57,379 nucleotides of DNA, filler included, from Sphacelaria rigidula (GCA_964200075.2; 3 parts of 3 records of this genome joined end to end with filler, not necessarily neighbours in it); one strand, 5' to 3'; positions 1-57,379 are shown, counted from the first letter of the whole stretch. The notes: generated from the letters alone by a model not told the origin. Made by a program: numbers and translations.

Positions 1-70
1 CCCCCCCCCCCGACATCGACCTTCCGGTCTCTCCCTCATGTCGATCAGCTTACAACGTGGAATCTCACAG

Positions 71-3000
71 ATTGCGGTATCGGCGACAAGGCACTGGTAG
101 CGCTCCTGCCTGGGTGGTGGCGAATCTCCACGTTCATCGCGCCTGTCCAGGAGCTTCGTCTAAACGGGAACAGGTTGACTTCAGTGGGCCTATCTTCGCT
201 CTTCAACATGCTGACGGGTGAGGGTGGGGTATACCTGTCGAAGGTGGTTACGTTGTGCGTCTGTCTCGAGCTCCGCGGGTGTAAGCAAAGCCTTAGAATT
301 GCTTGTAAGGCATCATATTCACATCGTACCTAGGCACTCAATATTTAAAGTGCTCACCACTGACGGAGCAGGTGTGTATTTCACTTTTCTCACCGCCGCG
401 ACAATCTAAGCGCACGGTGAGAGTAAATATTCCGATCTCCGCGGTAACCCGCCGTCTCCTCCCGGGATTATACCCCTCATTTGCTCGGGTGCGTGTACTT
501 GACGATTTGCTCGGGTGTGCGTATCTGAAATATTTCACGGAACCGACCTCGAAAACGATTGAAACGACGGGACTGATATCCATTCCTGCGTTCCGAAGGT
601 AGGCGACGGACGACAAGGTTTGCGCGCCAACAAGACGAACCAACCACGAACACATGCAAACATCTGTGCGTGTTCATGAAAATAGTGTGCAGTGCCCTCG
701 ACCCCCGAAGCTCTTCCCCGATTTCGGGCGTTTTTTCACACTCGCGGGATGAAAATTTAAAATGTATGCTCTGTGAGTTTTGACATGCGTACGCGGCGAT
801 TCGGTAATCGTGCACTCGTTTTCAACATGTTCTCATGCTCGTCCAACCTTGTGAGTGGTTGCCTGGGGGTTAAGATAGACGCCGACACATCAGTTTGAAA
901 CACCTCGAAACACCGGAAGCAACTTGATTTTCTACTTTTTCGAACGAATGCGATCCAACATAACATACTTGCTATCGAAACACGGCCTATCTCATGCAAA
1001 TTTATCTCATTATGTCTCAAAGGTTTCTAACTGCACGACTGTATTGGCCATCTGTGATGAACTTGTCGACTTGCAATCTCGTTTTTGCGCGAGTACTCTA
1101 TAGTAGAGACTGCTCGAGTATTGCACTTCCGAGTCGCGTGTTACTCTGGTGCAGTGTTCGTCCCGTTCGCTGTAGCTATCTTGTCGATATTTGCTATGAA
1201 GGACGTCAAGGCGGGGTCAAGAGGGCAATGGCAATAGCACCGTTGTAGTGGTTTGAGATATGTATGTCTTCCCTCATTTTACGTTCGCCGTTTGGGGCAG
1301 GTTTGTACTGCTGACCGCTCAGCGTGACTTTATCTAGTCGTTACGCTTAGGAACACCTTTCTGCATAGCATCGCTAGACTATGTGCAATTCCAAATTCTT
1401 ATTATGATAGTCAACGTTAAACCGACCAGTTCATCTAGGTCGCGGCAGTGATTAGTAGTAAGTAGGAGCAGTGGGTGACTCGCGCGACATCAAGGCCCAC
1501 TCTACAAAGCTGTGTGAAAGACGATGTTGAGTGAAAATGGGATCAAACCCCAAGAGGTGCAAGAAAATAGATGAAGAAAAAGCGTGATACACTCAAGAGT
1601 GCACTGTTTTTGGCACCAAAACGCCCGATTTCTCCCCAAATGCTTACATCTATGTAAAAACCCGAGCTGGGCAAACGTTCGCACAAACCAATTGATTCAT
1701 TGTAGAGTCGTGAAACTGGAGAAATCCCGAAATCATCGATGGAATGGACGAATCGTTTGGCGAAAACGATAGGGATCTGCTGTTTTTTCAGCACAATATA
1801 GAGATCCATGCAACATAACACAGCTCGAGCTACTGGTAGGGATGAACCCGGTGTGTCTGAAACGTCCGCGAAGAAGTCCGAAGTTCTGGCGATGTCTACC
1901 TACTCGCCATGGTTTGGAGCGCTTTTAACCCTCAATACTTCGACTCATGCAACAAGTAAGTGGCGGACGTTAACCGTAGGAAGTCGCCCGATGCGCATCC
2001 AAAATCGACTTGAAACAATCATGTCCCTGCGTGGAGGTATATCTTTTTGCCCACTATCTGATTGTCTGAGACAGATTTCAAGGACTTATTTTACGTTTTT
2101 TTCAATATCTCAAGGCCGAGTTGAACGTTTTCCGTTCTTTTTTCGCAAGCGGTGGAGTGTATGAAGTGTTGTATATCCGTACCTGCAATTAAAAAAAGCA
2201 ACAGCTACTACTCCCGAGCTGCGCCAAAATACGACCGACAGTTCACCACGTTGCTGTTGCAGCAGGCAATGTCGACATTGTTCAATATAAACTCCCATAT
2301 CTCGCGAATGGTAACAACGTTTCGAAAACTTCAGTAGACATTCAGCTTTTGTGTGTTGTTCCAAGATTTCCACAGAAGAACTGATGCTGCGGTCTGGCTG
2401 CACAGCTCCGGTTCCAAAATAGTTTACAGATACCGACGCCCTGTTATTGGGTGCTCTTCTAGATTCATCCCTACGCGCTGAGGTTGCACAAGACCTACAA
2501 AGCCGGGCACCTGTAATCCTAAACGTTCCGATGATTAACCATGTCGCAATAATCAATAGTAAGCATATCACGTCACGCTTCCAAACGAATCGCCCGCGTT
2601 TTCAAATTCCGGCGAAGAAACAGAATTTCAAAAACCATCAAAGCAAGCGTTTTTTCAACTTTATGTTCCATACACTTGATACCAATCATCAGGTGGGTGT
2701 ATCTGTGTAAATTCAAGCATGCTTCAAGTTTGCGCCGATTGCTGGACCGCCGGGCGTGCTGTGCCGAATCACTTTGTCATTCTTCGAGTCAATCGATTTT
2801 GTCTCCTCACAATGCTGTGTCCGACTGCCCTCTTTCAAAGACACTTGAATTTCGTACACATGCCATGTGTGCCTCACTCACGGCACACCAACATGCTATG
2901 TATTCGATTCCTCATGCGTGCCGCATACCAACATACTATGTATTCGATTTCTCATGCGTGTCGCAGCCTGAAGCCTCCTCATTTCTCGGGACGAATCTTT

Positions 3001-6000
3001 GTTCGGGAACGTACCTTGTATTTTGTTGATCAGTAGTCCCGCAGCCCACTGTTTTTCGTCGGAGTGTTTCGCCAACTGTCACTCGCACGCCGATTTTCAT
3101 GTTATCGTCATACTCTTACCCGCTCCGATTCCCCGGGATGAGTCCGTAGTCTCAAGGTATCAGCTCATTTCTTCCCCGGTACACATCTGAACCCATATCC
3201 ACCGTGGTACGAACCAGTAGTCTTCCGCTCGAATTAGCGGCCGTTATACCGGGTAAACCACGGGGGCGCGGTAGTAGAACTCAACATCCCCCCCCCCTCC
3301 CCTTAGGGCCTCCTCGGCATTATTAGTTGGTCAGAAGAGGTTTATAGACGTAATCGTTTTCGCCGGCCAGCGATGTATATGTGTGCACCTCTTTCTTTAT
3401 ATTTATAGTCTTCTTACATGTGTTGTGTCCCCAAGCCAATAATCTCCGCAGAGATTTCTGCGTGAGTTTGTGAGCTCTTCTTGGTCCCCCATCGGTCTTC
3501 CGGTCCCCCACCAACTTTACGGCGCTCAAGTTCTCGTTTAGTTTTTGTCGCTTTGATTGGGGTCGGGATTCGCACACGTGAACATCCTGTTCAGGAAACA
3601 CGCAGAATAATTTTATGGTGTACGTAGCAAATGTGGAAAAAATGAAGAGCCCTCTTTGTACGAGGGGAACCGAAACAGATGCGCTACTGTCGGGATTTGA
3701 ACTCACAATGTTCGGTCAAATTATACATGATAGATTATACCTTGACCTCCGGTACGCGGGGGTACATTTTACTATGTGGAATCTTCGGTTTGGGGCTCTT
3801 AGATTCCTCTTCAGATCACGTGGTGATCGTCCTCGCAAGTTTAGTGGCCACTTGACTTTGGTGGCAGTCGAGTGCAGTGCACACGCGGCCATTCGGCTAC
3901 ATCACAAGATGCCTCCGGAGGGATGCGCGGCCCTCCAGGGCGAAAACAAGCCTCCGGAGGCCTTCCATCCCTCTGCAGGAAACCAAACTCTACCGACCCG
4001 GAGAGCCGCACATCCCTCCGGAGGAATTTGGGGGTATGCGCGGCCCTCCGGAGGCAAGAACAAGCCTCCGGAGGCGTTCAATCCCTCTGGAGGAAACCAA
4101 AACGTCTCCTCTGGAGGGCCGCGCACAAACTCCGGTGGTGTTTAATTCCTCTGGAGGCTCGAAAAGTGTACCCACCTGGAGGAATTTTGGAGGTAGCCAA
4201 ATGGCCGCGTGTGTGTATTTTGGTCCGCCGGTAGTTGTGTGCCCATCGCAGGATCACGGGTGTTGATAGACCACAATTGAGTGTGCCTGGCCTCGTCTGT
4301 CATGTGTTGTTTATTGTTTGTTGATGATCGTTCTTCACGCGCTCTTGACAGAGTCGATCCCCCCCACCCCTCCCCAATGTGGTAAACGACTCTCGCGCTG
4401 TGTGTCGTTGTCTGGAGGAAAGGAACGAATTTTACGTTTGTGCCTCCGCCGGGCTCGCTACTACCCCCGGGACCGCTCCCCGCTCCAAGCCTCTCGTTCC
4501 TAACATGTTTGGAGCTGGCGGGCAGCGATTTATCTGGCGGGGGCTATGGTGGTCTGGCCGCCGTTGTTGCGAGGTATGTAGTAGGCATTTGCTTGGAGTA
4601 CTCTTCGTCTTGTTTTCGGGAATTCACTAAGCTGACACAAATGTGTTTATTACGAGGCGCTATTGTGGGTATTTTAGTCCTAAATAGCACCTCTTGCTTC
4701 GCATCTCTTCGTCAATTTCACCTCGGTCCAGTTTATGCTCGTTTCGAGAATAGTGGTCACAAAGGTATATCAGTAGTGATTGGTGGCTTTCCAGCTCTTG
4801 GCTGCACCCTTTGCTTTCTCAAACTGTGGCAAATAGTAAGTGTGTACTGAGCTATGACAAAGCGAACCGTGATCGTGGAAACTGTCCGGTCTTGAGGCAT
4901 GTATAAATAGGCACACGAGTTCATAATGCACCCAGTATAGCTTTCCGTAGCAACGTGGGCATTCTGCAGAGCTGTCCCAGTCAAAATGGTATAGATCAGC
5001 ACGCTCGACATTCTGCTTGGGGCTAGTATGTTCGGAATACAGTCATGTAAGTTCGAGATTCTGAAACAACGGTTCTATCCTTCAAACGCTCATGAGGCTT
5101 GCACACCGCAAATTTCGTCAACTTATGTGGGTCGAAAAAACGCTCAGAAGTTCCATCAACACATTACTGTTTGTCAGTCGGCTTCTTTGAAATCCCTCCG
5201 TTCGGAACGAAGCTCCTAAGAAGTACACCATTCAACAGTTCAAGACGCCCACATTTTCTGTTCGGCCGAGCCTCGACAAACGACGGTAGTACACCGTGTG
5301 TACATATCTTTCCCTATCGTTCCCTTCCCGACTGTGTGCCATCCCGTTTCATCCCGTTCCGTCTTCTTTTCAAGATGCCCGTTCCTAAGGCACCTTGACA
5401 TTTCCAATCCGAACCCAAGCGGAGGCATCGCAAACATCGCGTTTGGGGCGGAGGACGCCGTCATATTGTTCGACGCCTTGATCAACAGCCTGTGCCCATT
5501 GGAAGAGTTTGACATGAGTGGACTCTGGTAAGAGTTTGGCATGGGTCGACAGTGATAAAAAGTTGACATGAGAGGACTGTGGTGAGGAACGAGCCATGTT
5601 GATGGGCAGCTTGGGGATTAATGCGAAAGCCGATGTAGCACGACATTACAACGTTGACAGTTGCCTCGCCAGAACTCGCAACGATCATTTTCGCCGCAAT
5701 TACGGCATGGTGTTTTGTTCAGCTGTTGTGCATTCGCCATTTCGTTGGGCAGACGTTCCAACGGCGTTTTAGGGCCTCCTGGTAGACCCGTTCAAATTTT
5801 CGATAGAAGTACAAGTTGACGACTTCGACCACACGAATGGATAACTACGTTGATGGAAGAGTAGGCTACGGCGGCAACAACGAGTCTCGAGACTGTGAAG
5901 TATTTTCCCGGGATGAAACCTCAGAGCCTTGTTGGCTCTCTAATAAAGAGGCGATCATCTCTCAACAGTCAAACCGTTTTTCCGTCTCCAAGAAAATGGG

Positions 6001-9000
6001 CAGCATGGAGAGTATGCATACTCCCGTTAATGTGTCGGCAGACCCCAAACGGCGAACTAAACGTTACGTACACGGCCCTCGGGATCCATTTTTGACATCA
6101 TCCAGCAACAATCGCCGTTTTGACCTCCTTATTGTACAGGTTGACATGCAAACCTTGACCTTTTTCTCTTTCTTCACGCGATAAAACAAACACAGGTCAC
6201 GACATGTCGCACAGATCCCTGAGCAGGTTCCCTCTTGCCCCAGTCTCACAGCTCTCATCTCTCGAAAACCGACCATGTCCAAGTTGCTGATGGGCGAGAG
6301 AAATGTCGTTGATTGTTTCAGCCCTCACCGGAGCCATACGCTCGACAGTGCCGTTACTGTCAACGGTGTTCTCTTGTGCGGAGGCCTGGAATACGACCGC
6401 AAGATACAAGCAGGTGATAATCACGACCAATGTTGAAAAAATGGTTGTGTTCCGTATCTGATCCGGTGCGTCACACCAAATGCTATGTTGCTGTGCTTTT
6501 ATTCCTGCATGACACGTCGTACACGAGGGTACAGATATACGCATAGTATCACAAAATTGTAATTCGAGACCGCGAGCAATTATGCTTCGTTATTGAGGCA
6601 TCATCCAGTATCACAAGTAAGACTGATCAGTAGTTTTGAATATGCATACGTAACTCCCTATAATGGGGTATTCGATAGAGTGAGTGTACTGCACTCTATT
6701 CCGAGCAACGCATATGAAAAGTGTTCTGAGTAGAGTAAGCGAAGCCAAGATAGTGCAACATGAACTTTGTTTCGCACGTTACGATTGTACGATACTACCA
6801 CTACATATATATATATATATATATATTCCTCAGAGAAGACCAAAGCTGCCGATATCGCACAAAATACAATCGTAGTATACTAGGTGAGTCAAAGGCCCAG
6901 TTCAAATAAATCCCGAACGTGTGCTATCACGAGTAGGCGAAGCGCGATGGGATGGGTGGCGCTTTGGTAACAAACCGTAGTATACTAGGGGAGTCAAAGG
7001 TCCAGCTAAAATAAATTCTGAACGTGTGCTATCATGAAAATGCATCTCGTGTCATCGTCAAAGTCTCTGCCTCAATATTGACCCGAGCCACCGTGGTTTC
7101 ACAACCTCTGTGCCTCATTTCCCTTTTCCCCGTCCCGCTGTCAATCTTTCGACCGTGAGTAGAGATTATAGTTTGGTCCACTGTGTGTTAGCTGCAGGTA
7201 TCAGTCGAGATTTTTCTTGTCGGCAAAAGTGCCGTGTTGTGCAAGTCTGCATTAACTTAGGCAGGGCACAATGAAAACCTTCGCCCGTTCCGGCGCATGG
7301 TCTCATGTCAGATGCATTGTTCGTTGTACAGTGATCCTGAACGGGGTATACCACTCCTCCCTCTCGAGGTTCGGAATGTCTTACACCCCAGGCAATAATG
7401 GATTATAGCGTCGACTATTGAGTCTGCTGAAATGGGCACTGGGTTCCATATTGTACGCAGTACATTTCTTTGGTAATGTAATCAGTTGTCCAGGGTGTGG
7501 GATATCTATAACGTGGAGTATGATGCACAAAAAACGACTTGCTCGCCTTTTGCATGGAGATCGACCCATGTATTCAGAAAAATGTCTTCAGAGTGCCTAT
7601 ACACATCCAAACACTTCCGCTCTGCCAAGCCCTGACAATCGAAAACGAATGCTACACACGGGCAAGTCGCACATTATGTCGATTACTCGCAGTAATGCCC
7701 CGCTCGTTTCCCCCGTCCGACGCCATTAAACGTTCGGTGTGACTCCCCAACCCTCGACGCACGTTTGTTCGGTACCCGCAATATCCGCTCAGTGGACTTG
7801 TCGTTCGCTCACCTGTCCTTGTGGCCACAGGAAGCACCAGGTGGCACCCTACCGGGAAAGCTGGTGATACACAAATCATTCGTGTTTTTCGGATGGTACC
7901 ATGGTAAGTGATAGTATTCGTGCCGACTGTGTCGAAGCATGTGACATCGTAGAAGCATGTCGGGTTCAAGGTTAGCACAGACATGGTATAAGGGCTAGGG
8001 TTACGTGGAAATTGGGTAGAGGTAGGGAAAACACTTTGTCTCCTCTAGAGAAAAACATGCAGGAGCTGGCACTCCAATACTTTGATATTTGCTGGCTTCC
8101 TTCGCGATTTATAGAGCTGACGATGCCGCACGAGTTGTTTAAGAAGAGCCGCATCCCGAGTGTTTTCGAGACACGTTGCCCCCAGCCACATATTGATAAC
8201 TTTTTCATTCATGTGAAATGTTGTTTTTGAGTGAAATCATCGTACGTGTTGATGTTGGTCAACGCACCCTCATTCTTCCTCCAATGCTCCGTTTTCTTGG
8301 GCATCTCCCCCACCCCCCCCCCCCTCAATCTTGCCCCCTATCATGTTTGTGTACCCGTGGTACATGCGGATACCCCTGCCATACATTCCCTCTCGCGCAG
8401 GTCTTACTTCAGTGGCAACGAGTCCCACTTGCGGGCTTTGTAGTCTCGACATCAGCCTCAGGTAAGGCCATGAGTAGTGTATCCGACAGTTCGTCCTTTG
8501 CACCGGGAAGCATCGGCGGTACGATGTAGGTGTCACACAGCGACATCACAACACATGTTCGTCCTCACCCAACACCATCCTATCAGCGCGACCTCAGTCT
8601 ACTACTCACGACGTTGTACAAGTAATGGTAGAAAGAGCTGCCCGTCACCGGATGCTATATACCAAGTCCGTAGGTTCAGCATCATCCACTCATCATATTG
8701 TGACAGGGTTTCGTATAGACATTGATGTGGAGACATCTCTGTAGCCACGGCGTTTAGTCGACATGGTGTTTGATCAAGGAGGAAGCATCCGACCGGGCCG
8801 TTGATTAGATGGGCATCTGCCGGTTGGTTAGATGATCAACACTATGTGCAACTCACGGAAGAGTTTAAAAACGCACCTGCTGTATCCCAAAATGGAGGTG
8901 GCACCTTCAAATAACATTTATCGATACCCCCGTTTTGGACGCAAGGCCATTGGTCAAAACAATACAAGTCGTTGACACTCCCACAGGGAGTTCATGTTGA

Positions 9001-12000
9001 AGTGCCATAACTGTACGTGACCGTCAGCGCTTCCTGTTGAGCGCAGTGATTGTTGATACACCTAAACAGTAATTTGTCCCGGTATTCGACCAAGTTGCTG
9101 AGCCAAAAAATCGAGTGCCCCCCTTCGCCCCAAGCTTGTTATCCCTCTGAACACCGCTGCTGCTACATATAGTTTATTGTGCTTGTTCCAGGTTGCTGTG
9201 GTGTGCTCTCCTATATTTCTCTTAATCGCAGAGACATTGGCCTAGCACGGTCAAAGGGACCCTCAAACCCCAGGACTAGCTTTTACTGGGGTGTCAAAAC
9301 ATAGCTGTTATCGTGACATCTCAAGGTCAAAGAGGGGTTTCGTGTTTTTTGGGGGAACGGGTGGGTTGGGCGGCTAATGTGAAGCACAATACTGAATTCA
9401 AATATTTACGGAAACCTTCAGAGCAGGTATTGAGGAGGGTATACTTTCCGACCTCCGTTGTGCAGCAGTTCAGTGTCCATCCCATTCCCGGGGAACGACT
9501 CCGTGCTCAAAGGATTAAGAATAACGTTTGCATATTTTTTGTCGGGATCGGACGCCGGGTTGGTGCGTAGCATTGTGGCGTCCCTGCTGGTTATAAACGT
9601 ATCAAAGTGGTCTGAGGGGATCAACAGCAGCAAGTTTGGGCGGGAGGTCACGGGTTCGAATCCCGATGAAGACGGTCTTTTTGAGCAAAGCCTGATTTCC
9701 GTCGGTGACGACGTGATGGTGTGATCAGCGCGGTGCGGGAGTGATTATCCAATTTTCGCGATGCTCAAACCTCAGGCTCATACCGGGAAAGAGATGGGTT
9801 TATTTCTGGAAGCAAAGGACTCGTTCTTTGTGATGGGAGCGCTTAGAAGTTTGATGAAGAAGATCAGGAGAATCTCGACGCCTCTTGATTGGTGGTTTGT
9901 AATACAGAACGTACAGGGGTACATTATGGCTAACTGGTGAGAATGTGGTACCGAAGCTGCACTCATTACCGAATATCGATATGACAGCACTTTGTCAATG
10001 TCTAACCGTCGGGAGCAGGATTATTCTTATTCACCCGGGTCGCTATCTTTGGCAGCTACATCTTCGCTCATGTCCTCAGTCCCGAGTAGTGATCTGGTTG
10101 AATTTGCTGGACATAGCAGTGGCGACGTGAGTCATACAGGAGGAAGGTGTTGTTCGGTTCATAGCTGGGCTATCGATTTTGGAGGGTGTTCGCACAATGT
10201 AGTACGGTCGTCCTTCACACAGCATAAAGTTGCGACTCTGGGTTACAGTTCAATTCCATGCCGCATCCCGACTCCGTCATTATCTGGCAAGCCGCAACCT
10301 GAGGTTAGCTTGTTTCCCTCATTAGTAACCGAATTCTGCACGGTTTGTGGTTCTACTGAGAGTGTACACGCAACACCCATCCGAGCTCTTTGTCCCTCCA
10401 AAATGAACCCCCCCCCCCCCCCAAAATTAACTTAACAGAAAAAGACGGTGGCATGAAATTGTCCGATGCATTAGACGGTAGCGAGAGAACGATGGCTGTA
10501 CTAGGAGATAGATGGTGGCCATGAGCGGTGAAACAGGATGGGTATAAAAAATGTCAAGTGCTCCTATGTGATGATTAGAAGAAACGTAATGAGCGCCCAA
10601 ACGTCGGATGCGTCTTTATTAGGGGTGGGAACGGTGCCCCGTCTCCCAAGGGATGCGTGGTCAATGGTCAAATGACTCAAGCAAGCAACAAATGAGTACG
10701 CCCCCCTCCCCCCCATTTTTTGTCAGCTTGGTCCGGCGAGAATCCGGCATACTCCGTCCCGGCTCTGTAGGGGCGGACCCCCGATGGGGTTGGCGTCGAT
10801 TAGCGATGGCGCTATAAAACACGCCACTCACTGCGTAAGCTAGGCAACCAGGTTACCGATTTGTTTGCGCGCTTGTGTTCTTTTTTGCGGTAACCATGAT
10901 GGTGGTCGAGGTAGATCATACTGTGCGGAGTGGGAGAACCTCAACCCCGCACAATGGGAATGATTGCACTGCGCATATACGCATGCATTATCATGAGTAC
11001 CCCCCCCACCCCACCCCACCTCACCTCATCCCCCATCGATTCTCCCCGGCGATCTGATGTCGTCTTGGACAAGTCGTCTTGGACAAGATGGAAAGTCGCC
11101 AATGCTCCCCAACGCGTCACTATCTCTCGCACAAAACCTCACTGCAAGAGATAAGTCGTCGTCCAACACTTTACTCCCGCGTCTTCAACTCTTCTCTCCA
11201 GTTTCGCAGGATTGCAGCCGCAAGAAAAACAGATACTCGCGTGTGCACTCGCCACGGTGGTTGCGACCACACCTTTGCAGTCGCTTTTCATGGCGGGAGA
11301 TAGCAGTAGCCAGGGTGTCAACTTCATGGGGGCGGCCCTGGTCCCCTTGCTCGAGGTTTGCCATTAGTTCGAGATAGTTATAGAAAGTTCCTTTCAGCCA
11401 AGGGGAATCGTGATTTGTTTTATAGTACCTATGAGTTTCCTCGTATTCCGGGGAGGGGGGGAGGGGGGGGGGAGATGAGACGTCTGGGCTATGACTCATC
11501 AGTGTCTACGATGTGACTCCGTGGTCCACCTGGAGTGAGCATAACGCTGCCATGATTCCCTCTTTCCCGTGTTGCAGCTTCCTCGTGGAAGAACCGAAAC
11601 TATATAGAACAGAGTTCCGATGCACGCAAAACCCAAAACGCGACACAGTTTTACAGTTGGACATTGGGTTACGTACCATTTTGCACACTGTTTTCAATCA
11701 CGTACGCTGGAAATTACGAAAGCAGTATCGCCTACACATCGTCATACAAGGTTTCCAGGGGTCATGCTGCTACCGACATCGACTCGACTCACAATGATAG
11801 AAAAGTGAGCAGCAGTTTGTCAAAGCCCCGTAAGAGTCGAGAGTCTTGCTCTGCATGAACTAAATAGATGTGATCCCGACGCCGAACCTAGATCGCCATC
11901 ATCGAATTTATTCACAGATGACGTAACACGTGCTCTCTTTATGGCTACTTTTTCTTCGTTTCCTCCCTCATCCATGGTATTCGGCTATAAAACGCCGGCG

Positions 12001-15000
12001 GGATTTCTCCCTATACCCCATCACTTCGACTTGTATACACGCTCTGGAACCTCAAGTAAAACATTTGTAGCTCTATGGCAAAACGAAAATACCCTTGTGT
12101 TGTTCAGCGCTTCATGATATCTGTATACGGTAGCTAGCCCCCGCGATATCGACATGTGCGAGCAAAAAATCACCTCGATCCGCCTCTGTGTTGGCCAAAC
12201 GTTTATGATCATCGCACAAGGCAGCTGTCGTGATGTCGAAATATTAAAACTCACACATTCCCACTCTTGCTCCGCCCGCACCCCACCCCCACACGCCCCG
12301 GACGCACTTGCAACGACATAGGCAGTTGGATACAGCAGAACGTTGCTAGAGATGGACATCTCAGGAAACTGCATGGGTGACGCGGGTGGAATTGCGCTGG
12401 GTCAGGCGCTTCGAATCAATCGATCGGTCCATAGCCTCCGCTATGACCAGAGCATGCTCACCAAAGTCGGCTTTCAAGCGATCCGGGGCTGCTTGTACGG
12501 CAACAAGAAGTTGGTGGACGTCTCGTATCCAAGGTTCGACCTCGAGGTGCCAAATACTCAGATTGTAAATTGTACATAGACGAGAGAGCGCCGGCGAAGA
12601 TGGCAACCTTTTTCCCCTTAGAGAAGATTCAAACCAATCTAGGACTCTTATAACGCGTTCCCGTCCGAGAGCGATCAAAACAGAAGTGGTGAGAAAAATG
12701 ATCGCACCGAGCACGAAGCCCTCGAAGGGGCGATCATAAAGCCATCCTTTTGGACATAGTCGCACTTCGTCATAGTCGTATCGTGCACTTTCCCGCGTTT
12801 CTTCGTCACTTCGTCGTTCGTGAAACGTTCCTTTTGCTGCACGTGTCTGGCTCCGTTTCCGGAGCATGTAGTTGAAATATCGCCGGAATGACTGTCAGAA
12901 GCGTACTGCTAGCATCCTGAATCCCCAGCCCATAAGTGTAACCGCACTTCCCGGGATCCTTGTCGAACTTGATAACCAGATGCGGACGGACTTCCTGCAG
13001 AAGGAGGTAGCCGCTGGCCAGAAGCGAATGTTCGAGATAAAGCGTCAAATATCAGCAGCGTACAAGGCGCGCAACCAAGCATTGTTTCAGCAGGCGAGAG
13101 CTATCTCAGTGGGGCGTGGTTTTGACTTCGTGACTGCGGGTTTATTCCGTGCGCTCGATACACATTCAACCCCTTCTGAACATCACGTTCCATACGCCTT
13201 AGTCAGCCTCTGAAGAACGCACAATTGTCAGTTTGTCTATAGCCACACGCCCTATCCATCTTTAAAACGTCTAGGTTAACAAGTGTTTGTATTTCACGCT
13301 CGGTTTCAAATTTATGTGTGAGACGCTGATAGATGAGGGAGAAGCATGGTCCATACAAAGACGAAGGACCCAACCGTACCTTCTCCCCACCCATGTGCAT
13401 TGGTCTAATGATACGTGATGCTAGACGGCGATGGGTCCACGAAACGGTCTCTTACTCTGGAAAATGACCGTCTTTGCATTGCCCTCCAAGTGTTGTAGGG
13501 GTAAATCACTTACTTCACGGTGAAAATGCGTATTGCGTTTGACTTTAAAGAGTGGCGGCCCGTTCAGAACGTTTCTATACGTTTCCAACAAAAGCTCAAG
13601 GGATTTATCAAGATGCCATCTCTCGGTAACATATTTACTGTGTAAAGTGGCGCAATCCCCTACCGGCGCAGCCGCAGTTGCCTGCTGGTAATGAGCCCTT
13701 GTTGTTAATGCTATGAGGTACAGGATTGCGGCCCGTGTAGACTGACGGTGGAGATTTCCCAAGAGGTTCTCGAAGCCAGATGAGAATCGCTTGCCGTATG
13801 ACTGGCAATTCTAATGCGGTTGAACCTTAAATGAATAGTGTCCATTTGTTTTGGTTATCGTGTTCATCTTCTTTCTCTATATAGTGTCCATTTCGTTTCC
13901 ATGCATGTTCAAGATGGAGATTGCACAATCTCACAGAAAATCCGCGAAGTGAGTGCGAACAACGGAGCTTGGAAGGCGCTCGAGAGGGAGATCGCGAGCA
14001 CGTCTAAGATTGTTTCCGAAATCACGCAAGCTGTCGATCGAAACCGAGCCTTGAAGACAGAAAAGGACGCGGGGAAACATGTGAGAAATCGTGCAAGAGT
14101 AACGACAAACCTCGTGCAGCGCTAGCTTTAACAACGAAACGATGCAGTTCTAATATGCCTCACATAATGAGAATTACATTTCGCCCTGGAGTTTGAGTTT
14201 AGCCAGGTTTCTGCGAAGGTTCCACCACCAAAACATTCCACAAGACAAAGCACACTTGGCCGAGCACCGTGAGGGCATTGGTCGCCTTCAAGCTACCTGC
14301 ATATGGCAACGTTCACGAAATCACCGCTGATAAAAAAAAATGTTCTTCGGAATTCGCAGGTAGAGAAGATGGAACGACAGCAGGAGGCATTCCAGCAGCG
14401 ATACGCTAATAAAATGGCCAAAATTCTGACAAAGCTGTCGAAGGAGACAGAAAAGGCTAGGGTAGCGGCGGCCTCCCAGAAATCCGCTGCCTACAAGGTG
14501 CTTCCGAGATAACATGCTGCGTACCACTCGTGCGACCAGTAGGTCGACATCTGATTATTCGTGCGTTTCACGCAGGGGAAACGGCAAAGTAATATTACTA
14601 CACCGCAGACCAGAGAGTAATCCATGATGTGCAATGTACAGACACCACCGGTAAGTGCGATTGGATGTGTAGATACGCAGATATACCATGCGTATTGAAG
14701 ACTTGCTATATTGCGTCAGTCGTAATGTAAATGCTGCCGTACTCGACAGAATTTTTTGTTGTACTGTTACACTGCATGAGTCAGGCGTTAACTTCCTCGG
14801 AACGGTTTGCATTATCTACTGCGTGTATACATACGACCCTGTGTTGATCAGTTGCCTACATACATCAGAACTGAGTTGTAAGATGCAAGTAACAAGATGT
14901 TCGTGAGATTAGGAACGGATTGGGTTTTCGAAACGGGAGATTTTTCGTGATTTACACGAAGACGGTAGAATCATCCGACACGTCCTTCACTCTCCTGAAA

Positions 15001-18000
15001 GCCGGTGCTCTAACGGGAATTTTGGCCCAAAAAGACTTGAAATCGACGTGGTCGGTGCAGCGTTATGAGAGAAACCTTGTCCACAAAAGAAAATAAATGT
15101 TTTTCACGTTTTCGGCCGTATCTCATGGAAGACGTCATCGATATCAAATTTGATTGCGCCAAAATTCCCGTCAGATCCCGGGGTGTCAGGAGAGTGACTG
15201 GCGTGTCGGACGATTCGACCGTCTTGGTGTAAATCGCAAAAAAAACTCCCGCCCCGAAAAAAAACATCGATTTCTATCTCTCGAAACTGTTGTCAAGTAC
15301 AGTCTTGCCGGGGTTTCAACAAACGGAAACTATTGCTGTACAACATGCTATCGCTCGGCAAACATTCATTTTCACCGAATCCTGTTTAGTGGTGACGTCA
15401 TCGTGGAGAAAATGAAGAAAAAGAAAACACTAGATCAGGTCCACCGGGACCTTGCGCTTACTCCAGGGCGTAGATTCCTGAAGGAATCTAGGGTATTCGC
15501 GGTAAAGTTTATCTACGTGCAGTGGGCGGTGGGTGAAGTTTACTGCGCGGGCGGAATAGGGGGGATATTGTTGTGCTTCTAGTTGCCGTTGACGCAGCCT
15601 GCGCGTAGGACAGACCACTCGTCGAAGAAACAGTATCGCCACATCTCGACGTATAATGAGAGAAACGTGGGCTCCAGGACCGATGCGAAACCTGTAGGTA
15701 AGGAAGATCAGGCTGTAATGCGTGCGAGGATCGCGTGCTTTTAGGACAGGATTGGAGAATAAACACCCCAGGATCGACGTGGCGAAAGACCGCTCGGGCC
15801 TGTCCCTGCAGGGACCGCGCCGTTGACCCCTACACTGACACTAACACGAACACGAACACGAACCCTAGCACTAACCCTAACAATAGGGATGTTTAAACTC
15901 CGATGCGGTCCAAAACGCACGTGGTCCTCCCACGCATTACAAGACTGCCCGCGGGAGATACGTCAGTGTTAAGATGCAACTTGGCATGTGCGGTGAACTC
16001 AGAAACTCCGTGTGTGCGCACAAGCGCCGGCGTTCGCTTACACCTACATCTGTCGAATATGGAAAGAATTTGGTGGAGAAACTGCAGACCATGAAATGCG
16101 ACGGCTGTCACCGTAGTTCCCTTTACTTTGTGCGTTTTTGTCATGGAACCAAGAAGCTGGTTTTAGAGCTCTTGTACTGTCAGATTTTGCCAATAGGGGT
16201 AAGTTTATATTCAATATCTGGATTTGATTATGCACTTTTGCCAGTTCAAGGCGTCAGTCTCATTGGCCTCTCACGTGAAAACAAAATCTCGCAATGCTTT
16301 CGTTGCGCAGGGTCGCCCTGCGCAGTACTTCTACAGCGCCAACGCGCGCAGCCGGCAAGAGTGGGAAAGGGAGCATCGCCGTCCCCATTGCCTCAACAAT
16401 GGCGGCGCTTTTGACTTCATGTCCATGTATTTTATGATAAATGCCGTTACACCAAACGTGAGTGGACGAAGATCGGTTGTGGAGCAATTCTTCCTTCGCC
16501 TCGCCAGAAGACATTCATAGTACAAATAGAGATGCGTTCTACCATGCCAGAGGTCGCTTTTTCCTGTTCAAGGGCAAAGCGTCTAAACATCTGCCATGAC
16601 GCAGCCGGTTTGGTGCGGGTAGTGCGGGAATGGCGGGCAGGGTGTGTGTTGCACATAGTATCGTGTTGTTTGGTATTAACTGGACCCCTGACACCGCCAG
16701 ACGACTAGGTGAGGCTCGGGCGATCGAAAGTGATCGCTTTTCGGGTGGACAAGAACAAGCTCTTCATGCCGACTTCCCATTGAGAATACGCGTCATAATT
16801 CACTTTGATCCCTAATCCTTCCAGTTCAGAGTCACTGGTGATACAGTCGGAAACATACGGGAACCTATGCCACATCCATTGGACCAAACCACTTGTTTAT
16901 GAGCACGAACCAGGCGAGAATTCGTCTGTTTTGAAGAACCACCCCGACTTGGAGAGTGGCTCATGCTGCACGTGCATGCTCACGGTGGGCAATGGTGTCG
17001 ATGCATCGACGATGATGGACACAATAACGAGTATACTTTGCGCAATAATGTCAAACGGTGTGCATTACCAATGCCGAGTAAATGATCCCACCCACCCCTT
17101 TCACCCCTTCTTCCTCATGTATGCCGAAATCTCGGTTTTCCCGCATAGCACGGCCACAGCGGCGGCAATTATCAACCACACGAAGGTCACGACAGCAACG
17201 ACCAGCATTCACAATGGACGGAAAGGTCATACGGCGGTGGTGAGGTGGCGCCGGGTGTGACGTGTGCTGTGCCGTAGTCTGGTTCTGTGTGGCAGATATT
17301 AGAACTGGAGGACTGTGGCGATTTGAGAAAGGGCCCGAAGATTGCCTATGAGCATGCCGTGTTTGATCCTGTGGAGGTGCATGAGATACTATCAACCGTG
17401 ATGCTGACGTTATTGACATATGATTTACTTGGGAACAAACCCAAAATACCACACTGCCCAAGCTGCAAAGTAGAATAGCCGACGCAACAACGAAAATGTT
17501 CCGAGATATATTCTGTTTGCTTGGAAGAGCTTTGTCTGCTTGGAAGAGCTTTGTCTGCTTGGAAGAGCTTTGTCTGCTTGAGAAGCAAATGTACGATGTC
17601 GTCATTGTATCCATCCAGCAGACCATATGCCTCAATATGTGACGTGTGCAAAGTTCGAGTGTCTCTTAACTTCTTACTCCCCGTGACCGAATACTCCCCG
17701 CGCTTCTTCATCAGGCACCATTGTTCCCGACGAGCCTCTGGTTGATGTCACGGAAGACGATTGGCTGGATATCGACCGAGGTGTGTCACCTCATCGCTTA
17801 CCACCTTCCATACGTACGAAGCAGTCGAACTACGGAATAATTAACTGGGAAAGGGTTTTAGCTTCGTCGAATGATCGGGCACGTGCTACGACGATCGCGA
17901 AACGATATGATAGAGAAAAGCGCGTCCACAAAATAGAAAAAGACTGAGTACTAGACGGTAGCTGGTGAGGAGGAAGTTCTTTGATACGTTCAGCACACGT

Positions 18001-18470
18001 GTGGGCTAGAAGTACACCAGATGGCAACGATTCGCCGTCGACCTTTGAGATACATCAAGCGATGTATACAACACTCGGACTTGCCACCACCTCAGGTTTG
18101 GAAAATGGTCGTAGTCCACTGGATGGCGTTCGCGACCTTTTGTTGGAAGGAGCAACGGTGTTCAATCCCAGCAAGTTGGGACAAATTGACGAGTTGCTCA
18201 TGGAAGCCGGCTCGGACATTCATCGAACTATGAGACCACTCGTCGAGGAGGTGAGTAATCACTGTCCCTTCATGGTCTATATTGCTTATTGACTAGAATC
18301 TCGAGGTAGCAGAACATTCGTCTTTTCCCGACAGTGTCTTGCTTTGTCCGCAGGTTGCAAACGCCGCTCACTCGCTGAAGTCATCGCTGCCTCTACTGTT
18401 TCTTGTAGGCCGGCGAATTTGCTTCACAGGTGGGAAATTCAGCGGCATCGTGGGGGATGCAAATTGGTGA
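71..18470 (+). CDS. Multi-exon RNI-like leucine-rich-repeat protein, CARMIL/LRRC16-like LRR followed by a helical/coiled-coil region (5'-partial; 3' end uncertain)
   Basis: Exons with AG/GT borders: 71-217 (CGIGDKAL...ELRLNGNRLTSVGL), 1824-1955, 2430-2558, ~4490-4573 (LTCLELAGSDLSGGG), ~5375-5527 (LRHLDISNPN...LEEFDMSGL), 6196-6413, 8401-8461 (LCSLDISL), 11210-11355, 12322-12546, ~12980-13092, ~13937-14080, 14360-14497, ~16311-16426, ~17296-17376, ~18060-18250, 18354-18470. Most junctions are phase-consistent, but some internal exons are missing or uncertain. An alternative donor at ~18405 and a further exon at ~18640-18703 could carry the gene into the gap. Confidence 0.75.
3880..4213. mobile_element. 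Non-autonomous TIR DNA transposon (CACTA/CMC-like MITE) in an intron
   Basis: 21-bp TIR CACACGCGGCCATTCGGCTAC (3880-3900) / GTAGCCAAATGGCCGCGTGTG (4193-4213), one mismatch. Flanked by TG on both sides. Interior packed with the palindromic motif CCTCCGGAGG / CCTCTGGAGG. Confidence 0.75.
6871..7034. repeat. Direct duplication of ~59 bp
   Basis: CGTAGTATACTAGG(T/G)GAGTCAAAGG...GAACGTGTGCTATCA at 6871-6929 and 6976-7034. Confidence 0.75.
7385..7495. mobile_element. Degenerate copy of the ~130-bp CCCTGGAC MITE family
   Basis: Shares ...GTTCCATATTGTACGCAGTACATTT...TTGTCCAGGG with the copies at 33254-33383 and 44967-45095; left TIR degraded. Confidence 0.55.
9590..9680 (+). other. tRNA-like (Pol III A/B box) fragment, probably a SINE head or pseudo-tRNA
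   Basis: A-box-like TATCAAAGTGGTCTGAGG followed by a perfect B-box GGTTCGAATCCC (~9653-9664) and a T-run. No convincing acceptor or anticodon stems. Confidence 0.35.
10437..10713 (+). mobile_element. 3' fragment of a non-LTR retrotransposon (LINE) ending in poly(C)
   Basis: Degenerate ORF end (...AVLGDRWWP...NGAPSPKGCVVNGQMTQASNK*) followed by GTACGCCCCCC. The same terminus recurs at ~29355-29417, 36177-36260 (-), 37218-37297 and 57314-57370. Confidence 0.65.
10775..10930 (+). repeat. Dispersed repeat (SINE/LINE-derived), second copy inverted at 38324-38483
   Basis: GCTATAAAACACGCCACTCACTGCGTAAGCTAGGCAACCAGGTTACCGAT is present near-identically as reverse complement at ~38395-38445. Confidence 0.75.
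11210..11355 (+). CDS. Exon of CARMIL-like LRR gene (not in the ORF track)
   Basis: tcgcag|GA TTG CAG...CTC GAG|gtttgc encodes LQPQEKQILACALATVVATTPLQSLFMAGDSSSQGVNFMGAALVPLLE and joins in phase 0 to exon 12322. Confidence 0.75.
12322..12546 (+). CDS. Exon of CARMIL-like LRR gene (last LRRs and C-cap)
   Basis: acatag|GCA...CTC GAG|gtgcc encodes AVGYSRTLLEMDISGNCMGDAGGIALGQALRINRSVHSLRYDQSMLTKVGFQAIRGCLYGNKKLVDVSYPRFDLE, matching the recalled CARMIL pattern DISGNxMGDxG..L..ALxxNxxxxxxxxD....xxGF. Confidence 0.85.
14917..15268. mobile_element. Foldback/MITE with ~115-bp imperfect inverted arms
   Basis: Left arm ...GATTTACACGAAGACGGTAGAATCATCCGACACG...CACTCTCCTGA...ACGGGAATTTTGGC (14917-15030) is the reverse complement of the right arm GCCAAAATTCCCGT...TCAGGAGAGTGA...CGTGTCGGACGATTCGACCGTCTTGGTGTAAATC (15155-15268). 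Confidence 0.75.
17518..17580. repeat. 19-bp tandem repeat, ~3.3 copies
   Basis: (TGCTTGGAAGAGCTTTGTC)x3 plus a partial unit, perfect copies. Confidence 0.85.
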
Positions 18471-19013
18471 GAACTTCGCGAAATGTTGCAGCCAGTTGTC
18501 ATGATTACGATTAAGGTGCGTGTGCTGTCGTCGAAACCAATTTTCAGGGGTCAGGAATACTTCCCCCTCATGCGTGAAGGGTAACGAAAGGGAGCACCGT
18601 GGACTACCTATTCCGAACATATGCGCTCCTATTCGTTCAGCGATCAGAGGTTTTGCAGAGGTTGAACCCATGTCTTACACAGTTGCCCATGTGTCCATCG
18701 AAAGGTGTGACACACGTTCTGAACTTCTTCACTTTGTGTTTTCAGGATAATAAACTTATTTCGAACTTGTGTAAGCTATAGGCGCGGTATGTTTCATCTG
18801 AATGTATCATTGCTAGGAGATAACGGTGGCGTGTGTGTATGGTTAGGTTCCTGCCCGTAATTGCGTCGTGCACAGCATACCCGAATATTAGAAGAGGAAA
18901 ATATTACTGCCAAATACGTCAAGGTACGAACACCCATCATAACAGCTGTCAAAAACGTCTGCTGGGCACGAAACGAAAGTCCAAACCATTCAGATTGTAT
19001 TCGTCCTGGTACC

Positions 19014-19063
<50 letters not shown>
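19014..19063. repeat. (TTA)n microsatellite abutting the gap; possibly the (TAA)n tail of the minus-strand LINE
   Basis: ~16 perfect TAT/TTA units immediately before the N-run. Confidence 0.8.
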
Positions 19064-19163
19064 NNNNNNNNNNNNNNNNNNNNNNNNNNNNNNNNNNNNN
19101 NNNNNNNTTAATTAATTAANNNNNNNNNNNNNNNNNNNNNNNNNNNNNNNNNNNNNNNNNNNN
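19064..19163. other. Scaffold gap with artificial six-frame-stop linker
   Basis: 44 N + TTAATTAATTAA + 44 N; identical structure at 38224-38323. Confidence 0.95.
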
Positions 19164-20560
19164 GTGTACGCGGTCGAGCTTTCCCCGCGAATTGGTGTGC
19201 GAAAAAATGTATTTGTGATGGCCATTTTATTTTCCGCGGCGCATTTTAGGAGGCGTCTACCATTATCGTTCCGGGTGTCTCTGCCATACTCTCCCAACAC
19301 CCGAGCGTCATCCATACCTCCTACTTCTCTCTTTCCGGTACGAGCATTGGCATCCATCATTAGTACTAGGTGCTCGTTGGTGAGCACTTCAGCGATGGAA
19401 CTGCCGAGAGTTTTCCGGAACGTGGTCTTATCAGAACCTTGTGCTCTTCAGTAGGATCATACCCTACAACCAAGGTTGTGGCAACTCTATGCCGGCAAGC
19501 TACTCGTACCTTCAGGGCCCTGGCACTCACGTGTTCGGGAGTGATGGCATCTGGACCCAGTGTGTTGGCGATAGACTCCTTGATGGCAAGGCCGAAACCA
19601 AGCATTCCCGGTTTCCCCCCGTCTCCATGGCAGTGGCTGCTGCAGTGAACTATGTAGTCCGCTGTCGGTGCGTGGAGGGCTGTTCGTCCATCGCGACGGG
19701 TTTCTTGGCGGGCGACGCAATCACAGTTGTACTTGGATGCAAAAAGCAGTAGGTCCNNNNNNNNNNTAGGTCCTCTGCGTGGCCTGTGCCGTTGGAACCT
19801 CTCTCGGCCATGGTGCGTACATTCCACGTGGCCACCACCAGCTCTTTGGATCGAGCCTCCGCTCTTGCGGCAGTACGATTCGCGTGAGAATGAACCTTGT
19901 CGGCTCGCCGAACTGGTCTTCCCCTCCTTCCCTTCCTTCGTTTTTCTCTGCCCCTTCCTTTTTGGTGTCTGACGCAGCGTTTGTTTGCTACAATTCTCCG
20001 TTTCCACGCACTCTTCTGCCCACGCTGGTTCATGCCCATCTGTTCCTGCGCGAGGTTCAGCGGACCTTGCGCACGTCGACCTCCACCAAGTCGACCTTTA
20101 TGCTTACACGCACGCCGCTGTCTGCTCTCAGAGCTACGGCNNNNNNNATGCTTTCGGCGGTGGCGATGAGTGGTCGGATTAGCGGCCCCTTCCGGCAGGG
20201 ATAGGGCGTGTTCCGATATCATCGCCATGTAGCAGCACGTTTATGGGTGGTGAACACCGTACGGTGCAGGCAGGGGCGCCGGCGCAAAGGGCATTCAAAC
20301 CCACCCCACTGGTATGCGTAGCAGTTAGATACTATAGTAGGAGTTAATCTCCGCACAAGCCGAGTGTTGTACGCTTCCAGGGATCTCTGCCTTAGCTGGC
20401 CTGTATCCGGTGACGGCGGTTCGAGTCTACGACCGGGAAAGGTACCGACTGTATCATGGGTGATAAACACCGTATGGCTTGCACGAGCAGGGGTACGTGG
20501 GATGAGAAGTAACCCAGCTACTGCACGGGCGTGGTACGAAGTAGATTGACAGTAGATATC
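19164..20560 (-). mobile_element. RTE-like LINE retrotransposon, 5' part with APE endonuclease (frameshifted, truncated by gap)
   Basis: APE motifs across frames: LVVATWNVRTM, CVARQETRR, LVVGYDPTE, LVLMMDANARTG, EYGRDTRNDNGRRLL, AITNTFF. The 5' boundary is approximate. Confidence 0.9.
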
Positions 20561-21806
20561 ACAGATACTCCGTACTAGACCGCTGCCGTCAGCCAGCCCA
20601 ACCCGGCCTCAGCGCTCGGGCCGAGGCCGGAGGGGAAGCAGGCCGTTATTTCCACTAAATTCAACTTCGAATCGATATTAGGAGCAACGATCTTCAGAAT
20701 GCGCGTGGTACCGATAAAGAACGCTATTACATACAGTACTGCTTGAGGCCGTTTTACCCAAATACAAGCGCACGGCGAGTGTGTCAGGTTGTCCGAAACA
20801 TCTATGAGTCTTTTTCCCCTGGGATCAAACACCCGACCTATCGTAGCACGGCTCTGTACATGCTCTCCCGCGCTGTACGAGTAACACCGCATGGGTGGGC
20901 ACAGAGTGCCAGCGTGAAAAAGCACGGCGCCACTTGTACCTTTTCAACTCATGACACCGACCACGTGGCATTCGGAACAGAAAAGACTAAACCTTGAAAA
21001 GTTGGCCACGGTCCACACCTGCGTGGTAAATAAAATAAAAACAAACCTGGGGTTTAAGCGTGAACAATCCAGGTGTTTCTCGCTCTTATCCCTGAATTCT
21101 GATTTCTTTTCCGATACTCTCGAATGGAGAAAAATACGAAAAGAAAATACGAAAATGCGAAAAGAAAATTAAAGAAGGAGAAAGGACTGCTGCAAGCCCT
21201 CCAAGTTCCGATGTCACATGCGACCATTCGGGCTACTGGGGCAGGAAGTGCTGTATGCTCCCCGTACGATCGATAAACCAGAAGGATCAAAAGCGGGGAC
21301 GGGCATACATCTTTCTGGGGGATGGTAAGAAGCTCTGGCACCGCATCGACAGATTGTGCGATGACAGGGACTCCCACTGCAGTAGATTACGTAGGTCCAT
21401 TGCGGCGCTGCTTGGGTGCTGCGTGTACCCCCCGAGCGTGCGTTTATTTGATGCTACTGTACAGCTACTAATAGCCCAAGTACACATGATAGCACTGCAT
21501 GGTATCATAGTTACGAGATATACAACAGTAGTACGAGATACACAGAAAGTGCAGGGTAAGAGATGTTGGATATGTCAGCGACTGGATGGACTTATGGACT
21601 TCCTCTCCATCACCGACGTGCTAGCCGGGAGGGGGGGGGCATGAAAATATCGCTGCATTTTGCAAGCAATTGCAGGAGGAGAGCAGCATACAGTATACCA
21701 ACGTCCCAAGTGCACCGACACTACTGCACAATCAGTTGCTTCCTGTACAACATACAGCCCACAGCCCACTAGTGCCAATTAATTGATGTAGCAGTGCGAC
21801 ATGTAC

Positions 21807-21965
21807 TTGCCGTGAATTGGGCGAATCGTACTCGCTGGGTGCAGAGGCTTGAGATCTTGAGAAGAGCTTGGAACGGAGCTGCAATTGAGCATGTACCTCA
21901 AGTCCCACAAAAATATCCCATAATCCACCGTTCGGTCCCGTAATAGTGGCTGCAGCACGCCTCAT
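21807..21965 (-). CDS. gatB: Glutamyl/aspartyl-tRNA amidotransferase subunit B (GatB/PET112), N-terminal exon only
   Basis: MRRAAATITGPNGGLWDIFVGLEVHAQLQLRSKLFS...DSPNS contains the GatB signature (V/I)GLE(V/I)HAQL..xSKLFS...PN. Donor is either gcaagt (exon end 21811) or gtacat (exon end 21807). An upstream transit-peptide exon is possible. Confidence 0.85.
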
Positions 21966-22622
21966 GACCCTCCGACTTCAGGGGGGATGGGTTGGTACTC
22001 TGAGATATGTGACTCAGGTTTTTGATTGTAACATTTGATTGCACTCGAACTGTCAAATCCCGTTGGTATAAAACAGAACGCATTTCAGAGCAGAAGAAAA
22101 ACTGAACCAATACCTTCTTTATGAAATCTGCATATATATATATATATATATATGAACAATGCACTTCATTCTGGCAATGAATAACAACAGAACACGCAAC
22201 CGTGCCTCTCGACACGCAGCATTCGCGGCTAATTTTTCAGCGTTTTTACTTATGAGTTTTGATCCTCGTTACTAGTAGGTCATTATCCATTGAGAATCCT
22301 CTTGGGCAAGGGTGGTAACAAACGTGACACAAAATCAGACCCGGCACTGCCTCGCAGCTGGAGCTTTTCTACAAGCAAGCACGGTCGGTACAGGTACATC
22401 ACGCTGCACCAGTAGTTCACCGACTGTAGATAAGTTCACGTTTAATGCTTTAAGACCCTTATCTGTGGATTGAAAGCGAATACAGAAGCTTTGCAGGTCA
22501 TTAGCAGTACCGCCGCGTCGGTGTAAACTGCAACTACAACTGCCAGAAGCTGGGTACTGCACGTAATACAGTTGTACTGTTCTGTACGACAGTCGTCCGG
22601 CACCCGAAAAGTACTGGGAAAG

Positions 22623-25600
22623 ATGATGGGCATGCGGGATTTTTGGGTTCTACTGGGCTACCTACTCATGGCGCTGCGACGAGCACTCACAGTGGCCTGG
22701 ATACGCCTTAACAAGTTCATCTCCTGCTCCGACTGGCAAGTCAGAACCAGCACCGACTTCCGACACAAGGTGGGTGGAGTTACAATCCAATCCAGCGCGC
22801 TATCAACGGAAGTTCGGTATTATGGTCAAGTGTACTGCAGTTCAAATCCCATCACACATGATGAACAGCAGTTCAGTACTCGTAACAGTCGGCAGTGGAA
22901 CGGTATTCATGCAGACATTTTGAGACTCTTCCGAATTGCGACTGCCGCGCCGCCGAAAAACCTGTATTCTCGGAAAAATACCATCGATATAACCCAGTAT
23001 AGCAAAAGTAATTCGAGAGTGCAAGTGGAGTCTTGCCTTTTGCTTCTCGAGGTATCCCGGGTAGAAAAACGTTCACGAAGGGTGTTATCCCCCGTCATGT
23101 GTGGCACTTACATTTATTGTGGTATTTTAGGGCGTGTCTCGTGGAATATTAACTAGAAATCGAAGTCGAAGTCGAAGCCCTCCACTTCTATTTCAATCCA
23201 CAGATCTAGGTCTAGCAGCACCCGCAGCGAAAATACTTCACAGACATCGAGATTTTGGTCCACAACGACCACCAGCTGACAAAGCATAGCCGATCCATGG
23301 AGTTTAATCTTGACGAGCCTCGCCTCGGGACAGGTTTGACAGCTGACAGTCCCGGTGCACCCAGAGGTTCCCGGGGGGGAACGGAGGGGGGTGCGCCTGA
23401 ACACAGATCAACTAAAAAGCTTTCGAACTCAACCATGACTGCCTGGAAATTTCCAAAGGAAAATTCTGAGTCAGGCACTAAGCCCCATCATGATGAAGTG
23501 ACCCATTTTGACTGCTGTGATTGGTCGATTTGGTCACGTTGTTGTTCCCCTACAGATCAACCATAAATTAGCTAGCTCGTAGCTGCCGTATTTGACTATA
23601 TTGGCAACGACCGCTTGACCATGGAAAAAAACAAGCAAAGGTTATGTCTTTTCTTGTGTGCATTTTTTGGGCCCTGCCTCGCCCCTCTTTTGCTGTCAAG
23701 GTATGTGCATGGTGTATGTAGTATTGTGCAGCACTAAGCACTAGAGATGATAACAGCGTGCAGCAGAAAAACTGTGTTCAGTGGAGAGCGATGATACGCT
23801 GATTGCTTCATACCGTTGTATTCATCCGCTGATGAGACAAGTTTCTGTGCACAGTACAGGCAGCCAAGAAGAAAGAGTAGTTGAGACGATGTGACACGCG
23901 TACGAAGTACCTTATCAAAACACAACGCCCGAAGTTTGGCAGCACTGCAAACAAGGCATGGACAAAAAGAAATAGGTGTGTTACTTGTTCTATACAACGC
24001 AGCAGTGAGTGGTGCCCGCCCATATGCACCACGCTTGCCCAACATGAAAGCATGTTACCCCACGAAAATAGCTCAGCGAAGGCGCACATACTTTCACTCG
24101 ACTTGTGCCTCAAAACCGGTCAGGGGTTGTCCAGCACTACTTCTATGCGGATACTCAAATACCCATATATTCGTGTAAAGAGGCGCTTTGTCTTTGAAAA
24201 AAATAGCCGCTCTGATCCGCGAATGTAGCATGGTGGATTCCCGTTGATCGGTGGGAGGTTCTCAGTCAAGGGTTTGAAACACTGACCATTGGACTTGATC
24301 CGCCCTCCAAATAGTGCTCGATAGCCAGCTCTTACTCGACCAAGTGTGATATGCATATTTTGGCTTCGATCCGTCAAGAAATGAGGCTGCAATGGCCCTT
24401 CTCGGGAAAACCACACAACACAAGATGTGTCAAACACTGCACACGGTTGAGGCGCAAATATCACAAAATTGTTTGTACACGTAATTGATGATCGCTCGAT
24501 ATGAAATCAAACGCACTCGATCGAGGCATCATATTCAACTGGATTCAGGCTATCTGTGGACGTGCGCCTTTTCTCATGTGGCTATTTGTACGCGATGCTG
24601 TATGCCCTGGATTGTTGGCCACACGTTTTCGGACGTCCAGGCGACCTTGCACTGACCATCAGTGATGTCCCATCGGTCCAGGCAAGCTTGTTACGCCGAC
24701 TTTCGATGACAACGTTCAGCTTTTCGATTTGAGTATTTTAGTGGGATCTTCCTACGGCCTTGGAAATCGAAACCAGTTTCGTTGCCCCCCAGAGGTTAGG
24801 GGCAATCACAGCTCCCGAGCAGATTTCGATTCCAGTGTTCGAAAGTGTTTTTTACTCAATCGCGTCCTTTACCCGCGGGCGCGCAAAGCAGGCAACCCTT
24901 TGTTTGGAGATGTTTTGGAAGCTACTAATTTTGCACTTTGCTACGACAAGGAAAGCCGCCGCGCCTGTGTGTTGGTAGCTTGCACAACCATCACATTTTT
25001 GCTAGGGTCAGACGAACAGTGATCAGTCTGAAAAGTTCTTGCTTTTAGTGTAATTGATTCGTACGGGACGAATGAATCCTTGGGCTTTGTTTTCAGCGTT
25101 GCACACCAGGTACGTGGAATAGGGCAAAATTTGCGTAAGAGCGTCTCAGACCCACGGTCGTTTTTTCCCTCTTTCGAGGAATTAGGCCTCAGAAAATGTA
25201 GATGCGGTGATTCGAACCAGCGATGATGCGTCCGATCCTTTCATTCTTGAGCCTTGCACATGAGAACTACTGAACTGTAATGTTTCCAGGGGATGAAATA
25301 GAGTTGATGCGAACTCCAAGCATTCTGCATTCCACCTGTGACGTCATGTGCCTGCTGCCCTTGCAAGGTGGACTACTCACAAGACTTCGGGTGCTTTCAC
25401 ATCTGCCGTGCGACTCTCTGCCTATCCTTCGTCAACCGTTCCTCTACACGCCATCGTTGATCCTCCAATTATGACCCACGCCCTCTATGCTGCTACAGGT
25501 GGTCCTTATTGGCGATGGTTTTGCGGAGGGTCTTGGGGATTGGGTAGTTATGGGCGGTATGGCGGGGGTCACACGACAGCTGCAGATGCATGCGGGAACG

Positions 25601-28600
25601 GACGACAAGGTACAGACGAATATTTCCGCATACACGTACAACAGCGAAGTTGACCCGTATAGCGCCCAGTTGTGCAGGTGGCCCTTCGTTGATCTAGCTA
25701 TTGTCGGGGGTTCGGAATAGTTGTGCTGATTAAAGGCACCACTCCTTCGTGAAGACAGGGAGGTGGTCTGCTCCCGCTGGGCCGTGGCCACGCACATGTC
25801 CAGCTTATGGTCGATGTGGTACAGTACTAAGTTCAGTACAATCATTTGGGTCGGTGAAGACCACCATAAGCGATGAACCTGCCACTACTGCATGTTTTAT
25901 TGCATGTACGAAGGTGTTAAACAGACTTCCTTAAAACTTCAACCCGTTGGCTAAACCATGGATGTAGACTGCTGCACTTGCCATCCTCCAAGAAAGGGAG
26001 TTTGTGTGTTTCCTGTCTGCTTCGGTGCCCAGAGGCCAGAGAACGGTCATTGACGCATGTGCTGTTATAGTCGTGCCCCGAAGGTCCGTGGCACTGAGGT
26101 CGAATCTTCGAGTGTGAGGAAGTAAACCAGTTTAGAGTATCGTACAATACAGTCCTCGGCGTGCACGCTGTGAGCCTTCCAACCCGAGTTGCGTTGGTCC
26201 AGCTCGTGTTTCCGTGCGTGTCCTCCGATCATTCCATTTTGTGATCACGGTTGGATTCGTCGCACATCAGATACTGTGAGGGGATAGATAAATGACTCAA
26301 TCAACCCATCGATAGATCGAGCAACTGTAGATCGTACTGACGGTATTGCCCACGTTGAAGTGGTGCCTCAGCACCGATACTGCACGGCCCATATAGCGCT
26401 CTGCTGTGCTGTACTGCAGTAATGGCGCGTAGGCATGACCCATAGTGCCTCAAGCCTTCTGGCTACGGGCCTGGCCTGACAGTCAGGCCCATATGCTGAA
26501 ACAAAACTGGAACAAAAGTTACTCAAAAGTATTGGCGCTACAGTCCAAGGCAGCGACAGTGCGGCGTGATTTGTTTTGCCATCTCTTTAAGTCGTTCAGT
26601 CGGTGACGTGAGATGTAGAAACGTGGGCAATCATTCTCTGCGAGCTTTGAGTTGTTGGACCCTATCGGCGCGCCTTAAGGAGGGTTGTACCACGTCGACA
26701 GCATCACATCCCGTCCGCTATGCGAAAGTGAGCAGCGTCGCGCCAGGCTTTCACTACGGATTGGACAACGTGGGAAGCCGGTGCAGTTATTTTTTGCTGC
26801 TCTAGTCTTTGCTCGCTGCTGTCGGCATCGGACACGGACGCAAACGACACTGGCAAAGCCATGCACAGCCCCGCTTACCGCTTGCCGCGTACCGCTTGCC
26901 GCTTACCGCTTACTGCCTACCTTGAAAATTGCACATCTTGATACACGAGATGCAACCGTGTTTAGCGGGTTACTGTGTATCGAAACAACCGCCGAACCCA
27001 GGGGCAACGACCAGAGCCATGCCCAACAAAAACAAAATGCAAGAACATATTCATATTTTTACGAGCAAACACAAAAGCCCAAAAGAGTGCAAGACTGTTG
27101 GCCGATTCGTAAATATACGCGCAGGAACATACACCACGGAGCAAGCCTTTCACCGAACAATAATCTATGTTTCGTTTCCTCACACAAATATTCGTTGCAG
27201 CTCTCCCATGCCCATCACCTGGCAACTCATGCTTCCTCCACAACCCACCGGTGTGTCTCGCCAGGTGCGCATGCATTGGGAGATTATCAATCGCGGGCGA
27301 TCGGGGAGCACTTCCGCCGACTGGCTACCATACGACGAAACGGCAAGTTCGTCCGTCGGTGACGCAATTGAAGAAATGCTTTCTTGGATTCCTCATTTAC
27401 AATTTTTCGCCGATCAGATCTGTTTTTATTGAAACCGCCATGCTCCTCAGGAAGAACCGCACGGTGAGGGATGTGTTCGTCGTCCGGTCAAGGAGTCTTG
27501 GTGTCTCACCCCGTGGGAATGTCGTGGGTATAGAGTGTAGAGCATACTCAAGCCATTTGGAGTCGGACGTTATCCCTTCGTCAGGACCAGGTGCCCTGGC
27601 GAGCTTTCTGATAATTCGGGGGAACCGTTGTGGAAGTCGCTGAGGGGACCGGGGTTGTAAGAGCCCAAAAACGTCAATAGCGTGCTCTCCACCTTCCCAG
27701 CTCTTCTGTTTTTACGAGAAGCGAGATTTGTTTTACCAACAAAAAATGCACTCGCGCTTGTATATTTGTTCCGAGTATCGCTGCAGACACGTGAACCCGG
27801 GCGCCCGCGTGCTCTCGCTGGCTGGGGTGTTAGTCGTTGCCGGGTGTCTCGCGATCAGTGTCTTGCTAGCCGCACATACGGCCTGGTGATGCACGTATTG
27901 TTCCGTTGGCTGTGCCGACGACCTTTGCTGTGATGTTTGATTGCGTCGATGATCGTTGTTGTCGTTGTTGTTGTTGTTGTTGTTGTTTCGTCACACTTTC
28001 AACCCTTCCCCTTCGTCGTGACGATTCCGTGATGCCAGGGACTGACTCATCTCTCCCCCACTGCACGCCTTGGTCTTGCGGATTGGGTCATGACTAACAC
28101 TTCCTAACGGCGTCGACTCTCGTGTCAACAAATCCAGATGAACAAGCTTCTTGTTGCTATGGATACTCACGGCTTGACGCTTTCAACGAAGAAAATCATA
28201 TACTTGGATGAGAAAAAGTCAAGCGCATTTGGCGGCAAGGGAACCTGCGTTCTTGCCACCCTACTACCTAGTCGTGTCACTTGTACCCCTACACCACTGG
28301 GGCGGGTCAAATGGTTGTACCGCTAACATTTTGATTGCGCTGATACCACTTTTCACTGTGCCGATAATATCTTCGGTTGCGCCTGCATGGTAATTTTATT
28401 GTGTTGTGCCCATGGTATTTTCCGTTGTAACGATAACATTCTGGGGGTGCCGATGTTCCTCTTGATCATGTCAACGGTGGGTACCGACCTTTTATGCCGT
28501 CCGGTCTGATGCCATGTCCGCACGTCTTTCCCGAACACGCCGCCGTCTGCTTTTTTTTCCGCCGTCCGACCCCCATTTTACCTTGCCTGGATCCTCTTCA

Positions 28601-29857
28601 GTCCCTATACCGAAAAAAGGTACACTCGAGAGCGTGCAAAGACGCCGAAGTTTTCGTTGTATGTTTGGGCACCATGGACGTCGTTGGAGAGTGCGTGGGC
28701 ATGCCCGTCGCGGCACTCCGAAAAACCGCTCTTGACGAATTCACGGAAGAGGAGACGTGCGATACGGTCAAAAACATACGGGAAATCTGCGAGGCGCTTC
28801 GAGCGGAGGGGAAAAAGGTAACCATGGGGGGGGGGGGGGAATACGGAATCTTCCGTAGTTGACATACCCGTAATATCACGGAGAAAATTGTGGGCCGTGT
28901 TGCTTCTGTGATGTAGGGGTTTCGTCTGTGCCAGATCCAAACAATGATGATGATGCTTTCTGAGGGCGGAGAGGGTAGTGATATCCTCCCAAGGTTGGTG
29001 TACTCCGTGGCACGTTGGTTGGTGGGATTCTCGACGTGCAACGATTACGTTCGCAGTTTTTGCTTTTGTGCTACAGTATCATGACAGCTGCCTGTCAGTT
29101 ATGGTTAGACAGCTCTACTGTTGTGATCAACGCCGTTCAAACACTGTTCCATACACACAACAGTCGAATTCTCACCACATCCGAATATTCCCACCGGTCC
29201 GCAGGGTTAGGGTTAGGGTTAGGGTTAGTAGGTCCTGTTATCTGCTTTTGATAACAGTACATGATTCATCATTATCTAAAAAAGCAGGAAGCAGGAAGCG
29301 CGTAATTCATCCCTGAATATATCAACTCCCCGCCTCCCATAAGATCCGTGTTGATGGGGATGCGTGGTCACCGGTCAAACGACTGAGGCAAGCAAGGAAT
29401 GGGTACCCCCACCCCCCGAGAAGTAGGAAGACGAAAGTCCAACCACGCCTCATCACTACTGCACAAAACGCACCCGATGCTGTCGACAATGCAGGTGGTC
29501 GTCTGCAACGTGATGACCAGTGGGGCGGGTATCAACCGACGCGCGGGACTGGCCAAGCGTCTCAACCGCCAGCTCTCGCTTTACGTCCGTCAAGCTGAAG
29601 CAAAAGCCGACGCCTCCGAGCAACGAAAAGATGCCGACGCGATTAACCGCGCCTCTCCCGAGCCGGTGCGACTGGCCAAGCTGAACAATCCCCGATCGTC
29701 TCGTGATGACGGGAGAGCTTTCGATGGCCTGCACCTCAACGCAAAGGGCTACAAATCGTTCGCCGCGGACTTGTACGATGTGTTGGGACCCATGATGGTG
29801 GCGGTGGAGTGGAAAATCTGGAAAAGACACCTGGCAGGTGAAGGAGTTCAGCTATAG
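22623..29857 (+). CDS. SGNH/GDSL hydrolase-fold protein, 5 exons, 304 aa, N-terminal hydrophobic segment; catalytic Ser absent
   Basis: Exons 22623-22769, 25499-25609, 27265-27342, 28602-28817, 29495-29857, all phase 0, 915 nt in total. Blocks: I KVVLIGDGFAEG, II IINRGRSGSTSADW, III VVCLGTMD, V FDGLHLNAKGY. Intron 3 is GC-AG (gcaagt). Confidence 0.88.
23415..23556 (+). repeat. Dispersed repeat, homologous to 45117-45247
   Basis: AAAGCT..AACTCAACCATG...TTTCC..GGAAAAT...TGGTCAC..T..TTCCCCTACAG is shared by both loci. Confidence 0.6.
27954..27987. repeat. (GTT)n microsatellite
   Basis: Near-perfect GTT run in intron 3 of the SGNH gene. Confidence 0.8.
29203..29228 (+). repeat. Interstitial telomere-type repeat (TTAGGG)~4
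   Basis: AGGGTTAGGGTTAGGGTTAGGGTTAG within intron 4 of the SGNH gene. Confidence 0.85.
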
Positions 29858-31489
29858 GCGCTGCATGATTGTCTTGGATTTGTGTCAACTTTCGCTCCAC
29901 TGTGTACAATACCACGGGTTCATGCTTGTGATGGTCTGTGGTATATTTTGTGGTAGCGATGCTTAATGGCTTCATTGGTATGGGGTCTCGTATTGCATGG
30001 AGATATACCGGGTGGTGTTGCTTCGCCTCTCCGCCCCTAGTGCTACCGAGACGAGACTGAGCGAACTTTGATGAGAACGGGATGTTCCTGAGCTTTAGCA
30101 TTGTTTGCTTCCACCTGCAAATGAACACTCGTTTTTGTTGAGATCTTTTCATTCCCTGCACCTCTGCACCACAGGTGGGAACGATGCCGGAGGCGGGGGT
30201 GCGGCCGTTGCGCCTGTGTCCGGAGAAAGTATCAAGCTCAAGAGCAAGGCCAGCAAGAAGGCAGACTGAATAAGCCAGTACTTCCCCTTGTGTTTTCAGT
30301 TTCTGCTCTCGGAGTATGACATGTTGTATTTTTGTCGGAGACTTACGGCGGCCTGTGATGCTGTGGTAGCAGAACACGCTGTCGTGAAACCTTGATGTGA
30401 GTTTGGAGGCATGTCGAAGACTCGCGGGCAATTGTAGATTTGGAGGATCAGCCTTCGCTCTAGGAGAGGCAGAATCTTCCTAATTTTTTCGTTATTTTTC
30501 GATGCGCTCTGTTGCACTGCAACTGCAAGTCATGGGTGCGCTCGTGACTCTATGCGCCCTTCCTGCTCATCAGCCACTGCTGCACTTGTGCTGTTTCCAT
30601 TGAGGGCGATATCATGGGTTGAGGGTGGCGCGAAGTATCACGTCACGGCTGCTATTCATGCCAGGCAAAGAGGGAAAGTGAAGGGCTGAGAGCCCGTGGA
30701 CAGGCGCTGCCGTAGCAGCTAGTACAAAGAAGAGGGCGGATTTCGATGTTGACTTGTTTGCTCTGAGGTAAACTTGGCATGTTCGCAGAGGATACCCCCA
30801 TGCCTGGTGCTTCCATGAGCAGGGATAGCTAGGATTTTTTCCGGAGTGATCGCGGTACTGACTGCGATTGTTTTGAATCTCCATGTAGGATGGCGCGGCG
30901 ATGAAAATGCGACGGAACACGACGCACAAAGAAAGCGGGAGGGAAACTACGGATTGTCTTAATCCAATGGATGGCAGCGCATCTACGGAAATATTACACA
31001 TTTTGGTGATCGTTCAATAGCCGAAGACTTGGGCACATGGGATCGGCCAGTCGTCAGTGAGAGGCAAATCCTTGCCTACAATACAATGCAGCGGTTCGAT
31101 GCAAGTGTCTTGGCACAAAGGGGTTTTGGTCGTAAACTCCCATTAGTGGTTGCTTGTTGTGCAAACCAAAACCGATCGTCTGCAGTAGCAGCAATACTTC
31201 TCCTGCACAAGTGCGGTTCCGGGGTGTCGCTTCATCATATTGTTATCTATGCTCGTGTGCAGTATGCTCGTGCACGAGCGACCTCAATCAACGGTATTCA
31301 CGACTCTCTACCTCGACTGCCGGTTACGACGCCATTATTGAGACGCTGTGGAGTCCTACAAGCCTTGCAACAACAAAAAGAAAAGAACACCGTCTTTGAT
31401 GCTACTTCCTGTTTCAACCATTCGGCCATTTGCCTGCCAACGTCAACTGCACGGGTACAACCCAGTCCAACCCGATATATCCACGTATC

Positions 31490-34400
31490 TCAAGTGCCAC
31501 CACTGCCGTCCTCGCGGGCGCGTTTGGTACCATCCCGTGGTCCCGCAGAGCCTACACCCCCTCCCCTCCTCGTCCACCCACTACTTTTAAAAGGTGTCCC
31601 CACTAGCAGTCGTGTCCGCTTAGGGGCGTTACTTGTCGTGTCTGTTGCTGTGGGATTCGGGTCGTTGGGTGTTTTTGAGGTGTCGGTGTTGGCAGGAGAA
31701 CAGGAAGATGAAGAATGTGGCGGAGCTGGGTCCACCAGGCAGACCTTGAAGTGCTCGTGGATGTCCTCGAGGCCCACCACCTGAAAGCAACAAAACATAC
31801 ACCCAAGTGTGCACGGAAAAAAAGGCAGGGGGGAAGACATATTTTGCTTTCGAGGTATGGAAGCATCGGGAATCATGGTGCAAAAGGACACGTGTAGACA
31901 ATTAAAGAAGCGATCTTGTCGTTATGTGACACTATCTCAGTCACATGATACCTCCCTCCTGATGAATCAAGTGTCGACCCGTTCTACGATAGCCCCCCCC
32001 CCCAAAACCAGCCCAAAAGTGTCACGAAAAAAATATATATACAACGCCTGATGTTTGGGTTCAGGCTGCATGAAACGCCTCATATCGGCGAAATTGTCGA
32101 GAACGAACCCAAGCGTGGGAATTCCCAGCTGCTCGTTGTGCTCGGCTTTTTCCGTTTCAATTCACGTGAACATTTTGCCTCCTCAAACAAGGCACTTTTT
32201 TTGGGGGGGGGGCTATCGCAGAAAGTGTCGATGCGTTTGCTGTTCACCGTGAGGCAAGCGGATCCCTGCAATATCATGCAACCTTCACCTGCGATGCCCA
32301 TCTGGGATGTCCATCTGGGATGTGGACATTCACCCGGGATATCCACACTCCAGAGGGATTTTCACCTTGGATCTCGATATCCCAGGTGGGGGTCCATATC
32401 GCAGATGACTTTCATAACCCAGGTGGATATCCAGGTGGATTTGCTATCCCAGATGGATCTGCTATCCCAGGTAGATCTATTATCCCAGATGGATCTATTA
32501 TCCCAGATGGATCTATTATCTCAGAGGGATGTTCACATCCCAGATGGATCCATTATCCCCGATGGATCTGATATCAACAATGTTTTCGTGAGATTGAGAG
32601 TAGGGAATACGATTCAGGATGAAAAGCGGTCAATTCGTGATTGAATCGTTTCAGTTCCGAAATGCTCCTCCACGAGGCCCGATATTATTTCTGTGGCAGC
32701 TTGCCACTGAGGCGCTTGGTATCACTGAGGAGGATATCGACGTGTAGCTGCAAGCACACGGCAGTGATACAAGAGCACACACGGAATGATAAATTGGCCA
32801 AGTTAAAGGTAGTGATCAAAGCCACTCTCATTTCGCGCTCTACTCTCAATCTCACGAATACCTTGTTTATCCCAAATGGACGTCCGTATCCCAGATGGAG
32901 GTTGAACGATGATCCAAGACCGTGCAGGCATGAAAGAGAGCGTAATTGGGGCAGCGGTGAAATAAAAAGTTGTCTTCTTGTCTATGAAACACAAACACAT
33001 ACAGGGACACAACTGCAAAGTAGTAGTCTTCCTCGTTGTTTGCATTCTTGTGTTATATCTACGCATGTGGACACGTCCTCCTTGCTTTGTTTGCTGTCGA
33101 GGCATGTGCATTGACACGGTATGCACACTTGGCGTGATCATGTTCCAATATGTTCAGCATTCGTACTGTGCAGAGTTCGTGTGGTGAATACAAACAGATA
33201 TATTCCCATTCTCAGTAATATACAAATGCAAACCGCACGTGCAATATACCATACCCTGGACAAAATAATACACAGTCAAAAAGTGTACTGCGTACAGTAT
33301 CGACTATTGCGCCTATTGCAATAGACAATGGATTCCATACTGTACGCAGTACATTTTTTTACAAAATAATGTCTTGTCCAGGGTATGTAAAATACACATA
33401 TCCAGTGTATGTAACGTACATAACGTAGCGTGTGTAACGTGTTTCATGTAATGAATGAGGAGTATGTCATGTGTATTGTATGTAGCTTCTTCTCCATTCT
33501 TGTGCGAAATTCAAAACCGAGAATTGCATATACAAAATGCTCGTTTATGCTTGCCGGGAAATGAATGAATTGAAGCGATATAGACGGGAGGGGAAATGAT
33601 GAGATAGAGGACACCGCCGGGTAACGAAACACGGGACGAAAACAAATTCCGACCAGGCGCAAGCGAACGAGTCGACACAATCGCCGCTGCCTCTGGTGGC
33701 GACGGCTGTCGTCTGGGACAAGGTCATGGTGCAAGTCGTCGTGCACAGATCAATCTAACCCCACGAAGCGGAGGTGAACGTTCAATCTTGGTCTGGTATT
33801 GCTTTTGATTGTTTCTTGTGGTACAAAAAGTCATCTTCTGTTATGTTCAAGACAAGCTGTACAGCAAAGGTTACCGCTCCCCACCGGCCAAATACACGAC
33901 CTAGCTACTACCTTTGAACAGTCAGACTGGGATAGGCCTACACATGCTACCTATGTTCACGTAAACAAAGATGGTGAGATAAATCAGCCAGTAGGAGTCT
34001 CACTGGTTTCTTTATTTATTTTGTTTCGCGTTGTTTCTTGGAGTCTCAGAATAAACCGCTCAACGCGCGCTCCTATCTCATTCAAGGAATAGTAGAGACG
34101 ATACTAAACAGGCCAGTCTACGTCTGTGACCTCGAGTTCGAGATATCAGATAAATGTGCGCAAATAACGCAAATAAAATGAAAATAATGATTTTATTAGT
34201 CATTCCTGACGGCAGCGCCAACTACGGAAATCGCGGGTACCTACCTCTGCACCACCGAGAACGCCCCGGAAATCACGCAAACATCGATTTGGAAGACACA
34301 CAACGCTTTAGAACCTACGCCAGATTTCGCAGTATTTCCTGGGGTAACAGCAACGCGCCACAAGGCCTTCACACCGTCAGAAACACGTGTCGGGTATGCG

Positions 34401-37400
34401 CGAAATTTGGAAAAATCGGACACGTGAGCCCACACTTGCGAATTTCTATCGTCCTACGATTAGGACAGAAGAGCGAATAATCGGGTGTGAAGGCGAAACA
34501 TGAATCCATGATGTCGCCGACGCCAGGGACATATCTGAGCCTAAGAGTGCCGACGATGCCGTCACTACCGGACTTTCTTTCACCACCACGATTATCCACG
34601 GTCGCCGTACACTGTAAGCAACCCGAGTCATTTTTGTGTACTTTTTTGTATAGAATTTGGGAGTGATACCGCGATAGCGCCCCCCCCCTCCCACCCCCCA
34701 GCCAGCCTCAAAATAGCCAGGAAGAAAACGGCCTTACAGCGACATTTTTCTCTTGTTACGACTTAGTCTACTATGTCGTTCTGTTCGGCCCCCTTTTTTT
34801 CTTTCCGTTCCTTCTTTTTCTCAGAGCGTGTTTCAGTTTCGTCTTTGTTGGGTACGTACGTCTATCATGAGACCACGCCTGGACCCCTGGGGGGTCAGTT
34901 AAAGTGCGACAACAAACCGATCAATCAATCAATCAATCGATCAATCAGCGCATGATAGCTAGTTCTAGATTACATGAAGCGTCTCATATGGGCGACATAA
35001 ACGAAAACGATCCCCCGCGTGGGAGTTTCCAACTACTCGGTGTGTTCGTTTTTGGTAATTTTGTTCTGCATGTACATTTTGCCTCCTCAAGCCAGCCACT
35101 TTCCTTCGGGGGGCCATTTGCAGTTCTCGACACCGAAGGGCGTCTTGTACTTCCCGCCCCAAAGAGTCACGTTTATGCAAATGGAATATATTCTTGCCCA
35201 GAATATCTTTTAAACCGGGGGTGTGAATAAAAATCTGATGTGAATAGTAACAATACGTGCTACAGAGTAGTATATCGCTCATATTGACCAAGTACGCAGA
35301 AGCGAAGGAAGTGCGCACCGGACAGAATATCTTCTTCCACACAAAAACATAGACTGCTGACTGCTCACCATGCGGGCGTAAGACCATCTACTCGGGTTTC
35401 AGTAGAGCGAATGCATCTTGAAAGCCTTTCGTCCCAGTCCAACGACAGTCAAATGGTCAAGTACAAAAAAAAAGACGAGAAGATGCACCAACCTGCGAGA
35501 CATGGCACTTGGGACACCGCCACCATTTTTTCATGCCGCCATCAGCGAGGAGCCCGTGCGGCGCTCTGCCGGTCGAGGCTTCCCGCCGTAGGCTACCATG
35601 CCGCAAAAACGGCGTTACGCGCACCCCTCCCTTCAGTCTCTCCAGGACCCCGCTCTCCAGGCCGAACAACCCTTTCGATCCTCGAACCTCCTCTTCTGCC
35701 GCTTTCGACAGAGCCGCCAGTAGCCGAACCAGAATCGTGCGATCGTTGCCGTCGTCGCTGTTGCTACTTCTGATGTTTTTGTTGCTGCCTTGTCCCCTCT
35801 CGCTCTCGGTCTCCATTTCATCACCAACGCGGGACAGATTTCGTCGTCCGTGCCGTGCCCGATCCGCTTTGTCGCCATCGTACTCCCCACGGCCACCGTC
35901 CAACGACGATGGCGATGTCGTCATATCCATGCGCGTTCCATCTTCTCGACCGGATTTCGCGCCGGATTTTTCTGCGTCGGGTTTACCGGCCGAAAACGTG
36001 CCCGGAATGTCTGAACCGACATGTCCCTGCAGAATAGATCGCACGGCGGCGGGTTCTCTCATGCGTAATGGGTCGATCAACATGCTTTCCACCTGCCGCG
36101 GCGAGATGGATCTCACGTCGTACCTGAAACAAGGCCGGAAAGAAACGGCCGAAATAAAGGCCGAACGCGTGCGGATAGGGGGGGGGGGGGGAGCGGGGGG
36201 GCGTGTACTCATGATCTTGCATGCCGTTGCCATTTGACCATTGACCTCGCATCCCGACAAGCCAGGACAGAGCGCGCTGGGTTTTCGCCCGACCAGGCTC
36301 CCAGCCAACACATCCAGGAATATGCACTCGAGAAGAACCGCAAAAATGTAAACCATGGGCCATATATAGTTTGCAGCCGAAATGTAGGTAAAGGGTTGAA
36401 GGAATAAGTGACAAGAAGGAGCATAAACAAAGCAAAAAACATCCGACACAAAAATAAGCGCTAAAAAGGCACCTTAGCCTCTCGTAGCCTCGGAGACTCC
36501 TTCATATTGCAAAGACGTGGGACACGAGGGATGCGCGACGATGAAGTGATCATTATGATGGGTTAGGGTTTTGAGCTCTCGCACGTGTGACTATTTTTGT
36601 GAGGAAAGGCAAAAACAGAAATATAGTACATGCACGGATACGTGTTGACACATTCAACGTACGAGATGATTAAAACAAAAAAAATATCTCTGAAGGAAAG
36701 GGGAGGCGCACAGGGGACAGGTCACACGTTTTGCGCGCACACACACGCACACACACGCCAAGCCTGATACAGGCAGGAGGGCATGAATTCTTCTCCCCCT
36801 TTTCTTCCCTGTGTGAACATTTTTTCAGACATTGCAAACAGAACAGGCGCAACCAAGGGAGCTACCCAACTCCCCGGGATTTCCAACGATAAGCCTAGGC
36901 GCACGACGCTCCCAAACGCGTTACTGTTCATCAGTTGCGAAGAGTCAAACGCGATACCATAACTTTGCAGCACGAAGAGAAAACCAACTGTCTGTGCCAC
37001 TTGCCGCTAAAGCATTCATTGCTTCGAGCCATGTTTATACGTAGCAACGCGAACATCCGCGACGCCATTTCTCACATGAGCTCTCCTGCAGTATGCAAGA
37101 TCCATTTTTCCGAGGTCAAAAGGACTAGCAAGTCGACATGTGAGTGACTTCACCAACCATGCAACCCGGGCAAGTAAGCTTCATATTTGTTATTTTCCTC
37201 ACCTGGCCTTAATCCCGTTCCTCCGTCTCGAAAGAGATGCGTGGTCAATGGTCAAACGAACAAGATAAGCAACAAATGAGTACGCCTCTCGCCCCCCGTT
37301 GGCCTTGGACAAGTAGTGGAGGGGTAAATTGCATTCATATTCGACGTCGAGGTTCGCCGTCACTAACAACAATGAGAATATATACAGGACTAATTGTAAA

Positions 37401-40400
37401 CACTACTCCGCTAAGGTTGCAGCATGTTCCCTAGGACGGATCCTCTCGGAGGATTTCGAAAACGACGGGGATTTTCTCTCTTGTTATCTAGGTGACGATT
37501 GGCCGTGAGCCTGGGTGGTAGGTAGTTAGAGTTGAAGCTGCACAGGGTACAGAGCAATTGTGACTTTCCAGGGCTCGCCCGTGGCTCTTGTTATGTTGAG
37601 CTCTTTCTACTATCGAGATCTGCTGCCTACGGTCCCGGAGATCTGACAGTACAGATATGATAGTTTCGGACCTCTCAAAGATGTCCCTGTCGGACCTGGT
37701 CCTGTGATGGCTTCGCCTCCAGGTTTACATGTCATACAAACACTCGCTCCGCACATACAACTACAGTGGCTTCCGCATTCGACGTCATACATGTACTATC
37801 TTTATTCTTGTGGACATGCGTAAAGAATTTTCGGTCCTTCTCACCCACCCGATAGACTGCAACATGAACTCGGCGAGCTCAACCGACAGCTCCTCTGCCT
37901 CCTGCGCCCAATCGACATCGTTATGATTCACTGCTCCACCTCCACCATCGCCTTGGCTGCCGCCGTGCCCATCTCTTTTCACCCTTTCCTTTTCACTGCG
38001 GCAGCTAACACCTTCGAACCAGGCCCTCCTTGCCAGAGTCAACATAGGAGGTAGATCTTCCAACCCCTCGTCGCCTATACTCACGTTCCACGATTTCAAT
38101 GGTATGAGCGGAAGGGATGGGGCACGGGGGGTGGGACCGGGGGGGGGGGGGGGGGGGGGGGGCGCGGGTGTGTGGATGTGCATGGCAGGGACCCCCCCCC
38201 CCCCCCGCCCCCCCCCTCACAGCNNNNNNNNNNNNNNNNNNNNNNNNNNNNNNNNNNNNNNNNNNNNTTAATTAATTAANNNNNNNNNNNNNNNNNNNNN
38301 NNNNNNNNNNNNNNNNNNNNNNNCGCCGCACAACATGATTTAGCTGGACTACCTATATGGTTACCGCAAAAAGAAACGCAAGCGCGCAAACACAATCGGT
38401 AACCTGGTTGCCTAGCTTACGCAGTGAGTGGCGTGTTTTATAGCGTCATCGCCAACCGACGCTAACCCCGTCGAGGGTCCTGGGGGGGGCGCAGGGTGTA
38501 CTCATGATCATGCATGCCAAGGGGCGCAGGGTGGGTGGGGGGGGGAAACTGATATATTCCATCCCCTTGTTTCGGGGAAGGGTTTCCCTTAGTGGTCATG
38601 TAGTGAAGCCTTTGTTTCGCCACGATCGCACTCACCGTTAGGCTCGCTCCAACGCACGCCCCTTTTTTTTTGCTCTTTTCATCGGCTGTCCCAAGCACCG
38701 GCCAACTTGTAAGCACTCTTACGATCGTTCTCGATGAAACTGGCTCCCGACGGGAATGGTTCGTGTCCACCAAGCACTTGGAGCTCCTGTCTCTGGAGGT
38801 CCGCAAGGCTTGCCGCGGTGTCGGCGATATGCACCTGAAGGTGTGGGCATGTAAGCCGCGATGCTTATGGTAACTCCTACCAAGCACTGCTCGATGCGCG
38901 TGGCTCGTAATAATACGGGTACGACTCTGATCCGCGTGGCTTCATTGCCCCTGCGTGGATGGACTTTGATGGCGTGTGCGAGTGCACAGATCATATCGCG
39001 TGATGACGTCCTTTTCGCAAATATACAGGACGTGCGATTCAGACACGACTTCAACCGCAGTCTGGAAAACATGGTATCGCGTCAGGGAGTCAAGATCACA
39101 TATGACCAGTATGTCTATCGAAGGAACTCCAAAACATGTGGCGACACAGGTTTCAACCAACCAATGAACTACAAACATGGTGTGGCCTGCCTCGCTGCAA
39201 AGACTTCGCTTATTGGGGCGTTCCTTCCACCAGCCTACTACTGAGGTGGTGGTATGGCCTGCCTCGTTCGAGGACCTTCCATCTTGAGAGTTGATTCAAC
39301 AAACGTCAATTGTAGGGATCGCATGGCCTGTCCAGGAAGAGAACAGTCGACCCATTGAACCAGTGAGCGCTCACGAGAACACCAAGCAGCTGGGAACTCC
39401 CACGCTTGGGATCAGTACGACAAGAACATGGGCATCTGCGCACCAAAATTGTGACACGTGAGTGACGAGGAGGATCTATCCTCCACCTCTGGTCCCCAAG
39501 CGCCGAGGCACAGCGCCATATTGAAGCAACGAACCGTATCAACTTGGTACATTCCACGAATTACAATTTTATGCAGAGCGACTTGCCTCTTGCTGCGTTC
39601 CGTCTCGAGGAGATTGCACATCGTCGGCAAAGACGCGATGGAAGTGGAGGCAAGGTCGAGTGACACGTGATTGGATGTCGTGTCTGATTGGTGGGAAGAT
39701 GGTCAATGTAGGAGGGTAGTGCCGTGTGAAAGGTGACTTTAGTACTTTGAAGACGTACAGGTAAAACGGGGTGCTGATGTCGACCATCAGGTCCGGCATG
39801 GTCGCCAGCGAAATTGCAACAAGGCCACCCAATTTCGTATTTTGTTCACTGTGAGAGTGGTCACAACTGTGTGCAAGAAACAGTGGGGTTACGAGGCCCG
39901 GAGTTCGAGGAGGCAGGTCCAACGGTACTGCTATGTCTGAGCGCACGGCCGCTGGTGCGTACAATACCACGAAAGAGGTGAGAAAGAATGAGCGGACTTC
40001 CCGGCCGCCCTTTGGACGCTCTCCATCTGATGCTGGGGTGCATGGCAAACGACGGCGGCTCGTTTCTTTTCGTGGCAACCAGGAGCAGCGACACCAGAAG
40101 CCAGACCAAGAACCCGGCTGTTGGCGTGGACGGTAAAATCTTAGACACAAAACAAGCCTGGCACCATGTTGACCCTGGCAAATCGATTCCGACCGCAGCC
40201 CTAAAATGAAACGTCGAGGGAGGCTCTGAATCTCGGGAACAAAACTCGCTTGGGCTGCTTGAGCAAAGCACCCGTATTCCAACGAATTGAAAACCACAAG
40301 ACATTTTGTGCTCGGCGCATAGCATTCGCCTCTTTGTCAGGTTACACATAGATGCGCCATGATCTGCGCGGTGAGCACAACAAAGCGCTACGCCAGTTTT

Positions 40401-40435
40401 CGAGTCATCACTTGAGGTCTTCACTTTCCAGAACA
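31490..40435 (-). CDS. Uncharacterised multi-exon protein with C-terminal UBZ-like C2HC zinc finger (5' end uncertain)
   Basis: Well-supported exons: 31780-31490 (last), 36092-35493, 38074-~37845, 38834-38723 (phase-compatible with 38074 across the gap). Probable exons: 39683-39587 (GC donor) and 39936-39759. Possible exons: ~40.4-40.0 kb and ~37.7 kb. Splicing 35493 to 31780 yields WRCPKCHVSQ|VVGLEDIHEHFKVCL. Confidence 0.6.
32065..32200 (+). repeat. Dispersed ~140-bp repeat, copies at 34968-35105 (+) and partial 39370-39412 (-)
   Basis: Shared CATGAA.CG.CTCATAT.GGCGA...CCCAAGCGTGGGAATTCCCAGCTGCTCG...CATTTTGCCTCCTCAA. Confidence 0.65.
32279..32904. mobile_element. TIR element/MITE containing an internal ATCCCAGATGG (~18-bp unit) array
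   Basis: Termini CAACCTTCACCTGCGAT / ATCCCAGATGGAGGTTG are imperfect inverted repeats. The CCATCTGGGAT motif is reiterated in both orientations at 32295-32575 and 32868-32900. Confidence 0.6.
33254..33383. mobile_element. ~130-bp MITE with TA target-site duplication (Tc1/mariner-type)
   Basis: TA|CCCTGGACAA...TTGTCCAGGG|TA, with internal inverted GTACTGCGTACAGTAT / ATACTGTACGCAGTAC. Confidence 0.8.
38224..38323. other. Scaffold gap with artificial six-frame-stop linker
   Basis: 44 N + TTAATTAATTAA + 44 N, next to long G/C homopolymers. Confidence 0.95.
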
Positions 40436-40863
40436 TGTTTTGACTTTTACGTTGTGACTGATGAAAACAAGACGTTCCACTCTTGTTGACCGTTTCCAGT
40501 CCTGCTCGTAGCACGCTACTTCCCCTTTCCTCAACCAAGCCCCAGAGGAGAGCAGATCTCTATAATCAATACCTCTCGGTTAGCCAAAAGGAGTACACGG
40601 TACTACGGCTTCCCACGGGAAAAAACGTGAACACATCACAAACATACCGCTATTAAAAAAACACTACCAATAAAAGATGATCCGCAAAGCCACAAAATCA
40701 ACGCAATGAGAACATAGACTGCACACCACCCCTAACTCAGCCTAAACGCACACAAGAACCAACAACCATGAGATCAATGAAGACAAATAAGTGATGATAG
40801 ACATCTGAGTCTGGAGCAGATATACCATTCATGGCCACCGGCCATCCATTCACCACCACTCGT

Positions 40864-43800
40864 CTACTCTTCTGTACCATCTATCGCAGGCGCAAGGTAG
40901 TATCGTATGTAACCAAAAGTGCCGATCGGGTATTCCATAACAATTGGGTTATCCGGGGTCATGGAAATGGTGACGGTAGGGCCCAGCGGCGTGGCCTTGG
41001 TGAAGAGAGTCAGGTAGCTAAGCGTGACCCTGAGCGTTACTGGTTCCTCCATCGTCACTGTTACTTTTTCCTGGTCGTGGGTGTGTAAAATCGTGCGTTT
41101 GGGGGTGGGCAGGGAATAGGCGGGTCGATGACGTGTTTCTCGGTTGGTACTTTACGTTGAACCACATAGAATAGGTGCGCAGAAACTGTTCCGAAAAACG
41201 AGACAAGAAGCGTCCCGACAAAAATCACACCGCAAGACGCCAAGAAAAACAAGGGGGGTCAGCGTTACCACTGAGCCAGTTCGAATATGTTTTATGTTTG
41301 GTCGGACCTGCAATCATGATTCACCGTGACGGGGGAGGGGGAGGGGGGGTGCGAACAACTCAAGAGTAAAGAATCAAGCCTCATCTGTCCAGCTTGTTAT
41401 TGTTTTATATTCGACCACGTCTTGGGCTGTAAAAAATGAACCTTGTGTGTAGATAACGAGATTGCAACCCAACGAGAGTGATTCAAATGTGCACAGACTG
41501 ATCGTCGACTGCGGCAGCTCCGCTTCAATCACCCGGAGGGCACGCTCGAGCTGCTTTTATTAATCAGATGCCCAATGGTACCCGCTAAGATGTCGTTTCG
41601 AAAAGAAAACGATTACTTCGATTTCGTTGCGAAACAAATTCCAGTGGACATTACTTACTTGTCTCTCAGAGCAGCAAAAGACTACGCTTTCCCACGGAAA
41701 CGTACCTCCTCCCTGTCCACCGAGCTGTTGTTTTGGACCATGATGCTGCCGACGCCGAGGCTTCTTGATACGGAGAACGTCACCCCATCCTTGTCGCACT
41801 TAATGGTGCACGTTTTCCCCATCACAGCCAAGTCTTTCACGATTCGCGCGAATTCTGCGGATGGCATCTGTGCGTACCCGGGGGAGGGGGCAACACAGGG
41901 AGGAGGAGGAGGAGGGTACGTTGTTGACACTGGAAATCAACACATGATGTTTTGCACTGGAGGAGACGGTGCAAGATTACTGTGAGGGCACGAGACAACA
42001 CAGCACGGGAGGAAACAAAAGACTCGACGGTTTCACATCAGATTGAGGTAGGCCGACTGTCGCCCGATTGCGAGTACTGGAAACCAACTACTGTCTTACT
42101 AGGTAACACTGCAGGGGTGATTGGACACCGAAGTGCGTGAAGACGATTCTGTCTTGAATAGAGTCGTCCGTTCAGGGCGGGGTCTGTTTGTCCTCACCTG
42201 GATCGTGCAGTTGTACTCTGTCTTTGGGATGCCCAGTTGCTCGTTGTCGATGTTTATGGCTTTCAGCTTGAAGCCCGAGATTCGTTCGTGGTCTGTGCGT
42301 GCAGAACAAACACAAGGAAATACATCAGTACCATGTCACAACAAAAACGACCATCATGTATTTGTAGGCGTTCGGCACTACTGCAGGCTTCACGCACGAA
42401 CTACACCCACATGGGTGCTGCAATCCCCACACACACAAAACACTATCCGAGTGCTTTGGTGCGGGGATGATCATTTGCAGCACTTGATACTCGAGGCTAG
42501 CTGTCCAACGTCAGCCTCTCAGACGGCCAACCCTTTGACCGCGACGATAGTCCCATCTGTTCAACCGTCATCATTTTGACATGAAAATTGAAATCGTGAC
42601 TCAGATGACCTACCTTAGGGGTCAAGGGATCGCCTTCGAATGCCAGAGTGGGCAATCTCTTAAGCCGGCACCGTAAACAGCCATGAAATGAATGCAAATA
42701 TAAGACTCAGAGGACCCACCCTGGCGGTCAAAGCGTTAATCCTCTCACCACCTGTTGTTTTGTCATGCCGACCCAGATATTTGTAGCCCGATTTACAATA
42801 TAAGATTTGTACTGAGCAGACCACTAGTTGGATGCTAATGCATGTGGGGTTCCTGGGGAGGATTCGGGACATTTGTTTTTGGTGAGAACATGACACCTAT
42901 ACAGAGAAGATCGTTGCCAAGCAAACGCCGCGCGTGATTACTATTCGCTCATGAGTCACGACCATGGGCATATTGCCGTCTCAGCCCAGAGATGTTCGCG
43001 CCAGCGGTACATATGGTCATGCATAAGCAACAGCGTGGACCCACTTCAGTACATACCAGCTTGGAGAGCTTCCTGCAAAGCCCTGGTGCTGATTTTCCCG
43101 ATGAAAAGTATGGACATCGCTGTACTGGGCAGTGCTGCATTATGTAGAGTACCCTGCGACTGGTGGCACAGCGATTTAATACAGGTTCTAGAATAGTGGT
43201 GGGGGGGGGCGTCAACAACCCGGCATAATCACACTATGATCAGACTCAGCACTACACTGATGTATAGTGCAATTACTTTTTATGAGTGCAATGGATCGGG
43301 CTTGTGATGAGTGTTTTGACCAAAATGTGGTTGGACCCCATAGTTTACTGTACGTTGTATAGCACCACCTCTACCGCTCTACCGCTAGTTGCATACGGTA
43401 CTTCGCGGTGGAGTTTAGGCCAACTCAGCGACCATACTTCACTATTGTAGAAGACCTGGTTTCCATGCGGACGATAATATTCGTACCTTGACGAGGCTGA
43501 GGCACAGAGCCTCAACCCGCGTGCCGCGGCATGCGCACTGTAACCGTGACTTTGGTTTTCGAGCATTTCGTCGATAGGATCATTTATTGTGGCCGTCACC
43601 AATCTCCATCTGTACGCAGATCGAGGGAACTCAAATCGGGGAACGCCTATTATGGTCCTCAATTTGGCCCAAATCGGGGAAGCTCCGATCGGAATGTCAC
43701 GATGTGAGAAATGGTTTCCCCGAATCTGATTCCAGATCGGGGAGAAATCGCCTATTATGGCCCACAATGTGGCCCAAATCGGAGAAGCTACACTCGGGAT

Positions 43801-46800
43801 GTCACGATTTGAGAACGACTTTCCCCCAATCTGAGCCCAGATCGAAGGAAATCGCGCATTATGGCCCCCAATTTGGCCGATATCCTGGAAGCTCCAATCG
43901 GGAATATCACGATTTGAGAACGGCTTTCCCCGAATCTGAGCCCAGATCAGAGGAAATTGCCCATTATGGCCCCCAATTTGGCCGATATCCTGGAAGCTCC
44001 AATCGGGATGTCGCGACATGAACGGCTTTCCCCGAATCTGAGCCCAGATCAGAGGAAATTGCCCATTATGGCCCCCAATTTGGCCGAAATCCTGGAAGCT
44101 CCAATCGGGATGTCACGATTTGAGAACGGCTTTCCCCGAATCTGAGCCCAGATCTGGGGGGAATCGAGGTCCCCCCAATCCGTAGGAAGTGACGTACGTA
44201 CAGTTACGTGCGGTGATAGGGCAGTAGGTGTTTGATAATCTTGCAACCGCAGCAGCAGAGAGTACCGCGACAGCACAGGCAGTGCCTGTCCGCTCTAGCT
44301 GCTGGAGCAGCTCCGCACGGGGTTTGACAAGCAGATAAGAAGTGTTGACGCCGTACCCTGCGGTGATGGTGGTATATTATGCTGCGCTGTGCTGGCGTCT
44401 GTATCACCATAACGAATGGTACTGTACTATGCTACCCTTTGTTTTCCCTGCACTCGCAGGGTGGTATACGGCACTGCACCCGTGAACTCTTGTCGCAATA
44501 CCGACTGTACCATCATGTATTACCACACGGCATTATCGTGCACTGTGATGATGGGACTGTGCTGTACTGTAATACACCCTAGGGTACCACGGTTCGACGC
44601 TGTTCTGGAAGGATAAGTAACACCCGGATTGTTCTTCGGCTTCATTTTGAACGCGATACCACCCCCCTGCAGAAAATGGCCCTTCGTATACATGACTATT
44701 TCAATTAGGTCTGTGAGACCATTATGGAGCGCCTACAAATCTGACTTTCGCAAATATGACATACCCCGGCTTTGCACAGATTGGATTGTCTGCAGATTCG
44801 GGATTCGTCTCCATAGTAAATGGTCCAACACCCTCTCGTTTATCCCTATGACAGTGCGCGTCGTCTCGGAACAGTGTCACAGGCTGACGGTCCAGGGATA
44901 CACGGAGCTCTACAGGGAGCAGGGCGATAGTTTGTGACAGGGGAGTAGGGGCCTGTTCGCAGCATACCCTGGACGATAGATTATATTGTCAAAAATGTGC
45001 TGCGTACAGTATGGAATATGTTCCCTGTTGCAATAGGCGCAATAGTTGATACTGTACGCAGTACACTTTTTGACAATTTAGTATATCGTCCAGGGTGTGG
45101 TTCGCACAACAGCCGAAAAGCTCAGTAACTCAACCATGTGTGTAAAGAAGTTTCCCACGGAAAATGCCAGGAACGAAACCCAAGAGGAGCGGAGTGGCCA
45201 TTCTGACCGATCACTGCTGTACAAATGGTCACATTATTCCCCTACAGGTGACTGCAGATGGACTACTTTACTGTCTACCCGTATTTCTCATGTTCGTCAT
45301 AACAAATCAACCAGAGATAGTATGGGTCCAAAATAACGTGGCTTCTACTCTGCTCGTGGTCCATGCCGGTTTCGTGACCCCTCATGTGTTGCCTGCATAG
45401 CTTAACATTGTTATGGGTCGGAACAGGGAGCGGTTTTGGCTACTATTTCGGGAAAGTGCGCACGACCACGGTATGCGGAAGAAATGGAGCCTACATGAGC
45501 CAATCAGTATCAATCACAAGTACACGCGTCACCTCGGAATGACGACTTCGCTTACACAAAGGATAATATAATTTTAGTACGTCCCAAAGGAAACCTGTGA
45601 CTCATGTTGCTGTGCACCTGTACACAGGGTCATAACAGGAGAACAGAAACTGCTGCTCGTGTTCTTGTGCCCCTCTTATTGCAGTATGTTGTTATACCGA
45701 TCTGTCAACGCGGCTAACTCGGCAACGAAGCGGATGATTAGATTGCGGTTTCTTGCGTGCGCTTCCCACACACCCAATCTAGGCCACCATGTTTGCGTCT
45801 TTCTTCACGCGTGACACTAAGCCGCACCAAGCCGAAATGTTATACGAAGTAGAAAACATGTGTTTTTGTTCTTTCAATTTTCGGCTTTTGGGGTCCGCTG
45901 TGGCCAGCGCTCTCGAACTGGTCCGCGCTCGAGCTCCACTACTAGGAGAATGAGTCGGTGGCATTCCCCCTCTCCGCCTGCAAGGCAAGCATCGAGGAAT
46001 ATATATAATCGCCGATCGCAATCCTGATCAAAAACACTCAGAGCACCGACGTACCGACGGGGGCAATAACGCTCATCGAGCTTGTGGTCATCAGGGTGTT
46101 TCCGTTGAGGGAAGGCAGCTCCCTTCGCATTCAGTCATCCAGACGACGGTTGGCTGCCGCCTCCAAGGTTCACACCGCGCCGGCGCAACCCGTCACGCGG
46201 GGGGAGACGGCTCTTCAAAAGGTGACCGTCAAGACCAAGAGAATGTTGGCTGCGGCGGTCGACAGGCGACTCTTCAAGCGCTACGACTTGGATGCCCCGG
46301 GCGACGAGCCCGATTTCCCCTTCGAGATGGCAGCGAGTATGAATCCATTCCTGGCCACGCTTTCTCTTCCTGCCCTCCGTCTGCAGCACCAAGGCGATGG
46401 CTGACTGCGTGAGGGCGGTTGTCAAGAAGAAGATCGTCGACCTGATGACGAGGATGGCTGAGGAGCGTGGATCAAGCCCTGAGCATAGTACAGTGGCCAG
46501 CCCAGGAACGGTGGTGCCGACGCGAACAACGCTCGCCCCAAGAAGGAGAACGTCTCAGTGGGGGTCAGTGCCTCCTGATCTCCACAACCTCGAAGGCAGC
46601 ATCACAGGAAGCCGCGCGCTTATTTAAAAGCAGCATGTTCGGGGACACCCCCATGGACCAACCAGTGGGAGCGGCACCGAAGACACAACGAGAGCTATGC
46701 GCGGAGGAATTTGACCGCTTCGTGCTCGCTGGTCAGGAGGAGAGCCTTGCTACCAAGCCCATCCGGCTTATGCTCCAGCACTGGTCCTCAGAGGGCTCCC

Positions 46801-49800
46801 GGACGTATCCGCATGTGGCGCGCGCAGCCCGGGTGCTACTCTCCATCACGGCATCTTCGGCCGTCTTGGAGCGCGACTTCAGGACCGCAGGTCGGCTGAT
46901 CACCGGATGCCGCAACCGCTTGGATGCCGCGTACAACGAGATGGTGCTATTTCTCCACCGTAGCTACGCCGACATGCCGGATGAGGCACCGATGCTGTCG
47001 GACGCCCAACCGTTGGCCGCTGTGCCTGAGCGGCTGAGCAACTCTTCCGGAAGCACCAGCAAACTCTCCGAGGGCCCCGTACAGGAGGATGGTGGCGACA
47101 GCGATGATGAGGAGTTCAGCGCGGGGGGAAAAGTTGTCAAGCAAGGAAATGGCCACGTGGCTGATGGATAATTTGAAAACCGCCGAGATGAGGGGGTGTC
47201 TATCTGTTTGCCTGCTTAGGAACATGAACCGTGTTCGAAGGCGAGATTAAACGCAGTTGCAGCGGCCTCGATATCTTTCGTTCTTGGATTGCTGTTGTTA
47301 GAGCACGTTTCCGTCGACGGCGGGGGAGTGTTCAGTACGGGAGGGTTTACGGCCGCCACGCCATGACAGTCGATCATACTCGCGCATCTTGAGGCAAGGG
47401 GGCAGCGGGGGGCGCCTGTTCCCGAATTCCGCACTCAAATCTGATCGTTCCTGCACTATAATGATATCTCATCAAAAATGAATAGTCCGTTTTTGTTCCG
47501 GCGAAGGTGTTGGTGAATGGACTCGGGCGAGGTGAAAAGTCATTACTTGTGTGAACTCTGAATCACGATCGGCGATAGCCGACGGTTCAATTAGTTGATT
47601 CTTCGAATATTCCATTTACTTTCATCGGTAGATGTAAAGGTATGTCAGTGCACTGTTTTTTCGTTTACGCGTAAGATTTAGTATTCTGAAAAACGCCCTC
47701 ATTTTCACTCCGATTTCCCGCTGCCGAAAATGGAGAAACCGATTCCGACGTCAACCCTCAACGTTCAGAACAGAATGGCCCAGTCTGGCTGTACTCCAGG
47801 GCGTATCTCGAGAGCACCTTGGGTTATCTCGGTGTGCATGACACCAGCAAGTATTTGCGGGGGAGGGTGGGGGGGTACGCAAACTAGTATTGTACTTCAA
47901 GTTGTGTGGTTTGAGGTGTGTTTTTGGAACATCCATCATGCGTGTAGTGACTTCTTGGTTCGTCACATGAAACGAATTGTACGGTCCCCCAGGGGGCGGC
48001 GATTTGTTCCCGCTTTCCACCCGTGATTCATGAGTCATGAATCGTGGGCACATGGTTTCCACCTTGCCTTCATACGACATTATCATCTGTAAATGTGTCC
48101 CACCTTCCCGTCATCCGACATGAATCAAGGATGCGTATTCTCCCCTTTTCATTGTGAATCCATGGATCATGGATGCATGGTTCCCACCTTGCCTTCATAT
48201 GGCATGAATCATGGGTACACATGTATCACCTTTTGGTTCATGCGGGATGAATCATGTGTACATGTTACCCACCCTTGAGTTCATGCGGGATGAATGATTG
48301 ATGCATGTCTCCTACCTTCAATTCATACGGCATGAATCACTGATACATGTCTCCTACCCTTAAGTTCATGCGGGATGAACCGTGAGTACACGAAAAAAGA
48401 GACAGCTGCCCCGTTATTTAGATAGGACGGAAGTATAGTACAGAATTACTGGGCAATCTCATCAAGTAGCACAGGCAGAGTTTTTGTACACCTGCGGGGG
48501 GGGGATCGCTGCCCAAGGGTTAAGGCACCGCGGACGGCGGAGGACAGGAGCAAGCAAACAGATCCTGCAGGCTTCCAGGTCGGGCATTATTTCCACCCAA
48601 ACACAACAAAGCCTCGGACGCCTATCTCATTCGACGCACTGCTTCCCAGGGATCAAGCCACCGCGATGCGGGTAACCACAATAGTGGACGGACTTCAACA
48701 AGTCAAGAACATGTAACATGCAACAGCCGAGCCCCATACCCCCGGTGGGACCGCCACGGGCTCCAGCCTCAGCACCAGCAGTAAGTTATGCAGCACCAGA
48801 TACATTCGTATTGCAACCGAATAACCTGCAACCCAGATCAGAAGAAGGCGGACTACGCTTTGACGAGGAAAAGGCAGCGGTGCGAATCGTCAAACCACCA
48901 CAGGACCAGCACTGCGCGGAATAGTTTTTCAAGCGCTGGTTCCGAACCTCAACTCCAGTGAATAAGGGCGTGGAGGCGGTGGAAACGGACGCGGCTCGGG
49001 CGGTGCATGAGGATACGGGCTTCGCGTTGCGGGGCCAGCATCGTCGAATATAATATTCGAGTAATTCGGCGGACGTCATATCTGGCGCCCTGGGCATCAA
49101 GTTCTTCGGGCAGTAGGATCAGAGTCAGTACGGGCGGTATTGGGTGAGTCTCCTCTGATAGAATACCACAACACTGCTGTAGAACTCATTTAAGCAATGG
49201 CTGCCTTGAAGCGATTCGCAGAAACATGGTGTCGGTGAGCCATTCCCTGTGATCGCAAAAACGTAGCCCGATCGAAGGCATCTACACGACAATGAGCACT
49301 GTGAGTAAGTACAACAACAGTACGAGTTCACGAAGCAGTCAGCACGCATGCAAAATATATAGCTGTGACTGGATGAAGGATCGGTAGCAAATGGCATGGC
49401 AACACACGCGTAGAGTTCCATATGATCGACGCCACGGAGCAGCAACAAGCAACGGACATGACGTCACGTTAAAGTCCTTACCGAAATATTTGAAGAAATT
49501 CAAGAGTCCCATAACATTAGTGAAGAATAGCTGGGATTCATTCACGTTTCCAGCATCACTCTACACGCACAAGGCCACACTTACGCTTCATATACCAACT
49601 GGATCCCTGATTCACACAGGTGCTGTGGGTACGAGACCCGTACATGGGGATGGTTTTGTAGGGAATTAAATTATTTGCGCGAGCACGATTATGGCCGAGC
49701 GTTCAAGATCGGCACCCGGCGAACACTGAAGACCAGTTTAAAATCAGGCAAATAACTAAAACATGGGACTATCATGTTTCACTTTACTGCAGCACAAACA

Positions 49801-52800
49801 CACTCACGTCCGCGCTCGTGTGCTGCAGCTATCACTGTTCTGTGGTGCGTTCAGACTTTGCGAAGACGGTTTGGCCTCCGCTTAGATGGTCTGAGCTGCT
49901 GTTTTGTTGTGTTCGTCTCTCTGTAAAACATAGTATCAGTCGGGACGCAGTGCTGTCTATACACTTGACTGTTGAAAACTTCATGTTACCCAGACCCATC
50001 ATTTGGGCGATACCGAACATGGCTGGTTAAAGACACACAACCAGCGCCGGTACACACCGCTCGACCGGCTGGGCCAGACCCCGTGCTCCGATGAAAGGAG
50101 CAGCCCACAACACAGTGCGGATATACTGCACCGCCAGGGTACTGCTGGCGCCCGTCGGCATGGCGGCCGCTTCCGCTGGCATCGGCGCCAGCGCTCGCGG
50201 CCACGGAAATACACAACCAGCCATACTAAGATGGGGATATACCGATACACGAGCATCGCAATGACGCCCTGCGGCGGTAATGTACGACTCGCTGCCTGCT
50301 TGTCTGCTTGCGGCTTCGCTTCTCTGCTGGTGTTCTATTCGTCCCGATGCTACTGTTCACTGCTGTACTGTATTACGTACACTACAAGTGTGACTCGAGT
50401 GTGCCAGCCCATCACAAGCATTTTTCACTACATAATTCACTGTGAAGGTTGCATCTCATTGGCGCTGGATTCCGCCGATTCCTTACTCAAGGGCCTCTGA
50501 TTGGTTGAAATTCCCATTTCACTAAAAAAATGTGCCCCCGTGTATGGGCGTCGTGCCCCAGTGTAGGGCAGGGCATAGCACTGCATTCGCACCCACTGAG
50601 CCCCTTCTTCACACGGGCGCTGCACAACGGGGCATGACACGGCATTCACACTCACTGAGTCCTTGTTCATGCAGGGTCATAGCACTGCAGTCAGATGACT
50701 TTCTCGTCATACCAATGCAGCAAAATGGTTTCCGCTTCGCGATATGCATCCGCTGAGTCCCTGGGTCACCAGGCGCTGCAGTGAAAGGCATGGCAACTCA
50801 TGGGTTCATCCAATCTTGCCGCTTCGCAACATGCACTAGCTGAGTCCCTAGGTCACCATGCGCTGCAGTAAGAGACATGGCAATGCGAATATACAATATT
50901 TCCACTTCGCAACAGGCACTCGCTGAGTCCCCGTGTCACTAGCCGCCGCAGTGAAAGACATGGCAATACATGGGTACAATATTGCCGCTTCGCAACACGC
51001 ACCCGCTGAGTCTCTACGTCACCAGGCGCTGCAGTGATTAGGATGGCAACGCATAGGTACAATATTTCCGCTTCGCAACATGCACTCGCTGAGTCCCCGG
51101 GTCACCAGGCGCTGCAATATGAGACATGGAAATGCAAAGGTGAAATATTTCCGCTTCGCAACAGGCACTCGATGAGTCCCTAGGTCACTAGCCGCCGCAG
51201 TGAGAGACATGGCCATGCATGGGTACGATATTTCCGCTTTGCAACTTGCACCCGCTGAGTCCCTAGGTCACCAGGCGCTGCAGTAAAACACATGGCCATG
51301 AATAATTACAAAATTTCTGCTTCGTAACATGTACCCGCCGAGTTCCTAGGTCACCAGGCGCTGCAGTAAGAGACATGGCAACGTATGGGTAAAATATTCC
51401 CGCTTCGCAACAGGTCGCCAGGCGCTGCAGTGAGAGACATGGCAATGCATCGGTGAACTTTTTCCGCTTCGTAACAGGCACTCGCTGAGCCCCTGGGTCA
51501 CCAAGCGCTGCAGTGAGAGACATGGCAATGCACAGGTCCAATCTTTCTGCGTTTTGATTGATTTATCGATTAATTGTCGCACTTTCACTGACCCCCCAGG
51601 GATCCCGCCGTGGTTACATGATAGTGGGCAAATATATATTACACGACACGGCGGGCACCGAAATTCTTGTCACCACGGACGGGGCGGCCGGGTGAGCCGA
51701 GGAGGACGGTTCGGATACTCTCGCGCCCACTTTTGTGGCGTCGCAGGCGTGTAAATTTGGGAAGCGATTGTGTGCCAGGTCAGCTAGTGACTGGGCGCAC
51801 ATCCAACGACGTGATTCGACCGCTCGTACGACTACCATGTATGTCTCACAGAGGAAAACGGCGCTCTCGAAGGAAGAGGGAAAATCAGTGGATGGCGGTA
51901 TAGACGTTGAAGAATTGAGGGCGCTGCTGAAACAAGGAGAGCTGTTTAACCTGGCTGGCGGTAAGAAACTTTTGGTGTAATAATTCACCACCGCGCCTGT
52001 AGTGTCGGACGATCGTAACCCGGGTATATTTGAGCGATGTCACGGAGGAGAACCGGTGATAACATATGTCCCCTTGATGCTGAGGCCCTGGGTAATGGAT
52101 CGAACGCGCAAAGAAGCAGTGCCCCTGGGAGAAGAAGTGATCACTCTCTTCTACAACGATATTATGGGTGGATAGGCGTGAAGGAAAGTATGAAATTCTG
52201 GATTCGACGCTGCTACTCAAGTCAGTACAAGAGAACTGCTTGGTATACTGTGCAATGGCCTCTAGCCCGCTGCCGCTGACTAGTCGGCCAGGGCAAAATG
52301 TAGCTTTTGACTTTTTAGGACCTTTGCCTCACCCAAGAAGGGGAACAAGCACATTTTTCTGATGGTTGATCTCTTCAGTTGGCACGCGGAAGCTTACGCG
52401 ATCACTCCTGAAGAGCACTCGGCAACCGGCTGTGCTGCAATCATCGTGGGTGACTATGTGCCTCGATGAGGTTGCCGGCACGCATTCTTGTCGGGTCGGG
52501 GACTGAAGGTCACTTCCGCGGTGTGTAGGTCGGTGTACGAGATGATGAGTGCCGCGAAACGGTTCACGAGCTCGTATCATCCCCAGACGATGAGATGGTG
52601 GAGAGGCTTCACCATACTCTACGTCAAATGCTGTCTTACTTGGTGGTGGATGATCAAAGTAACTGCGACGAGTCTCTGATGCATGCGATCTCAGCACACA
52701 ACAATAATATCAGCAGGAGGACCGAGATGTCTCCTGATGGAGTGCGTATTGGACGGTACCCGCGAATGCCAATGACCGTTCTGGAGGGTCGCGGGGTGCG

Positions 52801-55800
52801 GGGGCACGCAGATGTGAAGGCCGATCAGTTGGATTATCGTCAGCTGATGAGAGAACGGCAGGTGAAGGCATTTCAACTGGTGAGGCAGGAGGATTTTCTA
52901 ATTAACGAAACACGAAGCCAGAACCAGAGCATTGATGAAATGGCCAACCGCCAGCCCAAATGGGAGGAAGGCCAGTGAGTGTTCAAGTATGACGATGAAA
53001 GAACCATCGCCGCGGGGGTTAAGGCGGTAAAGGTGGCGGCAAGGACGGCACGAACGTCCTTGGCGCTGTCAGCAAAGCTGGCTGAGTGTGGGACGGGGCT
53101 CTACAAATTTTTGTTCGCGGGACCGGGGGTAACCACCGAGGATGAATAGGTGGGTAAATATTCTTTGTTGCTGGAGATCCGTTGGAAATAGCCGGGGGTT
53201 AACATGAACTCTAGGGTGTTAGTGGCGAGGTGCAAAGGGTATTACAATCCCCACGAGGGAGCGGACAAGCCGATATTTGTGCCTTGGGGACTTGTCAGTC
53301 CGTGATGAAAAAATATTTCGGTTGTCACCCCCTCTACATTTGACGGCGGAGGACGTCACGATGGAGTTGGGCACACACCGGATATTGCCCGAACAAGTGG
53401 TGAAGCACAGGTTGTCCTAGAGATTGGGAGGGAAGCCGGCCGTACAATACCTCACCTATTGGGGCGGGATGGAGGCTCCGAGGTGGGAGCACGAAGTCGA
53501 CCTTGAGCAGTACGAGTCGACAGGTGATGTTGAAATATTAGCTGAGTGATCCGGTGCAGCTTAAGGGTGACAACGTGCAATACCGAAAATATCGCATCCA
53601 TTTGTCGAGGCGCATAACGGCGCACGAACGGGGTGGTTATTATGTGACGCCAGGGTATAAGGTGTCGGATCGACGAAGGGATGGGTCAGACGTATACAAC
53701 CCTGACATTGTCGGCTCTTGCGTTTATTTCAAAACGGTCTCCACAGGTTGGCAGCTGTCCGAGGTGGTGGGTCTGGAGGAGGACCCAGGTCAGCGGGAGT
53801 ATCCACATACTCTCCGCATGATGACTTGGGGCGTAAGTACGATATGCGTCTCAAGTGGGCGGCGCTCCATGAGCGCCGCAGCCGACCGGGGGGTTGGTGC
53901 TGGCACTACCATGTGCTGCCCAACACGGTATGGTATTCCGCGAACGGTTAGTGATGGGCCGGGGCGATTCGAGGTGGAATTGGATGTGGTGGTTGAGAGC
54001 TGGTGTTTCTTGGGAGGAACTGGCAACCATGGGGTGAAGGGCCACCCTGAGCGTGGCGAAGGGAGCTGTTTGGAGCACCGTGAATCTGCTAGCAAAGACG
54101 AGTAGAAGAAGTAGGCAAATAACAAAAGTAATGGCTGGAGCTCGTAGAGGACTTCATTCCCATCTTCGTTGTTTGCTTGTGGATTTCTCTTGGGTGAACT
54201 GAAATCTGGAGCCGGGGTTACCACCTCCTTCAATTTCCCCACTCCTTGCGCGGCGGATATATCAAGAGGCGGTGACTCCGGAGGGTTTATTTTGCTATCT
54301 ATTTATTGCGCCTCGAGTAGGACTTGAGCAGCTTTACTGTACTCCCATCGGGTGTTCTCTTCTGGATTTTTCGTGGTGGTTTGAATATCGAAGCTGGAGT
54401 CGTCGTCCCCTTCCCCACTCCTTGTGAGGCGGACGTATCAGGAGTCAGTCGATGATCGGAGACGGGATTGCTATTGTCAACTAGGTGAAAATCAATAAAA
54501 ATAATGAGGATAATAGAGAAAATAAACAAGCGGAGGCCGGGGGCTACCAAGTGAGCTCACTTCAGGGCTATGTTGTTCACTCAAATCTCAAGTCGGTCCT
54601 CGAACCAACACTTTACGGTCACAGGATTGGCTGATGTCGTGAGCTCAGTCTTCAGTCTGGAATCTAGGCCGGGAAACAGGGGATTCACAGACGGTGAGTG
54701 TGGGTACAGGGGGTGGTAACGGAGTAATGTGAGATAATCAATCAATATGTGGAAGATGACAGGAATGCGGTAAATGCAGGATAGCAGTTCCAGGACAGTC
54801 GACAGCAGACAGTCTTGACTTCGGGGTGGGGTTCACGAACCGAGAGTCTAGCCCATCGCCAGGGGTGTCTGAGGACTGGGGACCTTGGTGGCCATATCAC
54901 GCATCAAGTAACTGTTTTAGTGGCGGGTAGAATATGGGTAACCGGAGTGCAGAGGATCTTTTGTAGGTGTTTGGGGTGCGAATTGCTGAGTTTGGCACGC
55001 CCCACCTTCGTCAGTTCTCCCCAACCCCTCAGCAAGTGGGCTGCGTTTAGTAAGGAATCTGGCGTGTGTAGAAAAATATCAATAACAATCAATTCACCCC
55101 AAGCTTTCGGCATCTTTTCTCCGGCAACATCCACACTCCTACGAGGAAACTTCTCCTGCAACAGACTCAGCAGCTCGCCTCAGCTCTGGGTGGTTAGTCT
55201 ATCAAAGACCCACCGACCTAAGAATTTATCGGTGAGAAGCAGGAATCTCAGTGTCTCAAGACATGGGCAATGCCCCGATCATGCGGCACAGCCAGCTACC
55301 TGATGCTTGACAGTCTTCCTCTTATCACATGGGCGGACCCGCACTAGCAAATGCAGGGACCCTGCTGTGGTGCGGAGTACTGTATGAGCGGAAAAGCCGC
55401 GGCCGCCAATAGTACAGCAAGAACGGCCGTTGGAGTTGAGTTTTGTTTCGGCTCGAAATCAACCGAGTGTCCCCGCAGTTCGGGCATTTATTTCACCACC
55501 TATCAGATCTTCTCAAGGTTCCGCTCGGACCCCAGCTTGTCATCCGAAAGTTTGGTTGTTATCAGTTTTTTTCCTTCTGTCAGGCATACCTGTTGGTGGT
55601 ATCATCTTCACTGCTGCACCTGTAGCTTGCTGAGATCCAGCGCACTGAGCAACACTAAAACGAGTATAATATCATTTCAACTGTTTTTTTTCACCAGTTG
55701 GTGAGCTTTGTTTCCCGGCGAGTGCTACTGACTGTGGGTCATGTCGACTCACAGAAAACAACCCTCCTGCGAGTGACAATGAGGGTATCTCCGCTGTCGT

Positions 55801-56957
55801 CACCAATATATGTAAGGCGCTCCAGAGACTCGCAACGCGTGACAATCAAACTAAATTTAGGGTAACCTCACCGTACAGGAGCAATACTTCTACAGCACTG
55901 CCAACCGTCAAGAGTATTCCCGTACGACGTACAGCAAGACTGCGGAGAGTACAGAATGCAAGAGCATCCAGATCGTTCCTGCCCGCGCTAGCCCCCATAG
56001 TGATCATCCTTCACCTCGGCATGAGAGCGAGGCAAACATGACAGTCGCGCACGTGCCTGTACACAAATTTGACTTGATGAAAATCAAAACATTTAAAGCG
56101 CGCACGGCACAGCACACACGGCACCGCACCTCACTCTTTATCGTGTACGCGGAAAGCGATACGAGTATGGTGTATCCGAGCGCCTCTGAACTTCCCTGCG
56201 ACAGCTTTTACATATTCACCTTCCTTCATGATGGTGAGGGTGTCCGCCGAGTCTTCGGCCTTGAGCGTCACTGTATCCTCGTTTCCCACGTATTCCAAGA
56301 TTTCTGACATGTTGGTGATTGGCAAGCCCAGCGACAAGCTTCGGTCACACCTGATGACAATAATCCATCGGCAGGTGGGCAGGGAGCTCAGTATCACGGT
56401 GGATGACAACGTTGCACAGACAGGATCCGACAAAACAGCGCGAGAGAGTCGAGATGTGCGAACAGACAGGGAGCGTGCGCATCCGGCACTACTGTGCGTG
56501 CAAGGTTTTTCCCGTGCTCGGTGGTGCCGGGTGTGTTCCATCTGTAGTGTTTCGCGCCAAAACCATGAGGGCCTTGCTGTGTGCCGTGCTGTAGTGAAAA
56601 CATAATGGTATGCGATATTGTGATTCGGTCATCACATTTCTCCGAAAGCAGGATGCCAACATCCCGACACCCACACGATGCCAAAAACTAGGCCATTACT
56701 ATATTAGAAAACGTGTAAAACATCGAGCCACCTGTTAGTTTCCAGATCGGATTGAACTCAATGACACAGAAGGAGACCTAGCCAACAGGGCCTACACACC
56801 TATAGTAGTTGAAGCCGTCCGACCGGATCATCACCGCGCACAAAGAAACGTGACGGGGGTCCATGGCCTGCATGCAGATACCCGACTCCGAGCAGTCTAG
56901 GTTGGCTTCTGTGGCCAATTCGCGGACTGCTTCGATGATATTCTTGAGAAGAGAACC
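40864..56957 (-). CDS. PCNA: Proliferating cell nuclear antigen (sliding clamp), divergent paralogue; first ~8 codons probably outside the window
   Basis: Exons 56957-56800, 56350-56220, 42292-42198, 41867-41706, 41070-40864: all GT-AG, phase-consistent, 753 nt, no internal stops. Motifs QAMDxxHVSL, YRCDR, QLGIP, MPSAEFARI, KATPL, GYIRYYLAP. Confidence 0.93.
43613..44184. repeat. Tandem array of ~5 units of 102-105 bp with imperfect inverted termini (probable non-autonomous TE)
   Basis: Unit ATGGCCCCCAATTTGGCCGATATCCTGGAAGCTCCAATCGGGATGTCACGATTTGAGAACGGCTTTCCCCGAATCTGAGCCCAGATC.... Ends TACGCAGATCGAGGGAACTC / GAGGTCCCCCCAATCCGTA are loosely inverted. Confidence 0.8.
44967..45095. mobile_element. 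~130-bp CCCTGGAC MITE (opposite orientation to the 33254 copy)
   Basis: TA|CCCTGGACGATA...TATCGTCCAGGG|TG, with the same internal GCAATAGGCGCAATAGT and inverted TACTGTACGCAG motifs. Confidence 0.8.
46135..47171 (+). mobile_element. hAT-superfamily transposase remnant (C-terminal dimerisation domain), frameshifted
   Basis: LQHWSSEGSRTYPHVARAARVLLSITASSAVLERDFRTAGRLITGCRNRLDAAYNEMVLFLH matches the hAT dimerisation consensus W...YPxLA..A...LxxPASSA..ERxFS.AG...xxRxRL. Upstream FEMAASMNPF lies in another frame. Confidence 0.88.
48020..48390. repeat. Degenerate tandem array (~40-55-bp units)
   Basis: Reiterated CATGAATCATGG..CATGT..CCACCTT..TTCAT(A/G)CGG. Confidence 0.65.
50570..51535. repeat. 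~83-bp minisatellite, ~11 diverged units
   Basis: Consensus CGCTTCGCAACAGGCACTCGCTGAGTCCCTGGGTCACCAGGCGCTGCAGTGAGAGACATGGCAATGCATGGGTACAATATTTC, recurring every ~83 bp. Confidence 0.88.
51590..54105 (+). mobile_element. Ty3/Gypsy LTR retrotransposon remnant (integrase + chromodomain-like), with stops and frameshifts
   Basis: Integrase core: PGQNVAFDFLGPLP, MVDLFSWHAEAY, FTSSYHPQT, MVERLHHTLRQML. Chromodomain-like segment EQVVKHR...VQYLTYWGG...WEHEVDL at ~53390-53510. LTRs were not identified. Confidence 0.85.
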
Positions 56958-57379
56958 CTGCCGGAAAAATTGCCGGCACAACAAAGCAAAAATCGGACAA
57001 ACAGCGAGCAGAGAGGTTTGAAAACTAGGGGCCTCGAAGCGGATGTAATCGCCCGGGACATCGCCATACAAAACACTTTCAGAGTGACCCTACGATAAGG
57101 TGTGGGGGGGGTAATTTGGGTTACTTCTTACGGGAAATTCCAAGTCAAATCGTCGTTGAAAGCAGCAAACCACAGCTGTTTAGAGTGAGTCTTACCCATC
57201 GGTTACAAGCGCGTTTGAACAACAGTTAGTTACTGCTTTCGACGGCGATTTGAAGTGGAATTTCGTGGAAGAAATGGCCCAAAATACCCCTTTCCCCGCC
57301 CCCACTCCCCTATCATGCTCCGTCTCGAAAGGGATGCGTGGTGCATGGGCCAATAAACAAGGCACACAAAAAAAAAGAA

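Follow-up and report, generated by a model that had tools for sequence, protein, structure and literature searches.

Gene Model and Family Membership

The PCNA gene that we examined in Sphacelaria rigidula (hereafter copy B) is most likely a DNA-level duplicate of the species' PCNA gene, with a reading frame that is unbroken so far. Elsewhere in the genome there is another PCNA copy (copy A), which is expressed and closer to canonical PCNA, and the amino acid replacements in copy B fall on conserved and variable sites alike. We consider copy B most likely to be free of constraint: probably a pseudogene, young and unprocessed, in which the open frame could have lasted by chance, or at best a dispensable, weakly used copy. 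We infer that it makes no functional clamp.

Copy B was modeled from splice sites in the window (the whole stretch of DNA that was analyzed, 57,379 nucleotides long, filler included). Its coding sequence consists of five minus-strand exons, which join into 753 nt (250 codons plus a TAG stop) with no internal stops; all acceptors are AG and all donors GT, so that the eight visible sites are all canonical, and the four introns are spliceosomal. The exons and the adjoining 3′ region are (substitutions in human PCNA numbering):

56800-56957, reverse strand: exon 1 as visible in the window; codons equivalent to 9-61; acceptor cag/GG; Pfam PCNA_N, E 8.4e-17, profile positions 9-60
56220-56350, reverse strand: exon 2; carries K77E, K80E, and C81Y; PCNA_N, E 5.3e-11, profile positions 62-102; its last seven bases are the site of a two-codon deletion
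42198-42292, reverse strand: exon 3; interdomain connector region; carries L118A and M119I
41706-41867, reverse strand: exon 4; K164 kept; carries G173R; PCNA_C, E 9.5e-13, profile positions 13-66
40864-41070, reverse strand: exon 5 with the TAG stop; carries F207V, A208T, R210S, and K254A; PCNA_C, E 1e-16, profile positions 68-127
40729-40863, reverse strand: probable 3′ untranslated region; alignable to the transcript of the expressed copy, and more diverged than the coding part

Four of the five exon translations thus match PCNA_N or PCNA_C, and the two Pfam domains (PF00705 and PF02747) occur in order, with all scores above the curated cut-offs. Exon 3 (31 aa) has no Pfam match; it shares 69% identity over 32 aa with the PCNA of Choristocarpus tenellus (P0003) in a tblastn search. 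The model corresponds to the NCBI S. rigidula protein CAM9189630.1 (P0001; 222 aa, N-terminally truncated), which matches human PCNA (1axc) with an E-value of 8.4e-74; the NCBI model begins at an internal methionine equivalent to position 37, so that the first 36 positions are absent from it. The five in-phase exons without stops that the first-pass annotation described are therefore confirmed by the splice sites and the 250 codons closed by TAG. Its "full-length PCNA fold" holds as far as the PCNA domains are concerned, but not for the full length, as our model begins at the equivalent of G9.

A start codon and the first eight codons of copy B are absent from the window: the contig stops 422 bp upstream of exon 1, ending together with the window, whose last N-free piece is 19,056 bp long, as is the contig on record for P0001. 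No in-frame ATG lies between exon 1 and the stop codon upstream of it, and the start motif M[FYL]EA[RKQ] is found in none of the six frames of the window. Since the acceptor of exon 1 is cag/GG, an earlier exon with the ATG and about eight codons is expected upstream, beyond the window. We also considered a degenerate start just upstream of exon 1, where an in-frame F-E-A and a Q are spaced as in the canonical N-terminus. This candidate was dropped: the stretch has no ATG and no GT donor, there is a good acceptor at 56958, and the 5′ 45-101 letters of the expressed copy do not align there at a likeness of at least 80%.

A Second, Expressed PCNA Copy

Three sequencing runs (X1, X2, and X8) contain spliced PCNA contigs at a depth of 500-1200, which align to the exons of copy B with 5-12% other letters. 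No run containing the sequence is recorded as RNA, and we call these three RNA-like by guess, the one support being the spliced joints, which have no counterpart in the DNA-like run X5; X1 and X8 are possibly one data set filed twice, as their contigs are of equal size. Each of the four exon junctions is bridged by one contig per run in X1, X2, and X8, and by none in X5. Compared with the window, the contigs differ at 13 of 158 letters in exon 1 (aligned over 56803-56960), 15 of 127 in exon 2, 10 of 163 in exon 4, and 7 of 131 in exon 5. At the end of exon 2, 13 letters replace the last 7 of copy B (6 extra bases), giving the canonical F-E-S motif. Because the two-codon deletion is absent and 5-12% of the letters differ, the contigs derive from another expressed copy, the abundant spliced PCNA transcript not matching the copy B locus. 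This agrees with the earlier proposal that copy B is not the main replicative PCNA. X1, X2, and X8 also contain long low-depth contigs identical to parts of the repeat-filled intron (no other letters over 854-1191 bases). No bridging contig with the exact exon sequence of the window is listed in X1, X2, or X8, in contigs that drop rare variants.

The two copies differ at 45 of 579 coding letters (7.8%), whereas 40729-40938 (mostly 3′ untranslated region) has 34 other letters and 5 gaps in 210. Over 40729-41069, record 1 of X1 has 5 gaps and differs at 41 letters; record 7 of X2 has only 7 other letters over 40939-41069. To turn exon 4 of copy B into a canonical sequence would take 15 base changes or more, yet only 10 letters differ from copy A. 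Some of the peculiar residues of copy B must therefore be present in copy A too, and K77E, K80E, or R210S may be among the shared ones; copy A is thus a close relative of copy B and not the gene of a foreign alga.

No second Sphacelaria PCNA is among the protein matches listed (best 120 of 3849 to P0003, and best 120 of 529 to P0001), where the protein closest to copy B has 76% identity. A protein search with exon 5 at longer lengths gave 12 matches among 31 candidates, with no other Sphacelaria protein; P0001 is alone in its protein cluster, and Sphacelaria is absent among the 13 named members of the Ectocarpales PCNA cluster (26 members, 11 not listed).

Inner-Ring Charge

Comparison of copy B with 164 aligned PCNAs (human numbering) revealed glutamate at position 77, where all 164 have lysine; glutamate at position 80, where 162 have lysine and two have arginine; and serine at position 210, where 161 of the 164 have arginine. 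The K164 modification site, a lysine in 164 of 164, is kept. These three substitutions and the retention of K164 are as the first-pass annotation had read them. It had also pointed to K14N; the substitution is there, but it means little, because position 14 is poorly conserved (lysine in 85 and glutamine in 65 of the 164, and methionine in the Ectocarpales representative). The net charge of the four inner helices is -1 in copy B, against a median of +5 and a range of +3 to +5 in the 164 PCNAs, none of which is so low, and the inner ring is indeed de-charged.

Positions R20, R146, K149, and K217 are still basic. The residues named at the DNA interface are K20, K77, K80, R149, and K217 (PMC5234079); of these positions, copy B has a basic residue at 20 (R), 149 (K), and 217 (K), next to the changes K77E and K80E, and R210S comes in addition. 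The first-pass annotation had placed all of the changed residues in the DNA-contacting channel; a search of the passages of that paper gave no mention of R210. In the partner-binding regions, copy B has the same G-I-P connector motif and Y-Y-L-A-P tail as human PCNA.

Pattern of Replacements

Fifty of the 250 residues of copy B are absent from 13 brown-algal PCNAs, the set against which lineage-specific replacements were scored. Sorted into four conservation classes, the replacements number 11 of 57, 9 of 46, 14 of 66, and 16 of 80 sites (0.193, 0.196, 0.212, and 0.200), which gives a chi-square of 0.066 against the conservation-blind expectation. The pooled private changes of seven canonical brown-algal PCNAs served as a control and are spread 0/2/17/23 across the same classes (Fisher p = 5.7e-5); in these proteins conserved sites are almost never changed. 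Because its replacements ignore conservation, copy B is most likely free of protein-level selection.

The same picture emerges from single positions. Among 56 near-invariant columns (at least 98% conserved), copy B deviates at 11, compared with a median of 0 and a maximum of 4 in the 164 others. The near-invariant residues changed outside the channel are S43, C81, F103, L118, M119, G173, F207, A208, and K254, of which we take L118 and M119 to lie on the subunit-interface strand; K77, F207, and K254, all lost in copy B, are invariant in 164 of 164 PCNAs. Core and interface residues are hit as often as the channel. The two-codon deletion, at positions 105-106, is unique to copy B, none of the 164 PCNAs being gapped there. 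Inner-helix basic residues were lost at 4 of about 9 positions, where 50 hits placed at random on 250 residues would take away about 1.8, a weak enrichment. The equal replacement rates and the changed invariant residues outside the channel do not sustain the earlier idea of a neofunctionalization aimed at the DNA-facing ring; the three lost channel charges are what random decay of a lysine-rich surface would give.

No disabling lesion is present in the part of the gene that can be seen (250 codons and 8 splice sites). An open frame is no great surprise: if 47 random substitutions had accumulated neutrally, the probability of no stop would be 0.25 and that of 16 untouched splice bases 0.36. Joint survival would be about 0.09 with frameshifts uncounted, which is low, not decisive; copy B was also chosen for study because it looked intact. 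The site pattern points toward a dN/dS near 1, which the first-pass annotation had named as a ground for rejecting its own reading. Under a rough model, the lower A-B divergence in the coding part than in the mostly 3′ untranslated stretch would put dN/dS on the B lineage nearer 0.5 than 1, and part of the history of copy B may have been constrained. The expressed parent or sister copy that goes with an unprocessed pseudogene is present in the form of copy A.

We propose the following course of events. The PCNA gene would have been duplicated at the DNA level, with copy A staying abundant, spliced, and nearer canonical. After the duplication, copy B would have gained replacements regardless of site conservation, and these would take in channel lysines and arginines, the buried core, the subunit interface, the C-terminal lysine, and the two-codon deletion. 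The de-charged inner ring would then be a by-product of drift, in a frame not yet broken.

Ancestry and Genomic Surroundings

In a maximum likelihood tree of 25 rows, copy B is placed inside the brown algae (support 100/99) as sister to the Ectocarpales (99/94), on a terminal branch of 0.29, compared with 0.015-0.054 in the seven other brown-algal rows; this placement points to a fast-evolving host gene. An origin from a phaeovirus or giant virus was rejected, since copy B nests within the host brown-algal PCNAs (in a tree built without viral PCNAs), and is also opposed by the four spliceosomal introns. Scans of viral contigs, which detect close relatives only, returned no relatives, and none were found in metagenome contigs. 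Our literature search returned nothing on the PCNA of Sphacelaria rigidula or on brown-algal PCNA paralogues.

The gene sits among repeats:

42293-56219, reverse strand: intron 2; 13.9 kb, repeat-filled, with several very high-copy stretches
46449-47171, forward strand: open reading frame of a hAT transposase remnant inside intron 2; Dimer_Tnp_hAT, E 1.6e-10
43644-44154 and 50729-51414: tandem arrays inside intron 2
57134-57379, unstranded: very high-copy repeat; from about 180 bp upstream of exon 1 to the end of the contig and window

The summed depth of the intron 2 repeats in X5 is up to 322,790, compared with about 63-75 for long exact contigs. For the upstream repeat, the summed X5 depth is 163,645 in the bin 56827-57379; the exact X5 contig ends at 57163, with numerous loose ends at positions 57134 and 57168. 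Such a setting, with 13.9 kb of repeats in one intron and the high-copy repeat close to exon 1, fits decay.

Alternative Explanations

Copy B could instead be a functional, neofunctionalized clamp subunit, forming mixed rings with copy A or acting as a life-stage scaffold; we regard this as unlikely, though several features speak for it. Copy B has an open frame, undamaged splice sites as far as they are visible, and a deletion that preserves the frame. It has kept K164 as well as parts of the partner-binding regions (the G-I-P connector and the Y-Y-L-A-P tail), and R20, R146, K149, and K217 are still basic. At two channel positions lysine gave way to glutamate and not to a neutral residue, taking the net charge below that of all 164 PCNAs, and copies A and B are less diverged in the coding part than in the mostly 3′ untranslated stretch. 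Against it, replacement is as frequent at invariant as at variable sites, and near-invariant residues away from the channel (S43, F103, L118, M119, G173, F207, A208, and K254) were changed as well; the deletion occurs in no other PCNA of the 164, the loss of inner-helix basic residues is weakly enriched, the window shows neither a start codon nor a first exon, and the sole bridging contig for each junction and run is that of copy A. A narrower version, which we find distinctly unlikely, has copy B translated into a PCNA-fold protein with a charge-stripped channel, serving either as a platform that does not slide or as a subunit that modifies rings formed together with copy A. The conservation-blind change would then reflect release from sliding and polymerase contact, with the frame and gross fold still under selection.

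It is improbable that copies A and B are two forms of one locus, such as U/V gametologues or very divergent haplotypes, of which the RNA-like runs would have sampled mainly the other one. Repeat-rich surroundings and long introns, as in non-recombining regions, would suit such an arrangement, as would the fact that only the A form is seen spliced. But 0.24-0.26 of the sampled words of 40600-42400 are found in X1, X2, and X8, the runs with A-type spliced contigs, by our estimate above what the transcript of copy A alone would give. The stretch is also present in DNA-like runs of two samples (shares of 0.93 and 0.68), and a sole PCNA of one sex with changed invariant sites is hard to square with an essential function.

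That copy B is the only, fast-evolving replicative PCNA of the species and the A-type contigs come from another organism in the cultures is very improbable, even with no second Sphacelaria PCNA among the protein matches listed and P0001 alone in its cluster, since the A-type contigs, the deepest on these exons (500-1200), are just 5-12% off copy B, which itself differs by about 25% in protein from other brown algae, and an essential clamp is not expected to lose K77, K80, F207, and K254.

If copy B is the decaying duplicate that we favor, the event is an ordinary one: a housekeeping gene was duplicated, and the copy is seen at a time when no mutation has yet disabled it. It would still matter for annotation: the only S. 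rigidula PCNA among the protein matches listed, CAM9189630.1, is the aberrant copy B, and copy A is not among them, so that comparative or phylogenomic studies using CAM9189630.1 as the PCNA of the species would take on its long branch and be misled into seeing a "loss" of DNA-binding residues. More generally, a pattern that looks functional, such as a de-charged channel, can come from undirected decay, and the spread of replacements across conservation classes is a cheap test. Were copy B a functional clamp after all, eukaryotes would have in it a rare example of a clamp paralogue that arose recently and has an acidic channel.

Comparison with Known Systems

The nearest known relatives of copy B are the canonical brown-algal PCNAs of Ectocarpus siliculosus (CBJ25497.1/D7FVX7, P0018), Pylaiella littoralis (P0017), and Choristocarpus tenellus (P0003). 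Copy B shares their two-domain architecture, has 70-76% identity to them over 250 residues, belongs to the same clade, and keeps K164 and most partner-binding motifs. It differs from them in its 50 private residues, a terminal branch about 5-20 times longer, a charge of -1 against about +5 in the channel helices, the two-residue deletion, and the first eight codons, which are not visible in the window.

Heterotrimeric clamps, such as crenarchaeal PCNA1-3 and eukaryotic Rad9-Rad1-Hus1, are built from PCNA-fold subunits with differing surfaces, a heterotrimer subunit being among the roles that the first-pass annotation suggested for copy B. Each of those subunits is ancient and has stayed conserved in its family, whereas copy B is a recent offshoot of PCNA, about 8% of coding bases away from copy A, with no sign of conservation of its own. 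Arabidopsis likewise has two PCNA genes in one eukaryotic genome, PCNA1 and PCNA2, both canonical and nearly identical. Their structures (2zvv and 2zvw) match P0001 near-equally (E 2.9e-68 and 3.1e-68); in Sphacelaria, in contrast, one copy is changed at sites that are invariant elsewhere. PCNA pseudogenes occur in mammals. Unlike unprocessed pseudogenes of housekeeping genes, copy B is still without a stop, frameshift, or broken splice site in its 250 visible codons; it is like them in its expressed parent, its retained introns, its conservation-blind substitutions, and the transposons in and around the gene.

Gene Model and Missing 5′ End

We resolved a PCNA-like gene, hereafter copy B, on the minus strand of the CAXNAA020000741.1 part of the window, extending over 40864-56957. 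These limits, which the first-pass annotation also gave, coincide exactly with the start of exon 1 and the end of the stop codon. Its exons are as follows:

Exon 1: 56800-56957, minus strand, AG acceptor/GT donor splice sites
Exon 2: 56220-56350, minus strand, AG acceptor/GT donor splice sites
Exon 3: 42198-42292, minus strand, AG acceptor/GT donor splice sites; 31 aa
Exon 4: 41706-41867, minus strand, AG acceptor/GT donor splice sites
Exon 5: 40864-41070, minus strand, AG acceptor splice site, ends with TAG

Joined, they give 753 nt (250 codons plus TAG) without internal stops, in agreement with the first-pass annotation of five in-phase, open exons; the splice sites are canonical. Four of the five exon translations match PCNA_N or PCNA_C in the correct order above the curated Pfam cut-offs, and the 31-aa exon 3 has no Pfam match. 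A tblastn search of the 57-kb window with two brown-algal PCNAs matched these five pieces and no other PCNA-like sequence. The corresponding protein entry (P0001, CAM9189630.1; 222 aa, 'unnamed protein product [Sphacelaria rigidula]') is 100% identical to copy B in exon 5, is the sole member of its 90% cluster, and matches human PCNA (1axc) with an E-value of 8.4e-74.

The gene had also been described as full-length, a description that the visible model does not bear out: its first residue aligns with G9 of other PCNAs, the in-frame stretch upstream of exon 1 has no ATG before the next stop, and the start motif M-[FYL]-E-A-[RKQ] occurs nowhere in the six frames of the window. Since a pyrimidine-rich tract and cag directly precede exon 1, an earlier small exon is expected. 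The last N-free piece of the window is 19,056 bp, precisely the length on record for the contig of P0001, so contig and window end together, 422 bp beyond exon 1 on its upstream side. From ~57134 on the sequence is a very high-copy repeat, where the summed depth in X5, a DNA-like public run, amounts to 163,645 (long exact contigs: ~63-75); at 57163 the exact X5 contig breaks off. The lack of a start may thus reflect the limits of the assembly instead of a lesion. The NCBI model gets round it by opening with an internal Met that corresponds to position 37. The frame upstream of exon 1 (56958-57050, minus strand) carries F-E-A and Q spaced as in the canonical N-terminus, then S-L-L, with no ATG and no GT donor; this resemblance is probably chance, but could be the vestige of a former exon layout.

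A Second, Expressed Copy

We compared public runs, as contigs, with window positions 40500-57379. X5 reproduces the window letter for letter; a single contig, for instance, spans 55162-57163 without any other letter. In three RNA-like runs (X1, X2, and X8; the contigs of X1 and X8 agree in length, so these two may be a single data set filed twice), each of the four exon junctions is bridged by one contig per run; X5 has no such contigs, so the joined form is a transcript, not genomic DNA. The bridging contigs, at a depth of 500-1200, do not stem from copy B:

Differences between transcript contigs and the window
Exon 1: 13/158 letters
Exon 2: 15/127 letters
Exon 4: 10/163 letters
Exon 5, first 131 bases: 7/131 letters
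40729-40938, mostly 3′ UTR: 34 letters and 5 gaps in 210

The transcript contigs align to 40729-41069, 41705-41867, 42198-42292, 56227-56353, and 56803-56960. At the exon 2/3 join the window has 7 letters and the contigs 13, which on the gene's strand restore the F-E-S motif common to all canonical PCNAs there; copy B has a two-residue gap at positions 105-106 that is found in 0 of 164 other PCNAs. The same runs also carry low-depth contigs that equal repeat-rich stretches of intron 2 (no other letter over 854-1191 bases), and share 0.24-0.26 of sampled words from 40600-42400, where a transcript about 6% different would be estimated to share only ~3%; both forms thus appear to co-occur within one run. 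Most simply, there are two paralogous genes, an expressed copy A located elsewhere and copy B, the window's copy. Copy A was not found among the protein matches listed, so that the aberrant CAM9189630.1 is the only Sphacelaria rigidula PCNA among them. In exon 4, the 11 peculiar residues of copy B need at least 15 base changes to match any residue in other brown algae, but only 10 bases differ from copy A; some of these peculiarities therefore occur in copy A as well. For exons 1, 2, and 5 the same comparison sets no such limit (8, 8, and 5 changes needed versus 13, 15, and 7 differences seen).

Inner-Ring Charge and Distribution of Substitutions

Copy B was aligned with 164 PCNAs of 250-270 aa, drawn from 204 proteins after 40 partial, fused, or over-long rows, and also P0001, were left out.

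Residues in the 164 other PCNAs and in copy B
Position 14: K in 85, Q in 65 (M in the Ectocarpales representative); copy B N
Position 77: K in 164; copy B E
Position 80: K in 162, R in 2; copy B E
Position 164: K in 164; copy B K, kept
Position 210: R in 161; copy B S
Position 254: K in 164; copy B A

The substitutions K77E, K80E, and R210S and the retention of K164, all proposed earlier, are borne out, the three lost sites being K or R in 161-164 of the others. K14N, which had been counted as the loss of a conserved basic residue, means little because position 14 is variable. With 5 basic against 6 acidic residues, the four inner helices of copy B carry a net charge of -1, versus a median of +5 (range +3 to +5) in the 164 others, none of which is as low; the de-charging reported for the inner ring is real and extreme.

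Fifty of 250 residues in copy B are unseen at the same position in 13 other brown-algal PCNAs. We grouped sites by their conservation in 151 non-brown PCNAs:

Changes by conservation class, with pooled private changes of 7 canonical brown-algal PCNAs
98% or more: copy B 11/57, rate 0.193; canonical 0
90-98%: copy B 9/46, rate 0.196; canonical 2
70-90%: copy B 14/66, rate 0.212; canonical 17
Under 70%: copy B 16/80, rate 0.200; canonical 23

The copy B counts fit a conservation-blind expectation very closely (chi-square 0.066, 3 degrees of freedom) and differ from the canonical ones between conserved and variable classes (Fisher p = 5.7e-5). At columns at least 98% conserved, copy B deviates at 11/56, whereas the 164 others deviate at 4 at most (median 0). 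At the 95% level its deviating sites are S43R, K77E, K80E, C81Y, F103K, L118A, M119I, R149K, G173R, F207V, A208T, R210S, and K254A. In the PCNA fold these lie not only in the channel but also at buried strand positions, on the subunit-interface strand, and in the C-terminal tail. Among the basic residues of the inner helices, four are lost versus ~1.8 expected from 50 random hits, a weak excess. The changes are not aimed at the channel, and their even spread speaks against the neofunctionalization through the DNA-facing ring that had been suggested.

Phylogenetic Position and Surroundings

Copy B shares 70-76% identity with the PCNAs of other brown algae. We inferred a maximum-likelihood tree from 25 rows, of which 8 are brown-algal, 12 belong to other ochrophytes, and 5 serve as outgroups; viral PCNAs were left out. 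Copy B falls within the brown algae (support 100/99) and is the sister of Ectocarpales (99/94), the expected place for a Sphacelariales gene. Its terminal branch measures 0.29 changes per site versus 0.015-0.054 in other brown-algal rows. This position and the four introns rule out a viral insert.

Other features of the window are listed here:

1-333, plus strand: open-ended frame at the window start, leucine-rich-repeat-like by eye
19064-20147 and 38224-38323: six short N runs (44, 44, 10, 7, 44, 44), the paired 44s resembling masking or scaffold joins
~19.1-20.2 kb: open frames resembling retroelement endonuclease or reverse-transcriptase fragments by eye, with no Pfam match at E 0.01
29387-29857, plus strand: open frame that matches GDSL-like lipase/acylhydrolase weakly, at 18 bits where the cut-off is 23.6; it may be one exon of a neighboring SGNH hydrolase gene
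43644-44154: tandem array in the big intron, 105-bp unit, 4.9 copies
46449-47171, plus strand: open frame inside intron 2 that encodes the C-terminal dimerisation domain of the hAT family (E 1.6e-10), a DNA-transposon remnant; the RNA-like runs have contigs ~88% alike and an exact 981-base contig over 46739-47719
50729-51414: tandem array in the big intron, 83/249-bp unit, 8.2/2.7 copies
~43900-45600, 49500-50600, and 51200-51760: stretches neighboring the tandem arrays; very high-copy repeats, since their depths in X5 add up to tens to hundreds of thousands

Open Frame, Selection, and Interpretation

Random substitutions were simulated on the copy B coding sequence; we arrived at 47 through a rough model in which B is neutral and A changes at silent sites only, yielding the observed 7.8% difference in coding sequence.

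Survival under random substitution
30 substitutions: P(no stop) 0.40; P(16 splice bases untouched) 0.52
47 substitutions: P(no stop) 0.25; P(16 splice bases untouched) 0.36
60 substitutions: P(no stop) 0.18; P(16 splice bases untouched) 0.26

The joint chance is thus of order 0.1, frameshifts uncounted (the sole indel is in frame). An open frame by chance is uncomfortable, not rare, and less surprising since the finding was chosen for looking intact. We favor, with some reserve, the reading that copy B is a duplicate of the alga's PCNA evolving free of constraint on the protein, and probably a young unprocessed pseudogene whose acidic channel is a by-product. Coding divergence from copy A (7.8%) is below the 16%, plus gaps, of the stretch made up mostly of 3′ UTR, and the same rough model suggests that the average dN/dS of copy B would be nearer 0.5 than 1; copy B may have been constrained during part of its history. 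A working divergent clamp subunit or scaffold seems unlikely. That copies A and B are diverged forms of one locus, such as U/V gametologues, is quite improbable, and we give hardly any credence to copy B as the sole PCNA with a foreign copy A, the two sharing peculiarities in exon 4.

The copy B protein, CAM9189630.1, is unsuitable as the species' clamp, being N-terminally truncated and aberrant, and the absence of the abundantly expressed copy A from the protein matches listed marks a gap, in annotation or in assembly, that ought to be closed. A full-text literature search found no paper on PCNA in Sphacelaria. In passages of PMC5234079 that make no mention of R210, the DNA interface of PCNA is given as K20, K77, K80, R149, H153, and K217, and single mutations among K20, K77, K80, R149, and K217 strongly cut initiation by DNA polymerase delta.
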